This document shows positions 1-64,000 of a stretch of 64,000 nucleotides of DNA, in pieces. How positions within the stretch are numbered: the first letter of the stretch is position 1; every line of letters starts with the position of its first letter. Below the pieces are notes generated by a model. That model had not been told where the DNA came from. It was given only the letters and a program-made list of their open reading frames with translations, and did not search any database. The DNA lies in NCBI GenBank assembly GCA_963731735.1, contig CAVSWO010000002.1, forward strand, positions 334,106 through 398,105, given 5' to 3'. This DNA is from Candidatus Kerfeldbacteria bacterium (lineage in GTDB: Bacteria > Patescibacteriota > Patescibacteriia > SBBC01 > CAIJZX01). A program made the position numbers and the translations under genes.

Positions 1-234
1 ACAATTGACACCTGGCCTTGGATTCCAACTTTTGTCGAAATAGAAGGTTCATCAGAAAAATTGGTACACACGGTGGCGGGTAAATTAGATTTAAACTGGG
101 AAAGAGCTGTTCATGGAAGCGTCGAGACTGTCTACCAAAAACATTATGACTTTACTGAGGAAGAGATTGATGGGTGGTCTGAAATAACCTTTATCTCTCC
201 ACCAACCTGGTTACTTAATAAAAAAATATTATAA
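1..234 (+). CDS. 3' end of a gene truncated at the window edge; hypothetical protein (C-terminal 77 aa ...WSEITFISPPTWLLNKKIL)
   Basis: Frame 1 is open from position 1 to TAA at 232-234 with protein-like composition; no Met, so absent from ORF track. Confidence 0.4.
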   Translation, partial: TIDTWPWIPTFVEIEGSSEKLVHTVAGKLDLNWERAVHGSVETVYQKHYDFTEEEIDGWSEITFISPPTWLLNKKIL

Positions 235-253
235 AAAATTACTACCCTTTTTA

Positions 254-589
254 TTGGCCTTGTTACTTGTGGCGCCAATTACGGTTTACGCCCAAACCGC
301 CTCGACCTTTAGCATCGAGTCGGTCGGACAACAAATCGGGCTTGGCAGCGCGGACGCCAAAACCACCGCCATTAATATTATTCGCTGGGTCCTCGGAATA
401 CCGACTTTAGTGGCGGTCGTGATGATTATCTTCAGCGGATTTATTGCGGCCACTTCCGCCGACGCTGATCGAGCGGCCACCGCCAAGCGGGTGATTACCG
501 GCGCCGTGATTGGCTTAATTATTGTCTTGCTGGCCTGGGCGGTTGTGCTCTTTGTAGCCAACACCACCGCCAACGTTACCCAGCCCTAA
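254..589 (+). CDS. TrbC/VirB2-like pilin-family small membrane protein (paralog of the cluster at 57.6-60.2 kb); TTG start
   Basis: Signal peptide ...VYA|QTASTF, two hydrophobic helices separated by a short polar loop, C-terminal ...VANTTANVTQP almost identical to the 57639 and 58059 proteins. Confidence 0.5.
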   Translation: MALLLVAPITVYAQTASTFSIESVGQQIGLGSADAKTTAINIIRWVLGIPTLVAVVMIIFSGFIAATSADADRAATAKRVITGAVIGLIIVLLAWAVVLFVANTTANVTQP

Positions 590-642
590 ACAGCCCGTTT
601 TTCGCCGCCAAACCGTCCACAGTATGTGGACGGCTCAAGGGC

Positions 643-670
643 TTGACAATCAATCAAGATCCTTTATAGT
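643..670 (+). promoter_or_regulatory. sigma70-like promoter TTGACA-N16-TATAGT, candidate rRNA operon promoter (~580 nt leader)
   Basis: TTGACA at 643-648, TATAGT at 665-670. Confidence 0.4.
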
Positions 671-760
671 ACACGGGCTAGGTACTAGGTCCTTAAGTCT
701 ATCTCGTCCTGCGAGGTAAGAAGGGAAACCACTATCGGCTATCTTTAAGCCAAAAAACGC

Positions 761-772
761 GCTCTTTCAGAT
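761..772 (+). promoter_or_regulatory. boxA-like antitermination element in rRNA leader (GCTCTTTCAGAT vs consensus GCTCTTTAACAA)
   Basis: 8/12 match to boxA, between candidate promoter and 16S. Confidence 0.3.
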
Positions 773-1247
773 CATAAAAACAGTGAGGTTTTGCCGGGAA
801 CAAATTCGAGAATTTCCTGCCCAGACCTCTCTGTTTTTGTTTCGCGCTTGTGGCAGACCACACGTTACCGCAAGCCGGAATTCAGAGCCGCACCTTTCAA
901 CCCGATACGCCCCCGAGCGATAGCGAGGAATGGCGGACAAGATCAGTCGGGTCCGAAGTCGCGAGCGTCAAACTTGTTTTGCGCGCAGCGACGAGGATCG
1001 ACTCCCTTGGCGGGAAGAGAGGGGTCGGAAGAGAAACCGAAGCGGTTTCTCTCCGAGCCGATTTGACAACCGGAACGTGGTAAGAAGTATGTTCCATATC
1101 CGAGCGTAAGCAAGGATTGGGATTCCGTGTGGCACATGCATAATGTGTCATACGATACGTCAATAATTTGAGACCGTGGCTACTGCGGATAATCAGTAGT
1201 AATTCAAAGAGCTATCCCTGTGCCGCAAGGTGCGGGGGCGAACTCAT

Positions 1248-2747
<1,500 letters not shown>

Positions 2748-3046
2748 TAGGGAGTACCTACTTGTCATTCCGGACTTGTTCCGGAATCTGACACAAGGTC
2801 GCGTCTGTACTCGGTGTACAAGAAGACGCATAAGACCCTTCCCGAGCTCAGCTCGGTCAGGGCAAGCCTAGATGGTCGCGTTTCCCTTTCGACCACTCAC
2901 ATATGTGTGGTTGACAGAGGAGACTTTACCTCGGAATCGCGTAAGCGATATCCAAGGTTAGGTACCGTGAACCGGTACATACAACGGACCCAGACCGAAT
3001 CTGGGAAAGCCTCAAATTTTTGGCCGCTTCTTACCACATTCAGGTT

Positions 3047-3082
3047 TTCAAAAAAACCGCCTTGCAGTCGCAGGGCGGGTTT
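3047..3082 (-). terminator. rho-independent terminator for the 3104..3448 gene (hairpin CCGCCCTGCGACTGCAAGGCGG + T7 on minus strand); also ends the 16S region on plus
   Basis: Stem 3057-3078 with G-U wobble, A7 on plus = U7 on minus. Confidence 0.5.
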
Positions 3083-3103
3083 GAGCTTGACTGACCAGGC
3101 GCC

Positions 3104-3448
3104 TTACGTCGGCGCCGCTTCCGTTTCGTAGTACACCCGTACATCGATACTCCCGGTGAGATCGAGTCCGGCGTCTGCGAGCCGCTGGCGAGCCTGGTTG
3201 TTCAGGTTTTCCAACAATCGGTCTTCGCCAGCTGACCAGCCGGCTGCTTCAAGCTGCTCGGCCTGAGCACGGTTGAGGTGGTGCCGAACTTCCGCTGATC
3301 CATTGCGTATCACGATGACGTCTTCATGGCCATTGGCCAGGACGTCAAAGGCGGCTTCCATGAATACATGGTTGAGCGCCTGCGTCAGCGAGGCCAGGCT
3401 GTCCGCCTGGATTTCACTCGGGTGAGTAAATTGCTTTTCGTTTTCCAT
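3104..3448 (-). CDS. hypothetical protein (114 aa, MENEKQFTHPSEIQ...)
   Basis: ORF with strong SD GGAGGTGG 8 nt upstream of ATG at 3448; terminator downstream. Confidence 0.5.
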   Translation of the reverse strand: MENEKQFTHPSEIQADSLASLTQALNHVFMEAAFDVLANGHEDVIVIRNGSAEVRHHLNRAQAEQLEAAGWSAGEDRLLENLNNQARQRLADAGLDLTGSIDVRVYYETEAAPT

Positions 3449-3640
3449 AGCTACCACCTCCGGTCTGGAATGAGGAACGATTCGACCTTTCCTCAAGTAT
3501 AGCACCAACGCGGCGGCTGCCTAGCCGGGTTGGCAGTACCGGGGAGCGGGTGTATACTGTCTATAGATGTTGAATGTACGCCTAATTTCAACCAACGCCC
3601 GGGCTGACGGGCGGTTTTGTCATTAAATCGAATACGCTCT

Positions 3641-4279
3641 ATGCGCAAAACCTCATTAATTCTCGGAACAGCCGCGCTGTTGTTACTTGGCGCCGCTTGT
3701 ACCAAAACCGTCAACACGAATCAAACCACGAATGATGACCACGCGATGGAAGATTCGAATGGGAATACGAATCAGGCTATGGAAAACCAAAATAGTAATT
3801 CAGCGGTCAAGTCGGAGGACAATACCAACGTCATGCATGATGAAGAGATGATGAATGATACCACCAAGCGCAATGCCAACGAATCCGACGATGCTGCGGT
3901 GGTTACTTCGAACGGAAGTCTAACGGTTACCAAACCGGAAAAAGACGCGGATGTTGAATCGCCGTTTGCGGTGGAAGGAAAATCATCCGCCACCACGGTC
4001 TATGTTCGACTAAAGAGCGCGTCGGGCAAGGAGTTGTTTACCGTACCAGTGACGGTTCGCGATGGCGCGTACCATGTGAATCTCACCTACCAGGTAACCA
4101 ACACCACCAACGGCGTGGTTGAAGTTTTTGAGAAGGACGCGTCCGGTAACGAAACCTTGCTGACCAGCGTCACGATCACCCTCAAGACGGAAAGCAGCGA
4201 TACCACAAATTCTAACGACAACGAAAATAGCAATTCGAACGACAATACCAATAGTGACGATTCTGGGAGCGACAGCTAA
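3641..4279 (+). CDS. secreted/lipo-protein with N/T/D-rich low-complexity regions and an Ig-like (GerM/Gmad2-like) beta domain
   Basis: Signal peptide MRKTSLILGTAALLLLGAAC; central ~100 aa beta-rich segment flanked by N/T/S/D repeats. Confidence 0.55.
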   Translation: MRKTSLILGTAALLLLGAACTKTVNTNQTTNDDHAMEDSNGNTNQAMENQNSNSAVKSEDNTNVMHDEEMMNDTTKRNANESDDAAVVTSNGSLTVTKPEKDADVESPFAVEGKSSATTVYVRLKSASGKELFTVPVTVRDGAYHVNLTYQVTNTTNGVVEVFEKDASGNETLLTSVTITLKTESSDTTNSNDNENSNSNDNTNSDDSGSDS

Positions 4280-4407
4280 CCCTCGTTAAAGGAACCAGTA
4301 AAGCCTTGCTCATCACCCCCGCCGGATGCCGGCGGCCGGTGTTGGGCTTGCCTAATCATTCGCGGTCTGATATTCTACGCACGCTCTGTAAACAACTTTC
4401 GGTTTGT

Positions 4408-4484
4408 GGGCGATTAGCTCAGGTGGTTAGAGCGCGTCACTGATAATGACGAGGTCCGAGGTTCGAATCCTCGATCGCCCACCA
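4408..4484 (+). tRNA. tRNA-Ile (anticodon GAT)
   Basis: Acceptor GGGCGAT/ATCGCCC, anticodon loop CTGATAA, T-loop GGTTCGAATCC, encoded CCA. Confidence 0.9.
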
Positions 4485-4587
4485 ACGGGAAGTTGTTTGT
4501 TGTTTTTGCTCAGGTGGGTCACGCTCACCGGTTATGTAGTGATAATTGCGCGCCTGTCCCGTAGGCGAGTGCAGTGAGTCGTACGGG

Positions 4588-4640
4588 GTCACTGATAATG
4601 ACGAGGTCCGAGGTTCGAATCCTCGATCGCCCACCAACGG
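4588..4640 (+). repeat. 53-bp direct repeat of the 3' half of tRNA-Ile (copy of 4436..4488), att-scar-like
   Basis: gtcactgataatgacgaggtccgaggttcgaatcctcgatcgcccaccaacgg identical at both positions. Confidence 0.8.
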
Positions 4641-4989
4641 CTTTCTTGTTTTAGCTCAGGCGATTTGGTAGACAACGCAGGTCCACAACATGGTGTTTTT
4701 CTGAAAACACGCGCTTTATTATATTCATACGGGTGGTTATTTTTTTAGCCGCATTTGTTTTAATTTATGTTTGTGAAGAATTTTTTACGGTGAGAAAATA
4801 AAAATTGTTTCAAAATAAATTTTTAGGAGGTTTTCGCCGGTAATAATTTGTAAAAAATCATTGTTGCGTGTGGAAAAACGTGGTAAACTACATGCGCTGT
4901 TGCTGTGGATAACAATTTTCCTTCATAATTTGCTTGTCAATCAAACACGTCGTAAAACTACGACGTAACCAGAAAGGAGGTGTGTGTTC

Positions 4990-5097
4990 ATGGCGAAACG
5001 ACGAAAGGCTGCCAAAAAGGCGACCAAGAAACGAACCACCAAGCGGACGACGAAGAAGAAAACAACCAAGCGCAAAGCTTCGAAGAAGCGCCGCTAG
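4990..5097 (+). CDS. small extremely basic protein, 35 aa (MAKRRKAAKKATKKRTTKRTTKKKTTKRKASKKRR), possible nucleic-acid-binding protein
   Basis: SD AAAGGAGGTG 7 nt upstream, AT-rich promoter-like region upstream, terminator hairpin downstream; below ORF-track size cutoff. Confidence 0.45.
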   Translation: MAKRRKAAKKATKKRTTKRTTKKKTTKRKASKKRR

Positions 5098-5113
5098 GAT
5101 TTCGAGCTTCGAA

Positions 5114-5153
5114 AACAACTAACCTGTCTATGCGACGGGTTAGTTTGTTTTTT
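5114..5153 (+). terminator. rho-independent terminator (10-bp stem CTAACCTGTC/GACGGGTTAG + TTTGTTTTTT)
   Basis: Hairpin 5119-5143 followed by T-rich tract. Confidence 0.5.
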
Positions 5154-5165
5154 ATGTTCGGTGCG

Positions 5166-6407
5166 TTACGAAATTCTTTCCCGTTGTCCCAGCCAGGGCA
5201 GCGTCAACAGAAATAAAAATTCCAGGGATAGGTCATTCTTAAAATATGGTGTGTCAACTAGTCCATGAACCAGCACGACCAGCAGCGCGGCGGTGCTGAG
5301 CAACGCGTACATACGATCCGTCTGAGTGGCCCAGCCCCCTCGCCAACGTCGCCAAGCCAGCCAGCAGCCGGTCAGCCAAACCACTAGTCCTAAAAGACCG
5401 GTTTCGAGCCAAAGTGCCAGGTACAGATTATGCGGTTGCGAGACCAACCACTCAAGCGGCGGGAAATAATGGTGCGGCAGTTCTTCACGATAGGCTGGTT
5501 CAAAGTTGTTGGGTCCGATGCCAGTTAGCGGATGCTGGCGGACCAGGGCCCAGGAGGTTGCCCAGATTTGTTCCCGAACTGATCCAGATGAACGGCTGTT
5601 GAGATTGAAGCGTTGGGACAATTTTCCGGTTACTCCCAAAAGGCCGAGAACCAGCATCGCCGCGCCGATTGCCATCCAGGCACTTCTTTTTTTCCAGACT
5701 TGATTCGGCCAATGCCACCACAACAGTGTGAGTCCGGCCGTCACCGCCAGGTAGCCACCGAGCGATTGGGTTAACAGGAGTCCTAAACCGATCAGGCCAG
5801 AAATAATCCACCAACGGTAACCGGCGAAAAGTTTCTGGGTTAACGCTCCGACGCTGAACACAAAAAGTGGTCCGAGGTAGAGCGCGGCATAATTTGCTAC
5901 CGGCGCGAACCATGAACTCAACCGCCCCTCTTGAAGGGTGCTTCGAAACCATATCAGTTGACCCAAGCCCACGATAGCCACGCCCGCACCGCTGACCAAT
6001 GCGGCTTGGACAATCCAGGCCCGGTCTCGGGCTGTCTGAATTACTATTCGCAGCAGGGCGGCAAAGAGTAGCGGATCAACCAACCAGGCTTTGACCGCGC
6101 CCAGGCTGGCCTGACGATCGGCGGCGAAGCCGGTGGCAATCCCCCAGGCCACAATCCAAAGACTAAGTAACAACCAGGCACTCCGTGAAAGCGGCGGCCA
6201 ATACCAAGTCTGGCGTTTGGCCAAAATCGCCAGCAGAATTCCCGCCGCCGCTCCATACACCGAAAGCTCCAGCGCCGTGGTTGGAATTCCGGCCAGCACC
6301 GTCCGAAGCAAATAACTTGGCCAAGCCAAGATCAACGCTCCCAGGCCCCAGCGAGGCCGCCAAAAGCTCAGTAGCGTGATAATCGCAACTAGCAAAACTA
6401 TGACCAT
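5166..6407 (-). CDS. O-antigen ligase/polymerase (Wzy_C)-like polytopic membrane protein
   Basis: ~10 predicted TM helices, large periplasmic loop; family call from memory; start trimmed to ATG at 6407. Confidence 0.5.
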   Translation of the reverse strand: MVIVLLVAIITLLSFWRPRWGLGALILAWPSYLLRTVLAGIPTTALELSVYGAAAGILLAILAKRQTWYWPPLSRSAWLLLSLWIVAWGIATGFAADRQASLGAVKAWLVDPLLFAALLRIVIQTARDRAWIVQAALVSGAGVAIVGLGQLIWFRSTLQEGRLSSWFAPVANYAALYLGPLFVFSVGALTQKLFAGYRWWIISGLIGLGLLLTQSLGGYLAVTAGLTLLWWHWPNQVWKKRSAWMAIGAAMLVLGLLGVTGKLSQRFNLNSRSSGSVREQIWATSWALVRQHPLTGIGPNNFEPAYREELPHHYFPPLEWLVSQPHNLYLALWLETGLLGLVVWLTGCWLAWRRWRGGWATQTDRMYALLSTAALLVVLVHGLVDTPYFKNDLSLEFLFLLTLPWLGQRERIS

Positions 6408-7777
6408 AGCGGCGTTCGTTGGGCTCGCACCATGATGACGGCGGCCAAAAGTATCCAAAGTACCTGCATGATATGCGGGTAAAGAAGGCTGTTGACGAAT
6501 TGGCTGTGCAGAAAGAGCCCCAGTAGACCAGCCAACATGCCTAGTCCAAACCCTCGCCAGATGGGATCAAGCTGCTGATCCTTCCAGGTCCGCCAACATT
6601 CACGCAGCATGGCGATAAACAGCCAGATATAGGTCAGGATACCAAAGATACCGGTCGTAACCCACACGGTGAGGAAACTTGAATCCGACCCGCTGGCCGA
6701 ATGCTCCTGAACCGTATCGACATAGCCTCGATCGACCTGGACAATTGGATAGAGATTATACCCAACGCCAATCCACCAGTGTTTTTGAATAACCTCCCAG
6801 GCGTTGTGCCAAGAAACAAGTCGAAGTTTGGCAGTTTCATCCACCGTTCGAATGCCAATCACCCGCTGATTCACGCGCGGCACGAAGGCGACAATGCTCA
6901 TGGCTGTAAGCAGGCCGATCAGGAATAGCCAGCGCGATTTGATGAGGGTCACAATCCCGGCGCCAACCGCTAAGGCAACGTAACCGCTGCGTGAGAAGGT
7001 GAAGACGATTGCCACCGACATAATGGTGATCGCTAGCCACCACCAACGGGCGCGAATAAACGATTGCGAGAGGGCGATAGCCAGGCAGATGGTTGTTAAG
7101 AAGGCCAGATAGCCGCCGAGAAAATTTGGATCGAACCAGGTGGAAAGCAGGCGCCCAACGTGCGGGTCCCACCCCGCTGGTACCATAAAGGAAAAATCCG
7201 GAAAAATCCGCAGCTGTATAAACCCAAGCAGCGAAATCACCACGCCGGTCCCAATGATAAACCATAGGTACCGACGCAGGCGCTTAATGGTACGTAAAAA
7301 ATCTACGCTCATCAAGAAAATGGCGGCGTATTCAACCCAGCGAACAAGGTAGAGGCTACCGGTCATCAGCTGATCAGCGGTGTACTGACTGGCATTCCAT
7401 AACAGTGACAGGACGAACAATGCAATCATTGCCCAGAGCGGTGCGGTCAGGCTCGAAGATGGTAGTTGCCACCGGCGTGAAGCCAGTCGGCGCACTCCCC
7501 AAGCAATAATCAGCGGCGGCAATAAAACGTCGTTGACAATAATGCCGTTTTCAGAACCGGGAATCGGCAGCCGAACCAATTGTCCGATAACGATCGTCAA
7601 GATGCTGATAATAAATCCCAGCTCCGGTTTGACTACCAGCCAGCCGCCGGCCAGCAGCGCCGCCACGGCCACTGCTCCCACCAGCGTCCATTGTCCAACC
7701 ACCAGGCCAAGCACCAGGGCCATGAGGATTGCCACCGCTGGCCAAAGACGTCGAAAGACTTCCGGTCTGGGGATCAT
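6398..7777 (-). CDS. O-antigen ligase/Wzy-family polytopic membrane protein
   Basis: TFSRSGYVALAVGAGI motif typical of Wzy_C; many TM helices. Confidence 0.55.
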   Translation of the reverse strand: MIPRPEVFRRLWPAVAILMALVLGLVVGQWTLVGAVAVAALLAGGWLVVKPELGFIISILTIVIGQLVRLPIPGSENGIIVNDVLLPPLIIAWGVRRLASRRWQLPSSSLTAPLWAMIALFVLSLLWNASQYTADQLMTGSLYLVRWVEYAAIFLMSVDFLRTIKRLRRYLWFIIGTGVVISLLGFIQLRIFPDFSFMVPAGWDPHVGRLLSTWFDPNFLGGYLAFLTTICLAIALSQSFIRARWWWLAITIMSVAIVFTFSRSGYVALAVGAGIVTLIKSRWLFLIGLLTAMSIVAFVPRVNQRVIGIRTVDETAKLRLVSWHNAWEVIQKHWWIGVGYNLYPIVQVDRGYVDTVQEHSASGSDSSFLTVWVTTGIFGILTYIWLFIAMLRECWRTWKDQQLDPIWRGFGLGMLAGLLGLFLHSQFVNSLLYPHIMQVLWILLAAVIMVRAQRTPLWS

Positions 7778-8727
7778 ATGGCAGTGGGTTTATGGGTCGG
7801 ATACGAAACCAGTTGTACCAGCAGTTGCAGATATTGTTTTGTATAGTGTCGGATACGGCGGCCGGCGCGACCGAAAATCCAGCTCGGTATCCAAAACGGA
7901 AGCAGTACCAGCAAGCTGAGGATGGCCGCTAACCAGAGAGTCAGGAGCAAGCGGACTGATCCAAAATTTTTCCAATGTTTAGTCGCAAAATACCACAGCC
8001 CCCATAAAAAATTCCGACTGACTTGCGCAAAACGTTTTTCGGTCGAACCGTAATGCGTCAGTGTAAAGGAGCCGAGATACCATCGATCTTTACCCAAGTC
8101 CGCAATTCGTCGCTGCCATTCAGTTTCTTCGAGATACATGGTAAAGGCCGGATCAAAACCCTTGGTTTGTCGATAAATTTCGCTCGGAACGAGCAGGCAG
8201 ACGCCGGTTAAGTGGGCCACTCGACCGACGGTATTATGCATGGCACTCGAGTGCAGATACGGGTGCCACGGGAGACGTAACAGGATTTGTTGGACCGGTA
8301 AGCAATAATCCACGAAGACCGTCCAGGGGGTTGGAAATGATCGGTGCGCGCTGCGTTGCAGCCGGCCGTCCGAGCCCATGATCTTAGGCCCGGCCACCCC
8401 GACGTTTGGCCGGGACTGGGCGGCTTCGACAAAGGCCCGGAGTTGTCCGGGTTGCCAATCGATATCCGGATTTAATAAGAGTAACCAATCTCCCCGGGCC
8501 TGCTCCATGCCGCGATTATTGCCCGGACCATACATCCTGTTTTGGTCCAGTCGGTCGAGACGGACGTTTGGAAATTTTTCGGCTACCATGGCGGCACTGT
8601 CATCCGTCGAATGGTTGTCGACCACAAGAATTTCATGCGGCCAAGCCACGAACTCATCCGGCAGTTTTTCCAGCACCCGTCGCAGGTGATCGCGTTCGTT
8701 ATAATTGACCAGAATAATGGAGAGCAT
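7774..8727 (-). CDS. glycosyltransferase family 2
   Basis: ILVNYN...VVDNHSTD...NPDIDW (DxD) motifs; ends with TGA stop. Confidence 0.85.
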   Translation of the reverse strand: MLSIILVNYNERDHLRRVLEKLPDEFVAWPHEILVVDNHSTDDSAAMVAEKFPNVRLDRLDQNRMYGPGNNRGMEQARGDWLLLLNPDIDWQPGQLRAFVEAAQSRPNVGVAGPKIMGSDGRLQRSAHRSFPTPWTVFVDYCLPVQQILLRLPWHPYLHSSAMHNTVGRVAHLTGVCLLVPSEIYRQTKGFDPAFTMYLEETEWQRRIADLGKDRWYLGSFTLTHYGSTEKRFAQVSRNFLWGLWYFATKHWKNFGSVRLLLTLWLAAILSLLVLLPFWIPSWIFGRAGRRIRHYTKQYLQLLVQLVSYPTHKPTAI

Positions 8728-8730
8728 GGT

Positions 8731-10179
8731 TTAGGCGGTTGGAAGGGTTGGCGGCTGATTTGCGCGCTGACCGATAATTTCTCGAATGGTTTGGAACGAA
8801 ATGGCGCGGGTTACAATCAGTAAGCTCACGTACGTTACGGCGCTGAGCGTCAGGGACAGCCAAATAGTTTGTGCTCGCAGCACCCAGGCCACTAAGCCCA
8901 GGCCAATCGTTGATACTAGTGTGGCGGGCAAACTCCGCCACTGCAATCGAAAATGCATAACCCGTAATATTAATACGTAACCAACAATCGCGGTCAACGC
9001 CTCGGTAATAATGGTTCCGGTGGCGGCGCCGATATATGAAAAACGGGGGATTAAAATGAGATACAACGTAACACCAATCACGGCCACACTCAGATACGTC
9101 CAAACCATCTGTCGTTGTCGGTTAATAATCGTGACGGCATGGCCCGAGAGACTGTTCAGGAAGAGCGCTACCACCGCGATTAATAAGAGACGCAATATCG
9201 GGGCCGCGGGCGCGTAAGCTTGTTGTCCAATCGCCACTAAAATCGGCTCGGCTAATATCCAACCACCCACGACAATCGGGAGCGCCGCCATGACCAGTAA
9301 CTCGAAACCTTTTTGGAAAATACGTTGAAAGTCTTGGTTGTGTTGGTGCGCAAAGGCTGCTCCGAGGGCCGGCAGGAGTAACCCCACGAACATGATCGGA
9401 AAGGTGTTAAGAATTTCCAACACTTTGTAGGCGGCACCGTATAATCCGACATCGTAGCTCGAAGCAAAAATTGAAAGGAAAATCGTATCGATACGGAAGT
9501 AGATTAAATTCAGTACAATTGAAATCGCAACCGGCCAGGTATCGTGCAGAATTGTTTTCCAGTAGAAAAAATTAAAAAGCGGCCGGAAGCGCGTGTAGCC
9601 GCGGGCAGCAAACCACACTATCAACAGGTTTACCAAACTGCCGGCGACCACCGACAACATTACCTGTGCCAGGCTGCCGCCCAGGCTAACCACTGCAATA
9701 ATTCCGCCCAGCAACGCTACTCGGCCGATCAATTCGGCCAAGGCCACCCGACCCATGGCCAGACGAGTTTGAAAAATTCCGACCAGCAACTGCGTGGCCG
9801 CAATCGCTACAAATGACAAACTGCCGATCCAAATTGCCGAACGGACCGCGGCACTATACGGCATCAACAACGCCAGCAGCGCCCCCAGGCCCAGGATGAT
9901 GGCCGCCGACACCCAGCGCAATCCCAATAGATTCCCGACCACGAACCCCGTGTCCGCATTCGGTTTTGTCAGTTCGCGAATCAGCATTAAATACAGCCCC
10001 AGGTCGGCCAAAACCGAAAAAAATCCGAGGTACGCCATCGCCGTGGTATAGGCGCCAAACCCGCTGGGCTCAAGGTAGCGTTGCAGTAATCCAACGGTTA
10101 CCAGGCCAAACGCCGTCCCCGCAACTTTACCAAGAAATTGGATGATCGTATTGCGCCCGACCGCTTGTACAAAACTCAT
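8731..10179 (-). CDS. wzx: Wzx-type oligosaccharide flippase / polysaccharide biosynthesis protein (MOP superfamily)
   Basis: ~14 TM helices, typical N-terminal region. Confidence 0.75.
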   Translation of the reverse strand: MSFVQAVGRNTIIQFLGKVAGTAFGLVTVGLLQRYLEPSGFGAYTTAMAYLGFFSVLADLGLYLMLIRELTKPNADTGFVVGNLLGLRWVSAAIILGLGALLALLMPYSAAVRSAIWIGSLSFVAIAATQLLVGIFQTRLAMGRVALAELIGRVALLGGIIAVVSLGGSLAQVMLSVVAGSLVNLLIVWFAARGYTRFRPLFNFFYWKTILHDTWPVAISIVLNLIYFRIDTIFLSIFASSYDVGLYGAAYKVLEILNTFPIMFVGLLLPALGAAFAHQHNQDFQRIFQKGFELLVMAALPIVVGGWILAEPILVAIGQQAYAPAAPILRLLLIAVVALFLNSLSGHAVTIINRQRQMVWTYLSVAVIGVTLYLILIPRFSYIGAATGTIITEALTAIVGYVLILRVMHFRLQWRSLPATLVSTIGLGLVAWVLRAQTIWLSLTLSAVTYVSLLIVTRAISFQTIREIIGQRANQPPTLPTA

Positions 10180-10216
10180 ACGTGCGTCAGGAAACTATCA
10201 CGCATATATGGGGTCG

Positions 10217-10843
10217 TCAACGTACTGCTTGGCCAGTTGGCGGGTGTTGATGGTGGGGAACCGGTTTTTGATCATCCAGCACGGTTTTTGGATTCAGACT
10301 GGTATCCGGTTCCTGACTGTGTACCGCGTCAACCTCCCGTAAAATCAATTCAGCGATCCGGTCCGGATGCGGCACATCTTCAAACACGAAGCGAGCTTTT
10401 TCACCCGCCGTTTGAATATAGACGTTGCCGTACTTTAAAAATGTTTTTAGGGCGCCACGCACCTCATACGTCACGTCCTGAATTCGATACAAGCGCTGCT
10501 CGGCCACCGTCCGGTTGAAAAGTCCGTACTGTTCAATATCAACCACCCGTTTGTTTGAAACAATAAAAATGTCGAGGGCATAATCAATCCAGTAGCCATA
10601 CAGGAGTAACAGCAGAAATAAACTATATAGACTCAGGCCCATGACCACCAGCACGTAACTCGCGGTCCCGCTTACGAAGGCAAATGCCGTAAACGTAAAC
10701 AGGAGCCAGGTAATGGCGACCGGCAGAATGGTCAGCAGAAAAATTTGCAAAATCCGTTTGAAAAATACAAACCAATGGCGATGGAGCACGACGAGGGCAT
10801 GTTCATCGGGCATCGGACTGGGAAGCACGGCGGGGCGATACAT
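10217..10843 (-). CDS. membrane protein with bacterial PH domain (bPH_2/YdbS-YdbT-like)
   Basis: Two N-terminal TM helices followed by ...YIQTAGEKARFVFEDVPHP. Confidence 0.5.
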   Translation of the reverse strand: MYRPAVLPSPMPDEHALVVLHRHWFVFFKRILQIFLLTILPVAITWLLFTFTAFAFVSGTASYVLVVMGLSLYSLFLLLLLYGYWIDYALDIFIVSNKRVVDIEQYGLFNRTVAEQRLYRIQDVTYEVRGALKTFLKYGNVYIQTAGEKARFVFEDVPHPDRIAELILREVDAVHSQEPDTSLNPKTVLDDQKPVPHHQHPPTGQAVR

Positions 10844-10844
10844 G

Positions 10845-11156
10845 TTATTGCGAAAAAATTGACGTTATTGCCTTGGTTTCGCTGGGAAGTGTTACCGACG
10901 GCAGGGTTGAGGAAGCAGAATTGATCGGCAACGAAAGCGTATAAGTGGCCGACCAATCAACCGGTGCCAGGAACAGCGCGGTAGTCAGGATAATGCCGAC
11001 CACCAGTGCGATCACCACAAAGTTAACGGTCATGGTTAATCCATCATTTCGTCCAAATCGGAAGCCGTGGTAAATATTGGCGCTTAACATGACCAATAAA
11101 ATAATAAATAACGCGCCAAAAATTCCGAGGAGAAGGGTGGCGGGTATACTCAGCAT
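10845..11156 (-). CDS. small membrane protein, hypothetical
   Basis: Two TM helices; start overlaps downstream gene (translational coupling). Confidence 0.4.
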   Translation of the reverse strand: MLSIPATLLLGIFGALFIILLVMLSANIYHGFRFGRNDGLTMTVNFVVIALVVGIILTTALFLAPVDWSATYTLSLPINSASSTLPSVTLPSETKAITSIFSQ

Positions 11157-11170
11157 AGATAGCGAACGAA

Positions 11171-12202
11171 TTACAGCGGCAGCGCGGCCGGGTGTTCAGG
11201 TTCGGGTAACCCGAGGTGGCGGTAGGCGGCGGCGGTGGCCACCCGCCCCCGGGGCGTCCGGGCCAAAAATCCCAGCTGGAGTAAAAAGGGTTCGTAAATA
11301 TCTTCAACGGTCGCCACTTCTTCGGCCACCGCCGCCGCGATCGTTGTCAGCCCAACCGGTCCACCCTGAAATTTTTCAATAATCTGCTGCAGAATTTTTC
11401 GATCAACCTGATCGAGTCCGAGGGGGTCGATCTCGAGTTGGTCAAGTGCCTCGGTCGCGATCGCGGCCGTAATCCGACCGTCGCCATGTACTTCAGCATA
11501 GTCGCGGACGCGTTTCAGCAGGCGGTTGGCGATCCGCGGAGTCCGACGCGAACGGGCAGCTATAATTTCGGCTGCGGCTTGATCAATCGGGATTTTAAGG
11601 ATACCGGCCGCCCGCCGGATAATGGCCACCAGTTCTTTGGGTTCATAAAATTCTAAGCGGAAGGTGTTTCCAAAACGATCACGCAGCGGCGAGGAAATTA
11701 GACTCATCCGGGTGGTCGCGCCCACTAGGGTGAACCGGGGTAAGTCTAAACGAACGGTTCGGGCGGCCGGTCCCTTGCCAATCACGATATCGAGTTGAAA
11801 GTCTTCCATGGCTGGATACAACACCTCTTCAATTGTGCGGTTGAGTCGGTGAATTTCGTCAATAAAAAGAATACTGCCCGGTTCCAGGTTAGAAAGAATA
11901 GCCGCCAAATCACCGGCTCGTTCAATCGCCGGACCGGAGGTGATGCGCAATCCCACGCCCATCTCTTTGGCTAAGATGTGCGCCAAAGTGGTTTTTCCAA
12001 GGCCCGGGGCACCGTGCAATAAAACATGCTCCAAGGCTTGTTGTCGCTGTTTCGCGGCCTGGAGAAAAACATGGAGGTTTTGCTTGATTTGCTGCTGCCC
12101 AACATATTCCTCGAGGGTACCGGGGCGCAGCGTGGTCTCAAAATCAGCATCATCGGATTTCTCCTGTGAGGCTATAATGCGTTCATCGGTATCCTGCAGC
12201 AT
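11171..12202 (-). CDS. ruvB: Holliday junction branch migration ATPase RuvB
   Basis: [13 protein letters not shown] Walker A, FIDEIHRL, conserved RuvB middle and C-terminal regions. Confidence 0.95.
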
Positions 12203-12522
12203 AGGCTAAGAATACCATTTTTTGGCTAATTTTCAAGGGCTTTTTGAGCCGAGACTTGACAATTCTGGCCAGGCATGCTAGCCTGACGAGTCGCAAACAA
12301 AAAGCCATTCCTCGATCTTTTCTAGATTCGCTGGCTTTGTGTCGATAATTCTGTGGGCACGACAAGCACGGAGGTTAAGCCGTGGATGGACTGGGTCTCG
12401 TACCTCGTCCTCCCCATCGCATAACCTTCTTGCCCACAGTATCATCGACGGAATGTCGAGTCGTGATGGAGGGCCAGGGATGGATCCCTGGCGATGTTTG
12501 GTTCTTTCACAAGGAGGGATTG

Positions 12523-12765
12523 ATGCGCAAGCTGATGCTCGAAATCGTTACGGAGCAGCTCAAGGATGAAGAGCTGCACCCGGTTCGGCGCTGGATTGCC
12601 CGGCACGCAGTTGCCTGGATGACCGTCGGCTGTCTGCTCGGTCTGCTGAGCATTCCGCTCGAGGGTGAAGGTCCGATCTTCGTGCCGGGCGCGCTGCTGG
12701 CGGCCATCATCTTCGTGATCGGCTTCGTGCATGCCAAATCACCGAAATACACCAAGGGCTGGTAA
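12523..12765 (+). CDS. small membrane protein, hypothetical (80 aa)
   Basis: SD AAGGAGGG 4 nt upstream of ATG 12523; two TM helices. Confidence 0.45.
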   Translation: MRKLMLEIVTEQLKDEELHPVRRWIARHAVAWMTVGCLLGLLSIPLEGEGPIFVPGALLAAIIFVIGFVHAKSPKYTKGW

Positions 12766-12815
12766 TCCCGGTCCGGCTACAAAGCCCCTCTCAAATTTTG
12801 AGCGGGGCTGTTTTT

Positions 12816-14657
12816 TTAACTTTCGGTCGTGGTGGATTTACCGACCCGACAAATCTTTGGCAGGGCCCGGTAGTGGCTGGTGAAGGTCTGGGCGGCTGAG
12901 GTGCCGTCGGCCTGCGTGACTGTATAGGTAACCGTCGCGTCCGCGCCCGGATGCCCGTTTTGACATTCTTCCTGACCGGGCGCCAGATCGGTTGTTTCAT
13001 GGGTTTCGGTGGGTGGAATCGGCGTACGGTTATAAACCGTTGGGGTCGGGAGGTCGACGCTGCGGCCATCTTTCGTGCCATAAAAACTGAAAATTAATTT
13101 GGTGCCCTCAATCCGAGTTTGAAGCAGCAGGGCGGTACTATAGTCATTGGTAAAGCGCAGGTCCGGTTTCGGTTCGTAAATAGTCGCGTCTAAACCAACC
13201 GGCGGCTCATAATAACTCACCCGCAAGCTGTGGTTACGGCGCTCAACAATTGGCAAACCGGTATTCAGGGCCGCCCGGAACAGTGTGGTAGCCACTTGGC
13301 ACAAGCCCCCACCAAATTCCGGCGTGATTTCACTTCCCTTGATCACGAGTTCCGGTTTCCAACCATGCGCCTGATCAATATGCCCGAGCGCGTTCACGAG
13401 CGAAAATGTTTCACCGGGCTGGAGAATCAGACCGTGGATTTTTTGCGCCCCGAGTTTAATATTGTAGACGCGGTTGGCCGGACTACCGCGAAAATCGGTG
13501 GAGCCTTCGGCCACCAGTTCGCGAATACCGAGATCATTAGTGGATGTGGTGTCCGTCAGCGGGTGTAGGGCTTGAACGACGACAGCCACGGGTTCAGTTG
13601 CGTGGGTGGTCAGGTGCGCCTGAATGGCTTGGGCGGTTGCCAGAGTATTCAATTCCTGTCCGACCACGCTGGTTTGGAATTCTTCAACCCGACCGTCAAC
13701 TACATTAAACTTTGCGTCGCGGGGGGCCACATCGATCGCGTCACTTAAGATCTGGAGCCAGTCGGAAGTTTTTTGCAGATCAATGCCAACACTCGTAGTC
13801 TGGCCGTTCTGCACGAAGCCGACCAGGTCGGCCAGCTGCGGTCGGTCAATTGTCCAAGTTTGGTCATCGAGGGTCAGGGTGATTGGCGCCTGAGCTAAGA
13901 CAGTGGGCACTTGGGTGTTGGCCAAGGTTTGCAGGCTGGGTTGGTCGACGATCTCGGGTTGGACGGGCGTGGTGGTGATGGCGATGGGGGTCGGGTTAAA
14001 GGCTTGAAGTTGCAGGGTGGCTTGCCGAATTGCGGCATCATAATCAACCGCCGTGCCGGGCTGACTCGGTTGCACGGTTGGGACTTCATTGGCATCGAGG
14101 GCGATGGTAGCGTTCACCGGCTCCACCGCCAGATTTTGAAAGTCTTTGGTCAGCGCATCGCGTAAGCCACTTGAGGACAGGGCAAAGGCATGGAGGTGGT
14201 GTGTTTGCCCGATATACCCTAAGACTCGTTGCCACACTTGCTGCCAGAGCGGTCCGGAATGACCGTAATCATAGGCCGCATTGCCCGCGGCTTGAGCGTC
14301 AAATGTGGCCAGGGCAAACACCACCTCTTGATCGTCGCCGCTGGAGCTTGGACTGGCGATCGGGATGGTGGCCTGCTGATCTCCGGCCGTAAAAATGAAG
14401 GCGTTGGTCTTGAATGCCTGCCAATGATTCTCGAGGGTGGTAATTGCGTCCAGGGTTTTCAGGCCACCGACCGAATAGTATCCAACCGAAACATTCCGCA
14501 CGATGGTTTGTTGCTGGCTTGCATATGCTAGGCCGGTTAACGAACCAATTCCAAGTAAAACCGCTGCCACTAGGACGGTCGTGATTATCAGGGCCCGATG
14601 TGCTGTCGGGTTAGTGTTTGAGGTGTTGGTTGAGGAGGTCGATTTTTTCTCGTTCAT
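12816..14657 (-). CDS. VanW-family protein with N-terminal membrane anchor
   Basis: GGGLCQVATTLFRAALNTGLPIVERRNHS motif characteristic of VanW. Confidence 0.75.
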   Translation of the reverse strand: MNEKKSTSSTNTSNTNPTAHRALIITTVLVAAVLLGIGSLTGLAYASQQQTIVRNVSVGYYSVGGLKTLDAITTLENHWQAFKTNAFIFTAGDQQATIPIASPSSSGDDQEVVFALATFDAQAAGNAAYDYGHSGPLWQQVWQRVLGYIGQTHHLHAFALSSSGLRDALTKDFQNLAVEPVNATIALDANEVPTVQPSQPGTAVDYDAAIRQATLQLQAFNPTPIAITTTPVQPEIVDQPSLQTLANTQVPTVLAQAPITLTLDDQTWTIDRPQLADLVGFVQNGQTTSVGIDLQKTSDWLQILSDAIDVAPRDAKFNVVDGRVEEFQTSVVGQELNTLATAQAIQAHLTTHATEPVAVVVQALHPLTDTTSTNDLGIRELVAEGSTDFRGSPANRVYNIKLGAQKIHGLILQPGETFSLVNALGHIDQAHGWKPELVIKGSEITPEFGGGLCQVATTLFRAALNTGLPIVERRNHSLRVSYYEPPVGLDATIYEPKPDLRFTNDYSTALLLQTRIEGTKLIFSFYGTKDGRSVDLPTPTVYNRTPIPPTETHETTDLAPGQEECQNGHPGADATVTYTVTQADGTSAAQTFTSHYRALPKICRVGKSTTTES

Positions 14658-14799
14658 CGAGTTGGTGGGTCAGCGACAATTCCCAGGCTTGTCCGGCGAC
14701 CGGACGTGGAGAGAAGGCGTCCGTCGGAAGTTCGATTTGTTCTTCTCCGGCCTGGACAACTGTGCGGGTCGGGTGCACAGACACAACGGTGATTGTCAT
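14611..14799 (-). CDS. small DUF3006-like protein
   Basis: TVVSVHPTRTVVQAGEEQIELPTDAF...; translationally coupled to hsp20 upstream. Confidence 0.35.
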   Translation of the reverse strand: MTITVVSVHPTRTVVQAGEEQIELPTDAFSPRPVAGQAWELSLTHQLDEREKIDLLNQHLKH

Positions 14800-15257
14800 G
14801 CCTCTTCCTCTTCCGTAATGGTGATAGTTGGTTCGGCCGGTCGTTCAATCTTCGGGAGCATCACGCGCAAAATACCGGCTTTGATGTTGGCGGTGACATT
14901 ATTGGCATCAACGTCAACCGGCAATATAATCGTCCGGGAAAATCCACCCCAGTAGCATTCCTGATAGAGAAAGGTTCCGATTGATCCCTGATCGTCTACC
15001 CGGCGTATACCCTTAATAGTCACCACATCATCATTCACCGTAATATCTAGGTCTTCCGCCCGAACACCGGCGATAGCGGCGCGAATCACAATGTTGTTGG
15101 CGGTGTCTTCATAGACATCAACCGCCAGTTGTCCGGAGTAGTCTGCTTCGGACCAGGTATTTGCCTCGCGTGCTTCATCGGCCGCGGCCGCGAGCTCAGC
15201 CACATAATCTTTGGCCTCGGCGACGTCCGGTGATGGTGTTTTTTCTTTCTTTGGCAT
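14796..15257 (-). CDS. Hsp20/alpha-crystallin family small heat shock protein
   Basis: Alpha-crystallin domain ...NIVIRAAIAGVRAEDLDITVNDDVVTIKG...GGFSRTIILP. Confidence 0.85.
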   Translation of the reverse strand: MPKKEKTPSPDVAEAKDYVAELAAAADEAREANTWSEADYSGQLAVDVYEDTANNIVIRAAIAGVRAEDLDITVNDDVVTIKGIRRVDDQGSIGTFLYQECYWGGFSRTIILPVDVDANNVTANIKAGILRVMLPKIERPAEPTITITEEEEA

Positions 15258-15374
15258 AGCCCGTTAGAAATCTACTTAGGTAGTAAGTATCGCTCCTTAA
15301 TGTCCGGCCCGCATTGAAAGGAAATTTCTAACGGGCTATGCGCGCAGAATAGCATAAATCGGCGCCGTTCTCAA
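15258..15374 (-). promoter_or_regulatory. hsp20 promoter (TTGAGA-N17-TATTCT) plus a 14-bp perfect inverted repeat bracketing the whole 5' leader
   Basis: IR arms agcccgttagaaat 15258-15271 / atttctaacgggct 15324-15337; AAGGAG SD sits in the enclosed loop. Confidence 0.4.
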
Positions 15375-15424
15375 GTGATTGGGCAAAAATGTTTGGTAGG
15401 GGCTAGTGGAGGTTATCAGAACTA

Positions 15425-15946
15425 CTATCCTTGCCTCTGTAAGTAAGACGCTCGATCAAGCAGGGTTTTCGTACTCTGAACCCGATCAATAAAAAGTGTG
15501 CCTTCTAAATGATCATATTCGTGCTGAATGATCCGGGCCAACAAACCTTTGGCTTTGATATGAAACCATTCGCCTTTTTGATCTTGTGCCTTTACTTCAA
15601 TTGCACTGGGGCGCTTTACCTTGCCGAATAGATCCGCATGGGCAACGCTCCCACAGCCCTCATACCCATCCGTTTGAATTCTCGATTTACGGATAATGAC
15701 TGGATTAATGAAAACTATCTCTCCTTCTTGGCCTTTTTGAGTTCGAAATCTCGTAGATCGAGGATATGCGATAAAAATACACAAACCAACGCCAATCTGC
15801 GGTGCGGCAATACCAACTAAAGCTTCCCGACGCATGGCTAGGTTTAGTCGATTGAGAAGTCTTTTTGTTATAGCACTTTTTGGATTACGAACCTTTTTCG
15901 CCTTTGAGCGAATTATCCTCTCTCCGATTTGAGATATCTTTTCCAT
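15425..15946 (-). CDS. def: peptide deformylase
   Basis: GIAAPQIG, EGCGS, QHEYDHLEG motifs. Confidence 0.9.
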   Translation of the reverse strand: MEKISQIGERIIRSKAKKVRNPKSAITKRLLNRLNLAMRREALVGIAAPQIGVGLCIFIAYPRSTRFRTQKGQEGEIVFINPVIIRKSRIQTDGYEGCGSVAHADLFGKVKRPSAIEVKAQDQKGEWFHIKAKGLLARIIQHEYDHLEGTLFIDRVQSTKTLLDRASYLQRQG

Positions 15947-15950
15947 CAAA

Positions 15951-16256
15951 TTACCGATCTTTTTTGACTTGTCTTTTAGCAATGGCCCCAGCAAACAATC
16001 TTATTGCCGATCGTTTCTCTTTGCTGTAAATAATTGGCACACCAATCAATTGTTTACATCCTGAACAAACGAGTTTAGCGCCCTCACGAATTTCTCCTTT
16101 AGAGTCAGTGATTCGGTCGGTATACAGTCGTTTCAAAAGACCTGGTCCGTCTTTTTGATAGAAGCAAAGAAATTGATTGCACGATTCGCAATACAATTTT
16201 AGCAAACGGGACTTTCCTCCCCTACTGCGCCTAAATTTGTCAGATTTGAGCTTCAC
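15951..16256 (-). CDS. small zinc-ribbon protein (2x CxxC), hypothetical
   Basis: CESC...CSGC; basic. Confidence 0.45.
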   Translation of the reverse strand: MKLKSDKFRRSRGGKSRLLKLYCESCNQFLCFYQKDGPGLLKRLYTDRITDSKGEIREGAKLVCSGCKQLIGVPIIYSKEKRSAIRLFAGAIAKRQVKKDR

Positions 16257-16687
16257 TTTAATGTATCTACAAATGCTTTGATAGTTGGGGAGAAGTGTTG
16301 GAAAATCATATACAAACTTTCGGCTTCTTTTTGCTCTCCTATGACTGACAAATCTTTTCCGAGACCATATGCGACGCCAGCCTCGATGTGGGCTGATTTT
16401 CCGGCTGGCAGTAACAAAATGACGTGTTTGGAATTCTTCAAGGCCTCCATATCTACGTCAAAAACCCTTTTTACCTCTGGGTCAGTTTGCCAGTTCGGGA
16501 TGTTTTCGAATTGCTCCATAAAGACTTCGGGGTCGTGGTTTGGATCGATCGTTTTCAATTGGTACCCTTTCCCATCACCCTCTAAAAAACTATATACAGT
16601 TTTCCCTTTCTGACGAATCTGCTGGACGAGTTCCTTTACTTGATCCTTATTTCTCCAACGTGAAGCTACAAAATAGTCGTATTCCAT
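16253..16687 (-). CDS. nucleoside 2-deoxyribosyltransferase-like protein
   Basis: HIEAGVAYGLGK motif and overall pattern; from memory. Confidence 0.45.
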   Translation of the reverse strand: MEYDYFVASRWRNKDQVKELVQQIRQKGKTVYSFLEGDGKGYQLKTIDPNHDPEVFMEQFENIPNWQTDPEVKRVFDVDMEALKNSKHVILLLPAGKSAHIEAGVAYGLGKDLSVIGEQKEAESLYMIFQHFSPTIKAFVDTLK

Positions 16688-16761
16688 AAAAAAAGTATAC
16701 CACGGTTCTAACCTAAGGTTGCCCTATCACGATAGGGTCTGTAAACATTGATGAAATCCTT

Positions 16762-16781
16762 TGGCAGCCCCACGGGGAATC
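16762..16781 (+). repeat. 20-bp direct repeat of the tRNA-Glu 3' end (19/20 identical to 24974..24993), attR-like island boundary
   Basis: tggCagccccacggggaatc vs tggTagccccacggggaatc, same orientation. Confidence 0.6.
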
Positions 16782-16782
16782 C

Positions 16783-16944
16783 TCCTCCTTCGCGGCTCGC
16801 GACCGTGCGCGGTTCCCGCTCGCCACTCACCCGGAGCCGGGGTTCCTCATCGAGCGCCACCGGCGCTCGCTTCGGATACCCTTCGATTCGCTGTGTAACT
16901 AATCCGGCGACTCGCCGCCACTGGCGTGACGACAACTCGCCGGA
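16783..16944. other. GC-rich (~65% GC) highly structured ~160-bp element flanked by a 10-bp direct repeat TTGGCAGCCC (16761-16770 and 16945-16954); candidate ncRNA or miniature insertion
   Basis: Multiple perfect hairpins (GAGCGCC-ACC-GGCGCTC; AATCCGGCGA...TCGCCGGATT); composition differs sharply from flanks. Confidence 0.3.
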
Positions 16945-16996
16945 TTGGCAGCCCTAACTATAAATTGTTGGAACCGGGTAGTTGAGGAGCTGTCAG

Positions 16997-17626
16997 CTAT
17001 ACCAGCACCATCCACAAAGTTCCGGCCAGCACGGGTACAGTGACATTATCAAACCCAAGCGGGGTATACCGTTCTGTAAGGGTAAGGATTGGCGGTGCAA
17101 CGATTGCCGCAATCCATGACCCATGCGCAGACGGTACAAGTACGAACCCAATCCCGATGAGTAATGAAACGCTTAAAAAAACTATCGAACCACGTATCCC
17201 TTCCCACCAGGGCCGCTGTGGGAGTATTCGCTTGTTTTTCCCAAATAATGCGGCTAAAGAATCAGAAAAGGTTAACACCAGTATTCCGTACACGAAGGCA
17301 GACATGTGGTTTGGGAGAGTTAAGGCAGCTGTGGCGGCAACACCAATCGGAAAAGCCATTGCACCGTGCGTTTGGCGGACGACTTGATGAATGCCCCCAA
17401 ACCACTGTTTTCGCTTTGTAATCACAAGAACTGCCGTGAAACCACTCGCAATGATGTAAATACCGATGCGATCTACGAGTAACGGCAGAAAAAGAGTGAA
17501 CACTCCGCTGAGAACGTGCGCGAGGCGCCTAGTGCCTTCGGCTTGAAAAATTCGTTTCGAATACAGTAACTGGGAGATACCTAAAATAATTAGATATACA
17601 CCCGCGGACATAGCTAGATTGATCAT
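16997..17626 (-). CDS. CdsA/CarS/polyprenol-kinase-like CTP-transferase family membrane protein
   Basis: TFSDSLAALFGKNKRILPQRPWWEGIRGS resembles the CTP_transf_1 signature (SD..A...GK.....P.KTWEG); ~7 TM helices. Confidence 0.5.
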   Translation of the reverse strand: MINLAMSAGVYLIILGISQLLYSKRIFQAEGTRRLAHVLSGVFTLFLPLLVDRIGIYIIASGFTAVLVITKRKQWFGGIHQVVRQTHGAMAFPIGVAATAALTLPNHMSAFVYGILVLTFSDSLAALFGKNKRILPQRPWWEGIRGSIVFLSVSLLIGIGFVLVPSAHGSWIAAIVAPPILTLTERYTPLGFDNVTVPVLAGTLWMVLV

Positions 17627-18540
17627 AAGAGTTTTGAAAATACCGCAAATGACCGTATCGATTCTACGCCTGGATATGGCATTGCATTAACATTATTTCC
17701 TGTCCGGACAAGCAGGTACTCCACGCTGGTAATGCCATTCTGGAGCGCATCCTGATGAGCTTTACACGCAAGGGCGATGGCAAGATGTTTGCGTTGATAG
17801 TCTGGTAACACAGCCACTGTTTTCATTAATAGAACTTCGTCTCGCTGTGGATCCCGTAATGTATACAGGTATCCGACTATGTGTGTCTCGTGTCGCGCAA
17901 CATATACGCTTGCGCGTGATTGTTTGATCATTGGAAGATACAAATATGCGAACTCATCCCATGATAAATCAACCAGTCCCTTTTCGCCCACAAAAGCCTC
18001 TCGGGAAATTGTATACAGCGCCTGCAATTCATTTGTTAAAACATCTATTGATGCACATTCGATGTCGAACCCATCGTGTTGGATTTGAGGAAGTACCGGT
18101 TCGATGAGTGATAAGAGTGTCGGAATGTCTGTACGACGAAAACTCTCGTACGTACGTAGGTGGTGGTAACCATGCAAGATAAGCGTGTTTGGATACCAGA
18201 ATGGGTTGCTTGGTTCAAGTGACGTCGGGGTCTCGCCGCTTATTTGAAATCGGTGACTGTGCCACATGGTGAAATCAACGGGCCCAACAACTTCCTGGCA
18301 ACCGAAGGATTTGAGCCAGGCTTCTGCGTCACGAAGGGACGATACATCTGCCTCCGGTGATGATGCCGAAAAATGACCAACGAAACCAATTTTGTTTTTG
18401 GACGCAGCAAGCCGCCGATCAATAAATGCAGTGAGATGGAATGACCCATCGCCTGAAGAAAATTCCTTCCACTGCCCAAACTGGTGCCAGGGGTTTTCTT
18501 TGGCAAGCCAGGATTGATACTGCTTTTCATGTGTAGTCAT
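17623..18540 (-). CDS. GNAT-family acetyltransferase-like protein
   Basis: VAVLPDYQRKHLAIALA (motif A-like); start trimmed to ATG 18540. Confidence 0.5.
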   Translation of the reverse strand: MTTHEKQYQSWLAKENPWHQFGQWKEFSSGDGSFHLTAFIDRRLAASKNKIGFVGHFSASSPEADVSSLRDAEAWLKSFGCQEVVGPVDFTMWHSHRFQISGETPTSLEPSNPFWYPNTLILHGYHHLRTYESFRRTDIPTLLSLIEPVLPQIQHDGFDIECASIDVLTNELQALYTISREAFVGEKGLVDLSWDEFAYLYLPMIKQSRASVYVARHETHIVGYLYTLRDPQRDEVLLMKTVAVLPDYQRKHLAIALACKAHQDALQNGITSVEYLLVRTGNNVNAMPYPGVESIRSFAVFSKLL

Positions 18541-18551
18541 AATCGCAAGAG

Positions 18552-20171
18552 TTAACGGAGAATTTTCACAACCCCGGTCGAAGCGTTGACCTCGAGCATT
18601 TGACCGGTTTGCACCTGCTGTGTGATGCCTGGTAACTGTACCACGCACGGGATACCGCATTCGCGTGAAACAATCGAGGCGTGCGAGAGAATACCTCCGT
18701 ATTCGACCGCGACACCGGAGACAAGACCGAACAGGGGTGTCCAACCAGGATCGGTGTGCCGAGCAACCAGAATGTCTCCCTTTTGAACCAATGATGCGTC
18801 AGGAAAATCGAGCACCACCGCACGTCCACGAATGGTACCGGGCGATGCGCCGATTCCTTTCCACGTGCTCGTACCTTGGCCCTTTTTGTGTCGGCTTAGG
18901 TCTTCCACAATTTTACCATCAACCTCAAAAAAACGATCGGGTGCGGGTGTGTATGCATATGCTGCGAATTGATTTTGTCGTTCCTGAATCTTCGTATGGA
19001 GTAGCTCTTTCGACATGGTTCCATCAATAATACGCGGTATTTCTTCAAGGGTACACCAAAAGATATCTTTTGAAGCCTTGAGTTGGTGGTGCCGTTTAAG
19101 ATCTTTGCCGATCGCTAAGAATAGAGTTCGAACTGCTGAAAAAACACGTGCACGAAGGAGGCGAGTTTGTTCACGATATGCAATGTGTCGTTCGATTCGA
19201 CTTTGAGAGTTGTGTTTGGAGGCTTGCTTGTCAGGACCAAAGTCAATTTTCTGAGAACTTATCGGCGAGCTATTTTTACCTGTATAGGCACGGATGAGGT
19301 TAAAGAGTACGCTTGGTTGATCCTGTAGCGGTGGGGTCTCGAGTTTGAGCTCATTGGGGAGTCGCGCCCCGTACGTTTTGAGGTATTGGCCAAATACTTT
19401 TCCTAAGTCTGAAGGTGGATTCGAGCAGAGATAATTCCATAATTCAACATCTCGTTTTTGTACCAGCAATGTATGGGCAGTCTGGTCATCGTGAATCGCC
19501 CCTTGGAGTTGTTGCAGTCCAGAATATTGACGCGGCAACGTTGTTTGCCATGTGAATCCGAGGAGAGAGCCGTCCTGTTTTTCCCCAACATACGTCATAA
19601 GGAGAAAATCATTGTCTGTGGTGATGTGCCACATAGGCAAAAGCGTATCCGCAAACCGATTGAATTCTACCCAGAGCTGTTCCGCTTCGCGTAAAGTGCT
19701 AGCTTTTTCATTCAAATCGCGCAATATTGTTTCAACCCGACGTTGGAATCGCTCAATATCCCTCCGAAAAAAAACGACCCGATAAAGAAGGACGAAAGGG
19801 TAGAAGAAACGGAACCACCAAGGGGCGTGAGTTTCACGGAGCAATGTTTGAACCTGTGGCACGGTCAGCATCCGCTCGAGATTACGGACATTTTTCCGAT
19901 AGCCAGGAAACAAAGACGCAAACCGGTACCAATTCAACATATGATAGTAGAGCCGGCCTGATCGCGCCCCGACGAGATTGGAAAAAACAGTATCGTATTG
20001 CTGGATAGTTCTCCAGGGCAATCCAGATGCATGCGCCATACCGCGGTATACCTCGCGATAGACTCGCATCGCGAATGATGTCGTCAGGGGAGTTGTTACT
20101 CCCGCATAGCTCTCGGAAATATTTGCGTTGTCCCAAAGAATTCGTTCATCCATAAAACCAGAGCACCCCAT
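18552..20171 (-). CDS. PEP-utilizing enzyme family protein (PpsA/rifampin-phosphotransferase-like); C-terminal mobile His domain
   Basis: GGILSHASIVSRECGIPCVV near C-terminus; N-terminal NISESYAGVTTPLTTSF. Confidence 0.65.
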   Translation of the reverse strand: MGCSGFMDERILWDNANISESYAGVTTPLTTSFAMRVYREVYRGMAHASGLPWRTIQQYDTVFSNLVGARSGRLYYHMLNWYRFASLFPGYRKNVRNLERMLTVPQVQTLLRETHAPWWFRFFYPFVLLYRVVFFRRDIERFQRRVETILRDLNEKASTLREAEQLWVEFNRFADTLLPMWHITTDNDFLLMTYVGEKQDGSLLGFTWQTTLPRQYSGLQQLQGAIHDDQTAHTLLVQKRDVELWNYLCSNPPSDLGKVFGQYLKTYGARLPNELKLETPPLQDQPSVLFNLIRAYTGKNSSPISSQKIDFGPDKQASKHNSQSRIERHIAYREQTRLLRARVFSAVRTLFLAIGKDLKRHHQLKASKDIFWCTLEEIPRIIDGTMSKELLHTKIQERQNQFAAYAYTPAPDRFFEVDGKIVEDLSRHKKGQGTSTWKGIGASPGTIRGRAVVLDFPDASLVQKGDILVARHTDPGWTPLFGLVSGVAVEYGGILSHASIVSRECGIPCVVQLPGITQQVQTGQMLEVNASTGVVKILR

Positions 20172-21024
20172 ACATTGAGAAGAAAATAGCGATACAGACG
20201 CCCTGATATACCCGCACAGATTTCTGGGTTAGATTTCGTATGTAGCGACTCGCAGAATAACTATAGGCTGCAAAAAGTATACACCAAAGCAGTGCTGGCA
20301 CCCACTGCTGGAGGATTACGAGACCTAATGTAATCATTGTTACCAGAATAACGCCACCACCGATAACTGCCCACACCGGCCCGAGTTGGGCCGAATAGGT
20401 ATCACGACTTATGTTTTCGTTTGCTGGAATACGTATCTTTCGTATCCATTCTAAAAATACCATGCTGGCATATGCAAACACCAAAAATATGATACTGGGT
20501 GAATGCAATCCCATTGTGCCGAGCGCAATAATCATAATTACCCACAAGCCCAAAAACGATTGGATTGTCATGACTGCATTATAAAGAAAGAAGCGTGATC
20601 GTAGCTGATCCCCCAACAAAAAATCTTGACCGGCAATGGCAGTAAGGAGTAGTACAGCTGCCATGTGTGGGAGAAAACTCAAATTAATAAACGCAACAAT
20701 ACATAGTTCAAGCATCATGAGGACGAACGCAATTATTCGTAGCTCACGTGCCTGAACTAAGCCCCGCGGTAATGGTCGCTGTTTATAGTAGAGACGGTCA
20801 TGGTTTTCATCGCGGATCTCGTCAAACAGACGAATATGGCCGAGATAGAACACCCCGAGAACAACTAATCCAACGCGGGGCAGAATATCGAACCCCAGCA
20901 TCCATTGATCTGCGTTGATGTGATGCAAAGTCTCGGTATACGCTGCGGTGGTCAACAATAAGAAACCTATCGGGAACCGCTCCGATTGAAACCGCCAGAT
21001 CTTCCGGATAAATGAACTATCCAT
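20146..21024 (-). CDS. UbiA-family prenyltransferase
   Basis: DEIRDENHD...RPLPRG (NDxxDxxxD ... RPLxxG) and 8-9 TM helices. Confidence 0.6.
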   Translation of the reverse strand: MDSSFIRKIWRFQSERFPIGFLLLTTAAYTETLHHINADQWMLGFDILPRVGLVVLGVFYLGHIRLFDEIRDENHDRLYYKQRPLPRGLVQARELRIIAFVLMMLELCIVAFINLSFLPHMAAVLLLTAIAGQDFLLGDQLRSRFFLYNAVMTIQSFLGLWVIMIIALGTMGLHSPSIIFLVFAYASMVFLEWIRKIRIPANENISRDTYSAQLGPVWAVIGGGVILVTMITLGLVILQQWVPALLWCILFAAYSYSASRYIRNLTQKSVRVYQGVCIAIFFSMYGVLWFYG

Positions 21025-21027
21025 GAT

Positions 21028-22098
21028 TTATCCTATACGCTCAAGAATAAAGAAGTTGCCATACATAAACCCATTGTCTTGATTCCAGAGCTTTGATGAT
21101 TCGTCCTGTAAAATGCGGAATCCGAACTTCGGAAGATCCACAATTGGTGGGTTAGCCAGATTTATCCAAAAACAGACGCGTCCACCAAGAGATACATGTT
21201 TACCAAGAACTGCAAAAAAATCCCGAAACTGACGATCGGAAAATCCTTCAAAAATGTCAGATAGATGAACTTTAGTGAAGGTCCCAAGAGGTGGAAGTGC
21301 TTGTACAACATCTTGTGTAATGAGTTGCCCATCATGACGAAGCCGCTGCCAAAAGTGCCATGCATCATGACGAAAGTATGGTGGGATGGTCTGTTGATAA
21401 CGACCCGTCAATATATACTCGATTAACCAGTTTGAGTGCACGGGAATTTCAGTTAGCCCACGAAATGCTCGTTGCGCATAAATTGACCCCGACGAATCAT
21501 GCGCGTATTTACGGAAAGCGTAATCACGCCCGAATTGATGTAATAATTGTTTTCCATAAAAAAATTTTAATCCTAATCGCCAACGCCACGTATTCCACAC
21601 TCGGCGATAGAGCGCAGACTGTTCTTCCAGTGATTGAGCTTGGAGAATTTGGTGTATGTTTTTTCGCGAGACCAAAAGCGGTAGAATGTATCTAGAAAAA
21701 AATTGAAAATATCTTTCAAGGCGCCCGGTATGGATAATTCCTTGAGCAATATCTTTCAACCGTGTATTCCAAAATTGTCTATCGTTTGGATCTACGATAG
21801 GTAATACGTGGTGCTGATATACGTTAGCGCGACTGCGTGAGTCATGAATGCCAATAAAAGCAAGAAACTCTTTATATGACAGCGCTTCTGCTGCGGCGGC
21901 GATAAGTTTTACTAGCCGAGTCTGATCGGGATTTCGATCAATGGAAACGAGTTGGTGTGGATGATCAGACAACACAGCGACGGGCGCCCCGCCAGCGGCA
22001 GTCACTGTCAAAACACGATCATCGGGCTGTACTACAAGCGCGCGTCGAAGGATGTCGGTATCCTCCCAGGTTTGTGTATATGGTATGCGATTTTTCAC
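21028..22098 (-). CDS. DUF3419 / BtaA-like (SAM:diacylglycerol 3-amino-3-carboxypropyl transferase-like) protein
   Basis: N-terminal YTQTWEDTDIL motif; from memory. Confidence 0.45.
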   Translation of the reverse strand: MKNRIPYTQTWEDTDILRRALVVQPDDRVLTVTAAGGAPVAVLSDHPHQLVSIDRNPDQTRLVKLIAAAAEALSYKEFLAFIGIHDSRSRANVYQHHVLPIVDPNDRQFWNTRLKDIAQGIIHTGRLERYFQFFSRYILPLLVSRKNIHQILQAQSLEEQSALYRRVWNTWRWRLGLKFFYGKQLLHQFGRDYAFRKYAHDSSGSIYAQRAFRGLTEIPVHSNWLIEYILTGRYQQTIPPYFRHDAWHFWQRLRHDGQLITQDVVQALPPLGTFTKVHLSDIFEGFSDRQFRDFFAVLGKHVSLGGRVCFWINLANPPIVDLPKFGFRILQDESSKLWNQDNGFMYGNFFILERIG

Positions 22099-22111
22099 AA
22101 TATCCGGTGTG

Positions 22112-23254
22112 CTACCCGGCCGGCTGTCGTAAGAGCACCCGGAACAAATTCATGGAGCCATATTCAAATCCTACCCTTGCGCCATGCATCCAAAGATACC
22201 ATAAACGATAGAAGGGCCGACCAAACGCGCGTTCAATCTCTTCCTGATGACTTTCGAGATTATGAATCCACGCATTCATGGTATAGACATAATCCAATGT
22301 ATCATCTCGGAACTCTTCAATCCGGAACCCGGCCTCTGTGGCGGCCGCCATGATTTCATCGCGGCTGGGAAGATAGCCCCCGGGAAATACGTATTTCTGT
22401 GTCCAACGGTCAAGTGGTCGCGGTTGGTATCGGCCGGTCGATTGCACGACTAGGGGTGCCCCGGGTTTTAGGCGTTTACCAACCTTTTGAAAATATTTCT
22501 GGAGATGTTTTCTCCCCACATGCTCAAGTGATTCCAACATCATAATCCCGTCATACTTTTCGTTGGGCATATTGGAGATCATGTCTCGATTCTGTACCGA
22601 GACGTGCTTAGCTAAATCGTGTTTACGAATCTGTTCACGACTATAGGCGACCTGTTCAGAGCTCCGGGTAATACTCAAAATGTTCCAACCATAGTTCTCT
22701 GCTGCAAACAGCGCAAAATTTCCCCAGCCACTTCCGAGGTCTAATATTAACGCATCCTTGGGAAGTGCTAGCCAAGTACTCAGGAACCGGAGTTTATTCT
22801 CCTGAGCCTCAATAAGGGAATCTGTCTGGGTGGCATATTTCCCTCCGGAATATGACATGGAATCCTTACCTAGCAACAACTCAAAGAATGTATTTCCAAT
22901 ATCGTAATGAAATGAAATTTGACGCTGGCGAGACTGTGGTTGGCTGAGAGACGCAAGAAAGGCTTGCATTTTATTCCTCCGTGATGGATGGTTGCCTTTA
23001 AATGTGTGGCGAAGTCGTAAATATGCATCGATATCTCCATCGATGTTTACCGCCCCCTCCATGTATGACTCGCCAAAGCCGAGCGATCCCTGAGTTATTA
23101 TTCGCTGTACTGTTTCTGAATTCTTGATGGATATTGAAAATGCCGTGGGCCCTGCTTGACCAAACCGCATTTCTTTTCCGTCCCAATATTTTATAAGAAA
23201 CCCAGGACCTTCGTAAGTTTGGAAGTAGTCTTCAAGTACCTGACGATTATCCAT
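22112..23254 (-). CDS. cyclopropane-fatty-acyl-phospholipid synthase family SAM-dependent methyltransferase
   Basis: LILDLGSGWGNFALFAAENYG (SAM motif I) and CMAS-type flanking regions. Confidence 0.8.
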   Translation of the reverse strand: MDNRQVLEDYFQTYEGPGFLIKYWDGKEMRFGQAGPTAFSISIKNSETVQRIITQGSLGFGESYMEGAVNIDGDIDAYLRLRHTFKGNHPSRRNKMQAFLASLSQPQSRQRQISFHYDIGNTFFELLLGKDSMSYSGGKYATQTDSLIEAQENKLRFLSTWLALPKDALILDLGSGWGNFALFAAENYGWNILSITRSSEQVAYSREQIRKHDLAKHVSVQNRDMISNMPNEKYDGIMMLESLEHVGRKHLQKYFQKVGKRLKPGAPLVVQSTGRYQPRPLDRWTQKYVFPGGYLPSRDEIMAAATEAGFRIEEFRDDTLDYVYTMNAWIHNLESHQEEIERAFGRPFYRLWYLWMHGARVGFEYGSMNLFRVLLRQPAG

Positions 23255-23973
23255 ATACTAAATCTAGCGGTTTCGATTCCAAAAACATTCTCTCGTCGGA
23301 CACTATGCCGCGAGCGTTTTTTTCTGGATCGAAATACTCCTATGACGGTGAGTAAGAGAATAAACTGAGCGATTGCCATTCCCCAGCCAACCAGATACAT
23401 TAGCGTATCTTGTACATCCATGACACCAACAAGCAATAACACGCCTCCAATAAAAAGCGATACGAGAGCGATTGAGAATGTTTGTGCACTAGTTTTATCG
23501 CTTTCCCGGATATCTTCACTGGTAAGCTGTACTGCGTGGAGCACAACGGCAGCCATCAACACGATATACATGAAGCTTACGATATCGCTGGGTTGAAAGT
23601 AAAAGAGACCATCTGTCGAAAACCCTGGATTTGATGGCAAAGCTAGGCGAACAAACCAAAGTACCACCGCATACACCGCCACGGATGCGGTGAGGAGCTG
23701 TTGGGTATTTCGTTGGAGTTTGCTGACTGCCGCGCGCGTAAAAAAGAGTAGCGCGCCAATGTAAACTGCTGCTCCCGCGCTAATCCAAAAATTCAATGAG
23801 TCTCCTGCGGGTTTTGCGATAACGGCTGCTGACCAAACCCCGAAAGCTATGCCGGTCAAAAACAGCCCCCAGCCCATTGCCTTGGTTGTTACAGTTCGAT
23901 GCAGGCGGGGCAACAACAATCCAGCCAGGATTGTAGAAACCGTACTGAAGATGAAAAAGATGATTATTAACAT
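23191..23973 (-). CDS. polytopic membrane protein, hypothetical
   Basis: ~7 TM helices; 3' end overlaps the annotated start of the CFA-synthase ORF (true start of that gene probably internal). Confidence 0.4.
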   Translation of the reverse strand: MLIIIFFIFSTVSTILAGLLLPRLHRTVTTKAMGWGLFLTGIAFGVWSAAVIAKPAGDSLNFWISAGAAVYIGALLFFTRAAVSKLQRNTQQLLTASVAVYAVVLWFVRLALPSNPGFSTDGLFYFQPSDIVSFMYIVLMAAVVLHAVQLTSEDIRESDKTSAQTFSIALVSLFIGGVLLLVGVMDVQDTLMYLVGWGMAIAQFILLLTVIGVFRSRKKRSRHSVRRENVFGIETARFSIWIIVRYLKTTSKLTKVLGFL

Positions 23974-24117
23974 ACAGTTAAGTATTGAAATAAGTGCTTG
24001 AATTATAGCTCAATTCCCATGTAAAGTAAACGAACTTCTTAAGTGATAGTGCCCAGATTGAGTTCCAAAAGGAAGAGCGTGATTGGAGGCTTCTAATAGG
24101 CTCTCTTCTAATCAGTT

Positions 24118-24882
24118 CTACCTTTTAGGTATCGCGGTAACTGGCCTCGCCTGGAGTATTACAATTTGATTTTCCCTTGTGCATGCCCATTCAATATCCA
24201 GGGATTTCCCATAAATATTCTCAATAGTTATGGCCCTTCGTCCAACCTTATTAAGAATTGGCAACACCGTTTCCAAAATAATGGATGAGAATTCTCCGTG
24301 CGACAAGACCTCACAAACACCAGAGTTTTTATTTATTGAAACGGTTAGGGGTGATACCTGTCCACTAACGATTTTATCGCCTAATCCGGGGCTAACCTCG
24401 ATCACAAGTTTTGACACGTCGTTCGTTCGTGGGTCGACCGTAAAACAAATTCCCGAGTATTTTGCATCGATCATTTCTTGCACGATAACCGCCATCCTCA
24501 TGTTTCCTTGTAGGCCAAGGTGTTTACGATATTCTTTAATTCGATGGCTGAAACGAGATTGTGCACACCTTCGAATAAAAGAAAGGGCGTCTTTCATTTT
24601 TACATTAAGGAAGGAGTCAAACATGCCAGCATAGCTCACGCTTTGGCCATCCTCCGAGACGCCTGAACTTCGAACTGCAAACAAGCTATAGGGCTGTAAT
24701 TTCTTCTTTTCTTTCTCCGTCAATATCGTAGAATCACTGATTATATCAATTGTCTCAACGTCTACAACAAAAGTTTTTGGGATCTTTTGACCACCTTGGG
24801 CTAAACGCTGAAGATTAAAAGCTTTGCCACCAATCTGGGAGACAGTGAACTTTGTTTGAGCGGTGATTTCTTTAAGAATCAA
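24118..24882 (-). CDS. PEP synthase/PPDK N-terminal ATP-grasp (PPDK_N) domain protein, stand-alone
   Basis: GGKAFNLQRL...VRSSGVSEDGQSVSYAGMFDSFLNV. Confidence 0.65.
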   Translation of the reverse strand: MILKEITAQTKFTVSQIGGKAFNLQRLAQGGQKIPKTFVVDVETIDIISDSTILTEKEKKKLQPYSLFAVRSSGVSEDGQSVSYAGMFDSFLNVKMKDALSFIRRCAQSRFSHRIKEYRKHLGLQGNMRMAVIVQEMIDAKYSGICFTVDPRTNDVSKLVIEVSPGLGDKIVSGQVSPLTVSINKNSGVCEVLSHGEFSSIILETVLPILNKVGRRAITIENIYGKSLDIEWACTRENQIVILQARPVTAIPKR

Positions 24883-24973
24883 GGTCTCGAAAGGTTGTAA
24901 GCAAAAATAATTTTATCGTTTCAAGCGGCATCTTTATATAGTTTCATACTACCACAAAACGCCAGCATATTTC

Positions 24974-25048
24974 TGGTAGCCCCACGGGGAATCGAACCCC
25001 GATTACCGGCTTGAAAAGCCGATGTCCTAACCGTTAGACGATGGGGCC
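24974..25048 (-). tRNA. tRNA-Glu (anticodon TTC)
   Basis: GGCCCCATCGTCTAACGGTTAGGACATCGGCTTTTCAAGCCGGTAATCGGGGTTCGATTCCCCGTGGGGCTACCA; G1-U72 wobble. Confidence 0.9.
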
Positions 25049-25284
25049 ACGAATTGCTTCAACTCTTTCCGTAGCCGGCCTGATTTCTTGATTTGTAACT
25101 CTCGTCTTCGAGCTTCCCTTTTTGTAGAGAATTCCTCAACCCTTACTACTCTATATGGGCGATATGCCCTTGTCGAGCGCACGTCTCCACGATTATGCTC
25201 GTGGATGCGCTTGCGGGCATCTTTAGAAGATCCTATATAGAGACGGCCGGTCCGAAGGCTTTGTATAATGTAGACTTGGTGCAT
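25027..25284 (-). CDS. small GIY-YIG nuclease-domain protein
   Basis: VYIIQSLRTGRLYIGSSKDARKRIHEHNRG; last ~7 codons overlap the 5' end of tRNA-Glu. Confidence 0.65.
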   Translation of the reverse strand: MHQVYIIQSLRTGRLYIGSSKDARKRIHEHNRGDVRSTRAYRPYRVVRVEEFSTKREARRRELQIKKSGRLRKELKQFVAPSSNG

Positions 25285-25414
25285 AGCAATACATGCCAAG
25301 CCTGCATCCTGAACCGTTTCCGGCGGAGCCGGATCCGGCCTTTAGGCCGGAAGACGATGGGGTCAGGAGCGGGGAGAATATACGCGAAATATGCTGTGAT
25401 GTCAATCCGATTTG

Positions 25415-25451
25415 CATAAAGAGAAAGCCCCGCCAGTGTACGCGCGGGGCT
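25415..25451 (-). terminator. rho-independent terminator immediately after the TAA (25459) of the extended reading frame
   Basis: 8-bp GC stem AGCCCCGC/GCGGGGCT followed by UUCUCUUU on minus strand. Confidence 0.5.
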
Positions 25452-25458
25452 GTTGTGA

Positions 25459-25977
25459 TTACCGGTAGAGCGTCTTGATCCGGCCCCAGGATTGCTGGGT
25501 AGTCGGCGTGGCGCCAAGGACGTTCAGCGTCGCGAATCCCCAGGTTGCAGGGATGGAATGGTTCTCCGAGTCGCGGAGTAATCCATACGACCAACGAAAT
25601 TCGCAGGTGCCTGGACCGACGCCCACGAAGTGGAAGACGGCCAGCTGGCCGGGACCGGTGCCACGGCAGCCGAGTCATGCGGCATCGACTTTCAGGCTGT
25701 CGCCGGTCGGCGGAAACATCCAGAAGAAATGGTCGCAGAGCGCTTCGCTCAGTAGGGTGCCGGGTTCGGCGTTGCCCGGCTGAACGATCGTCGGATCGTA
25801 GTTGAAAACCAGGCTGTAGGCGAGCAGGTCATTGACCGGCCCGATTTCGAGCGACAGCGTGATCGGATCCCCTATGCCGACCGTCACGACCTCGGGATTG
25901 AAGGACAGTTCAGCTGCCGAAGCCACCGTGGCAGTCAGCAAGCCAGACAGACATAGCATCAAAAACAGTCGTTTCAT
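25459..25977 (-). CDS. secreted Gly-rich protein interrupted by an in-frame TGA at 25675-25677 (ORF-track part = 25675..25977); readthrough, recoding or pseudogene
   Basis: SD AGGAGG + ATG 25977; signal peptide MKRLFLMLCLSGLLTATVASA; 72 further protein-like codons after the TGA ending ...TPTTQQSWGRIKTLYR* at TAA 25459, then terminator. Confidence 0.45.
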
Positions 25978-26090
25978 TATCCCCTCCTGGTTACATGTCA
26001 TGTACGGTTCCGCGTGATGCGGCAAAGAGCTGCCCGAATATAGGTGAAAAGCCTGTTTTTGTCAATACCTATGGTACACTACGTAATCAT

Positions 26091-27119
26091 ATGAGAATTT
26101 TAGGAATTGAAACTTCCTGCGACGATACAGCGGTTGGCATCGTACACTACCAACGCCGCCGATTTACCATTGAGGCCCAAGTTACCGCCTCCCAAGCGCT
26201 GGTGCATAAAAAATACGGCGGGGTCGTCCCGGAAGTTGCGGCTCGAGAACATGCTGTTACAATTATTCCGACCCTCAAAGCAGCGCTCAAAAAAGCTGCG
26301 GCGTCTTGGGTCGATATTGATGCAATTGCGGTGACTGGTGGGCCGGGACTGAATACGGCGCTGTTGGTTGGGGTCGAGACTGCCCGCACCTTAAGTTATA
26401 GTCTCAAGAAACCACTGATTCGTGTCAATCACATCGAGGGACATATCGCCGCCAACTGGGTAACCAAAGAATCAATCACCTTTCCCGCCATCGCCCTCGT
26501 AGTTTCGGGGGGTCACACCGAGTTACTGCATATCAAACACATCGGCCGGTATTCATTGATTGGCCGTACGCTTGACGATGCGGTGGGTGAGGCCTTTGAT
26601 AAGGTCGCCAAAATGCTCCGTCTTCCGTATCCGGGCGGACCGTCAATTGCAAAAGTCGCGCTCACTGGAAACAAACGGGCCTTTAGATTTCCGGTTTCGC
26701 TCATGCAAAAGGGGAATTTGGATTTTAGTTACGCCGGGTTAAAAACGGCGGTGCTCTACGAATTGCGGGCGCATAAAAAATTGGACACGAAACTCCGGTG
26801 TGATGTCGCGGCCAGCTTTCAGCAGGCAGCCATCGCACAGTTGGTAAAGAAAACCGAGCGCGCGCTCGAAAAGACAGGCGCCAGGTCGTTATTATTAGCC
26901 GGTGGCGTTGCGGCAAATACGGTCCTACGGAATGAGCTCAAAATTGTAATGCAAAAAAAGTTCCCAACCACCAAATACTTCCAGCCACCAATCGCGTTGT
27001 GTATGGATAATGGGGTGATGATTGCCATGGCTGCTGCGCTCCGTCTGGATAAACAAAAGAAGTTGGCGTTCACCCCTTGGAAATTGCTTCGTGCCGATCC
27101 GAACTGGGAGCTGGTTTAA
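26091..27119 (+). CDS. tsaD: tRNA N6-adenosine threonylcarbamoyltransferase
   Basis: MRILGIETSCDDTAVGIV...; Kae1/Gcp family conserved throughout. Confidence 0.95.
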   Translation: MRILGIETSCDDTAVGIVHYQRRRFTIEAQVTASQALVHKKYGGVVPEVAAREHAVTIIPTLKAALKKAAASWVDIDAIAVTGGPGLNTALLVGVETARTLSYSLKKPLIRVNHIEGHIAANWVTKESITFPAIALVVSGGHTELLHIKHIGRYSLIGRTLDDAVGEAFDKVAKMLRLPYPGGPSIAKVALTGNKRAFRFPVSLMQKGNLDFSYAGLKTAVLYELRAHKKLDTKLRCDVAASFQQAAIAQLVKKTERALEKTGARSLLLAGGVAANTVLRNELKIVMQKKFPTTKYFQPPIALCMDNGVMIAMAAALRLDKQKKLAFTPWKLLRADPNWELV

Positions 27120-27335
27120 CCCCGTTCGAGGTGGTCCGGTTGACTTATTAACCAATTTTGCTAGGCTATCCGTGTGAGCAGTGAGTCCGGAGTCATGTCG
27201 CCGGATGAGCTCGGGCAGAACCCCGCTAGGCAGGCGGATAGTAGAGCCCTCGAACAAGTGTCCGCCGATGCCTCGGTGACGGCGGAAAATCAGGTGGTAC
27301 CACCCGGCAGGGTCCTGAAGCATCAGTGATCCTAT

Positions 27336-29861
27336 TTGTTTATGCCCGAACTCCCAAAAGCCTACCAACCGTCCGAACACGAAGCCGCGATGTATAAGCG
27401 TTGGGAATCGTCTGGCTATTTTAATCCGGACAATTTACCAAACGCTAAAAAGCGCAAACCGTTTTCAATCGCTATGCCGCCGCCAAATATTACCGGTGAG
27501 CTGCACATGGGTCACGCGCTTGGCATGACGTTGGAGGACATCATGATCCGGTACCAGCGCATGCAGGGGCGGTCGGCCTTATGGTTGCCGGGCACGGATC
27601 ACGCGGCCATCGCCACCCAGGTATTAGTCGAACGGGAGTTACGATCTGAAGGGATTGATCGAAAGAGGCTCGGTCGCGAGAAGTTTCTGGAGCGGGTATG
27701 GCTTTGGAAGGCTAAGTACGGTGGACGGATTGTCGAACAAATTAAGCGGCTTGGCGCCTCGGCCGACTGGTCGCGCGAACGCTTTACGATGGATGATGGT
27801 TTGACCCTGGCGGTCCAAACCGCTTTCAAAAAGCTGTATGACGATGGGTTAATTTACCGTGGCGAGCGGATGATTAATTGGTGCTGGGAGTGCGGCACCG
27901 CGATTTCTGATCTTGAAGTTGAGCACCAAGACACGCCCGGTAAACTTTGGTACCTTCGCTACCCAGTTGTCGACAGTCAGCAAAGCCTGGTGGTGGCTAC
28001 GACGCGACCGGAAACCCTGCTCGGCGATACAGCCGTGGCGGTCAATCCGGATGATGAGCGCTATGCCCAACTGATCGGGAAACGCGTTCGCTTACCGATC
28101 GCCAATCGGGAAATTCCAATTATTGCCGATGCGAGAATTGATCAAGCCTTCGGCACCGGGGCGGTCAAAGTTACGCCCGCCCACGATCCGCTTGATTTTG
28201 AGCTGGGGCAGACCCATCAGCTCCCGCGCCTGCAAGTCATCGGTTTTGACGGAAAAATGACTCCTGAAGCCGGACCGGGTTGGGCCGGACTTTCCATTGG
28301 CAAGGCGCGGGAACAGGTGTTAACCAAGCTGCGGGAGCTGGGGGCGCTCGAGCGTGAACAAGATTATATTCATGCCGTCGGCACCTGTTCGCGCTCGAGA
28401 ACTCCGGTTGAGCCGCTGGTCTCACGGCAATGGTTCTTGCGAATGGCTGGGTTAGCCAAGCCGGCCATGCGGGCGGTTCGCAGCGGTAAAGTAAAAATCG
28501 TTCCGGAGCGTTATACCAAGACATTCTTCCATTGGATGGAACATATTCGGGACTGGAACATTTCCCGCCAAATTTGGTGGGGTCATCGTCTGCCGGTTTG
28601 GTATCAACGGGCTGATGTTCGGCATGAAAACCCAACCGTCGCTTTGCAGCGACCCGGCCCAAGCTGGGTGCAGGAGGAAGACACGCTCGACACCTGGTTT
28701 TCTTCTGGGCTTTGGACTTTCTCCACCCTGGGTTGGCCAAAAAAGACTAAGGATCTGGAGCGATTCCACCCAACCGCGGTGATGGAAACTGGTTGGGATA
28801 TTTTGTTCTTCTGGGTCGCGCGAATGATGATGTTGTCGCTCTACTTCATGAAAGAGGTTCCCTTTAAAACAATTTACCTTCACGGCCTGGTCTTGGATGA
28901 CCAGGGACGGAAGATGTCAAAGTCGAAGGGCACCGGTATTGATCCGCTGCCGTTGGCGGATCGGTATGGTATGGACGCGCTCCGGATGAGCCTGATTGTC
29001 GGCAATGCGCCCGGCCAAGATTTCCGGTTGTTCGAGAAAAAAATTGAGGGCTATCGGAATTTTGCCAACAAGCTCTGGAATATCGGTCGCTTCATTATTC
29101 AACAGCCCGGCGCGGCCAAGCCTCGAACCCCGTCTCTGGCTGATAATTGGATTGTCTGGAAACTTGGGCAGTTGGTGACCGAGGTAACCGCCGCCATTGA
29201 TCGGTATGATTTCTCTCTGGCTGGGCAACGACTATATGATTTTGTTTGGCACGATTTCGCTGATTGGTATTTAGAGGCCAGCAAGGTTCATCCGAACCCA
29301 GCCATGCTTCGGACCGTGTTTGAAATCGTGTTGCCGCTCTTGCATCCGTTCATGCCCTTTATTACCGAGCGATTATGGCAAGCGCTCGGCAAGCCGGCCT
29401 TGGTCATGGTTTCTCCCTGGCCGAAACCACCGGCTGCTTGGAAGCGCCAGCGTGCCGCCGGACAGGCCTTTGAACAACTCCGCGCAACGGTGGTAGCGCT
29501 TCGCCATTTCAAGCTCCACAGCCAACTCCCGGCCAATACGGCGGCTGCTTGTGCCGGACAGATTGACGAGGAATTGATTCGAGCGCTGACGGGAATTCAT
29601 GTTCGCTGCCAACCGCGGCTTGAAATCGTCGGCGGGTACCGCGAAATTGTCCTGGGGACTTCGCGCTTCCAGTTTCCAATTGAATATATTGATCGATTCG
29701 AACGTTGGCGGCAAAAAGAACGGACCTCGCTCGAGCACTATCGTGACCGTCTCAAAACTAAGCTGTCCAATCAAGCTTTTGTAAAACACGCGCCGTCTGA
29801 ATTGGTCAAGGCCGAACAACAAAAATTGGCCGAGACGGAACAGCGTCTCCTAGAGCTTTAG
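27336..29861 (+). CDS. valS: valyl-tRNA synthetase
   Basis: PPPNITGELHMGHA (HIGH), KMSKSKGT; 841 aa. Confidence 0.97.
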   Translation: MFMPELPKAYQPSEHEAAMYKRWESSGYFNPDNLPNAKKRKPFSIAMPPPNITGELHMGHALGMTLEDIMIRYQRMQGRSALWLPGTDHAAIATQVLVERELRSEGIDRKRLGREKFLERVWLWKAKYGGRIVEQIKRLGASADWSRERFTMDDGLTLAVQTAFKKLYDDGLIYRGERMINWCWECGTAISDLEVEHQDTPGKLWYLRYPVVDSQQSLVVATTRPETLLGDTAVAVNPDDERYAQLIGKRVRLPIANREIPIIADARIDQAFGTGAVKVTPAHDPLDFELGQTHQLPRLQVIGFDGKMTPEAGPGWAGLSIGKAREQVLTKLRELGALEREQDYIHAVGTCSRSRTPVEPLVSRQWFLRMAGLAKPAMRAVRSGKVKIVPERYTKTFFHWMEHIRDWNISRQIWWGHRLPVWYQRADVRHENPTVALQRPGPSWVQEEDTLDTWFSSGLWTFSTLGWPKKTKDLERFHPTAVMETGWDILFFWVARMMMLSLYFMKEVPFKTIYLHGLVLDDQGRKMSKSKGTGIDPLPLADRYGMDALRMSLIVGNAPGQDFRLFEKKIEGYRNFANKLWNIGRFIIQQPGAAKPRTPSLADNWIVWKLGQLVTEVTAAIDRYDFSLAGQRLYDFVWHDFADWYLEASKVHPNPAMLRTVFEIVLPLLHPFMPFITERLWQALGKPALVMVSPWPKPPAAWKRQRAAGQAFEQLRATVVALRHFKLHSQLPANTAAACAGQIDEELIRALTGIHVRCQPRLEIVGGYREIVLGTSRFQFPIEYIDRFERWRQKERTSLEHYRDRLKTKLSNQAFVKHAPSELVKAEQQKLAETEQRLLEL

Positions 29862-30463
29862 GACAGGTTCAGTGCTTGTAACGCCTGGGCGTAGGTCTGG
29901 TCTCGATCGTTGACCTGAATGACTGGGAATTGGTACTTTGTGGCTTCTCGCAGAAAGAAATCCGCGTGCATGGGTAACCATTGCACCTCGCGTTCTTTCA
30001 CCCAATCCGAGTAGGTGTTGGCGGCCGCCCAAACACCGCGCTCATAAACCGTTTGGCGAATCCGTTCGGGATCCTTATCGACCAGAAATATTGCTCGGGC
30101 CGATGTTTGATATTCCTGAAAAATGAGTTCTGGCAGAAGGGAAACCCCTTCAATAATCCCGCCGAATCCGTCCTGGATCTTTTTTTGAATGAAGGGCCAA
30201 ATTTCTCTTCCCTCGTCGATTTCGTGTTGCATTACTTCTTGTGGTGAACGCTTCTTCCAGAATTCTTCGGCGGTGATGTCCAGCAATTCCGCTTGCTTTG
30301 GGTACTTATTGGGGTTGTTTTTGGCCAACTCACGCACGTCATCACGAAATTCGTCAACCTGCAATATCGGTAACCCGAGGTGTTGCCCAAGTTGTTTTGC
30401 GACAAATGATTTCCCGGCGGCCGGGGAGCCACCGATGAAAATTGGTTGGCCGTCTGTTGGCAT
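29858..30463 (-). CDS. P-loop NTPase/kinase-like protein
   Basis: GGSPAAGKS Walker A; AAA_33-like. Confidence 0.5.
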   Translation of the reverse strand: MPTDGQPIFIGGSPAAGKSFVAKQLGQHLGLPILQVDEFRDDVRELAKNNPNKYPKQAELLDITAEEFWKKRSPQEVMQHEIDEGREIWPFIQKKIQDGFGGIIEGVSLLPELIFQEYQTSARAIFLVDKDPERIRQTVYERGVWAAANTYSDWVKEREVQWLPMHADFFLREATKYQFPVIQVNDRDQTYAQALQALNLS

Positions 30464-30464
30464 A

Positions 30465-32144
30465 CTACTGCGCCACCCGGAAGACCTCTTCGACGCTGGT
30501 TAGGCCATCGAGGGCTTTCAGTAGTCCGTCTTGGGCCATCGTCACCATGCCTTGTTTTTGGGCAGCATCCCGCATCGCATATTCACTGACATTTCCGGCC
30601 AGGATAATTTTTTCCATGACATCGTCGATCAGCAAAACTTCAAAAATACCGATCCGGCCCTGATAGCCGAGGCCATGACACTGATCGCACCCCAAACCGC
30701 GTTTGAAATTGAGCGCCGCGTCCGCAGCCGGAGCAACGCCGGCCGAGGCCGGTATGTCGTTCAGCATTTTTTTGATACGGGCTTGCGTCGCTTCATCAAG
30801 CTCGGCTGGCGCCTGGCAATGGGTACAAAGCCGGCGAACGAGTCGTTGGGCCACGACCGCGTTGAGGGCCGGCGCCACTAAGAAGGGCTTAGCCCCCATC
30901 GCCAGAAATCGGGGGATAGCTCCAGCCGCATCGTTGGTGTGGACGGTTGAAAGTACCAGGTGTCCGGTGAGGGCGGCCTGGATCGCGGTTTCGGCGGTTT
31001 CCAAATCACGGATTTCTCCGACCATGATGATGTCCGGATCTTGGCGAAGAATTGAGCGCAGGCCTTTAGCAAAGGTATACCCCTTGCCCCAATCCACCTG
31101 GCTTTGATTAATGCCCTCGAGTTTATACTCGATCGGATCTTCGAGGGTGATAATTTTTGTATCGGGTTGATTGAGCTCATTCAAGACCGCATAGAGGGTG
31201 GTGGTTTTTCCGGAACCAGTCGGCCCAGTCACGACCACCATGCCGTTCGGTCGCTGAATTTCTTGCTTGAGAATTTCATAGGCTCGTCCGCGAAGTCCAA
31301 GATCAGAATAACGAATGCCGGCCGCCGAAGCTTTGAGGATACGCATCACGACGCTTTCGCCGAAGGCGGTCGGGAGGGTTGATACGCGCACGTCAATTTT
31401 GTCGTCTTCGAGATAAATTGTGATCCGGCCATCCTGCGGTACGCTGGTCAGATTAAGCTTCAATCCAGACAACAGTTTAATCCGGGAAATAATGCGCGGC
31501 CAAAGTTCATGTGCCAAGGTCGCCACGGTTGTTAAGACCCCGTCAATTCGGAAGCGAACTCTGACCGCGTCTTCTTCGGCTTCGATATGAATATCCGAAG
31601 AATTTGATTCGATCGCGCCGGCCAAAATAATCGTAAAGACATCCGTAATCGAGGCGCTTCGGATGTGTTTATCGAGGTGGCGAAAATCCTTAATTTGTGT
31701 TCGGTAGCGCTCTATTTCTTCTTGGGCCAGGGCAATGCCGCTGACGTGCTGCACAATCTTGGGCAGGCGTTGATAGTTTTTTAAGGCGGTTTCAAGGCTG
31801 TGCTGCGAAATCAGGTAGAGCTCCACGTTGGCATGATGCTTGTCGCCAAGCGTCTCCCTCAGCCCCGGCAAATCGGGTTGCGATGGATCAATCACGCCTA
31901 AGCGGATTTCATTTTGCGTGCGCAAAAAACAGACGGCTTGCAGGCGTCGCGCCTCGGCCTCGGGAATGGTCGCGATAGTTTCTGGGCCGATCGGAAACCC
32001 GACCAGGTTAATATACCCGAGTCCTGCCTGGGACGCTTGTGCTTGGGTTTCTTGTTCTTTTTCTTTGAGCGCGATTTGCGCCATTTTGTCCTGGAGTGCC
32101 GACTCAACGTTCGGCGGCGCCACGTGCGGTGTAGACGGTGTCAT
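30465..32144 (-). CDS. pilB: type II secretion / type IV pilus assembly ATPase (GspE/PilB family)
   Basis: VVTGPTGSGKTTTLYA Walker A, Asp and His boxes, tetracysteine CTHC...CDQC motif. Confidence 0.9.
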   Translation of the reverse strand: MTPSTPHVAPPNVESALQDKMAQIALKEKEQETQAQASQAGLGYINLVGFPIGPETIATIPEAEARRLQAVCFLRTQNEIRLGVIDPSQPDLPGLRETLGDKHHANVELYLISQHSLETALKNYQRLPKIVQHVSGIALAQEEIERYRTQIKDFRHLDKHIRSASITDVFTIILAGAIESNSSDIHIEAEEDAVRVRFRIDGVLTTVATLAHELWPRIISRIKLLSGLKLNLTSVPQDGRITIYLEDDKIDVRVSTLPTAFGESVVMRILKASAAGIRYSDLGLRGRAYEILKQEIQRPNGMVVVTGPTGSGKTTTLYAVLNELNQPDTKIITLEDPIEYKLEGINQSQVDWGKGYTFAKGLRSILRQDPDIIMVGEIRDLETAETAIQAALTGHLVLSTVHTNDAAGAIPRFLAMGAKPFLVAPALNAVVAQRLVRRLCTHCQAPAELDEATQARIKKMLNDIPASAGVAPAADAALNFKRGLGCDQCHGLGYQGRIGIFEVLLIDDVMEKIILAGNVSEYAMRDAAQKQGMVTMAQDGLLKALDGLTSVEEVFRVAQ

Positions 32145-32173
32145 ACCGCCGGGTAGTATACCAAACCTGCCGC

Positions 32174-33310
32174 TTAGCGCCCAGGTTGCTTGGTCGGTTG
32201 ACTGAGCGCCGCCACCAGCGTTTCAACCACCGTCGAAACTTGGCCTGGGATGCGGCCGCGAAGTTGTTCGGCCGAATACTCCGTTAGTTCAGCCGGAAGT
32301 TTCGGAAGCGAGTGGTGGGCCGGGTGCAACAGCGCTACATCGACATGTTGCGGGCTTGCAATCAGGAGTAGGTAATAGGTTGCCTCGGGCGTATTGGTAA
32401 TCAGTTCATCCAAGACACCATACGCTTGGTCGGCTTGGACGCCGAGTTCTTGAAGGTCTTGGGTGGTTAGGCTGGTCCAGACAGTGGTATGGTCATCCGA
32501 GGCCTGAAGCTTCGTCAAGGCGCGTCCCCAGAGCTTAAGTGTGTTGAGTGATTTCGTTTGATACAAGTTACGCACAATTTCATCGCGGTGCGCCCCGGCC
32601 GCCACCAGATGGCTGGCCACCGCCAGAGAGCGCGGAGTGACCGTCTGGCTTTGGAAACCCTTGGTCTTCGACATAATACCGGCCAGCAGAGTAGTGGCCA
32701 GCTGCTCGCTGAACAGTTCGGGATCGAGGGTCTGAATCATCGCAAACACTATTTCCGACACTGAGTTGGCAACGACGTCGACCAGGGGAACTTGGCCAAA
32801 ACGCGTATTGGCTGGGTGGTGGTCGATATTTATAGTTGGCGTGTGCGCGAAAAATTCAACATTCTGCTCATAAAGCGATCCGAGTTGGTCCAGGTTTGTC
32901 AGATCAAGTGTGAGAATCACATCGTGCGCAAAGGGGCCGCTTGAGAGCGTGATGTCTTGTTGTTCAAATTGGCCTTGTTTTGGATTTAAATAAATGTGTA
33001 ATTGATTGCCCTGGAGGTCGTAGCTTAACGAACCGAGTTTGGCCCGGCTTGTATCGACGCTAATGACAAAGTTGCGAAGATTTTTGAGTTCTTGCTGGAC
33101 GTTTTGACTGTTTGGCAGAAAGGCGTGTTCCGGGGCCAAGCTAAATTCGGGACTGACAATTTTGGCCGCTTTGCCGAGTTTTTCACAAACTAAAAAAAGT
33201 CCCAATGCCGCCGCCAACGCATCGGTTGATGGCTTTTTTGGTATACTGATAAGTGGCGATTTGCTGGTTTGTATCAGCGCGATGGCGGGCTGAAAGTCCA
33301 AAGTATTCAT
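32174..33310 (-). CDS. nrnA: DHH-DHHA1 family phosphoesterase (NrnA-like)
   Basis: INIDHH motif, GxxxT region. Confidence 0.7.
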   Translation of the reverse strand: MNTLDFQPAIALIQTSKSPLISIPKKPSTDALAAALGLFLVCEKLGKAAKIVSPEFSLAPEHAFLPNSQNVQQELKNLRNFVISVDTSRAKLGSLSYDLQGNQLHIYLNPKQGQFEQQDITLSSGPFAHDVILTLDLTNLDQLGSLYEQNVEFFAHTPTINIDHHPANTRFGQVPLVDVVANSVSEIVFAMIQTLDPELFSEQLATTLLAGIMSKTKGFQSQTVTPRSLAVASHLVAAGAHRDEIVRNLYQTKSLNTLKLWGRALTKLQASDDHTTVWTSLTTQDLQELGVQADQAYGVLDELITNTPEATYYLLLIASPQHVDVALLHPAHHSLPKLPAELTEYSAEQLRGRIPGQVSTVVETLVAALSQPTKQPGR

Positions 33311-33848
33311 GAAACAATTACGTGGTCGATCCGGTCAACGGGTTCCGGGCAAGCGACAAAAAAAGAATATCGGAGCTTACCAGGCTGGCCGCCGGCTGTC
33401 AATCCGGTTGGCCTCAGCCGCCGCTACCCGTCAGCTCGGTGCTCGGCTGGCCCTGCAACCAGGCCCTGCGTTGTGGCTGCTGTCAGGGCCGCTTGGCAGC
33501 GGAAAAACCACCTTGATTCGGGGGGCGCTTCGGGCCCTGGGGGTTGCCGCGCCGGTCAAAAGTCCAACCTTTGGGCTAGTCCACCGCTACCCGGTTACCC
33601 GGCACTGGCGTTGGGTGGTGCATATAGATGCCTATCGGGTAACGTCACCGTCCGAATACGCGGCCCTGGATATTGAGGCGGCGATCCATGATCCCGATAC
33701 GCTGGTTTTGATTGAGTGGCCTGAACGCCTTAAAGTCACCTGGCGAACTCCCCGGCGGATAATTCAGTTACAACACCGCCCGAGCGGACGGTTGGTGACC
33801 GTTCGGACTAGCCCGATGCGGCGGCCGCTAATCCGGTCCCGCGACTAA
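33309..33848 (+). CDS. tsaE: tRNA threonylcarbamoyladenosine biosynthesis protein TsaE
   Basis: LLSGPLGSGKTTLIRGALRALG...SPTFGLVHRY. Confidence 0.8.
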   Translation: MKQLRGRSGQRVPGKRQKKNIGAYQAGRRLSIRLASAAATRQLGARLALQPGPALWLLSGPLGSGKTTLIRGALRALGVAAPVKSPTFGLVHRYPVTRHWRWVVHIDAYRVTSPSEYAALDIEAAIHDPDTLVLIEWPERLKVTWRTPRRIIQLQHRPSGRLVTVRTSPMRRPLIRSRD

Positions 33849-34065
33849 GCGCGTCGTCAACGACCATTTCCCTGGCATGGAAGGCGATCACCTGTTCCGG
33901 GCTAATTAAGAGTGGGCTGCTGACCATATCAGGCACCAATCGGTTAGGTTTGACGTGATACTGCACCACCGCCTGGGTATCCGGATCAATTTCAATATCT
34001 ACCACGTGGCCGAGCAGTTGCCCGGATTCGGTGCGAACAGCGAGGCGAAGTGGTTTGACGCGCAT
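33808..34065 (-). CDS. PRC-barrel-like small protein (YlmC/YmxH-like), tentative
   Basis: GQLLGHVVDIEIDPDTQAVVQYHV; 3' end overlaps tsaE 3' end convergently. Confidence 0.35.
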   Translation of the reverse strand: MRVKPLRLAVRTESGQLLGHVVDIEIDPDTQAVVQYHVKPNRLVPDMVSSPLLISPEQVIAFHAREMVVDDALSRGTGLAAAASG

Positions 34066-34844
34066 TATTGATTCGAAACTACTGGTGACGCCTCGGGTTT
34101 TGGTAGCGGGTGCCGGCGCAAGAACAAATACTGTTGACCCACGGTGAAGAGGGTGGATACGAACCAGTAGAGAGCCAGCCCGGCCGGCAAGGTATACGAG
34201 ATATATCCGGTAATAAGCGGAAACAGGTAGGTCATCTGTCGGTTCATGCTGCTGGTCATGGCTTCATCCCGCGCTTCCGGCGTTTTTGGCTCTTTCGGAG
34301 CAGCTAACATACGAGATTGCCAGAATTGTGAGGCGGCGGCTAAGAGTGCCATCACGACATTGTGGTTTTTAGCCAAATCGACCCACCCAAACAACGATGT
34401 ATTCAAGACGGTTGTTTCGTAAAAATGGCGCATGGCTGGATACACGTTTTGGAGTTGGTCGTGGCTGAGCATGCCCGCGTCATCAACCTTAAGTCCGTTC
34501 AGGAACACACGGAACAGGGCCCAGAGAATTGGCAATTGAATCAATATCGGCAAACATGAGGACAACGGATTGACCTTATTTTCTTTGTACAACTTCATTT
34601 GCTCGCGTGCCAGCTCTTCTTTGTTGTCCTTATATTTTTGTTGCAGCGCTTTGAGTTTTGGTTGGATGGACGTCAGTTGCCGGGAAGCGCGGATGGCAGC
34701 CAGCGACGGAGTGTAGAGAATAAACTTAATCAGCAGTGTAACCGCAATAATCGCTACGCCCATGTCCTGGCCGGGCAGGGATTTTTGCAAAAACAAAACG
34801 GCGTTAAAAATTGGTTGGTAGATGAGCAGGACGAACGGATTCAT
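34065..34844 (-). CDS. yidC: membrane protein insertase YidC (short form)
   Basis: Conserved YidC/Oxa1 core ...CLPILIQLPILWALF... Confidence 0.85.
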   Translation of the reverse strand: MNPFVLLIYQPIFNAVLFLQKSLPGQDMGVAIIAVTLLIKFILYTPSLAAIRASRQLTSIQPKLKALQQKYKDNKEELAREQMKLYKENKVNPLSSCLPILIQLPILWALFRVFLNGLKVDDAGMLSHDQLQNVYPAMRHFYETTVLNTSLFGWVDLAKNHNVVMALLAAASQFWQSRMLAAPKEPKTPEARDEAMTSSMNRQMTYLFPLITGYISYTLPAGLALYWFVSTLFTVGQQYLFLRRHPLPKPEASPVVSNQ

Positions 34845-35083
34845 GATTTATGCGGAATTACATCAACGCCGCCCGGGCTCCACGGATGACAGCGCAGGAG
34901 CCGGCGAATACCAAGCCACAACCCGCGTCCGGTGCCGTGCTCAAGCACGGCCTGTCGCGTATATTCAGAACAGGTTGGATAAAACCGACAGTATCCGTAG
35001 GGGTGGCGATCGCGAAACCAGCCATGATCAGGCGAAAGACTGATTTGATACCAATGAATAAGCTTAGCGATGGCGTTTTTCAT
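34841..35083 (-). CDS. yidD: membrane protein insertion efficiency factor YidD
   Basis: CRFYPTCSEY hallmark; start at MKNAIAKLIHWYQ. Confidence 0.85.
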   Translation of the reverse strand: MKNAIAKLIHWYQISLSPDHGWFRDRHPYGYCRFYPTCSEYTRQAVLEHGTGRGLWLGIRRLLRCHPWSPGGVDVIPHKS

Positions 35084-35411
35084 GCGGTGTATAGTGTAGC
35101 AGTTTTTCGATTTCTGCGGTAAGCGCTCGGCTTGTCTGTTCCGCGGCGCCGGGGTGGGCAATGATCAGGAAATCGTGGCACGGGGCGCGGGTGGGGACTG
35201 CGGTGACGATGGCGCGCAGGCGACGTTTGAGGGTGTTGCGCTTATTGGCGAGCTTAGAAACCTTTTTCCCGACAATAAACCCAAATCGGTTCTGTTTTTT
35301 GTTGGTGGGTTTTGTGCGGATGGTAAGCCACCGGCCGCGCAATGCCCGGCTCCCACGCCCAAAGGCCCGGAACTCGCGGTCCGCGGTTATGCGTTGTGCT
35401 CGCGGGAGCAT
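35064..35411 (-). CDS. rnpA: ribonuclease P protein component
   Basis: RLxxxxEF...FGFIVGKKVSKLANKRNTLKRRLR. Confidence 0.85.
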   Translation of the reverse strand: MLPRAQRITADREFRAFGRGSRALRGRWLTIRTKPTNKKQNRFGFIVGKKVSKLANKRNTLKRRLRAIVTAVPTRAPCHDFLIIAHPGAAEQTSRALTAEIEKLLHYTPHEKRHR

Positions 35412-35415
35412 GTGG

Positions 35416-35553
35416 TTAAACGGATACGCGCTTGCGCCCCTTGGCTCGGCGACGCTTGGTGGTGTTGCGGCCGCCCGGGGAACGTTGACGCTTTAAAAAG
35501 CCGTGGACGCGGGCTCGGCGACGTTTTTTTGGTTGATAGGTGCGTTTGGGCAT
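35416..35553 (-). CDS. rpmH: 50S ribosomal protein L34
   Basis: [45 protein letters not shown] (45 aa), missed by ORF track (<60 aa). Confidence 0.85.
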
Positions 35554-35640
35554 AGAAAATCCCGGTCAGTGTACCAGTCAGTTTGGCTTCGGTCAACCGC
35601 TATTCGTTGACCAGGGGATATGCTACATTGGCTTCACAAG

Positions 35641-35649
35641 TTATCCACA
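35641..35649 (+). promoter_or_regulatory. perfect DnaA box TTATCCACA in the rpmH-dnaA divergent region (a second, imperfect box TGTGGATTG at 35691)
   Basis: exact consensus 9-mer. Confidence 0.5.
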
Positions 35650-35744
35650 GTATATCAACTTTTTGGCTAATTTTAGCGTTTTTTCTGGCCTGTGGATTGT
35701 GCTATTATGGTCCTTGCGACTCCTTTGGCCTATTGAGTTTCTCA

Positions 35745-37112
35745 ATGAACGACACAAACCAACTCTGGCAGGCGGCGCTGGGGGAACTAGAACTCCACCT
35801 CAGTAAAGCAAACTTCACAACCTGGTTTAAAAACACCTTTATCGCCGAGCATGATGGTCGGCGCGTTGTGGTTGGTGTGCCAAATGGGTTTACCAAGGCC
35901 TGGTTAGAGCAAAAATACCACGAGGCGATTGTCAAAGCGCTCCATCACGCCAGCAATAAATCGGTTGAAGAGGTAAGTTATCGGGTTGAGTCTCCGCAGC
36001 GATCCGCCCAGGCGTCAGCGGACGCGCCAGCTAGTTCTGGTCAACCCGCGGCTCGCCCGGCTGTGTCGGCAACCAGCTCTCAAACACACACGGGTGTAAA
36101 CCCGAAACACACTTTCGAGCATTTTGTGATTGGGAAAGGTAATGAGTTGGCGCGAGCGGCCGCCAAGGCGGTCTCAGACAAGCCTGGCCAGGTCTATAAT
36201 CCGCTCTTTATTTACGGTGGGGTGGGATTAGGAAAAACACACCTTATTCAGGCGGTTGGAAATGAAATTTTGGCACGTGATCCAAATAAGCGAGTGTTGT
36301 ATGTAACCTCGGAGCGCTTTACGAATGAGTTTATTCAGGCAGTTTCGCGCGGGAGCGCGGAAAAGTTCAAGAATTTTTATCGCGGCGTTGATGCGTTGTT
36401 GATCGATGATATTCAGTTCTTATCTGGCAAGGAGGGAACTCAGGAAGAATTCTTTCATACCTTTAATGCGCTCCATCAAGCAAATAAGCAGCTGGTAATT
36501 ACTTCCGACCGGCCGCCGAAGTCGATCGCGGCGCTTGAGGCGCGCCTGCTTTCGCGCTTTGAGTGGGGCATGATAGCGGATATCGCCCAGCCCGACCTTG
36601 AAACTCGGATTGCCATCTTAGAAGCGAAGTGTCGCGAAAAGAATTATCAACTTGAACCGGAGGTGGTTGCCTATGTCGCCTCAACGGTTCAGAGTAACAT
36701 TCGTGAGCTCGAAGGGGCGCTCAACCGCCTAATTGCCTACCACCAGCTCAACAATGCCCAACCGACGCTCGAGGCCGCCAAAAACATCCTGGGGTCGCTT
36801 GCCCAGGCCCCGCGCCGCGGGGGAATTACCCCGAAACAACTGATTCAAACCGTGGCCACCTTTTTTGACCTTTCGATTGAAGACTTGGTTGGCGCCAGCC
36901 GAAAAAAAGAGCTGGTTGAGCCCCGCCAAATTGCCATGTATCTGTTACGCGAAGAATTACGCTCTTCATTTCCGGCTATCGGCAATGAGCTTGGCGGGCG
37001 TGATCACACCACGGCTATGCACGCCTGTACAAAAATCACCAAACAGATTGAGAAAGATGAAAAAACAAAACAGGATGTTTCATTAATTAAGCAGCGCCTG
37101 TACGCGGCTTGA
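35745..37112 (+). CDS. dnaA: chromosomal replication initiator protein DnaA
   Basis: GGVGLGKTHLIQAVGN Walker A, box VII, C-terminal DnaA-box-binding domain; start set at MNDTNQLWQ. Confidence 0.95.
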   Translation: MNDTNQLWQAALGELELHLSKANFTTWFKNTFIAEHDGRRVVVGVPNGFTKAWLEQKYHEAIVKALHHASNKSVEEVSYRVESPQRSAQASADAPASSGQPAARPAVSATSSQTHTGVNPKHTFEHFVIGKGNELARAAAKAVSDKPGQVYNPLFIYGGVGLGKTHLIQAVGNEILARDPNKRVLYVTSERFTNEFIQAVSRGSAEKFKNFYRGVDALLIDDIQFLSGKEGTQEEFFHTFNALHQANKQLVITSDRPPKSIAALEARLLSRFEWGMIADIAQPDLETRIAILEAKCREKNYQLEPEVVAYVASTVQSNIRELEGALNRLIAYHQLNNAQPTLEAAKNILGSLAQAPRRGGITPKQLIQTVATFFDLSIEDLVGASRKKELVEPRQIAMYLLREELRSSFPAIGNELGGRDHTTAMHACTKITKQIEKDEKTKQDVSLIKQRLYAA

Positions 37113-37359
37113 GTGGGGATGGGCTGTGGTTATGGCCTGTGAAAAAATTGTTTCTCGCGCGCACAGTCTGTGGATGTCGCGGGGAACGGCGGGCAAGGTT
37201 TTCCACGCGCGTCTTGCCTGAAAAAACTTTTCCCGATATAGCACTGTAAGTTCTCCGATTCTCCGTCCACTCCGGCCACACGTTTCCAGCTTCGCCTGAC
37301 GAGTCCGACTGAGTTTTCCCCCTCATCCACATGCCTTACTACTACCACTACAATACAAT
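37113..37359 (+). promoter_or_regulatory. candidate oriC: dnaA-dnaN intergenic region with several DnaA-box-like 9-mers (TGTGGTTAT, TGTGGATGT, TTTTCCACG, TCATCCACA) and an AT-rich 3' end
   Basis: position between dnaA and dnaN plus box-like motifs. Confidence 0.45.
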
Positions 37360-38463
37360 ATGAAATTTACTTGTACGCAGGAAAATTTATCCAAGGGACT
37401 CACCTTGGTGAGCCGTGCGGCTAGCCGCAACGTAACGTTGCCGATCCTCAACAACGTCTTGCTGGTGGCCGAACAAAACTCGATCCAGCTACAGACCACC
37501 AATCTAGAGTTGGCTGTGTCAGTAACCATTCGCGGAAAAATCGAATCCCCAGGGCGCTACACCGTGCAATCTCGTCTGCTGGCCGAGTTTATGAGTTTTT
37601 TGGAACACGAAAATATCACGCTCGAGCTCACGGACGCCGGTCTCGTGGTAACCTCGGGACACAGCCACACCACCATCAAAGGTCTGCCAGCCGATGAGTT
37701 CCCGGTTTTACCGAAGGTCAGCGACGGACAACAATTTAGCTTACCGGCCAACGAGCTGCAGCGAATGCTTGAGGGGGTGGTATTCGCAGCCGCCAATGAT
37801 GAATCACGGCCAGAAATTTCCGGCATTTATCTCCAGGCCCAAGAAAGCCGGATTACCGTGGCCGCGACCGACAGTTACCGGCTCGCTGAGCGCCACGGAA
37901 AGGCTCTGAGCGCCCCGACACAACCCGTTGCGGTTATCCTGCCATCTCGGACCGCCCAAGAGCTCCTCCGCAACCTTCCGGGAGACGCCACCGAGGTAAA
38001 AATTTCAGCCGGCGAGACCCAAATTTCGTTCCAGCTGGAAACAACGGAAATTGTATCTCGGCTAATAGAAGGCAGATACCCCGACTACCAAAACATTGTT
38101 CCCAAGCAGTTTTCGACAAAAATTACCGCTTCGCGCGACGCGCTGACCAGCAACATTCGGGCGGCCAGTTTATTTTGTAAGCCCGGGATTCATGATCTAA
38201 CGGTGCGGGTTGATGAGGGAAAAAAATCGTTGTTTCTGCAGGCCGCCAACACGCAAGTAGGCGAACACGAATCAAGCATGCCGGCCGAATATGAAGGGCA
38301 ACCACAAGAGGTGGTCTTCAATTACCGCTATTTACTCGACGGCCTCCAAAGCTTGCACGGGGAAGAAATCACTATCGAGCTGACCGACGCGCAATCCCCC
38401 GGCGTTCTTCGAGCCAGTGGCCAAGCGGACGACCTGTATTTATTGATGCCGATTCGACAATAA
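37360..38463 (+). CDS. dnaN: DNA polymerase III beta sliding clamp
   Basis: 367 aa, three-domain clamp pattern. Confidence 0.95.
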   Translation: MKFTCTQENLSKGLTLVSRAASRNVTLPILNNVLLVAEQNSIQLQTTNLELAVSVTIRGKIESPGRYTVQSRLLAEFMSFLEHENITLELTDAGLVVTSGHSHTTIKGLPADEFPVLPKVSDGQQFSLPANELQRMLEGVVFAAANDESRPEISGIYLQAQESRITVAATDSYRLAERHGKALSAPTQPVAVILPSRTAQELLRNLPGDATEVKISAGETQISFQLETTEIVSRLIEGRYPDYQNIVPKQFSTKITASRDALTSNIRAASLFCKPGIHDLTVRVDEGKKSLFLQAANTQVGEHESSMPAEYEGQPQEVVFNYRYLLDGLQSLHGEEITIELTDAQSPGVLRASGQADDLYLLMPIRQ

Positions 38464-38465
38464 CG

Positions 38466-38765
38466 ATGCAGTCGCTTCGCGAAGCGCTCGGCAGCGCCTC
38501 TCACGGCGCCACCAACTGGGACGCAGCCATCGTGGCCGCCACCCAAGACGCCATCCAACAAACGCTTCCCGACCAGGCGCGATATGCGCGCGCCACCAGC
38601 GTCCGGCACGGCCAGGTAACCGTGACGGTTTTTCATGGAGCCTTAGCGGGGCTGTTGTCGATGGAACACGAAAAAATCTGCCAAACCGCAAACCAGCTTC
38701 TAGCACAGCGCTTCCCGGAACGGCGACTGACGGTTGAGCGGTTAATTAGCCGCGTTACTTCGTAA
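38466..38765 (+). CDS. DUF721/DciA-like small protein
   Basis: W..AIVAAT...GQVTVTVFHGALAGLL...; position right after dnaN. Confidence 0.4.
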   Translation: MQSLREALGSASHGATNWDAAIVAATQDAIQQTLPDQARYARATSVRHGQVTVTVFHGALAGLLSMEHEKICQTANQLLAQRFPERRLTVERLISRVTS

Positions 38766-41658
38766 CGGTTACACCCAGATCGTCGCTCTGGGTGGTTTTT
38801 CCCGAACCGTTCTTCATGACCACATAGAGCTGGTAGGTGCCTGGATCAACGGCGGGCCAGGAGAACGTGACCGTGTTGGTTGTTGGTGATGACACACTGT
38901 CCACCACCACCGACTTCCCGTCAGCGTTTTTTTGGTAGAGCGTAACGGTGCTCACCTCGGCCGGGTCATAAGCGAAGGCGGTGACGGTCACCGGAAAAGC
39001 GGCCGGATCAATTGTGGACCCCGGAGCGGGAGAAATAATGTAGGTCGTGGCCGAGGCGCTGCCCGGTAAATAATTTATGGTGACGGAACTGGTAGTCGTT
39101 TCGTCGTTGGTGTTTGTGAGCGTGGCCAAAATAGTATGGAAGCCACTTTCGGTTTTTGACAGATCTATCGAAGCGGTATACGGAGCGCCCGTCAGAGTAG
39201 TCACCGTGTTGCCATCCAGCGCCACCGTCAGCGTTTTTGTTCCAGCCGAGGCCAGTACGTCCATGGTTATCGGCAACGTGGCAGCGGTAATTGTGGCAAA
39301 CTGTTTAGGTGAAGAAATTGATACAGACAGTTTATCCGAACCCACTCGCAGACTACACAGCTCATCAGCCGGAGCCTTGGACAAATACCCATTATCCTTC
39401 GCCCAGGCCTGAACTGGCGCCTCCCAACGATCAAACATCGGGTCTTTACTTGGATCACTTGGCGGATCACCTTGCGGATCATCCTTTTGGACATAGTAGA
39501 GAATCGAATGTACGGCGCTCAAGGTAACCGTTTTTTTGTAGGCAGCCGGCCATTTATCGACACAACTGTCGGGGATGCGCTTGCCGGTTACTGAATCTAC
39601 CGTCAAGGTGGTCTTATTCGCATACTGACTATTCAAAACGGGCTTGGTGGTGGTGCTGGGTTTCGGACCCGGAAAATTGACAGCCGGATCACCCTCCAAG
39701 GCGCGCTTCATAAAAGCGTTCCAAATCGGCGCGGCCACAATCGACCCGTCGGCACCCGATCGCATCGGACTGTTGTCATTATTGCCGACCCAAACACCGG
39801 CTGCCAACTGCGGTGTAAAGCCCATCGTCCACCCGTCAACAAAGTCGTTGGTGGTGCCGGTTTTGGCCGCCACTTTGCGGCCCGGCAATGTCAATAAGTT
39901 GTGAGCACCAAAGACAAACGCCCGGGCACCATTGTCCGACAAGACATCATCAAGCTCTCGTACCGGCTCTTCCGGCAACACGCGCTCAGACTTATCTTGA
40001 TACAGCTCAAGGATTTTTCCTTTAGCATCTTCAACACGCAGCAGGGCGGTGGTTGGATTTCGAACCCCGTCATTGGCCAGCGTCGCAAAGGCGCTAACGT
40101 GCTCAATTAAACGCACCGCTCCACCACCAATGGCCAAGGCTAGGCCGAGTTTTGAGCGATCTAAGGTGGTATACCCAAGCTTTTCAGCCGTATCAACCGT
40201 TGACGGTATTCCGGCCAAATAGAGCGTTTTAACCGCCGGAATGTTCAGCGACCCGTCCAGGGTTTGGCGCATCTGCAGCGGACCGTGTTCCTTAAAGTCA
40301 TAATTATCCGGTGAAAAATCTTTACCCGATCCGTCGGGACCGAAATCGGTTTTCAAATCAAACAAGACCGTGGCCGGGGTATACCCCTTCATGAAGGCCG
40401 TTAGGTAGACAATTGGTTTAAACGAGGAACCGGGATTACGTAAAGCCGTGGCGACGTTAAAGTTTCCATCATGGGCGGAGTCAAAATAGTCGCGCGACCC
40501 CACCATCGCTAACAGCTGCCCCGACTTCGGCTCAATCGCCACCAGTGAAGCATTGCTGGCCTTATAGCGCGCCTCGTTGCGTTCAGCCCCGGCCGCCACT
40601 TCTTCTTCAGCAATTTTTTGAAGGTCGGGGTCAAGCGTCGTCACCACCTTTAATCCGCCCCGCTCCAACTGCGAGGTGCCGTATTTCTTTTCAAGATAAT
40701 CGCGCACATAAAACACGAAATGCGGGGCGATTATTTTGTCCTTACTCGGAGAAATGCGAGACAAAATATCAACCGCGACGGCCGCCTTTTCCTGATCCTT
40801 CGTAATCTTTTTTTGTTGGCGCATTAAATCAAGCACCAACTTCCAGCGATCTAAAACTTCGTCGGTGTGGTTACCGCGAGGAGAATAATACGACGGAGCC
40901 GGCAAGATAGCAGCCAGTAAGGCGCTTTCCGGCAAATCTAAATCTTTGGCGTGTTTATTGAAATACGTTTGGGCGGCCGCCTCGACTCCGTAAGCATTCG
41001 AACCGTAAGGAATTTCATTGAAGTAGAGCTTCAGGATCTGATCCTTGGTAAAACGCCGCTCAATTTGATACGCCAAAACCCACTCCTTAACCTTTCGAAC
41101 AACCGACTTTTCATTGGTTAAAATTGCGTTTTTTACAAGCTGCTGGGTAATCGTCGAACCGCCCTGGGAACGCGAGCCCGTTAACAAATCAACAAAAATA
41201 GCCCGCAGCGTTCCGCGCAGAGAAATGCCGCCGTGGTTATAAAAATCTTTATCTTCAATCGCCAGCGTGGCATCTTTGGTATACTTGCCGACTTGATCGA
41301 GATCAACCAAAGTACGCCGCTGATCGCCGTGGATTTCAAACAGTAACGTGGCTCCGTCACGCGCATAAATCTTCGTACTCTGAGCGACTGAGCGATCACT
41401 CAGCTTGTTCGGATCCGGTAAATCTTGCGAGACCCAGGCGACAAACCCAACCAACAAGACTATCCCGACCAGGACAGCAGTAATTCCGATTTGAATTATT
41501 TTCTTCTTGGTATGGCGCGGAAGATTCGACCAGCGGCCGGGAAAAGACTTGAACGGCAAACGCGAACCGCCCCCTACCCGACTCCGGCGGGATTCCGAGG
41601 CTTTGCCTGACAGCGGTTTCGGCGGACGCAACACGGGCATAGAAACGCTGTTGAGCAT
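38755..41658 (-). CDS. class A penicillin-binding protein (transglycosylase + transpeptidase) with long C-terminal Ig-like/T-rich extension
   Basis: GT51 motifs (GGSTITQQLVKN), SSFKP (SxxK), KTGTT; N-terminal TM anchor. Confidence 0.9.
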   Translation of the reverse strand: MLNSVSMPVLRPPKPLSGKASESRRSRVGGGSRLPFKSFPGRWSNLPRHTKKKIIQIGITAVLVGIVLLVGFVAWVSQDLPDPNKLSDRSVAQSTKIYARDGATLLFEIHGDQRRTLVDLDQVGKYTKDATLAIEDKDFYNHGGISLRGTLRAIFVDLLTGSRSQGGSTITQQLVKNAILTNEKSVVRKVKEWVLAYQIERRFTKDQILKLYFNEIPYGSNAYGVEAAAQTYFNKHAKDLDLPESALLAAILPAPSYYSPRGNHTDEVLDRWKLVLDLMRQQKKITKDQEKAAVAVDILSRISPSKDKIIAPHFVFYVRDYLEKKYGTSQLERGGLKVVTTLDPDLQKIAEEEVAAGAERNEARYKASNASLVAIEPKSGQLLAMVGSRDYFDSAHDGNFNVATALRNPGSSFKPIVYLTAFMKGYTPATVLFDLKTDFGPDGSGKDFSPDNYDFKEHGPLQMRQTLDGSLNIPAVKTLYLAGIPSTVDTAEKLGYTTLDRSKLGLALAIGGGAVRLIEHVSAFATLANDGVRNPTTALLRVEDAKGKILELYQDKSERVLPEEPVRELDDVLSDNGARAFVFGAHNLLTLPGRKVAAKTGTTNDFVDGWTMGFTPQLAAGVWVGNNDNSPMRSGADGSIVAAPIWNAFMKRALEGDPAVNFPGPKPSTTTKPVLNSQYANKTTLTVDSVTGKRIPDSCVDKWPAAYKKTVTLSAVHSILYYVQKDDPQGDPPSDPSKDPMFDRWEAPVQAWAKDNGYLSKAPADELCSLRVGSDKLSVSISSPKQFATITAATLPITMDVLASAGTKTLTVALDGNTVTTLTGAPYTASIDLSKTESGFHTILATLTNTNDETTTSSVTINYLPGSASATTYIISPAPGSTIDPAAFPVTVTAFAYDPAEVSTVTLYQKNADGKSVVVDSVSSPTTNTVTFSWPAVDPGTYQLYVVMKNGSGKTTQSDDLGVTVTK

Positions 41659-41687
41659 ACTATATATTTGCTATACTTTCAAGCACT

Positions 41688-42890
41688 ATGGCCAGCACCA
41701 CCCCGACCAGTCACGAACAACTCTTTACCCGCGGAGTCGCCGAAATTATTGATGAAAAACACCTTAAGCTCCGGATCGGCCGCAATCGGAAACTTCGTAT
41801 TAAATATGGGATCGATCCAACCAGTCCTCACATTCACCTGGGGCACGCTGTGCCGCTTCGCAAACTTCGCGAGTGGCAAGATGCTGGGCATCAGGCAGTG
41901 GTAGTCATTGGCGACTACACGGCCCAGGTCGGAGACCCGACCGGACGCGATAAGCAACGCGTGGCGCTGTCCCGAGACGCCATCAAACGGAACGTTGCAT
42001 CGTACAAAGAGCAGGTGGTAAAAATACTTGATCCTAAAAAAACCGAATTTCTTTACAACAGCAGCTGGCACAACAAACTTTCACCCAAAGAATTTTTTGG
42101 CCTGCTTCGCGATACCAGCCTGCAGCAACTGCTGGCGCACGAAACTTTTAAGCAGCGCCTCGCCCACGAACAGCCGCTGAGCATGCTTGAGCTCATCTAC
42201 CCGATTTTGCAAGCCTACGATTCGGTCGAAATTCAAGCCGACGTCGAGCTGGGCGGCATTGATCAAAAATTTAATTTACTTTTTGGACGGGAACTCCAAT
42301 CGCGATTTGACCAAGAGCCGCAAGATATTATGCTAATGCCATACCTGGTTGGCACCGACGGCAAGCAAAAAATGAGTAAGTCGCTCGGTAACACCATTAA
42401 TCTCGAAGACCCGCCTACCGAAATGTTTGGCAAGGTGATGTCGATTCCAGATGCGGCCCTCCCCGCTTACGCGGAGCTGGCGGCCAATTACTCGACCCAG
42501 GCCACCAAAGAACTAAAAACGCGGCTCCGAAAAAAGAGCGTTAACCCCCGCGATGAAAAACACGCCGTGGCGCTAGCCATCGTGTCGCTCTACTATGGAC
42601 CAGCTGCGGCCGAACAGGCCGGACAAGAATTTATTAGAGTCTTTCGTCACAAACAGGCGCCAAGCCGGACCCAAAAAATCATCGTCACGGCCGGACAACA
42701 CCAACTCATTAACTTATTGGTAAGCCACCAACTGGCCGCCAGCCGGACCACCGCCCGACGATTGATTGAACAAGGCGCGATTAAAGTTGACAAAAAAACA
42801 GTCACCGATTGGGAAACCTCAATTATCGCTCGACCAGGTACCTTAATCCAAGTCGGTAAAAAAACCTTCGTTACGCTTGAGCTTGAGTAA
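41688..42890 (+). CDS. tyrS: tyrosyl-tRNA synthetase
   Basis: HLGH, GGIDQKFN, KMSKS, C-terminal S4-like domain. Confidence 0.92.
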   Translation: MASTTPTSHEQLFTRGVAEIIDEKHLKLRIGRNRKLRIKYGIDPTSPHIHLGHAVPLRKLREWQDAGHQAVVVIGDYTAQVGDPTGRDKQRVALSRDAIKRNVASYKEQVVKILDPKKTEFLYNSSWHNKLSPKEFFGLLRDTSLQQLLAHETFKQRLAHEQPLSMLELIYPILQAYDSVEIQADVELGGIDQKFNLLFGRELQSRFDQEPQDIMLMPYLVGTDGKQKMSKSLGNTINLEDPPTEMFGKVMSIPDAALPAYAELAANYSTQATKELKTRLRKKSVNPRDEKHAVALAIVSLYYGPAAAEQAGQEFIRVFRHKQAPSRTQKIIVTAGQHQLINLLVSHQLAASRTTARRLIEQGAIKVDKKTVTDWETSIIARPGTLIQVGKKTFVTLELE

Positions 42891-43848
42891 ACGAGTCGCG
42901 ATAAAATTCAGCCGCTTCTTCCGGACTAATGGAGTTGATGACTAGTCGCGATCCCAATTCCAACCCAGCCCAAACATCGCGGCGTGGCGCAATTCGCAGA
43001 TAGAGGTGTTCGGTTTGGTCACCAACCACTTGGTGCATATAGTAATTGTATGGTAGTCCGGCCTGATATAAGCGCGTTAACAGCAATTTAATATATTTTG
43101 CCATCTCACGAATTTCAGACTCATTTAGCTGGCTAACATTATCAACCCGGCGCCAAGGCATAATCCAGGCCTCATAGTTATAGAGCGACGCGTAGGGTGT
43201 CAGCGCGCAAACATATTTCCCAGACGAAATCCAACGCGGCCCGTTCCGTTCACGAATCAGCAAGTCGCTATAGTAGTCGGTGTTATGAATAATTCGGTAT
43301 TCATTCGCCCGCTTGCGGCGGGTGATCACGTGCGGCGGCACGTAGGTTGAGGCAAAAATTTGGGAGTGGGCATGGTTTAACGAGGCGCCGGCCCGACCAC
43401 CATTATTTTTAAATATCAACACATAGCGGATTTTCTTGTCTTTTTGTAGGGCCCGAACGCGGCGAGAATAGGCGCGTAAAATGTCTTCGAGATGCGCCTC
43501 CGGCAAAGTCGAAACATCCACCCCGTAATCAGGCGTATCAACCACCACCTCCTGATACCCATAGGCCTTAGGGTTATCGGTTGTGACAACTGGATAAATA
43601 TTTTTAATCACTTTGACGCGCCAATTTCGAGCCCCACCCATGGTAAGTAAGCTGTGCACCTTCCCAAGCCGTTTTGGACTAAACGCGTCCTGCTCCGGAT
43701 CGATTGATGGTGAACTGTCCGGCGATCGAAACTTTGTTTCATCCGGACGATTGTTGCGATTCGGGGCGATAATGACCTGTCGATCGTGGACGTAATCCAC
43801 GCGAATTTCCGATTGTCGAACTTCTTTTTTTGAATTATTTTTTGCCAT
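42871..43848 (-). CDS. galT: galactose-1-phosphate uridylyltransferase (HIT superfamily)
   Basis: LNHAHSQIFAS (HxHxQ) and overall length; start trimmed to MAKNNSKK. Confidence 0.65.
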   Translation of the reverse strand: MAKNNSKKEVRQSEIRVDYVHDRQVIIAPNRNNRPDETKFRSPDSSPSIDPEQDAFSPKRLGKVHSLLTMGGARNWRVKVIKNIYPVVTTDNPKAYGYQEVVVDTPDYGVDVSTLPEAHLEDILRAYSRRVRALQKDKKIRYVLIFKNNGGRAGASLNHAHSQIFASTYVPPHVITRRKRANEYRIIHNTDYYSDLLIRERNGPRWISSGKYVCALTPYASLYNYEAWIMPWRRVDNVSQLNESEIREMAKYIKLLLTRLYQAGLPYNYYMHQVVGDQTEHLYLRIAPRRDVWAGLELGSRLVINSISPEEAAEFYRDSFTQAQA

Positions 43849-45277
43849 AGAAACGAAGATAAGCGCGCGCTGATCGATCCCAGGAAAAATCTTGGGCCAT
43901 TGCGCGCTGGACGGCCTCCGACCAAATAGCTGACTGCGCAAAGAGACGGAGTGCCCGCTTGATCACCTGCGCGATCGCGGTTGATGTAAACGGTTGGAAG
44001 ACGAATCCGGTACCATGCTCGGGCCAGTCCGCCAGATCAACCACGGTGTCATGTAAGCCGCCGGTGTCCCGGACAATTGGTAGTGTACCATATCGCATGG
44101 CAATCATCTGCCCCAAACCACACGGTTCAAATTGGGAAGGCATAAGAAACGCGTCACCGCCGGCGTACATGCGATTCGCAAGAGCCGCATTAAATTTTTC
44201 GACAAAAGCCATGCGGGTGGAAAACTGCCGCTGCAAACGCTGTAATGCGCGGGCGATGTCCGGGTTACCAGACCCCAAAATTGCTAGCTGCAGGGGCTGG
44301 GAGAATATTTTTTTTCCGGCCGCCGCTAATAACTGATAACCCTTTTGAGGCGTTAATCTGCCGACCGAAACAACCAGCGGAATTTTTGGATTAACCGGCA
44401 GTCCAAGCTCAGTCTGGAGCTTAGCTTTTAATTGGGGCTTGGCTACCGCGACAGTGGCCGCGGTGTAGTGCCTCGATAAGTCCGGATCACTGGCCGGATT
44501 AAAACGTTCAATATCAATGCCATTCAAGACGCCTTGAACGCCCTGCGGGCGGCGGGCCAAATCACGCTCTAAGCCAAAACCGAATTCCGAAGTTAAGATT
44601 TCTTTCGCATAGGTTGGGCTGACCGTGTTAACACTGTCGGCTAAGACTATGCCCTGCTGAAACAAATTTACATCTCGATCATAATCGCGCAATTGAAAAG
44701 TTTTCAGCCACTGAGCGCTTGGACCAAACCATGACCACAGCTGCTTGGCCTGCCATTTTCCCTGGGTGTTTAAGTTATGAATCGTTAAAACCGTTCGGGG
44801 CAGTAACCGTTGACGGGACATTCCCAGCCAGAGAATCGTACTCGCCGAATGCCAATCATGCGCGTGCACGACGTCAGCGCGCCAAGCCGAGCGAACCGCG
44901 ACACCGGCCGCGACCGAGGAAAAGGTGATAAACCGCCGCAACTCTTTGGCTAGCTCAGCCTGAGTTCGCTGGGTCGCATAGACTTCAGAAAACAATTCTG
45001 GTTGATCGGGAACATCAACCAACCACAACGGCACCGTTGAGTCCGGCAATTGGGCTTGACCAACCCGCGCCGCGACCCGTTTTCCAGCCCACTGACCGCT
45101 GACGGCAAACCAATTTTTCGGTCGCAGTTGCTTACGGAGCGAAGTGTAATAGGGAATTATCACTCGGGCATCGTGTCCAAGCTCGCGGAGTGCTTTCGGC
45201 AAGGCACCCACGACATCACCCAAGCCACCCACCTTGATCACCGGCGTGACTTCTGCGGCCACAAACAGAATGTTCAT
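43835..45277 (-). CDS. glgA: glycogen/starch synthase (GT5)
   Basis: MNILFVAAEVTPVIKVGGLGDVVGALPKAL. Confidence 0.85.
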   Translation of the reverse strand: MNILFVAAEVTPVIKVGGLGDVVGALPKALRELGHDARVIIPYYTSLRKQLRPKNWFAVSGQWAGKRVAARVGQAQLPDSTVPLWLVDVPDQPELFSEVYATQRTQAELAKELRRFITFSSVAAGVAVRSAWRADVVHAHDWHSASTILWLGMSRQRLLPRTVLTIHNLNTQGKWQAKQLWSWFGPSAQWLKTFQLRDYDRDVNLFQQGIVLADSVNTVSPTYAKEILTSEFGFGLERDLARRPQGVQGVLNGIDIERFNPASDPDLSRHYTAATVAVAKPQLKAKLQTELGLPVNPKIPLVVSVGRLTPQKGYQLLAAAGKKIFSQPLQLAILGSGNPDIARALQRLQRQFSTRMAFVEKFNAALANRMYAGGDAFLMPSQFEPCGLGQMIAMRYGTLPIVRDTGGLHDTVVDLADWPEHGTGFVFQPFTSTAIAQVIKRALRLFAQSAIWSEAVQRAMAQDFSWDRSARAYLRFYGKK

Positions 45278-45348
45278 ATCTTCGTCTTGATTTTGACTCA
45301 ATCAAAAAACAACGTCCATCCTAAGCATAGCATGTCTACGCGCGAGCG

Positions 45349-46827
45349 TCAGGCACGACGGGTCACGGCTGAACGGCGCAATTGCACGGCACGCCGATAC
45401 AGTTCGACATACTTTCGAGACGGAAGTTCCCAAGAAAAAGACTGACGCATGGCTTGCCAGGTCAAATGCTCCCAGACCTTTGGGTATTTATAGGTTTCAA
45501 TCGCTCGCGTTAGGGCCATCAAGAAGTCCTCAGGCTCATACGTATCGAAGACAAAACCGGTTCCGACACCGGTGCGCGGATTGAAGTCGGAGATGGTGTC
45601 GGCCAGCCCGCCGGTGCGGTGAACAATCGGAACCGAACCGTAGCGCAGGCTGAGCAGCTGAGAAATGCCACAGGGCTCAAAACGCGAAGGCATTAAAAAC
45701 ATATCCGACCCGGCGTATACCCGCGAACCCCACGACTCGGAAAATTCCAAATGCGCGGCTACCTGATCAGGATACTTGCGCGCCATCATCCGGAAATATT
45801 TCATGTAGGTTTTTCCGCCCGCCCCAATCGAAACAAACTGCACCGGTTGCCGCAAGATAATCGGCAATATCTTCATGACTAAATCGTAGCCTTTTTGTTC
45901 GGTTAACCGATGGACCATGCCGATGAGCGGGACATCGCGGCGGACCGGCAAACCGATCGCCTGTTGCAACTGGTCTTTGTTCAGCCATTTCTTATCAAGC
46001 GAATTCCAGTCGTAATGAATAGTCAGGTACTTATCGACGTTTGGATTAAAGACGGAGTAGTCAACGCCGTTAATAATTCCGAAGACGCGATTTTTTCGGC
46101 GGCGTAAGTACGGGTCGAGCCCCTCGCCAAATTTCGGCGTTAAAATTTCCTTGGCGTAGCGCTCACTGACCGTACTGATTAAGTCCGCGTGCTTGATGCC
46201 ACGCAGCGCTAAATTCATGTATTTCACTTTTTCGCCCTTGACCGGCGGCAAGCCGAACCCCTTGTCACGTTTTCGGGGCGGCACCTTCTTCCGTGAACCA
46301 GCCATTTGGTAATAGAGGTTATGAATGGTGTACAAGGTGGCTGTTTCCTTCCAAAAGGGGTCTTTGGAAAAATGCATAGCCAACCAGTTGGGGATTAAGC
46401 CGGTATGCCAGTCATTGCAGTGCAGCACGTCAGGCGCCTGACCCAGCTTGGGGAACAGGAAGAAAATAGACCAACAGAAAAAAGCCCAACGATAGTTATC
46501 ATCGGCATATCCGTAGACTTTGTCGCGATCGCTAAATAATTCGGCTTGATAGATAAAATAAATCGGGACCGGTTCCGGGGTCGGCATCTCGGCCTTTAAA
46601 AATCGCGTTGTATAGGAGTGTCCGGCAAATTCGATGGTGGTTTCAGCCACCAATGTTTTTTTAATATTCTGGACATCCATAAATTTGTAATATGGCATGA
46701 CCACACACACCTCATTGCCGAGTAATTTCAATTGCTTCGGTAACGCATAGGCGACATCAGCCAAGCCCCCAATTTTCGAATAGGGGGAGACTTCAGCCGC
46801 AATAACTGCGATCCGTGGAGAGGCCAT
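45349..46827 (-). CDS. second glycogen-synthase-like GT5 glycosyltransferase
   Basis: IAVIAAEVSPYSKIGGLADVAYALPKQL. Confidence 0.8.
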   Translation of the reverse strand: MASPRIAVIAAEVSPYSKIGGLADVAYALPKQLKLLGNEVCVVMPYYKFMDVQNIKKTLVAETTIEFAGHSYTTRFLKAEMPTPEPVPIYFIYQAELFSDRDKVYGYADDNYRWAFFCWSIFFLFPKLGQAPDVLHCNDWHTGLIPNWLAMHFSKDPFWKETATLYTIHNLYYQMAGSRKKVPPRKRDKGFGLPPVKGEKVKYMNLALRGIKHADLISTVSERYAKEILTPKFGEGLDPYLRRRKNRVFGIINGVDYSVFNPNVDKYLTIHYDWNSLDKKWLNKDQLQQAIGLPVRRDVPLIGMVHRLTEQKGYDLVMKILPIILRQPVQFVSIGAGGKTYMKYFRMMARKYPDQVAAHLEFSESWGSRVYAGSDMFLMPSRFEPCGISQLLSLRYGSVPIVHRTGGLADTISDFNPRTGVGTGFVFDTYEPEDFLMALTRAIETYKYPKVWEHLTWQAMRQSFSWELPSRKYVELYRRAVQLRRSAVTRRA

Positions 46828-46831
46828 ACGC

Positions 46832-47338
46832 CTATGGTAACACGAGGGCCTGCATTCCGCACAGTGCGACCGCTAAGGCGTCAATCGTGTCATCGTAGCG
46901 TGGTCGCTGATCAAGTTTCAGCAAGGTCATCACCATGGTTGTCATCTGGGCTTTGTCAGCTCGTCCGTATCCAGCCACCGAAGATTTTATGGTGGTCGGA
47001 CTGTACTCAATAATTGGCAAACCAGCTTGTGCAATGGCCAAGAAGGCTACTCCACGCGCCTGCCCAACCTGCATAGCCGTGGTTACGTTATTGGTGAAAA
47101 ACAATTCTTCAGCCGCCACTCGGTCGGGTGTAAACTCCTGGAGAATAGCAGCCAGGTCAATGTATATCTTTTTTAATCGGTCCGGGGTCGGACTGTTAGC
47201 CGGGGTTGTCATACAGCCGGCTGCCACCAGGCGCGGTTGACCGGCGCCGGTCAGGATCGCCCAACCAAACCGTCCCAGGCCGGGATCAAGACCGAGTACA
47301 ATCGGCGATTTAGGCGGTGAAGACTTGGTCGACATCAT
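46832..47338 (-). CDS. ruvC: crossover junction endodeoxyribonuclease RuvC
   Basis: IVLGLDPGLGRFGWAIL...; start position uncertain (overlaps yebC 3' end). Confidence 0.8.
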   Translation of the reverse strand: MMSTKSSPPKSPIVLGLDPGLGRFGWAILTGAGQPRLVAAGCMTTPANSPTPDRLKKIYIDLAAILQEFTPDRVAAEELFFTNNVTTAMQVGQARGVAFLAIAQAGLPIIEYSPTTIKSSVAGYGRADKAQMTTMVMTLLKLDQRPRYDDTIDALAVALCGMQALVLP

Positions 47339-48014
47339 CGTGTTCATCGAGCGCCTCAAGCAGGCGCTGTCCTTCGGCGGAGAGATCAGGGCCAGAGGTT
47401 TTCGGAAGCCACACTACCTCGGCTCGACTCACCAGAAGTCCCGCCTGCCGCGCCCAGGCGCTCAGGGCCGAAAGTTTTTCCGGAGCACTCATCAACAACC
47501 AGGCGTTTTCTTCCGAACGAAAATCGTTGGCGCCGGCATCAATCGCGGCCAGAGTAAAATCATCGATCTGGGCAGCGCCGGGAGACGGCTCAACCGTGAC
47601 CACGCCTACCCGATCAAACATCCAGCTGACGCTATTTGTGCCACCCAGTGATCCGCCGTGCTTGGTAAAGATAGATCGCAAATCGCCGGCCGTGCGGTTT
47701 GGGTTATCGGTCGTGGCCTGGACAATAATTGGCAATTGTCCGGGGCCAAATCCCTCATACAACATCTCCTTAAGCGCCTGGTCTCGATTTTGCCCTGAAC
47801 CGGCCGCCACCGCGCGTTCAACATTGTCATTCGGCATATTGACCGCGCGCGCCCGATCAATCGCCAGACGTAATTTGAAATTTGTATCAGGATCGGCGCC
47901 GTCGCGGGCGGCTACGGCAATCTGTCGCGCAAGTTTTCCAAAAACAGCGGAACGCTTGGCGTCCGCTACCCCCTTCTGACGCTTAATTGTTGACCATTTT
48001 GAGTGCCCAGACAT
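47310..48014 (-). CDS. yebC: YebC/PmpR-family transcriptional regulator
   Basis: MSGHSKWSTIKRQKG... Confidence 0.9.
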   Translation of the reverse strand: MSGHSKWSTIKRQKGVADAKRSAVFGKLARQIAVAARDGADPDTNFKLRLAIDRARAVNMPNDNVERAVAAGSGQNRDQALKEMLYEGFGPGQLPIIVQATTDNPNRTAGDLRSIFTKHGGSLGGTNSVSWMFDRVGVVTVEPSPGAAQIDDFTLAAIDAGANDFRSEENAWLLMSAPEKLSALSAWARQAGLLVSRAEVVWLPKTSGPDLSAEGQRLLEALDEHDDVDQVFTA

Positions 48015-48271
48015 ACAAATCCGTCCTTCCCGAGCCGATTGGCTTGGCCTCAAGTATACGGAAAGCGACCGCACCGGTCAATCCGGATGAGTTGTGCACA
48101 CGTCCGACTCTTGCGCTCAAAAAAATCGTCTGCTAGAGTCCAAGCACGCGGTTGAACAAAATTCGTTCAAAGCGCGAAAGACAAAAACAACGATGAAAGC
48201 ACCTTCTGGCATCCATGCTTGGTCAGAAGCGCTTTCATCGTTCACCACAGACCGTCCAGCTGCCAGAATGA

Positions 48272-49927
48272 GTGAAATTTAGTATACTGAAGACCATGCA
48301 CACGCGCTGGGAAGGGGTTCAAGCATGGGTTCGGCAGGAATGGTGGTGGCTCTCGTACCTGCTGCTGTTCGCCGTGGTGTTTGTTGGGTTGCTGGGTCTC
48401 CAAGCGAGTCCAAAATTTGCCGATCCCGACTCGTTCTACCACGCCAAAATGGCCATCCTGATTCGTGATCAAGGGTTGATTAAGAATTTTCCATGGCTCG
48501 ACCTGACCGTGCTGGGCCAAGCCTACACCGATCAACACTTACTCTACCACGTGGCCCTAATACCGTTCGTGACCTGGCTGCCGCCGGTGATGGGGGTCAA
48601 ACTCGCGACGGTTTTTTTCGGAGCCAGCTTGGCGGTGGTAGTCTATTGGCTGATGCGTTCGTTTCAGGTTCGCTGGGCCTTCGGATTTGCTGTATTGCTA
48701 TTTCTAATCCGACCCTTTGATTTCCGGATTTCACTGGCCAAAGCCCCAAGCGTTTCATTAATGATCTTGTTGATTGGGCTGGGTTGGGCATTTCACTATC
48801 ATGTCAAACGCTTAGCGGTCCTGGCTTTCGTGTATGTCTGGACCTATGGAGGATTCTTGTTACTTTCCATCGGAACGATTGCGTACGCTATAGTTTCCGC
48901 CGTCAGCAACCGGCTCACCAAGCTTCAACCCCACCGCTGGGTCGGTAAAATTTTCGCCTTAGCGAGCCCACACGCACGGCTCGCGAAACCGCGGCACCTC
49001 AACACTTGGATAGTAGTGGCCGCGCTCGGCGGAACCCTGTTGGGCGTGGTGATCAATCCATATTTTCCGGCCAATCTTTCATTTTATCTCCAGCAGTTGA
49101 TAAACATTGGCGTCATAAATTTTCGAAATGTGATCGGCGTTGGCGGCGAATGGTATCCGTATGGTTTTGTGGAACTGATCGCCGACTCAGCCTTTGCCTC
49201 ACTGCTCTTACTGCTGGCCGGGGCGGCCGCGATTATACGCTGGCGACGCCCAAGTAAACAAACCATAACGCTTGGGCTGATGGCGCTCGGGTTCTTTATT
49301 TTAACGCTGAAATCCCGGCGCTATGTGGAATATTACGTGCCATTTGCGGTGCTCTTTAGCGCCTTTAGTCTGAATGATACTTTGGGCGGTTCGGCCGGTC
49401 GGGCTTGGACGCAAGAAGTTCGGCGTCTATTTTTACGCCCTCGTTGGTCGCGCTGGGTGTTTGGGATAACGATTGGAATTATTCTGTTCGGGGCGGGGTA
49501 TTTGGCGGCGCGTGACTACGCCGGCAATTGGCGCGACTTGCGCGGTGGCTTTACGGCTAATCAGGAACAGGCGGTTAGTCAGTGGTTAATCGATAATACC
49601 AACCCCGGTGACCGGGTTGTGCACTCCGACTGGGATGAATTTCCCCTGTTGTTTTATCACAACACGCATAACACCTATATTGTTGGCCTTGATCCGACCT
49701 TTCTCTACAAAGCCGACCAAGATCGCTATTGGGCCTGGGTCGACATCACGCTTGGAAAATATACTGGCGATGTGTATCAAGCCGTGACGCAGACGCTCGA
49801 TAGCAAATGGGTTTTAGTAACCGCCGATCATAGTGCCATGAACCGGTTGTTCAAGGACGATCGGCGCTTTCGCCTTCGATATCGGGACGACGAAGCCAGC
49901 GTCTATCAAGCCGTTGGACCCTCATGA
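48272..49927 (+). CDS. large polytopic membrane protein, possible GT-C-fold glycosyltransferase
   Basis: ~13 TM helices, DPDSFYH near N-terminus. Confidence 0.35.
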   Translation: MKFSILKTMHTRWEGVQAWVRQEWWWLSYLLLFAVVFVGLLGLQASPKFADPDSFYHAKMAILIRDQGLIKNFPWLDLTVLGQAYTDQHLLYHVALIPFVTWLPPVMGVKLATVFFGASLAVVVYWLMRSFQVRWAFGFAVLLFLIRPFDFRISLAKAPSVSLMILLIGLGWAFHYHVKRLAVLAFVYVWTYGGFLLLSIGTIAYAIVSAVSNRLTKLQPHRWVGKIFALASPHARLAKPRHLNTWIVVAALGGTLLGVVINPYFPANLSFYLQQLINIGVINFRNVIGVGGEWYPYGFVELIADSAFASLLLLLAGAAAIIRWRRPSKQTITLGLMALGFFILTLKSRRYVEYYVPFAVLFSAFSLNDTLGGSAGRAWTQEVRRLFLRPRWSRWVFGITIGIILFGAGYLAARDYAGNWRDLRGGFTANQEQAVSQWLIDNTNPGDRVVHSDWDEFPLLFYHNTHNTYIVGLDPTFLYKADQDRYWAWVDITLGKYTGDVYQAVTQTLDSKWVLVTADHSAMNRLFKDDRRFRLRYRDDEASVYQAVGPS

Positions 49928-51180
49928 TGCTAAACGCGGCGTTGTGGCTGATGGTCAGCCTGCTTGGCCCCCAGCTCATATCCAGCAGTTGGCTGTCACC
50001 GTATTTTACCAGTGGCAGCGGGACCTTGCTTATCTCGGTGTCTGCCCTGATCGGCGTTCTCGTCTTTTGGATACTGGCGGGCAGCCAACGTACAGATCGT
50101 GCTCGCCTCAACTTTATGGTGGTGGTTGTTTTTTCAGGGCTGATTATTGGCCTGGCCTTTATCCGGCAACTTGATCTGCGCGGACCCACCGGCCAACCGG
50201 TTGGGATTCACGATGGTGCGGTGCAAACCGAAGTCGCCGCCAGTTTTTTACTCGACGGCAAGAATCCGTACGCGGCTGATTATTCGAATACCAAGTACGC
50301 GATAATTAATCCGCCGATTCCCGGCGGTCCGGCCGTTAATGTCGTCTGGTCGCATTATATTTACCCGCCGTTGCCGTTTGTGCTCCAGGTTCCTTGGTCA
50401 GCCCTCGGTCGCTGGTTGCATTTTGTGGCTGATGCGCGGTGGTTAACCTTGGCGGCATTTGTGGTGACTGCCGGTATCCTGATCCAACCGGCCAAAGATT
50501 GGACCAAACGGACTACTGTCGCCATTCTGACTCTTGGCAACCCGTTGCTGTGGACCTTCGCGCTGGCCGGACAGAATGATTTTTATCCTGCTCTGGGCCT
50601 AGTCGGAGCGACGTTGGCCATACGCGCCAAGCGTTGGTGGTTGGCCGGCATCACTTTCGGTCTCGCACTGACTGCCAAACAAAGCGTCTGGATGCTTGTA
50701 CCGCTGGTAATTGTTTGGCTGTGGGCCCGCTACCGACGCCAAGCACTTGCCTGGAAACCAGTGCTTTGGGGGGCGGTAGCGAGCAGCCTGGCTATCATCG
50801 GCCCCTTCCTGCTTTGGGGCCCGACCCAGCTCTATGATGACATCATCCGATATGCCTCCGGGTCAATTCCTTTTTCCTATCCAATATCCGGTTCAACGCT
50901 GCTACAATATTTGCACGTGTCTGGGTTGCTAGCGTCGCCCTGGGCAATTGTTCCGACCGCCTGGTTTCAGCTGGCGGTCGGCGTCCCTCTTTTCTGGGTG
51001 CTGGGTAGGCGACTCTGGACCCAACCAACGGCCAGCCAATGGCTCCTAGCAGCTTCGATCTTAATGCTTGGGGTACTGCTGGTCAGCCGCTATGTAAATT
51101 TAAACTATTTTGTTACGCTGGAATTCCTGGTGCTGGCCGCCTGGATTCTTCAACCTCCCAACCCGCATGTTTCGACGTGA
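49924..51180 (+). CDS. polytopic membrane protein (paralog pair A, member 1), possible GT-C/DUF2029-like
   Basis: IHDGAVQTEVAASFLLDGKNPYAADYSNT shared with next gene. Confidence 0.35.
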   Translation: MMLNAALWLMVSLLGPQLISSSWLSPYFTSGSGTLLISVSALIGVLVFWILAGSQRTDRARLNFMVVVVFSGLIIGLAFIRQLDLRGPTGQPVGIHDGAVQTEVAASFLLDGKNPYAADYSNTKYAIINPPIPGGPAVNVVWSHYIYPPLPFVLQVPWSALGRWLHFVADARWLTLAAFVVTAGILIQPAKDWTKRTTVAILTLGNPLLWTFALAGQNDFYPALGLVGATLAIRAKRWWLAGITFGLALTAKQSVWMLVPLVIVWLWARYRRQALAWKPVLWGAVASSLAIIGPFLLWGPTQLYDDIIRYASGSIPFSYPISGSTLLQYLHVSGLLASPWAIVPTAWFQLAVGVPLFWVLGRRLWTQPTASQWLLAASILMLGVLLVSRYVNLNYFVTLEFLVLAAWILQPPNPHVST

Positions 51181-52447
51181 CGCAATTCTGCTCCTAATAT
51201 TCGGCTTGATCGGCAGCCGCCTGGCCTATGCGCCGGGGCTCGATTACTACCTGACCGGTGGGAGCCAAACATATTATTGGGGGCTGACGGCGCAGTGGTG
51301 GCTGACCGACATGGTCTCGATCGCTAGTTTTTTGTGGCTGACCTGGCTGGATCATCGAAGTCGGTCGTTGTATGAACGACATGCCACCAAAATCATCTGG
51401 GTCGCGAGTTTGCTTTTGATCGCGATCCCCTGGTTTCGTCACACGCTAATTCACCAACAGTCAGTTGAGGGATCATTGATGCATGACGGAACTCTCCAAA
51501 CTGAAGTCGCGGTGCGGGCACTGTGGCAAGGAAAAAATCCTTACCAACTCGATTATCAGGGCACCCTGTATGACTATGCCTTTAGTACCACCGCGCCAAT
51601 AGAGAATTCCGCGTTTACTCATTATGTCTATCCGCCAGCCTTAACCTACCTGGCTATGCCCGAGGTCTGGTTGAGCGACCTGAGTCATACTTGGCCGGAA
51701 CTGAATAGCCTGTATTTGGCGGCCCTGATTGTGACCGTCTTCCTCGTGACCCAAAGAATTTTGCCCGAACAAAAACGTTGGGTTATTCTCCTGGCCCTGG
51801 CCAATCCCCTGGTTACCTTGTATCCGCTTGCCGGCTACAATGATGTACTCGTGGTTAGCGCGCTGGCCCTGACCGCTCTCTTAGCGACGCGAAAACACTG
51901 GGGTTGGGCGGGGTGGTGGTATGCGCTGGCGCTGGGCCTGAAACAGGTCGCCTGGGTAACCGTACCGCTGTGGGCGATTGTCCAGTGGCGACGCTATCAG
52001 CAACACCCGGATGAGCGCCGGCAACTCCGCCGGGGTTGGTGGATCACACTCGGCGTCAGCGCCGCTCTCTATCTTCCATTTTTGATGTGGGACGCACGAT
52101 CATTGATTGATGACCTAATAATTTTCCCTTCCGGTAACCTGATTGGTTCCTATCCAATCGCGGGCAGCACCCTCTGGCAACTGAAAACTTTTTGGCAGGG
52201 AAGGACGCATGTTTGGGACGCCATCCCCTCCAGTTTAACAGCCGGTATCGCGCTGATCGCTTCGCTCGGATTTTTCGGCCGGCGCCTGTGGCGATCAAGC
52301 AGCGTGGTGCGCTGGTTCGGATTTTCAACCCTGACAATATTGTTTACCGGATTAACCCATCGATTTTTTCACGATAATTATTTATCGGTTTTGGTACTGA
52401 TGGGTATTTTGGCGTATGCGCTGGCTCTTCAACCTGAACAATCGTAG
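51167..52447 (+). CDS. polytopic membrane protein (paralog pair A, member 2)
   Basis: MHDGTLQTEVAVRALWQGKNPYQLDYQGT. Confidence 0.35.
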   Translation: MFRRDAILLLIFGLIGSRLAYAPGLDYYLTGGSQTYYWGLTAQWWLTDMVSIASFLWLTWLDHRSRSLYERHATKIIWVASLLLIAIPWFRHTLIHQQSVEGSLMHDGTLQTEVAVRALWQGKNPYQLDYQGTLYDYAFSTTAPIENSAFTHYVYPPALTYLAMPEVWLSDLSHTWPELNSLYLAALIVTVFLVTQRILPEQKRWVILLALANPLVTLYPLAGYNDVLVVSALALTALLATRKHWGWAGWWYALALGLKQVAWVTVPLWAIVQWRRYQQHPDERRQLRRGWWITLGVSAALYLPFLMWDARSLIDDLIIFPSGNLIGSYPIAGSTLWQLKTFWQGRTHVWDAIPSSLTAGIALIASLGFFGRRLWRSSSVVRWFGFSTLTILFTGLTHRFFHDNYLSVLVLMGILAYALALQPEQS

Positions 52448-54026
52448 ATTTTTCTGGCTGATCACCGGTCTGGCGATCCTCTTGTCGATCGGTCCGTGGT
52501 TGATCGGTTGGTCAATGCGCCCCGCCGGGTATGAATTTTTTGGCAACTCGGCTGTCAATCCCTGGGACCCGGCGGTCTACTATGGCTATATTGAACAAGG
52601 CCGGACGGGCGGAGTGTTCATGCACGATATCCTGACCAGTGAACCGTACGCGGCGACCCTATTTCAGCCCCTGTGGTGGTTACTAGGACGGCTGGCGGCC
52701 TGGGTACATTTGGCTACCCCCACCATCTTCGCCCTGGCCCGAACCGCGCTCGTCCCGCTGCTCGCGGGGGCGCTCTGGTGGGGCGCGCGGTGGGTATTTT
52801 CTGAACCGCGGCAGCAACGTTGGGCCTTCGGCCTGAGCCTGTTTTTGGGTGGCCTCGGGCCACTGGTGGCCCTGCTGGCCGGACGCGTTGAATTTACGCT
52901 CTCGCCTGACCTTTGGGTAACTGAAGCATTGCCGGTCTTGACGCTCATTAGCTCACCGCACTTTTTGATCGTTACAAGCGGCATTATTTTTACCCTGATT
53001 GGGATCGAACGGGCATATGCAAGCAATCAGTGGCGCTGGGTGGGCTGGGCCGGACTGGCCGCTTTGGTGACCCTAGCCATTCATCCCTTCCACGTGATTA
53101 CCTGGGTGCTGATCTGGGCGCTATTGACCACCTGGCGCGCATTCCAACGTGACCAGCATCCCTGGCGATACTTATTGATGTGGGTTAGCGTGTTAGCCAT
53201 TGCCAGCCCAGCCCTGGCCCTCTACGGTCTCCAGGCGATGTTTGACCCGCTCGTTATTGACCGGGCCATCCAAAACGTCAATTTGACCTGGCCACCCCTG
53301 CAAACATTCACGCTGCTAGGATTAGCGCTGCCTTTGATAGTGTTTGGGTGGACCCAGCGTCCGCGGAATGCGCGCTGGCAAAGCGTGCTGATTATGGCGG
53401 CTGCCTATGTAATTGCCATAGCGCTTCCAATATATTTTCAGCGCCGCCTAAGCCACGGGATGATGATCTTTTTTGCCTGGCTGGCGGTGCCGGGGGCAAT
53501 TCGGTTGGCTGATATTCTGAAACGCCAAGCCACCCCACTTCGTTGGGTTGGCGCCACCATCGCAATCTTTCTCGGACTATGGTCCTGGCTCTGGGTATCC
53601 GGGGTAAACATCAGTGCCTACGCCTACGATAAAACCATTGCGCCGGTACGGCAGTCTTACCTCTCACCTGAGTATCAGGCGCTATTGAGTACCATCAAAC
53701 AGTTCGACCATCGTTCGCAACCGCTGCTGGCGTCACTGACCGACAGCAAAGTTATTTCCGGCCTGACCGCACAAACCGTCTATGTTGCTCAAGCGGTTGA
53801 GACGGTTGACTATAGCCGGAAAGCACAACAGCTGGCGGACTTTTTTACGACTGCCAGTAAATCCACGCAACTCGCATTTGTTCAAAGGCACCATATTTGT
53901 CTGATACTCTATGGTCCACGTGAACAAACCTATGGTTCAACCTTTCAGCCCGCCACTTGGACAACCCTAACCCCGATTTGGCAGACGGATCAACGTACGC
54001 TTTATCGAACCGATCAATGTCAGTAA
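52416..54026 (+). CDS. polytopic membrane protein (paralog pair B, member 1)
   Basis: AVYYGYIEQGRTGG...FQPLWWLLG. Confidence 0.35.
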   Translation: MRWLFNLNNRRFFWLITGLAILLSIGPWLIGWSMRPAGYEFFGNSAVNPWDPAVYYGYIEQGRTGGVFMHDILTSEPYAATLFQPLWWLLGRLAAWVHLATPTIFALARTALVPLLAGALWWGARWVFSEPRQQRWAFGLSLFLGGLGPLVALLAGRVEFTLSPDLWVTEALPVLTLISSPHFLIVTSGIIFTLIGIERAYASNQWRWVGWAGLAALVTLAIHPFHVITWVLIWALLTTWRAFQRDQHPWRYLLMWVSVLAIASPALALYGLQAMFDPLVIDRAIQNVNLTWPPLQTFTLLGLALPLIVFGWTQRPRNARWQSVLIMAAAYVIAIALPIYFQRRLSHGMMIFFAWLAVPGAIRLADILKRQATPLRWVGATIAIFLGLWSWLWVSGVNISAYAYDKTIAPVRQSYLSPEYQALLSTIKQFDHRSQPLLASLTDSKVISGLTAQTVYVAQAVETVDYSRKAQQLADFFTTASKSTQLAFVQRHHICLILYGPREQTYGSTFQPATWTTLTPIWQTDQRTLYRTDQCQ

Positions 54027-55624
54027 CCAAAAAAATTTGGAGCATCATCGGTTTAGCGACCGGACTTTGGATACTTTCCGGCCTGCCGATATTGGTTGGC
54101 GCAATCACGACCGGGCCGAGTGAAGTTTTTGTCGGTCGCGTACCGGCGACCGCCGCCGATACTACCGCCTACTACTCAATGATTGAACAGGCCAAGCAGG
54201 GTCGGATTCTTTTTTCCAATCAGTTTACTAGCCTGACGCAGCACCCAACCATGTTTCACCCGCTGTGGTTGGTGACAGGATGGATCGCCTTTCTGCTGAA
54301 CCTCTCACCCGTTTGGGCTTACCAACTCGTACGTTGGCTGGCGGTAATCGGGTTTTTGGCTCTGCTATGGCGAATTCTTGAAGAAATTTTTTCCGAACGA
54401 CGGTGGCAATGGATTAGCCTACTGATGATTACCCTCAGCGGCGGGTTTGGCTGGCTGACCCAGGCGGATTTTCGGCGGTACGTTGATTTGAGCACCACGC
54501 CGGCAGACCTGTGGGTTGCCGAAAGCACCACCTTTCAATCCATCGGTCACTCGGCCCTCTTCATTGGATCACAAACACTGGTACTTTTTTTGATCTGGCA
54601 ATTGGCGAGCTGGTTACAAGGGCAAACCCGAGCCGGTTGGCGGTGGACGGGGCCGACCATCCTGCTGTTGGGCCTTATTCATCCGTATGATCTTGTCACC
54701 GTCGCGGCGGTAGCATTCGGATGGACCGGCTGGACGTATTTGCGGAGTGGTAAACCAAGCCGGCCGATTGGACAAGTCCTGCGCGCCGGACTCGGCTGGA
54801 TCGGGTGGGTGATCCCAGTTATCGTGTATTATCGATGGTGGGTCTTATCGGAACCGGCCATGGCTGGTTGGTTGGCACAGAACCTTGATTATACCAGCGC
54901 TCCCTACCTGACACTTCTTGGTTTCGGCCTGCTTGTTCCGCTAGCTACTTACGGCGCCATCCGATCATTGCGAGAGCGTCAAACGTTTCTGCATGCCTGT
55001 CTGGCTTGGGCGGTGATTGGCCTGCTGCTCATTTATGCGCCGCTATCGGTCCAGCGTCGCTTGCTCAACGGCCTGCAAATACCGTTCGCGCTGCTGGCAG
55101 CCTATGGGTTTTCCATGGCCTGGAAGCGTTGGAAAGAATGGCCACTGGTACGCAACGTGGCCGCCATTTGCTTAGCGACCGGACTGGTACTATCTCCGTT
55201 GGTGCTCCTGGGAGTTGATATTCGCTACGTTCTGCCCGGTGCGCGTCCCCCGTATCCGGTTCGCATTACTCGTGACACCTACGGCGCCTTTCAGTACATT
55301 CGCCAGCACAGTACTTTAACACAGGCTACCTGGGCTGAGTCCTGGGTAAGTAATAGTTTGACTGGTCTCGAGGGCCGAACTGTTGTTCAAGGCCACGCCC
55401 ATCAGACCATCGATTTTCAACAGCGTTTGCGGGACTGGCTAGTCTTTCGAACGCAGCTACTTAACCCGGATGAGCGCACCGCCATCCTGGATCGTCTAAA
55501 CGTCAAATTTTTACTCTGGCGCCCCCAAGATGCACTCCCAAACGGCTATCGTCCAAGCCAAGATCCGCGCTGGGTGACCCGCTATCAACGCGGTTCAGTT
55601 ACGCTGTTCGAGCGAATCAAGTGA
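54017..55624 (+). CDS. polytopic membrane protein (paralog pair B, member 2)
   Basis: TAYYSMIEQAKQGR...FHPLWLVTG. Confidence 0.35.
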   Translation: MSVTKKIWSIIGLATGLWILSGLPILVGAITTGPSEVFVGRVPATAADTTAYYSMIEQAKQGRILFSNQFTSLTQHPTMFHPLWLVTGWIAFLLNLSPVWAYQLVRWLAVIGFLALLWRILEEIFSERRWQWISLLMITLSGGFGWLTQADFRRYVDLSTTPADLWVAESTTFQSIGHSALFIGSQTLVLFLIWQLASWLQGQTRAGWRWTGPTILLLGLIHPYDLVTVAAVAFGWTGWTYLRSGKPSRPIGQVLRAGLGWIGWVIPVIVYYRWWVLSEPAMAGWLAQNLDYTSAPYLTLLGFGLLVPLATYGAIRSLRERQTFLHACLAWAVIGLLLIYAPLSVQRRLLNGLQIPFALLAAYGFSMAWKRWKEWPLVRNVAAICLATGLVLSPLVLLGVDIRYVLPGARPPYPVRITRDTYGAFQYIRQHSTLTQATWAESWVSNSLTGLEGRTVVQGHAHQTIDFQQRLRDWLVFRTQLLNPDERTAILDRLNVKFLLWRPQDALPNGYRPSQDPRWVTRYQRGSVTLFERIK

Positions 55625-57541
55625 AATGGCCGGCAATGTCTGCAGCACTTCGCGCTTGGTAAACTCGGGCGCGAACGTACGGAGCCGATTCAATTTAAGG
55701 TGGCCCACAAAGCGTACCAATGAAATTTTCAGACTGCCCGGGAGAGCGGTGTTAGGGATCGCTAGACGGTAAGTTGTTTGCCACTGTTCACCCGGTTTCC
55801 AGGTAAAACTTGGATTCCAGCCCTGACCGAGCAGCCGGGTGCTTTGCCATCGCGTCCGTCCGGACCGCTGCACGCTAAAGCGCAAAGCCAGCGGTTGATC
55901 AACTTGTTTCCCGGCTAGCCACTCTAACGGAACTTGATACTCCGTAAACCCATCGGGAACGGCAGTCTCAGCAACTGGCTGGACGGCCGTCGTGGCTGAC
56001 GTAACTGCTTCGGTAATTTTTGGAATCGCCCCTCCCGCCGACCCAAAAGATTGCGTGGGGACAAATGTATTTGATCCATTCCGGGTGTAAATTGCCACGC
56101 TATCTATCCAGGTTTGCAAATGCAACCCCTGGTCGGTCAAAAGCCGTGCGATTCGTTCCGACCCATCATATCCCTGGAAATCTGTTTCGCGATAGAGGAG
56201 TTGGTAGTGATAATATTGTTGCCAATCAATCACCGCCGCGTCAATATCGGTCGGCAAAACATACGGAGTGTCGGAGTATTGTCGCTTCCCAAGGTACACA
56301 TAATTAAGTGAATACAAGGTGGTTCGGTTGGCGAAGGTTGGCAGGTAATTAAAAGTCGTCAACACACGATCACTCGGTTGGATCATGGTTGCAACCTGCC
56401 GCAAAATTTTTGGGGCGGTAAACCCGCTATCTCCAACATTCGTCCACGGCCAGACCAGCGGTCCAAACGTAAAGTACGTATACAGCGGACCGACGATCGC
56501 CAAGGCCACTACCCCAACTCGCACCATCGATTGATCAAACAGCATCCAACCCGAATGTTGCCGGAGTCGCTTGATACCGTAAATCGTGGCCCAAGTTAAA
56601 AAGGGCAGGTACGGGATAACATAGTGCAGGCGTAAGATGGATTGCGCGTCCGCGCCAATGAGCATTAATTGCAGGTAGAGCAAGCTGACGGGTACCAAAT
56701 AGCGCCAGGCCGCCAAGGGCAACAACCCAAATCCGATCAAAAATCCGAAGGTCGTGACCCAGTTATTGGGGTGCAACAGGTGCTGCAAAAATACCAGCGG
56801 CCGCCGAAAAGGTGAGAGCAGGATCTCCGGCAGCGAGTGCCCCATCCAGCCATAAAAAGCCAAATATTTGTAGGCTCCCAAGGGCTGGGCCTGGCTAATG
56901 ACATATTGGGCCAGCCAGAAGTAAGCGACAGCCAGGATTGCCGGGACCGCCCACCAACGCCAGGTACGCTTTTGGATCAGGGCCAAACCGGCCCAACCTG
57001 CCAAGAGCAGCGGCATATCTTCCCGCACCAACAGAATGGCGATCAGGCTGGCAATCCACCATCCCCAGCGATGCATTTCGTAAGCCACAATGCTCCACAG
57101 TAAAAGTGGCAAAGCAAAGGCCAGGCCATGAAACTCGTACAGCGCGACATTATAAAATAATGGGTGAGCCAGAAAAACACTCGCCGCGAGCAAACCCACC
57201 CGGGTTGAGAAATGCCGTCGAAATAGGAGCATCACCGGAATGGCCGCACTGACCAACACCAAGGTTTGCGTCCATAAGATCAACAGGCTGCTCGACCACA
57301 GGCGATACAATCCCGCAAGCGGAAGTAGCCACAATTCTAGATGATCTCCTAAGTACGTTGGATCATGAATGGAATTTGCAAAGCCGTGGCCGTGGCCAAG
57401 TGACCACAAGGTTTGTTGATAGATGCCTAAATCCAGGCCATTATAACCAAAGGCCTGAAACTTCCACCACTGCAGGGCGCCAAGGACGATTGCCGTGAGT
57501 GTCATCAGGCCGCTGAGCCACCACCAATACTTCCGTTGCAT
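55595..57541 (-). CDS. DUF2079-family integral membrane protein
   Basis: FGYNGLDLGIYQQTLWSLGHGHG motif; ATG at 57541 with AGGATGG SD. Confidence 0.5.
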   Translation of the reverse strand: MQRKYWWWLSGLMTLTAIVLGALQWWKFQAFGYNGLDLGIYQQTLWSLGHGHGFANSIHDPTYLGDHLELWLLPLAGLYRLWSSSLLILWTQTLVLVSAAIPVMLLFRRHFSTRVGLLAASVFLAHPLFYNVALYEFHGLAFALPLLLWSIVAYEMHRWGWWIASLIAILLVREDMPLLLAGWAGLALIQKRTWRWWAVPAILAVAYFWLAQYVISQAQPLGAYKYLAFYGWMGHSLPEILLSPFRRPLVFLQHLLHPNNWVTTFGFLIGFGLLPLAAWRYLVPVSLLYLQLMLIGADAQSILRLHYVIPYLPFLTWATIYGIKRLRQHSGWMLFDQSMVRVGVVALAIVGPLYTYFTFGPLVWPWTNVGDSGFTAPKILRQVATMIQPSDRVLTTFNYLPTFANRTTLYSLNYVYLGKRQYSDTPYVLPTDIDAAVIDWQQYYHYQLLYRETDFQGYDGSERIARLLTDQGLHLQTWIDSVAIYTRNGSNTFVPTQSFGSAGGAIPKITEAVTSATTAVQPVAETAVPDGFTEYQVPLEWLAGKQVDQPLALRFSVQRSGRTRWQSTRLLGQGWNPSFTWKPGEQWQTTYRLAIPNTALPGSLKISLVRFVGHLKLNRLRTFAPEFTKREVLQTLPAISLDSLEQRN

Positions 57542-57584
57542 ATGCAACCATCCTAGCGAATTTCTCAATTCTGCGCTAATAACC

Positions 57585-57610
57585 AAACCCGCCGCAGAGG
57601 CGGCGGGTTT
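57585..57610 (-). terminator. rho-independent terminator after pilin gene 57639..58013 (CCCGCCGC-AGAG-GCGGCGGG + U tract)
   Basis: perfect 8-bp GC stem flanked by A/T runs. Confidence 0.55.
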
Positions 57611-57638
57611 GAGAAATCGTAATTCAGGAAATCGTCGA

Positions 57639-58013
57639 CTAGGTCTGCGTGACGTTCGCCGTGGTGTTGGCCACGAAGATAACGACCGCCCAAGCCAGTA
57701 AGACGATAATCAAACCGATAACTGCAGCTGAAATAATCTTCTTGGCCTTATCAACTTTTTCTTCATTCCCACCAGCTGTCAGCCAGGTAAAGCCACCGAT
57801 GATGACCATAATGACCGCAATCAGGGCCAGTAAGCCAAGCACGAGCTGCAGAATGTTAATCACGGTTGTCTTCAGGTCGGCATCACCAAGACCGATTTGC
57901 GATCCAACAGATTCAACACTGAAGGTCGAAGCCGTCTGAGCATGAACCAACGCCGGCATCGCCATCGTGGCGATTGAACCCGCGAGTAACGCGTATTTCG
58001 TAAAGCGCTTCAT
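57639..58013 (-). CDS. TrbC/VirB2-like pilin-family protein
   Basis: Signal peptide ...ALVHA|QTASTF, helix-loop(GGNEEKVDKAKK)-helix, C-terminal VANTTANVTQT. Confidence 0.5.
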   Translation of the reverse strand: MKRFTKYALLAGSIATMAMPALVHAQTASTFSVESVGSQIGLGDADLKTTVINILQLVLGLLALIAVIMVIIGGFTWLTAGGNEEKVDKAKKIISAAVIGLIIVLLAWAVVIFVANTTANVTQT

Positions 58014-58058
58014 TGTATTTTCACCCCCTTTCGTGAACTGAAGATAGAAAAACGTAAT

Positions 58059-58442
58059 TTACGGAGTTGTCTGCGTGACGTTCGCCGTGGTGTTGGCCAC
58101 GAAGATGACGATTGCCCAGGCGAGCAAAATCACGATCAAGCCGATAACGGCCGCCGAGATAATTCGCTTCGCTTGTTCGACTCGGTCTTCATTTCCACCA
58201 GCCGTCAACCAGACAAATCCGGCGTAAATGATGAACACGACCGCAATCAGGGTCATGAAACCCAGAATCCACTGGATAATGTTAATCACGGTTGTCTTCA
58301 GGTCGGCATTGCCAAGACCGATCTGCTCACCAACAGATTCAACGCTAAAGGTTGAAGCTGTTTGTGCATGGACAGCCAGCGGAGCGGCCGCCATCGCAAA
58401 CACGCCCATTCCCATGGCGAGTGCTGTTAAACGTTTCTTCAT
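58059..58442 (-). CDS. TrbC/VirB2-like pilin-family protein (tandem paralog)
   Basis: Same architecture; 37-nt identical stretch with neighbouring gene at C-terminal coding end. Confidence 0.5.
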   Translation of the reverse strand: MKKRLTALAMGMGVFAMAAAPLAVHAQTASTFSVESVGEQIGLGNADLKTTVINIIQWILGFMTLIAVVFIIYAGFVWLTAGGNEDRVEQAKRIISAAVIGLIVILLAWAIVIFVANTTANVTQTTP

Positions 58443-58529
58443 ACGAAAGTTTCCTTTCCGAAGTGTTATTTGTAAAAATATTTTCCTTCTTTTTTCTCCT
58501 CAATCTCCTCGAATGAACAACCTGCTTGG

Positions 58530-58557
58530 ATTATACAAGAATCCCGTCAAAAGTCAA
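58530..58557 (-). promoter_or_regulatory. strong sigma70-like promoter TTGACT-N16-TGnTATAAT driving the tandem pilin genes
   Basis: revcomp AGTCAA at 58552-58557, ATTATA at 58530-58535 with extended -10 TG. Confidence 0.5.
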
Positions 58558-58606
58558 CGCGAGTTATCCTCACGTCGATTAATTTTGCCTAAAAACAGCC
58601 GAAAAC

Positions 58607-58954
58607 CTACCGTTGAAGCAGCCCCTCAAGGACAAATCGGATGATTCCCCAGCTAAGCAGGATGACTACCACGCCAATCGCGGCCCAGGCTAAGGTCTCT
58701 TTTGCCTGTTTGACCCGTTGGCTATTTCCCCCCGAAGTTAACATCATGACCCCGCCCCAGATAAACATCAGCGTCGCCAAAATAGCAATCACGCCCAAAA
58801 TATACCGAACTACCTGGCCAATTAAACAGGTGGCGGTATTACAGGCGATTGGATTAGTGATTTGGACGGCAGCCTGGACCGCGGGCGCGGCGGCCAGGAT
58901 CGTTATCGCGAGTAGCCCACCCGCCCATAAACTTCGAGACTTATGCATGGTCAT
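58607..58954 (-). CDS. TrbC/VirB2-like pilin-family protein (divergent paralog)
   Basis: MTMHKSRSLWAGGLLAITILAAAPAVQA signal, ...MMLTSGGNSQRVKQAKE... loop. Confidence 0.45.
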   Translation of the reverse strand: MTMHKSRSLWAGGLLAITILAAAPAVQAAVQITNPIACNTATCLIGQVVRYILGVIAILATLMFIWGGVMMLTSGGNSQRVKQAKETLAWAAIGVVVILLSWGIIRFVLEGLLQR

Positions 58955-58967
58955 AGTATACCACGAC

Positions 58968-60224
58968 TCAGTTTTTTGGTTGCTGGGAAAAATCGGTGAA
59001 GAGCGATTCATCACATTTGGTCGTGCACAGGTTGATTCCAAAACACGGTGAGGGTACGAATTGTGCCTCGGTTGGTAAAACACTTGAGCACCAGTACGGA
59101 CTGGCTTGTTCAAAACACGTTTTACTATTGTCCGGGTTAATACAAGAACCGCAAACTTGGCTGGCCTCGGGCTGTTGAAAGCAGGAACGGGAACCGCTGT
59201 AGAACTGGCTGTTTGGCAGTGAACCACACGATCGTTCAGACACGGAGTCCGCACAATAGAGCGGCTGGGTATTACCACTAGCATCGGTGCCGCGTACCAC
59301 GCAGCACCCCAGTGTGGTTCGGGACTTCTTGGCCGCTAGGTTGATATCAAACTGCGGCAGCAGCTTCTCAATCTTGTTAATGCGTTGGACGGTTGTGCTG
59401 GGCGAAGAACAGCTTTGACTGGAGTTCGATAAAATTAAATTTTCGGTCCGGGTATCAACCATGCCGGTGGCCGGCAGCAAGTTGGCAAGTTGAAAACGAC
59501 GGACACACGAGGCGGTGTTGTCACCATAACAACCCTTCCCGTCCAGACTGGATAAACACTCGCAGCCCTTAGCATCCAAAGCCTCTTGCAGCCGGGCGAT
59601 TGGTCCGGGCTGCGTGCCCGGATCGGCGCAACGAATTTCGATGGCGCTGTCGGTGTCAGCCGTGCAGCCATTATCCCACGTGGCGTGACAGTCAGTGCGT
59701 GTTTCCGTGCCGCCGGTGCCGCTGAAGGGTCGTTCCGAACTCGTCCCCCCGAAGACGGTCGCGATTGGACCGGAGAACGGATTTATGGCACGCGCGGTTG
59801 TGCCGGTAATCGCGGCCACCGCAAAGTTAATGGTGATGTAGGCGGTCATCGAAATGATGACCCCCACAATCGCGCCAATCACGATCCGTTTCCCATCTTC
59901 AATTTTTGAAGGCCGGCCGGCCGCGGTAATCCACTGCACTCCGCCCCAGATAATAAACAGCACGGCCAGAATGATAACAATGCTCTGACCCCATTGAGCT
60001 AGCACCACAAATTGCTGAAAAAATGAATCAATGGTACAGGGATTGGCGAATTGATCGACCATAACCGTTTTACCATCGCTCCCGATACTTGGCACACTCA
60101 CAATTTCTTGGTCGCACGGAATCAGCAGACCGGTGGCTTCGCTTTGCGCATGCGCCGCCGGTACCCAAACATTCAGCGCCAGGCTGACCGCCAAGACTAT
60201 CGCACCAACCAAGAAGGTCTTCAT
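58968..60224 (-). CDS. pilin-like N-terminal domain fused to a peptidoglycan-binding (PG_binding_1-like) and ~20-Cys C-terminal extension
   Basis: N-term signal + two helices with AAGRPSKIEDGKR loop; IARLQEALDAKGCECLSSLDGKGCYGDNTASCVRRFQLANLLPATGMVDTRTENLI; many Cys thereafter. Confidence 0.45.
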   Translation of the reverse strand: MKTFLVGAIVLAVSLALNVWVPAAHAQSEATGLLIPCDQEIVSVPSIGSDGKTVMVDQFANPCTIDSFFQQFVVLAQWGQSIVIILAVLFIIWGGVQWITAAGRPSKIEDGKRIVIGAIVGVIISMTAYITINFAVAAITGTTARAINPFSGPIATVFGGTSSERPFSGTGGTETRTDCHATWDNGCTADTDSAIEIRCADPGTQPGPIARLQEALDAKGCECLSSLDGKGCYGDNTASCVRRFQLANLLPATGMVDTRTENLILSNSSQSCSSPSTTVQRINKIEKLLPQFDINLAAKKSRTTLGCCVVRGTDASGNTQPLYCADSVSERSCGSLPNSQFYSGSRSCFQQPEASQVCGSCINPDNSKTCFEQASPYWCSSVLPTEAQFVPSPCFGINLCTTKCDESLFTDFSQQPKN

Positions 60225-61594
60225 AGACTGGCGGTTAACTGCTCACCGGCCAAACGCAGCGCATCTTCGAGCGTGGCCTTACCTTCCAGGACACTGGTCG
60301 AAAGATCACGGAGGTATCCCTCGGCCTTCTGGCCGCCGTGGCCATGGTACCAAGTTTTGGCCGTCAGGAGCTGAGCCGCAAAGGTCCCGAGCTCGGGATC
60401 ATCCTTCTGGGTGCTTAAAATACTCCGCAGAGCTGAAAGTTTCCCGGTCATTTGGAGATACACCGGGACAGTTGATTCATAGGTCACAAAATTCAGCAAG
60501 TTCCAAGCCTGGGTGCTGCGGCCCTGTAATTGACTCGACTTTGAAACCATTAGCATGTCGTAACGAGCCGCATCAATCACCCGGGCTTGGTTCGTCAGCC
60601 CGTCCCGATCACCATCAGTGCTCAAATGAAGCATCGGCGAGACCGCCCAGTTGACCGCACTCTTTTTTATGGTGGCCAGGTCAGCCAGTGTTCCAAAATA
60701 GTAGGCCAGCTTCCCGGCCAAAAAATCTTCGCGAGCGTTTGGTTGTTGCGCGTTCCAACTATACGCAACTTTTTTCGGATTCGCGAAACTCAACCAAAAA
60801 TCCATGGCCGTTTGCGCCGCTTCGGTCATATGGACCGAATCTTGATTCGGTTGAATGGCCGGCCATCCATTTTGTAACATTAACAGCGCCATTAAGTCGG
60901 CGGCGTAAGGGACATTGTCGACGCTCCCGAGCGCCACGCCGGCCTGGACAATGGACTGCTGATCATCGGCCACCGTCAATCCGTTGACGGTTAGCTGTTG
61001 CAGCAGTTCACCCCAAGTCTTAGCCGGCTCGAAGACTTTCGCGTTGTTCAATAAATCTTTGTTGCTGTAGAGGACAATCGTGTCCATTGATAAGGGCAAG
61101 CCCCAGACCTGTCCATCAATCACCGCGTCTTGCGCCACAGCGTCTACAAAAGTGTTTTTCAGACTCGTCACCGATGGGGCGGGCAGGCTTTGCTGCACAA
61201 TTTCGGTGCCATTCCGAAAGAGTCCGGTCCCGGTTTTGACAATCGGAACGCCGAGCTGCGCCGGCATCGGCGTCGCAAATTCCGTCATCTGGCCGATCCA
61301 GGTTTGTGGGACAAAGAAAAGGTCTGGGCCATTGCCTTGGGCCCAGGCACTGACTAATCGATCATAATATCCTTCGGCCGGCACGACTTGGTAGGTGACG
61401 GTGGCGTATGGGCGTTGGATTGCATATCGTTTGGCCAGGGCGGCAAAAGCCAATCGTTCATCGGCGGTTCCCCAGACGGTTAGCGTGACCGGACTGACGG
61501 TGGTCGGTTTGCTTTTTAAAACACCGCTGACCAGCAGCACAATCGGAATGGCCGGTACCAGGATAATGGCGACAATGATGAGAATGCGGCGCAT
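60221..61594 (-). CDS. ABC transporter substrate-binding protein (family 1, sugar-type) with N-terminal membrane anchor
   Basis: Length and composition typical of SBP_bac_1; no permease/ATPase nearby. Confidence 0.7.
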   Translation of the reverse strand: MRRILIIVAIILVPAIPIVLLVSGVLKSKPTTVSPVTLTVWGTADERLAFAALAKRYAIQRPYATVTYQVVPAEGYYDRLVSAWAQGNGPDLFFVPQTWIGQMTEFATPMPAQLGVPIVKTGTGLFRNGTEIVQQSLPAPSVTSLKNTFVDAVAQDAVIDGQVWGLPLSMDTIVLYSNKDLLNNAKVFEPAKTWGELLQQLTVNGLTVADDQQSIVQAGVALGSVDNVPYAADLMALLMLQNGWPAIQPNQDSVHMTEAAQTAMDFWLSFANPKKVAYSWNAQQPNAREDFLAGKLAYYFGTLADLATIKKSAVNWAVSPMLHLSTDGDRDGLTNQARVIDAARYDMLMVSKSSQLQGRSTQAWNLLNFVTYESTVPVYLQMTGKLSALRSILSTQKDDPELGTFAAQLLTAKTWYHGHGGQKAEGYLRDLSTSVLEGKATLEDALRLAGEQLTASL

Positions 61595-61597
61595 AGG

Positions 61598-62476
61598 TTA
61601 TCGATCGAGATAGTCTTTAATGTCTTGTTTGAGCTCTGGATGTTTCAGCGCAAAATGAATATTGGCCTTGAGATATTCACGTTTACTGCCGCAATCGAAA
61701 TACCGCCCTTTGATAATTCGGGCATAGACGGCTTTGCGTCGGGCCATATTGTTGACGGCGTCGGATAACTGTAATTCACCGCCGGTTCCGGCCGGCAGCC
61801 GTTCAATCCAATCGAAAATGTCCGGGGTTAAGACGTAGCGTCCGGTGACCGCAAACAGGGAAGGCGTTTTGGCCGGATCAGGCTTTTCAATCACACCGGC
61901 GACCGGGAAAGCCTGCTGCACAGTTTTTCCTTTCGGGCGCATCATGCCGTAATGCCGGACCATTTCACGCGCCACCTCCATCGTTCCGATCACGCTGGCG
62001 CCGGTCCGATTATAAGTTTCGATAAGCTGTCCGATGGCCGGTTGTCGGGATTCAATAATGTCATCACCAAATGAAAAGGCAAACGGCTCATTCCCGACTA
62101 TCTCTTTCGCCATATACAGCGCGTTGGCGTTCCCCAAAATTTTATTTTGGCGGACGTAAACGAATTTTGCGAGTTTTGAAATGCGATGAACCTCTTTGAG
62201 CTGTTTGAGTTTCTTTGATTCGCGTAACGAAAGCTCCAGTTCGGCCGAATAGTCAAAATGATCTTCAATTGCCCGCTTATTCCGTCCGGTGACGAAGATG
62301 ATCTCTTCTATCCCGGCCTTGGCCATCTCTTCGACAATGTATTGAATCACCGGCTTGTCGACGATTGGCAGCATTTCCTTCGGTTGGGCAATCGTGGCCG
62401 GCAAAAAACGGGTACCAAATCCTGCCACCGGGATTACTGCTTTGCGAATTTTTTGACGTTTTGTTTTTTTCGCCAT
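61598..62476 (-). CDS. galU: UTP--glucose-1-phosphate uridylyltransferase
   Basis: VIPVAGFGTRFLPATIAQPKEMLPIVDKPVIQY. Confidence 0.85.
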   Translation of the reverse strand: MAKKTKRQKIRKAVIPVAGFGTRFLPATIAQPKEMLPIVDKPVIQYIVEEMAKAGIEEIIFVTGRNKRAIEDHFDYSAELELSLRESKKLKQLKEVHRISKLAKFVYVRQNKILGNANALYMAKEIVGNEPFAFSFGDDIIESRQPAIGQLIETYNRTGASVIGTMEVAREMVRHYGMMRPKGKTVQQAFPVAGVIEKPDPAKTPSLFAVTGRYVLTPDIFDWIERLPAGTGGELQLSDAVNNMARRKAVYARIIKGRYFDCGSKREYLKANIHFALKHPELKQDIKDYLDR

Positions 62477-62508
62477 GGCGCTACTCTACCACAAATACCC
62501 GGGAAAGT

Positions 62509-63970
62509 CTATGGAGTTGGGGGTGCAAATGCTGCTAAGATTTCTTCCAGCCGATGTTTCCCGTGCAGTTGCTGAATGACCGCTTTTCGGTCGGCATTGG
62601 TCCGTTCCGCAAATCGCTCGGCCGCCGCCACAATTTTTCCGAAATCCGGACCGGGCAGTAATCCAATTTCGAGCAAATCTTGTCCGCGCAGAATCGGATG
62701 TGGGCCATGCTGCAACCCCAATCGTTCTAGACGCCGAAGAAACCAATCTCGAACCGGGTATGGTTGGGTGGCAAATTCGCCCCCGCGTCCCCGAACATAC
62801 GGCTTCCCGGACGGTCAGAAGCTGCGATGGCAAGGCCGGCCAGATTTGATTGACAAGCTGACGCAATAGACCGTCCGGCGCATCCGACCCGACCCGCTCA
62901 ACCGCTTCCAAAGCGAGATGCTGATCAACCAGCTTGGCGACCATGGCGATTTGATCATCCCCAAAACCATTTTGGTGGAGCCAACGCTTGGCTGGCTCAA
63001 CTCCCGCATGCGCATGCATCGCTGGGTCGTCCGCTAAGCCCTGGGCATCCCGACGAACAGTTTTTCCGAAGTCATGACAAAAAGCGGCCAGCAGAACGGT
63101 TAACCGGTCGGGCGCAGCTGGATGATAGCGACGGACGAGGCCGGCCGCTTGATCAACCGTTAATAACGTATGCGCCCAGACGTCACCCTCGGGATGTGTT
63201 TGCAAAACTTGCGGTGTATCCGGTAACTGCGCAATTGCGGGAAACCGATCGAACAAACCGATGTCCATAGCCAACTGCAGACCAACCGACGGGATTTCGG
63301 ACAACAGAAAAAGTTTTTTCCACTCTTCGCGCAACCGATCTCGAGACAATTCGGCAGTGGCCGGGCTTAAAGCCTTGAGTTGTGCGAGCGTCTCGTCGGC
63401 CACGCTGCAATCGAAACGGGCAGCGAATTGGCACGCTCGCAGCACCCGTAACGGATCATCACCAAAGGTTTCCGAATCAACTACCCGTAAAATACGATCG
63501 TGTAAATCTTCACGACCGTGGTAGGGGTCGAGGAGTTCGCCAGTCAGCGGATCTTCCAGCATGGCGTTGATCGTAAAATCGCGGCGCCGCGCCGCTTGCT
63601 CAGGAGACAGGTGTGGATCTATTTCAACCGAGAAGCCGGCATGACCGCGCCCGGTCTTTGTTTCTCGCCGCGGCGCCGCGATATCCACCTCCTGGTGGCC
63701 GAATTTTACCTTGATGATTCCAAAGGCCTTACCGACTTCGGCCACTTCGCCAAATTGTTGCATCACTGCTTCAATTTTTTTCACCGGCAACCCAAACACT
63801 TCAAGGTCGTAATCCTTGACCGGCAAACCAAACAGGCGGTCACGCACTGTGCCGCCGACGAAGAATGTACGACCGCCGGCGCGTTGAAGAGCGGTGGCAA
63901 TGTGTTGAATGTCCTGCACGCCTATACTGTAACGGCGCTCCCATAAAAAGGAAAGTCTTGACAATGGCAC
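62509..63970 (-). CDS. cca: CCA-adding tRNA nucleotidyltransferase with HD domain; reading frame shifts near 62790 (C-terminal 62509..~62790 in a different frame from 62800..63970)
   Basis: FFVGGTVRDRLFGLPVKDYDLEVFG head domain; HD motif; genuine C-terminus ...LLEIGLLPGPDFGKIV... in the other frame; G5 homopolymer at the junction. Confidence 0.7.
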
Positions 63971-64000
63971 GAATATCCTACAAGCTGGCCCCAGCTCATA

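What the first reader, a model, noticed from the sequence alone, without database searches (positions are those of the whole stretch)
57639..60224. Cluster of four TrbC/VirB2-like pilin paralogs with their own strong promoter and terminator
The four proteins share a signal peptide, two hydrophobic helices split by a short charged loop (..AGGNEEKVDKAKK..), and a conserved C-terminal tail (VANTTANVTQT). That is VirB2/TrbC (T4SS pilin) topology rather than type IV prepilin. The two tandem genes carry a 37-nt identical stretch. A near-consensus promoter (TTGACT-N16-TGnTATAAT) and a GC-hairpin terminator flank them. No VirB4/VirD4/VirB6 is in the window, so this may be a paralogous surface-filament or adhesin family typical of episymbiotic CPR rather than a conjugation system. 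It may be functionally linked to the solitary PilB/GspE-type ATPase at 30465..32144.
Basis: partly seen in the sequence, partly recalled or inferred. Interest (0 to 1): 0.55.

Follow-up and report, generated by a model that had tools for sequence, protein, structure and literature searches.

The report
VirB2-like pilin gene array, Kerfeldbacteria
This is a real cluster of small secreted membrane-hairpin proteins of the "type IV secretion pilin" family already known to form gene arrays in ultrasmall CPR/Patescibacteria bacteria, here with a fifth copy elsewhere in the window, one copy fused to a cell-wall-binding domain, and no secretion machinery nearby.

Summary
The four minus-strand genes exist at the stated coordinates. 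All four score above Pfam's cut-off for PF18895 (T4SS_pilin). C also nearly reaches the TrbC/VirB2 cut-off. A fifth paralogue (E, ~218-589, + strand) lies upstream of the 16S gene. The window is the origin-proximal chromosome of a Kerfeldbacteria-type (class ABY1) Patescibacterium.

Several details need correcting:
- The near-consensus promoter lies inside the cluster, between C and B, and serves only B and A. It has no TGn element.
- D overlaps the stop codon of an upstream solute-binding-protein gene (ATGA).
- Only A, B and E carry the ANTTANVTQ tail.
- The identical stretch is 38 nt, not 37.
- The inter-helix loop is the most conserved part, not the most variable.

D is a pilin hairpin fused to a PG_binding_1 domain and a 20-cysteine ectodomain. 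The order NTP-transferase, SBP, fusion, C, A/B, DUF2079 recurs in about 44 related genomes, together with the internal promoter. No VirB4-like gene lies within 10 kb of any of 80 related loci, although three array-carrying relatives are published as VirB4-positive.

VirB2-like pilin arrays in Patescibacteria are already published (Wang 2023; Quiñonero-Coronel 2025). This is a new member of a known kind. The link to PilB is unsupported.

The parts
57639..58013 (-). Gene A: 124-aa bare pilin-family protein. Layout: signal peptide, ~25-aa ectodomain segment, helix, loop TAGGNEEKVDKAKK, helix, tail ANTTANVTQT.
   Evidence: PF18895 49.4 bits. AF2 helices 45-79 and 84-120 at pLDDT ~90. 451 homologues, 64-83% identical among those listed. 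Strong SD (AGGGGGTGA).
58059..58442 (-). Gene B: 127-aa paralogue of A (71% aa identity). First gene after the internal promoter.
   Evidence: PF18895 44.2 bits. Alignment. dS 0.95 and dN/dS 0.235 against A. Adjacent pairs with one copy clearly closer to A occur in other genomes (HY975_04295/04300, AAB402_02785/02790).
58607..58954 (-). Gene C: 115-aa pilin-family protein with two Cys in its N-terminal ectodomain segment and no NVT tail. About 31% identical to A.
   Evidence: PF18895 54.7 bits and TrbC PF04956 26.3 bits (cut-off 27.9). 66 orthologues, many precomputed as PF04956-positive.
58968..60224 (-). Gene D: 418-aa fusion. Layout: signal peptide, Cys-bridged beta-hairpin, pilin helical hairpin (~65-140), disordered linker, PG_binding_1 (~205-265), Cys-rich beta domain (~300-418). 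22 Cys in total.
   Evidence: PF18895 33.4 bits and PG_binding_1 28.2 bits. AF2 model has pLDDT ~90 over residues 200-410. Foldseek matches the PG-binding domains of CtpB and SleB (prob 1.0, rmsd 1.2 A) and nothing for the Cys-rich part. 21 homologues with 20 invariant Cys. Cys positions.
58530..58557 (-). Internal sigma-70-type promoter TTGACT-N16-TATAAT in the C-B gap. It drives B and A.
   Evidence: 11 of 12 matches. A TTGACA-N16-18-TATAAT match of at least 11 of 12 is found at the same position in 34 of the 49 listed related loci with a scorable gap, and a perfect 12 of 12 match in 21 of them.
57586..57611 (-). GC-rich hairpin after A: an intrinsic terminator or attenuator before the DUF2079 gene.
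   Evidence: -26.7 kcal/mol, z = -3.46. The tail GGUUAUUAG is only moderately U-rich.
57643..57680 (-). 38-nt stretch identical to 58069-58106. It encodes IFVANTTANVTQT at the 3' ends of A and B.
   Evidence: There are no synonymous differences here, against dS ~0.95 in the rest of the gene. A has N116 like B, where most A-like orthologues have R or K. This points to local gene conversion.
60221..61594 (-). Membrane-anchored solute-binding protein (SBP_bac_1/8) with no permease partner. Its stop codon overlaps D's start (ATGA).
   Evidence: Pfam. N-terminal TM segment. Immediately upstream of the fusion gene in 41 of 41 related array loci, commonly with a 4-nt overlap.
61598..62476 (-). Sugar-1-phosphate nucleotidyltransferase (NTP_transferase), the conserved gene before the SBP gene.
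   Evidence: Pfam. Found before the SBP gene in 39 of 39 related loci.
55595..57586 (-). DUF2079 polytopic membrane protein immediately downstream of A. The likely true start is the ATG ~45 nt inside the ORF. It heads a block of GT87-, ALG3- and unknown-family membrane proteins at 48272-55624.
   Evidence: Pfam. The DUF2079 cluster is present in 50 related loci and directly follows the array.
218..589 (+). Gene E: fifth pilin-family paralogue, upstream of the 16S rRNA gene. It has a divergent loop (IAATSADADRAATAKR) and the same ANTTANVTQ tail. No ATG, GTG or TTG precedes its signal-peptide n-region, so the start may be ATA at 218 or TTG at 254.
   Evidence: hmmsearch E = 1.4e-35. Translation. 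PF18895 36.4 bits. Orthologues with the same loop occur in L084 (also next to a 16S gene) and L081.

Best explanation
This is the chromosomal, lineage-conserved pilin array of a Kerfeldbacteria-type (ABY1) Patescibacterium. It encodes Sec-exported VirB2-like helical-hairpin proteins of family PF18895.

Shown:
- All five copies belong to PF18895.
- Each has a cleavable signal peptide and two membrane helices, with both termini predicted outside and a short basic loop inside.
- A and B are old duplicates under purifying selection. They are transcribed from their own near-consensus, evolutionarily conserved promoter and have strong ribosome-binding sites.
- C and D are read from the upstream operon, and D's start overlaps the stop codon of an anchored solute-binding protein gene.
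- D carries a peptidoglycan-binding domain and a disulfide-rich domain on the outer side of the hairpin.

Inferred:
- A and B are the abundant structural subunits.
- C is a minor subunit.
- D is a low-copy subunit that uses the same hairpin to join the assembly and present a wall-binding or adhesive ectodomain. The roughly 2000-aa pilin-headed giants in sister genomes would do the same.
- The assembly is the pilus or envelope-spanning fibre of the Patescibacterial VirB4-type T4SS, which is encoded elsewhere in the genome.
- It serves contact with, or exchange with, a host cell rather than conjugation.
For: - Family: PF18895 above cut-off for A-E. TrbC/VirB2 at 26.3 bits for C, and PF04956 recorded for many C orthologues. 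Related multi-hairpin proteins reach 51 bits on TrbC. The NCBIfam model for the Mycoplasma ICE 'pilin-like conjugal transfer protein' scores E = 1e-9 to 1e-7.
- Fold and topology: AF2 gives a two-helix hairpin, and hydropathy agrees.
- Specific packing rather than a mere anchor: G74, W77, T79, G82, N83, E84, A90, K91 and W108 are 100% conserved in 50 orthologues.
- High expression of A and B: the promoter is conserved at 11-12 of 12 matches in most related loci.
- Heteromeric use of the subunit types: the order fusion, C, A/B is fixed in about 44 loci. A natural C-type + A-type fusion protein (P0216) exists.
- T4SS present in the lineage: three genomes that carry this array in my scan (L040, L057, L060/L073) are listed as VirB4-positive, as are 8 of 11 Kerfeldbacteria seen in Table S1 of PMC12102498.
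- Precedent: VirB2-like pilin arrays of 2-11 genes occur in 383 Patescibacteria assemblies. Only 1135 of 1948 pilin-bearing assemblies have the pilin near virB4. The array is essential in Southlakia epibionticum.
- Not mobile: GC is even, neighbours are housekeeping genes, and no relaxase, integrase or T4CP is present.
Against: - No T4SS gene lies in the 64-kb window. No large Walker-A ORF with a VirB4-like character lies within +-10 kb of any of 80 related loci. The seven large Walker-A ORFs found were not VirB4-like: four are ATP-synthase subunits by motif, and three, including a 609-aa one in L081, were not profiled.
- Single A-like copies sit among housekeeping genes such as DnaB, a P-type ATPase and SecY.
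- VirB4 could not be checked in the source genome itself.
- The only invariable neighbours are sugar-related: NTP-transferase, SBP and predicted membrane glycosyltransferase-like proteins.
- The fold search cannot tell a pilin hairpin from any other helical hairpin. No T4SS pilin appeared in the top 50 and all E-values were above 0.1.
- There is no sequence match to any solved structure.
- No Patescibacterial T4SS pilus has been observed; the 2025 review speaks only of a 'potential to elaborate conjugative pili'.
- Within-array identity (71% for A/B) and cross-species conservation (64-83%) are much higher than the published picture of highly variable arrays (mean 25%, maximum 54%). Antigenic or host-range variation is therefore not the driver here.
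Confidence: 0.55

Rival explanations
1. A T4SS-independent envelope module. The hairpin is a generic oligomerising membrane module of ABY1 bacteria that anchors or organises extracellular domains such as the PG-binding domain and giant Ig-like proteins. It works with the co-translated SBP, the NTP-transferase and the adjacent predicted membrane glycosyltransferase-like proteins in sugar capture or surface-glycan/glycoprotein assembly. The invariant outer NVT/TT tail would be a glycosylation site.
For: - SBP lies upstream in 41 of 41 loci, NTP-transferase in 39 of 39, and DUF2079/GT87 downstream in most.
- A PMT-family gene lies two genes upstream of the SBP gene in L002 and L004.
- No VirB4-like ORF was found near any of 80 loci.
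- The tail (R/K/N)TT(A/S)NVT is 98-100% conserved.
- Single polypeptides with 8-17 tandem hairpins and no internal signal peptides exist (P0208, P0220). These look like polytopic membrane proteins rather than fibre subunits.
- Giant fusions sit in housekeeping contexts.
Against: - The family is homologous to TrbC/VirB2 pilins. In Saccharibacteria its members lie inside an essential T4SS locus.
- VirB4 is present in three array-bearing relatives.
- Neighbourhood with glycosyltransferases may reflect nothing more than an envelope-gene region.
- No glycosylation evidence exists.
Confidence: 0.3
2. Subunits of a filament powered by the PilB/GspE ATPase at 30465-32144.
For: A T2SSE-family ATPase (416 bits) is in the window without PilC, PilM or prepilin genes around it.
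Against: - A-E have Sec/AxA leaders, not class III leaders, and no G[FM]T[LI]xE motif occurs in any window ORF.
- PilB is 26 kb away, between a DHH-family gene and a small P-loop (AAA_33-like) gene.
- It is never part of the conserved array neighbourhood.
- The hairpin fold differs from the type IV pilin alpha1 + beta-sheet fold.
Confidence: 0.03
3. A remnant or cargo of a conjugative element (ICE or plasmid) whose pilins serve DNA transfer.
For: Homology to conjugative pilin families and to the Mycoplasma ICE pilin-like protein model.
Against: - No relaxase, T4CP, VirB4 or integrase is in the window.
- GC is even.
- The locus has the same chromosomal neighbours in about 44 species.
- There is no similarity to any of 72,556 plasmids.
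- Relaxases are rare in Patescibacteria.
Confidence: 0.03

Closest known systems
VirB2-like pilin arrays of Patescibacteria (Southlakia epibionticum ML1 T4SS locus SEML1_0006-0019; TM7x 'Sec-secreted array'; 441 arrays in 383 assemblies, Quiñonero-Coronel et al. 2025, PMC12102498; Wang et al. 2023, PMC10633639)
   Same: Same Pfam family (PF18895/PF04956). Tandem paralogous small Sec-secreted hairpin proteins on the chromosome of a monoderm epibiont lineage, near the replication origin, with no relaxase.
   Different: - Not inside or near a T4SS locus.
- A and B are 71% identical, against a published maximum of 54%, and are strongly conserved across species.
- Gene order is fixed, with a pilin/PG-binding/Cys-rich fusion first.
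- The array is tightly coupled to an SBP gene and flanked by membrane glycosyltransferase-like genes.
- The bare subunits have their own conserved promoter.
- None of these features is mentioned in the 2025 paper.
TrbC/VirB2/TraA conjugative pilins of diderm T4SSs (Pfam PF04956; Agrobacterium VirB2, RP4 TrbC, F TraA)
   Same: Signal peptide, two hydrophobic helices, a short basic loop, termini on the outer face. C scores 26.3 bits on PF04956.
   Different: Below the family cut-off. The host is a monoderm. There are no adjacent virB genes. An extra conserved N-terminal ectodomain segment and an NVT tail are present. Some members carry large C-terminal ectodomains. Cyclisation and processing are unknown.
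Mbov_0395 family pilin-like conjugal transfer protein of Mycoplasma ICEs (NCBIfam NF045849)
   Same: Best NCBIfam match for A, B and C (E = 1e-9 to 1e-7, nearly full model length). Also from wall-less or monoderm MPF-FATA-type systems.
   Different: Scores of 31-38 bits are below the 40-bit cut-off. That family is encoded within mobile ICEs.
Amplified trwL (virB2) copies of the Bartonella Trw T4SS
   Same: Several tandem VirB2 paralogues in a host-contact system that does not transfer DNA.
   Different: In Bartonella the copies lie inside the T4SS operon and are thought to diversify surface variants. Here the copies are conserved and functionally differentiated: bare, Cys-bearing, or fused.

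Membership tests
Pfam PF18895 T4SS_pilin | Whole-protein HMM score at or above the gathering score (26.6 bits) | tested here: met
   A 49.4, B 44.2, C 54.7, D 33.4 bits; E 36.4 bits.
Pfam PF04956 TrbC/VirB2 pilin | HMM score at or above the gathering score (27.9 bits) | tested here: not met
   C scores 26.3 bits (E = 8.5e-6), just below cut-off. A, B and D give no hit. Many C orthologues carry a precomputed PF04956 hit. Related multi-hairpin protein P0208 scores 51.2 bits.
VirB2-type T4SS pilin (functional class) | Sec signal peptide followed by two hydrophobic helices joined by a short charged loop | tested here: met
   AxA leaders and alignment. AF2 helices 45-79 and 84-120. Hydropathy.
VirB2-type T4SS pilin (functional class) | Encoded with or near VirB4/VirB6/VirB3-type machinery | tested here: not met
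   None in the 64-kb window. No VirB4-like large Walker-A ORF within +-10 kb of 80 related loci. Neighbours are housekeeping or sugar-related genes.
VirB2-type T4SS pilin (functional class) | A VirB4-type T4SS is present in the same genome | not testable with these tools
   The rest of the 822,872-bp source contig could not be fetched. Indirect evidence: three array-bearing relatives and 8 of 11 Kerfeldbacteria are VirB4-positive in Table S1 of PMC12102498.
VirB2-type T4SS pilin (functional class) | Polymerises into an extracellular pilus | not testable with these tools
   No multimer modelling or experiment was available. The Foldseek search of the monomer was non-specific.
Patescibacterial VirB2 array (as defined in PMC12102498: 2-11 pilin genes in tandem or separated by one non-pilin gene) | At least two PF18895/PF04956 genes in tandem | tested here: met
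   Four consecutive genes with gaps of 45, 164 and 13 nt. Definition taken.
Type IV (T4P/T2SS) prepilin | Class III leader with G|(F/M)-T-L-x-E cleaved by PilD, followed by a single N-terminal hydrophobic helix | tested here: not met
   No such motif in A-E or in any window ORF. The proteins form a two-helix hairpin.
NCBIfam NF045849 Mbov_0395 pilin-like conjugal transfer protein | Score at or above 40 bits | tested here: not met
   A 34.6, B 31.1, C 37.9 bits.
Pfam PF01471 PG_binding_1 (domain of D) | HMM score at or above 23 bits, and the three-helix PG-binding fold | tested here: met
   28.2 bits at residues 209-262. Foldseek matches the CtpB, SleB and endolysin PG-binding domains with prob 0.97-1.0 and rmsd 1.1-3.2 A, although E-values are only 0.07-0.4.
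Conjugative element (ICE or plasmid) | Relaxase, coupling protein, VirB4, integrase or element borders | tested here: not met
   None in the window. Chromosomal synteny is conserved. No plasmid match.

The most novel reading that the evidence does not exclude
In ABY1 Patescibacteria the VirB2-like hairpin has been freed from the T4SS. It has become a general self-assembling envelope module that is produced in bulk (A/B) and also used as the N-terminal 'plug-in' for surface cargo: the PG-binding/Cys-rich protein D, ~2000-aa Ig-domain giants, and multi-hairpin polyproteins. The module works together with a dedicated anchored sugar-binding protein and adjacent membrane glycosyltransferase-like proteins that may glycosylate its invariant outer NVT tail. 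That would be a new kind of cell-surface display or host-contact organelle.
Probability: 0.2. Interest if true: 0.6.

Novelty: new member of a known kind. Interest (0 to 1): 0.35.

Why it matters
The role of the T4SS and its pilin arrays is one of the open questions in the biology of epibiotic ultrasmall bacteria. They are essential in the one genetically tractable species, but their function is unknown. This locus adds nothing new at the level of 'what family is it'. It does show a strongly conserved, differentiated version of the array:
- abundant bare subunits under a dedicated promoter;
- a wall-binding fusion subunit;
- obligatory coupling to a solute-binding protein gene and sugar-related genes;
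- sister loci where the same pilin head carries giant adhesin-like proteins.

If these proteins join one fibre, they name concrete candidates for the host-contact end of the Patescibacterial T4SS pilus. If they do not, the 'pilin' label on a family with about 78,000 sequence clusters needs qualifying.

Full report
WHAT IS THERE

Between 57639 and 60224 the minus strand carries four consecutive genes:
- A, 57639-58013, 124 aa.
- B, 58059-58442, 127 aa.
- C, 58607-58954, 115 aa. The 225-aa ORF in the mechanical list over-extends into D.
- D, 58968-60224, 418 aa.

All four score above Pfam's curated cut-off (26.6 bits) for PF18895 'Type IV secretion system pilin': 49.4, 44.2, 54.7 and 33.4 bits. 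C also reaches 26.3 bits on TrbC/VirB2 PF04956, whose cut-off is 27.9. D has an additional PG_binding_1 domain at 28.2 bits. The best NCBIfam match for A, B and C is the Mycoplasma ICE 'Mbov_0395 pilin-like conjugal transfer protein'. It is significant (E = 1e-9 to 1e-7) but below that model's cut-off.

A profile made from the family finds a fifth copy in the window. E lies at about 218-589 on the plus strand, just upstream of the 16S rRNA gene, and scores 36.4 bits on PF18895.

CONTEXT

The window is chromosomal and close to the replication origin. It holds yidC, dnaA and dnaN at 34-38.5 kb, a 16S gene at 1249-2746, tRNA synthetases and RuvABC. GC content is even throughout.

Exact protein look-ups place the genes on a single 822,872-bp NCBI/ENA contig. 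The closest named relatives are Candidatus Kerfeldbacteria, GTDB class ABY1. I scanned 56 window ORFs against Pfam and none is a T4SS component.

Topology. Each protein has a leader ending in AxA and two long hydrophobic helices. AlphaFold models A as helices 45-79 and 84-120 with pLDDT around 90.

Tail. The ANTTANVTQT tail is shared by A, B and E only.

Identical stretch. It is 38 nt long, 57643-57680 = 58069-58106. The rest of A and B has dS 0.95 and dN/dS 0.235. In addition, A carries N116 as B does, whereas most A-like orthologues have R or K at that position. The identical stretch is therefore best read as local gene conversion between two old duplicates.

Promoter. TTGACT-N16-TATAAT at 58557..58530 is real. 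It lies in the 164-nt gap between C and B and has no TGn element. The same position in related genomes carries TTGACA-N16-18-TATAAT with at least 11 of 12 matches in 34 of the 49 listed loci with a scorable gap, and a perfect 12 of 12 match in 21 of them. My estimate of the chance expectation for one such match is about 1e-3 per locus, so the promoter is conserved and dedicated to the bare A/B-type genes. A and B also have the strongest Shine-Dalgarno sequences.

Operon structure. D's ATG overlaps the stop codon of the upstream solute-binding-protein gene (ATGA), and C follows D after 13 nt. D and C are therefore read from the upstream operon: CCA-adding enzyme, NTP-transferase, SBP, D, C.

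Terminator. The hairpin after A (57586-57611) folds at -26.7 kcal/mol with z = -3.5.

Loop variation. The suggested test, whether variation concentrates in the loop, came out the opposite way. In 50 A/B orthologues the loop and its flanks (W77, T79, G82, N83, E84, A90, K91) are 100% conserved. The tail motif TT(A/S)NVT is 98-100% conserved. Variation sits in the signal peptide and the last residues. Only E has a different loop, and that loop is itself conserved in E's orthologues.

GENE D

The 21 homologues, all from the same lineage, keep 20 invariant cysteines. D itself has 22. The AlphaFold model (pLDDT around 90 over residues 200-410) shows, in order:
1. a signal peptide;
2. a small Cys-bridged beta-hairpin;
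3. the pilin hairpin;
4. a disordered linker;
5. a three-helix PG-binding domain, which superposes on those of CtpB, SleB and phage endolysins (prob 0.97-1.0, rmsd 1.1-3.2 A);
6. a Cys-rich beta domain with no PDB match.

With the hairpin topology the whole 280-residue C-terminal part is extracellular. This fits its disulfide content.

COMPARATIVE PICTURE

A degenerate-pattern scan of one genome per GTDB species found 246 relatives, and I examined the best 80 loci. About 44 of them repeat the same ordered array. First comes a pilin-fusion protein of 210-660 aa, which carries PG_binding_1 in the nearer relatives and unknown ectodomains in the others. Then comes a C-type gene, then one or two A/B-type genes.

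The neighbours are fixed:
- SBP immediately upstream in 41 of 41 loci, often with the same 4-nt overlap.
- NTP-transferase before the SBP gene in 39 of 39 loci.
- DUF2079 and further polytopic GT87-, ALG3- and unknown-family membrane proteins downstream.

The same genomes hold other loci of the family:
- Single A-like genes among DnaB, SecY and a P-type ATPase.
- The E-type gene next to 16S.
- Genes of 1,900-2,750 aa whose first ~130 residues are an A-like pilin unit, followed by Big_5 and unknown domains, in a housekeeping neighbourhood (signal peptidase, HisRS, S21, FtsA).

None of the 80 loci has a VirB4-like large Walker-A ORF within 10 kb.

An exhaustive profile search shows how large the family is. 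It finds 77,621 50%-identity clusters at E <= 1e-3. They include many of the giants, a natural C-type + A-type fusion (P0216), and single polypeptides with 8-17 tandem hairpins and no internal leaders.

WHAT IS KNOWN

Wang et al. 2023 described essential predicted pilin genes inside the T4SS locus of Southlakia epibionticum.

Quiñonero-Coronel et al. 2025 used PF18895 and PF04956 across 3,035 Patescibacteria genomes and reported the following:
- VirB2-like pilins in 1,948 VirB4-positive assemblies, near virB4 in only 1,135 of them.
- 441 arrays of 2-11 pilin genes, with mean within-array identity of 25% and a maximum of 54%.
- Few relaxases.

In that paper's Table S1, three genomes in which I found this array (GW2011_GWA2_48_9, CG08_land_8_20_14_0_20_40_16 and CG_4_10_14_0_8_um_filter_42_10) are marked VirB4-positive. 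So are 8 of the 11 Kerfeldbacteria entries I could read. The paper does not mention pilin fusions, the SBP or the glycosyltransferase neighbourhood. I found nothing on them elsewhere in the held library.

INTERPRETATION

Family membership is secure. My preferred mechanism, at about 0.55, runs as follows:
- A and B are abundant structural subunits.
- C is a minor subunit.
- D is a low-copy subunit that uses the same hairpin to join the assembly and display a wall-binding, disulfide-rich head. The giants elsewhere in sister genomes would do the same.
- The assembly belongs to the VirB4-type T4SS encoded elsewhere and serves host contact rather than conjugation.

Three points favour this model:
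- the near-invariance of the helix and loop residues, which implies specific packing;
- the fixed subunit order and the natural C+A fusion;
- the published presence of VirB4 in array-bearing relatives.

Four points weigh against it:
- the complete lack of T4SS linkage in 80 loci;
- the invariable sugar-related neighbours;
- the multi-hairpin polyproteins;
- the fact that no such pilus has ever been seen.

The main rival, at about 0.3, is a T4SS-independent envelope module tied to the SBP and the membrane glycosyltransferase-like genes, possibly with a glycosylated NVT tail. A PilB-driven filament and a conjugative-element remnant are each around 0.03. The leaders are not class III, PilB is never a neighbour, and no transfer genes or element borders are present.

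VERDICT

The VirB2-like assignment is right. The PilB link is not supported.

The finding is a new member of a published kind, the Patescibacterial VirB2-like pilin array. Its lineage-specific traits are worth recording:
- a conserved dedicated promoter for the bare subunits;
- a pilin/PG-binding fusion;
- obligate coupling to an SBP gene;
- pilin-headed giant proteins in sister genomes.

Interest is moderate to low (0.35).

Noticed in passing
window 188-589 (+): A fifth PF18895 paralogue (E) lies just upstream of the 16S gene. No ATG, GTG or TTG precedes its KKYYKK signal-peptide n-region, so it may use an ATA start at 218. Its inter-helix loop (IAATSADADRAATAKR) differs from A-D but is conserved in orthologues in L084 (also next to 16S) and L081.
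   Followed up: yes
L036 9576-15743; L038 9947-16894; L039 9863-15526; L043; L044; L050; L077; L083 3434-11692: Sister genomes encode proteins of 1,887-2,752 aa whose N-terminal ~130 residues are an A-like pilin unit with the same QTATTFSVES...WLTAGGNE motifs. Big_5 and unknown domains follow. The neighbourhood is housekeeping: signal peptidase, HisRS, S21, YqeY, FtsA. Many more such proteins appear in the representative library (P0265, P0279, P0283 and others).
   Followed up: partly
P0208 (820 aa), P0220 (1,775 aa), P0216 (218 aa): Single polypeptides carry 8 to 17 tandem pilin hairpins with no internal Met or signal peptides. P0208 scores PF18895 223 bits and TrbC 51 bits. P0216 is a two-unit fusion of a C-type and an A-type hairpin. 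It is unclear whether these are processed polyproteins or polytopic membrane proteins.
   Followed up: partly
window 48272-57586 and 60221-62476: The array sits between an NTP-transferase plus an orphan, membrane-anchored SBP on one side and six polytopic membrane proteins on the other (DUF2079, GT87 x2 including an ALG3-like one, three unknown). In L002 and L004 a PMT-family gene lies two genes upstream of the SBP gene. Together with the invariant outer NVT/TT tail of A/B, this suggests pilin glycosylation. The idea is untested.
   Followed up: partly
window 57643-57680 and 58069-58106; also 559-586: In this genome A, B and E all end in FVANTTANVTQ. Most A-like orthologues in other species have R or K in place of the first N. 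This points to concerted evolution (gene conversion) of the 3' ends among dispersed paralogues 57 kb apart.
   Followed up: partly
A, B and C match the NCBIfam model for a pilin-like protein of Mycoplasma ICEs (NF045849, E down to 1e-9). The 2025 paper states that Gram-positive (MPF-FATA) T4SSs lack VirB2 homologues. The Mollicutes family may be the missing link for the origin of the Patescibacterial pilins.
   Followed up: no
L007, L008, L010, L013, L020, L026 and others: Many public MAG records holding this Kerfeldbacteria-type locus are titled 'uncultured Gammaproteobacteria bacterium', and one is titled 'Pirellulales bacterium'. These are probably mislabelled or mis-binned records.
   Followed up: no
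window 30465-32144: The PilB/GspE-type ATPase (T2SSE 416 bits, with an MshEN domain) stands alone between a DHH-family gene and a small P-loop (AAA_33-like) gene. No PilC or PilM gene and no class III-leader pilin is found anywhere in the window.
   Followed up: partly
window 1249-2746: The 16S rRNA gene is not followed by a 23S gene. The next features are small ORFs and a tRNA at 4408. The rRNA genes are therefore unlinked, as is common in CPR genomes. A TTGACA-N16-TATAGT promoter at 643-670 precedes it.
   Followed up: no
window 43835-46827 and 5166-7777: There are two tandem starch/glycogen-synthase paralogues (Glyco_transf_5) and two tandem Wzy_C (O-antigen-ligase-like) membrane proteins. 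The window is unusually rich in envelope-glycan genes.
   Followed up: no

Follow-up and report, generated by a model that had tools for sequence, protein, structure and literature searches.

A small set of pilin genes in an ultrasmall groundwater bacterium of the Candidatus Kerfeldbacteria is accompanied by a larger gene whose product starts like a pilin and continues into a long, cysteine-rich ectodomain. The locus raises the question of which kind of pilin has been extended here, what has been attached to it and what the composite protein may hold on to. The gene lies in a stretch of 64 kb, referred to below as the window. Its open reading frame was recovered at exactly the coordinates given in a first-pass annotation made from the sequence, on the minus strand and with a length of 418 aa (Table 1).

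Table 1. Position and main characteristics of the fusion gene, of the parts of its product and of the neighbouring elements in the window
Feature	Position	Strand	Description
Fusion gene	58968..60224	minus	418 aa, ATG start; pilin hairpin, PG_binding_1 and disulfide-rich C-terminal module
Sec-type signal peptide, aa 1-26	60147..60224	minus	A-H-A/Q-S cleavage-type site (slash: cleavage), read from sequence
N-terminal ectodomain, aa 27-66	60027..60146	minus	Beta-hairpin between C37 and C63
VirB2/TrbC-like two-helix membrane hairpin, aa 67-140	59805..60026	minus	Basic loop AAGRPSKIEDGKR
Tether and cap, aa 141-205	59610..59804	minus	Motifs NPFxGPIAxVF, RPFSG; invariant cysteines 179, 187, 199
PG_binding_1 three-helix domain, aa 206-266	59427..59609	minus	Inserted cysteines 221, 223, 232, 240
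Connector, aa 267-304	59313..59426	minus	Helix 276-288, invariant C272
Orphan beta-rich, disulfide-rich module (C-module), aa 305-410	58995..59312	minus	Motif GCCVV...LYC.D.VS.R.C...C...CGxC...CF...WC...C...C...C
GalU-like nucleotidyl transferase	61598..62476	minus	PF00483; first cassette gene, 3 nt upstream of SBP
Orphan sugar-type substrate-binding protein (SBP), N-terminally membrane-anchored	60221..61594	minus	SBP_bac_1 and SBP_bac_8
Small VirB2-like pilin 1, 115 aa	58607..58954	minus	PF18895, 54.8 bits, and TrbC match; C38-x4-C43 loop
Promoter-like element upstream of pilin 2	58530..58571	minus	GAGGATAAC-N6-TTGACT-N16-TATAAT
Small VirB2-like pilin 2, 127 aa	58059..58442	minus	PF18895
Small VirB2-like pilin 3, 124 aa	57639..58013	minus	PF18895
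Terminator-like hairpin just past pilin 3	57589..57603	minus	Consensus scan only
DUF2079 polytopic membrane protein	55595..57586	minus	PF09852, 151.9 bits

Type of the pilin part and distribution of the fusion

The N terminus had been likened to the small pilins, and the comparison held: PF18895 (T4SS_pilin) is present in all three of them as well as in the fusion protein, where it covers aa 75-129 with 33.4 bits (gathering cut-off 26.6; Pfam), and it is already annotated in 11 of 21 fusion homologues. Residues 1-140 align with the three small downstream pilins over the common motif I-x-G-G-x-x-W-L/I-T-A-G-G...K..I..A.IG, and by sequence reading the small pilins have the same predicted signal peptide cleavage site (V-H-A/Q or V-Q-A/A). 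The AF2 model of the fusion contains a helix at 2-19, within the predicted signal peptide, two strands in the N-terminal ectodomain (40-47 and 53-59) and the two hairpin helices (65-100 and 105-140). The sequence and the AF2 model agree with the layout of a T4SS pilin, i.e. a Sec signal, two hydrophobic helices, a short basic loop and both ends outside, while the fusion, at 418 aa, is larger than a small single-domain pilin (about 70-130 aa) by an additional ectodomain of 280 aa. The pilin part is of the VirB2/TrbC type, known from type IV secretion. An assignment to the type IV pilus pilins was rejected on the basis of the N terminus, MKTFLVGAIVLAVSLALNVWVPAAHA/QSE, which has no class III signal peptide (G-F-x-x-x-E motif), and no type IV pilin family was among the Pfam matches at E<=1. 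At the same threshold, neither Pfam nor NCBIfam returned a VirB5-like family (minor pilin/tip adhesin). A holin-like hairpin was also discarded, as its matches were weak and below threshold and the gene context is conserved and of a housekeeping kind.

Within the fusion, conservation is highest in the hairpin. Identities to orthologues amount to 54-65% for the hairpin, 40-46% for the whole protein and 33-40% for the C-module, and residues G95, A101, G103, R104, G111, G117, G121, A128 and N133 of the hairpin are invariant. This goes beyond what a passive membrane anchor would require. Extra N-terminal domains are found in two relatives of the fusion (P0016 and P0045) and in pilin 1 of one locus (L006).

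We identified 21 full-length homologues with identities of 33-50%. In all 41 proteins carrying the C-module the four parts follow in the same order, save for two N-terminally truncated gene calls, and the architecture is constant across ~40 sequence clusters, whose named members all belong to Candidatus Kerfeldbacteria. That the C-module occurs in this architecture only was concluded from a phmmer search with aa 140-418, of which the best 150 of 709 matches were considered, and from local HMMs for the parts of the family, run on 159 fetched proteins. Among these 159 proteins no split version of the fusion was found, and matches of the linker HMM were restricted to the fusion family. The matches outside the family that were checked in the search with aa 140-418 were amidases, M23 peptidases, glucosaminidases and L,D-transpeptidases. 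A scan of genome contigs with one restrictive peptide pattern retrieved 3 loci, which is a poor gauge of the taxonomic spread. Phage and plasmid collections gave no match in tblastn and hence no indication that the gene stems from a mobile element. We are not aware of an earlier description of a VirB2-type pilin that is joined to a wall-binding domain.

The disulfide-rich ectodomain

As the C-terminal part follows a signal peptide and two helices with a basic loop, it is placed outside the cell; a cytoplasmic location is ruled out by the signal peptide, the two helices, the PG-binding domain and 20 paired cysteines. The fusion has 22 cysteines, two in the N-terminal ectodomain and 20 between aa 179 and 404, whereas the membrane helices and their loop are free of them. 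In 39 family representatives all 22 positions are conserved to 85-100%, and losses in relatives are strictly pairwise. C37 and C63 are jointly absent from P0027, P0028 and P0041, C223 and C240 are both missing from one set of five proteins, and in the C-module the pairs 307/348, 324/358, 394/404 and 370/400 are lost together. Hence, the placement outside, the conservation and the pairwise losses show that the cysteines form disulfides, as had been suspected for the cysteine-rich C-terminal part; the pairs were derived from the paired losses and not from the model.

The hairpin is followed by a tether of ~35 aa (141-175), predicted with low confidence (AF2 pLDDT <50 at 141-150 and 152-175), which nevertheless holds the conserved motifs NPFxGPIAxVF and RPFSG, ahead of the three invariant cysteines. 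Short conserved motifs inside a segment predicted to be disordered could be processing sites, and cleavage there would leave an ordinary pilin and release a wall-binding, cysteine-rich factor. This would be analogous to the C-terminal trimming of TrbC and VirB2 pilins, which is established for TrbC-type pilins (RP4 TrbC/TraF). However, the window showed no TraF-like peptidase, partner binding would explain the motifs just as well, and the fusion is fixed over ~40 clusters without split versions, which argues that the linkage itself is functional. We therefore regard processing of a precursor as quite improbable.

The PG_binding_1-like segment proposed in the first-pass annotation was borne out by both sequence and structure comparison. 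PF01471 matches aa 209-262 above its gathering cut-off (28.2 bits versus 23; profile positions 5-55 of 57) and is already annotated in 20 of 21 homologues. The AF2 model has three helices, 208-218, 235-247 and 258-265, with pLDDT >90, and its best Foldseek matches were the PG-binding domain of CtpB (4c2c), superposed over 72 columns with rmsd 1.2 and prob 1.00, and that of SleB (N-domain, 6tci, TMt 0.78), although with weak E-values (0.07-0.4). Endolysins and L,D-transpeptidases were further fold matches in the PDB, while a PDB sequence search with the segment alone gave none. Work on the PG-binding domains of phage endolysins has described the motif D-G-(hydrophobic)2-G-x-x-T. The consensus of the family is DGCFGxxT, and the protein in the window has KGCYGDNT, with K in place of D. 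This exchange counts against the peptidoglycan binding that is predicted for the ectodomain. The segment shares the three-helix fold with SleB, CtpB, the endolysins KZ144 and AP3 and L,D-transpeptidases, but differs from them in its four extra stapling cysteines, its tethering to a pilin hairpin and the lack of a recognisable catalytic domain in the fusion. The connector that follows is modelled with a pLDDT of about 89-93, although its identity to orthologues is just 8-24%.

The last ~110 aa of the fusion are beta-rich and, when modelled in isolation by AF2, reach a pLDDT of 83.8 and a pTM of 0.75. No relative of this C-module was found in Pfam, PDB sequences (profile), PDB folds or BFVD. A Pfam search with 20 C-modules at E<=10 gave scattered single matches only, and aa 140-418 retrieved from the PDB sequences nothing but a chance match to cytochrome c3 (E 0.54). 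The C-module is a new, conserved and disulfide-rich domain without known family or fold. The earlier expectation of a conserved C-terminal region with a PG-binding or other recognisable fold is thus correct for its PG-binding part and for the conservation, seen in ~40 clusters, but not for the fold of these last residues. Of the structured parts the C-module evolves fastest, on a fixed disulfide scaffold, and its invariant residues are nearly all Cys, Gly and Trp.

PG_binding_1 is most often joined to wall hydrolases, the checked matches outside the family being examples, and the C-module could accordingly be a new peptidoglycan-cleaving domain, aimed by PG_binding_1 and opening the wall for pilin assembly in the manner of VirB1. 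With an invariant set made up almost solely of Cys, Gly and Trp, with all 22 cysteines pairable and hence no obvious catalytic set of Cys, His, Glu or Asp, and with no resemblance to any hydrolase family or fold, we consider this explanation barely credible. Searches for a catalytic family were negative for the fusion (Pfam, NCBIfam) and for the C-modules of 20 members, as was the search for a fold match.

The gene cassette and its promoter

The overlap of 4 nt (ATGA) between the stop of the upstream SBP gene and the start of the fusion, reported in the first-pass annotation, is real and recurs in five other loci. The SBP, whose remote matches in the PDB bind sugar or maltodextrin, also deserves the name of an orphan: neither Pfam scans of the large ORFs across the 64 kb of the window nor the 10 kb on either side in five related loci showed an ABC permease or an ATPase. 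The GalU-like gene keeps its position at every locus examined, and so does the downstream DUF2079 gene at all loci. The complete order of GalU-like nucleotidyl transferase, SBP, fusion, three pilins and DUF2079 is found in eight other loci.

Pilin 1 begins 13 nt past the stop of the fusion gene and is 56-74% identical to its orthologues. Pilins 2 and 3 share 72% identity, compared to a maximum of 54% reported for patescibacterial VirB2-like arrays, and no gene of the cassette is better conserved than pilin 3, with 70-83% identity to orthologues. The promoter-like element in front of pilin 2 matches the consensus in 11 of 12 positions and occurs once in the window, versus 0 expected. The equivalent spacer of five other loci contains the same motif and a promoter scoring 10-12/12. 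Pilins 2 and 3 are thus predicted to have their own conserved, near-consensus promoter. Terminator-like sites in the pilin region are not enriched over shuffles.

Neither the 64-kb window nor the gene tables of the related loci, read for 10 kb to each side, contain VirB4, VirB6, VirB3 or another component of the type IV secretion machinery, so that a link to a pilus-assembling machine is hypothetical; VirB4 is present in some Kerfeldbacteria genomes. This absence from every locus examined, together with the strictly conserved ATGA coupling to a sugar-type SBP, would suit a role independent of a pilus, in which the PF18895 hairpins and the fusion form a wall-tethered platform that holds the SBP or aids envelope glycan assembly. 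In the glycan-assembly version, the platform would work with the neighbouring GT-C-type enzymes, as the cassette is flanked by membrane glycosyltransferase-like genes (DUF2079, GT87, PMT) and includes a GalU-like enzyme. The Sulfolobus bindosome offers a loose parallel for a platform keeping a sugar-binding protein in the wall zone, but involves a different pilin class. The glycosyltransferase neighbours may merely mark a general envelope gene region, and small pilins with 70-83% conservation, an own strong promoter and multiple paralogues are typical of an abundant structural polymer. Even though VirB2-like pilins are encoded apart from virB4 in ~40% of the patescibacterial assemblies that possess them (PMC12102498), such a scaffold seems unlikely to us.

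Possible role of the fusion in the envelope

The explanation we favour, while giving it slightly less than an even chance, is that the fusion is a modular minor subunit of the pilin set, with the hairpin docking to the small pilins and the ectodomain binding peptidoglycan, most likely that of the cell's own wall. After export by Sec and removal of the signal peptide, the hairpin would reside in the membrane with both termini outside and dock the fusion into a membrane platform or filament built by the small pilins. The docking is suggested by its homology to the three downstream pilins and by its being the most conserved part. The C-terminal 240 aa would form one compact unit around PG_binding_1, held by about ten of the eleven disulfides and hanging on the flexible tether. 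By binding peptidoglycan, the ectodomain would link wall and pilin assembly in a cell that, as a monoderm, has no outer-membrane core complex. The own wall is the simpler target, because the PG domain is tethered close to the own membrane and because the cell makes its own peptidoglycan: a class A PBP is encoded at 38755-41658, and a VanW protein with PG_binding_4 is also encoded in the window. The fast-evolving beta-module on the far side would probably be a ligand-binding surface. The fusion and pilin 1 may be produced at low level alongside the translationally coupled SBP, and pilins 2 and 3 as bulk subunits from their own strong promoter, the expression levels being deduced solely from promoter-like sequences. 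Co-assembly with the pilins and the preference for the own over the host wall are likewise inferred. Against this reading stand the lack of type IV secretion genes near the cassettes examined and the fact that, to our knowledge, a VirB2-like filament has not been seen in any patescibacterium.

PG-binding domains recur as wall anchors of envelope machines, as in ExeA (PMC4098917), TagL (PMC8253398) and PorE (PMC7192894). As in ExeA/GspA (T2SS), TagL (T6SS) and PorE (T9SS), a membrane-associated part of the fusion is combined with a PG-binding domain that would fix a trans-envelope apparatus, but those systems belong to diderms, their anchors are not pilin-like and they have no disulfide-rich module. 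TagL and PorE use OmpA-like domains, whereas the fusion uses PG_binding_1, of the Pfam family PF01471 that is also found in ExeA. The fusion is a candidate for a link that would fix a VirB2-like pilin structure in a wall-bearing envelope without outer membrane.

Judged from the sequences, an outward role in host contact would explain the fast evolution of the C-module no less well than a wall anchor does. The divergence of this distal module on its fixed disulfide scaffold keeps the host-interaction idea of the first-pass annotation alive as a possibility. The hairpin could be part of a VirB2-like filament, at its tip or in its shaft, and the PG-binding, cysteine-rich unit could grip the wall or a surface glycan of a host bacterium. 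In that case the fusion would be the equivalent, for type IV secretion, of the modular type IV pilins PilB and PilC. A host-contact surface would be expected to diverge quickly on an unchanged disulfide scaffold, as do the two fastest-changing parts, the distal module and the N-terminal ectodomain, and the hairpin accepts grafts at both ends, as the relatives with extra N-terminal domains indicate. The Patescibacteria studied to date are epibionts, with T4SS pilins that are essential or highly expressed (PMC10633639, PMC10936435), and modular pilins are an established design for adhesion (PMC8179133, PMC9934059). On the other side, the PG-binding domain would have to cross the own wall without sticking to it, the assembly machinery is not encoded nearby, a graft of 280 aa on a core of ~70 aa may be difficult to accommodate in a helical lattice of the VirB2 type anywhere but at its tip, and Kerfeldbacteria have no known host. 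We hence regard a pilus-borne adhesin as conceivable but doubtful.

Of the modular pilins, PilB with its vWA module and PilC with its lectin module from Streptococcus sanguinis (PMC8179133, PMC9934059) resemble the fusion in that a binding module is grafted C-terminally on a pilin core and in that a minor member is encoded next to major pilins in a monoderm. Their export depends on a class III signal peptide and their core is one N-terminal helix, where the fusion has a Sec signal and a VirB2-type hairpin; the pilin folds are unrelated, and the grafted module is a different one. Because the pilin is of the VirB2/TrbC kind, comparisons with type IV pilus adhesins are not directly applicable. 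It may be that the fusion represents the first modular VirB2-like pilin, a subunit of a pilus or platform in which a grafted PG-binding unit and a novel disulfide-knotted beta-domain, together with the co-translated SBP, couple the pilin assembly to the own or a host wall, although on balance we lean against so broad a claim. If true, it would offer a testable handle on how ultrasmall monoderms anchor or aim such pilins. The reach of the findings is restricted, as the taxonomic range of the fusion, Kerfeldbacteria, is narrow and no member is in culture.

VirB2-like pilin arrays occur widely among the Patescibacteria, and that of Southlakia, the one genetically tractable species, is essential (PMC12102498, PMC10633639). 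Among the genes of unknown function examined in parasitic Paceibacteria, those for T4SS-type pilins and for proteins with PG-binding domains belong to the group with the highest expression (PMC10936435). The pilins in the T4SS cluster of Southlakia epibionticum (PF18895/PF04956; PMC10633639, PMC12102498) belong to the same hairpin Pfam family and likewise combine a signal peptide with a two-helix hairpin. Like the patescibacterial arrays, the Kerfeldbacteria set consists of tandem, divergent small pilins encoded on the chromosome of an ultrasmall monoderm. Unlike them, it is not located beside virB4/virB6 but shares a cassette of constant composition with DUF2079 and the orphan SBP, and one of its members bears a PG-binding, disulfide-rich ectodomain of 280 aa. 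Across the lineage, this pilin-family protein with its own wall-binding domain is always found beside three plain pilins and a co-translated SBP.

Domains and predicted fold of the pilin fusion

The fusion is encoded by an ORF with an ATG start whose limits agree exactly with those of the first-pass annotation, and the pilin-like N-terminus and peptidoglycan (PG)-binding segment proposed there are both seen in Pfam: residues 75-129 match PF18895 (T4SS_pilin; 33.4 bits, gathering cut-off 26.6) and residues 209-262 match PF01471 (PG_binding_1; 28.2 bits, cut-off 23). An NCBIfam scan gave no further family above threshold. The alignment with the three small PF18895 pilins (115-127 residues each, scores 44-55 bits) runs through the hairpin in the N-terminal 140 residues of the fusion. 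Hence, judged from sequence, its pilin part is of the VirB2/TrbC type, as in type IV secretion systems. A type IV pilus pilin is ruled out by the Sec-type signal peptide read from the sequence (…VPAAHA/QSE), which has no prepilin-peptidase motif; the earlier interpretation holds in part.

Features of the pilin cassette and other elements in the window
Feature	Position	Strand	Description	Identity between orthologues
GalU-like enzyme			nucleotidyl transferase	58-69%
SBP			substrate-binding protein	50-62%
Fusion ORF	58968-60224	-	418 aa	40-46%
Pilin 1	58607-58954	-	PF18895; also nears TrbC/VirB2	56-74%
Box and promoter	58530-58571	-	GAGGATAAC box 5-7 nt upstream of near-consensus -35/-10 promoter	
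Pilin 2	58059-58442	-	PF18895	63-70%
Pilin 3	57639-58013	-	PF18895	70-83%
DUF2079	55595-57586	-		
Polytopic run	48272-55624	+	five large membrane proteins, two GT87-like, three without Pfam match	
dnaA-dnaN	35583-38463	+		
PilB-type ATPase	30465-32144	-	T2SSE	
Pilin paralogue	254-589	+	fifth VirB2-like pilin	

In the AlphaFold2 model, built from 21 homologues (mean pLDDT 77), the signal helix is followed by a beta-hairpin (40-59), two long helices (65-100 and 105-140), a low-confidence stretch (141-175, the tether) and a confidently modelled region from ~180 to 410 (pLDDT mostly 80-95). The three-helix PG-binding domain lies in this last region, together with a connector helix (276-288) and a beta-rich end. 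Given a signal peptide and two helices joined by the basic loop AAGRPSKIEDGKR, the hairpin has its two ends on the outside of the cell. Consistent with this topology, all 22 cysteines fall in predicted outside segments: two precede the hairpin and the remaining 20 follow it. A Foldseek comparison of the full model with the PDB recovered the PG-binding fold, and its only sensible matches were PG-binding domains: that of CtpB (4c2c) at probability 1.00 with an rmsd of 1.2 Å over 72 columns, the N-domain of SleB (6tci) with a target TM of 0.78, and those of phage endolysins and of L,D-transpeptidases, at weak E-values (0.07-0.4). The C-module, i.e. the last ~110 residues, modelled in isolation reached a pLDDT of 83.8 and a pTM of 0.75. 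It had no match among PDB folds, where the best hit had an E of 1.4 and a TM of about 0.2, or in BFVD, nor by profile among PDB sequences, nor in Pfam at E<=10 with 20 members scanned.

Conservation and cysteine pairing

A word-indexed search with the fusion returned 21 full-length homologues at 33-50% identity and an identical protein already on record. An exhaustive phmmer search of 1.84 billion representatives with residues 140-418 gave 709 matches; among the best 150, about 40 proteins of ~400 residues align over the whole query and all others through the PG-binding segment alone, those that were checked being ordinary wall hydrolases with PG_binding_1 repeats. Of 159 fetched proteins scanned with local HMMs of the four parts of the fusion, 41 have a C-module, and every one of these also carries the PG-binding domain; the region following the pilin part is conserved and contains one recognisable fold, the PG-binding domain. 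The full hairpin is present in 39 of the 41, in constant part order, and the two exceptions are N-truncated gene calls that begin within helix 2. A tether above the HMM threshold was found in 36 and is missing from P0030, P0036, P0046 and P0048, and neither tether nor C-module was found in another context among the 159 proteins. Cleavage at the conserved tether motifs, which would release a secreted wall-binding factor, seems quite improbable. The architecture is lineage-restricted: both homologues carrying a name and two of three species-representative contigs belong to Candidatus Kerfeldbacteria, classed in ABY1 (supplementary table of PMC12102498).

Between orthologues, identity is highest in the hairpin (54-65%), which is under more constraint than a passive anchor would need. 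The PG-binding domain is intermediate (44-49%); divergence is fastest in three parts, at 33-40% identity in the C-module, 28-35% in the N-terminal ectodomain and 8-24% in the connector. Some relatives contain extra domains between signal peptide and hairpin, Ig-like in P0016 (646 aa) and likewise in pilin 1 of locus L006 (6814-7551), cysteine-rich in P0045 (540 aa), so both outside-facing hairpin ends accept grafts. Such grafts, and the rapid divergence of outer modules on a fixed scaffold, support a pilus-borne adhesin for a host wall, for which PilB and PilC, modular type IV pilins, would be the analogues (PMC8179133, PMC9934059). The PG-binding domain of an adhesin would however have to avoid the cell's own wall, and we consider this role possible but rather doubtful.

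In a 39-member alignment, Cys occupancy is 85-100% at each of the 22 positions (modal count 22), and losses come in pairs: 223/240 are both lost in the same five proteins, 394/404 in the same four, and 37/63, 307/348, 324/358 and 370/400 are also lost together. Paired loss is the expected signature of disulfide bonds and assigns six of eleven likely pairs, in agreement with the ~20 C-terminal cysteines, likely to form disulfides, noted initially. Because nearly all invariant residues are Cys, Gly or Trp and every cysteine pairs, a new wall hydrolase is highly improbable.

Gene cassette and transcription units

Eight other loci share the gene order GalU-like nucleotidyl transferase, SBP_bac_1/8 protein (SBP), fusion, small PF18895 pilins (three, four in one locus) and DUF2079, with GT87-like and unnamed polytopic membrane proteins on the opposite strand. 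The polytopic run and DUF2079 are kept beside the pilin cassette in other loci. One of the eight loci lies on a contig labelled 'uncultured Gammaproteobacteria' (CAYGGC010000004.1, L010), which has the complete cassette of the Kerfeldbacteria type, with NTP-transferase, SBP, fusion, three pilins and DUF2079, and is probably mislabelled or from a contaminated bin. Judged by orthologue identities, the fusion is the fastest-evolving cassette gene. The 4-nt overlap of the SBP stop and fusion start described in the first-pass annotation reads ATGA here and in each of the five loci compared with the window. A membrane helix lies at the N-terminus of the SBP, which lacks cysteine; its solved relatives are only sugar, maltodextrin or sophoro-oligosaccharide binders (E 1e-8 to 1e-4). 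It was rightly called an orphan, as no ABC permease or ATPase was found near its gene. A pilus-independent envelope platform, holding this co-translated SBP or working with the neighbouring glycosyltransferase-like proteins, is unlikely.

Intergenic distances from the GalU-like enzyme through pilin 1 are -4 to 13 nt. The 164-nt spacer 5' of pilin 2 contains TTGACT-N16-TATAAT, an 11/12 consensus match. The five other loci examined (L001, L004, L005, L006, L007) all have the GAGGATAAC motif and a 10-12/12 promoter in the corresponding spacer, and the combined pattern is found once in the window, with zero expected. The box could serve as an UP-like element or as the site of a regulator. A terminator-like hairpin lies 3' of pilin 3, although the region shows no enrichment of such sites over shuffles. 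We infer two units, of which one is tightly packed and ends with the fusion and pilin 1 and the other comprises pilins 2 and 3 under a strong promoter.

The C-terminal N-T-T-A-N-V-T of pilins 2 and 3 comprises two N-x-T sequons, and N-V-T is kept in most orthologues (L004-L007), not in L001. With GT-C-type membrane proteins (DUF2079, GT87, PMT in other loci) and the GalU-like enzyme around the cassette, pilin glycosylation is conceivable.

Possible role at the cell wall

We regard the fusion as a minor and modular member of this set of VirB2-like pilins. We infer that it co-assembles with the small pilins, with which its hairpin would dock, and that the disulfide-stapled ectodomain around the PG_binding_1 fold would bind peptidoglycan. 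The simplest target would be the cell's own, as the domain sits on a ~35-residue tether from the membrane of a wall-making cell (class A PBP). The fusion would then be a wall anchor for a pilin assembly in a monoderm without an outer-membrane core complex. Wall anchoring through PG binding is a recurrent design of envelope machines, likewise found in T2SS (ExeA; PMC4098917), T6SS (TagL; PMC8253398) and T9SS (PorE; PMC7192894). A wall anchor also fits known data on Patescibacteria: VirB2-like pilin arrays are widespread, with a pilin gene near virB4 in 1,135 of 1,948 VirB4-containing assemblies with such pilins and about 40% not near (PMC12102498); the pilins are essential in Southlakia (PMC10633639); and of the unknown-function genes examined in Paceibacteria parasites, those with the highest expression include T4SS pilins and PG-binding-domain proteins (PMC10936435). 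A pilin fused to a wall-binding domain is undescribed in the papers cited here on envelope machines and Patescibacteria and in the literature found by searching for PF18895, T4SS_pilin or VirB2 with a peptidoglycan-binding domain; new here is a VirB2-like array member with both a PG-binding and an orphan disulfide-rich domain.

The window is chromosomal, of mainly housekeeping content, with 16S rRNA, two tRNAs, dnaA, dnaN, yidC, genes for a class A PBP, TyrRS, LeuRS, RuvB, RuvC, glycogen synthases and a PilB-type ATPase, and several GT-C-like membrane proteins. Neither VirB4 nor VirB6 nor any other part of a type IV secretion system was found in these 64 kb; VirB4 is present in some Kerfeldbacteria genomes and absent from others (PMC12102498, supplementary table). 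The fifth pilin paralogue, immediately upstream of the 16S rRNA gene, closely resembles pilins 2 and 3 (QTASTFSIESVG...VANTTANVTQP), with a different inter-helix loop, a putative start codon and no GAGGATAAC promoter box. The PilB-type ATPase lies about 3.4 kb from dnaA-dnaN, which places type IV pilus machinery near the replication origin region of the genome.
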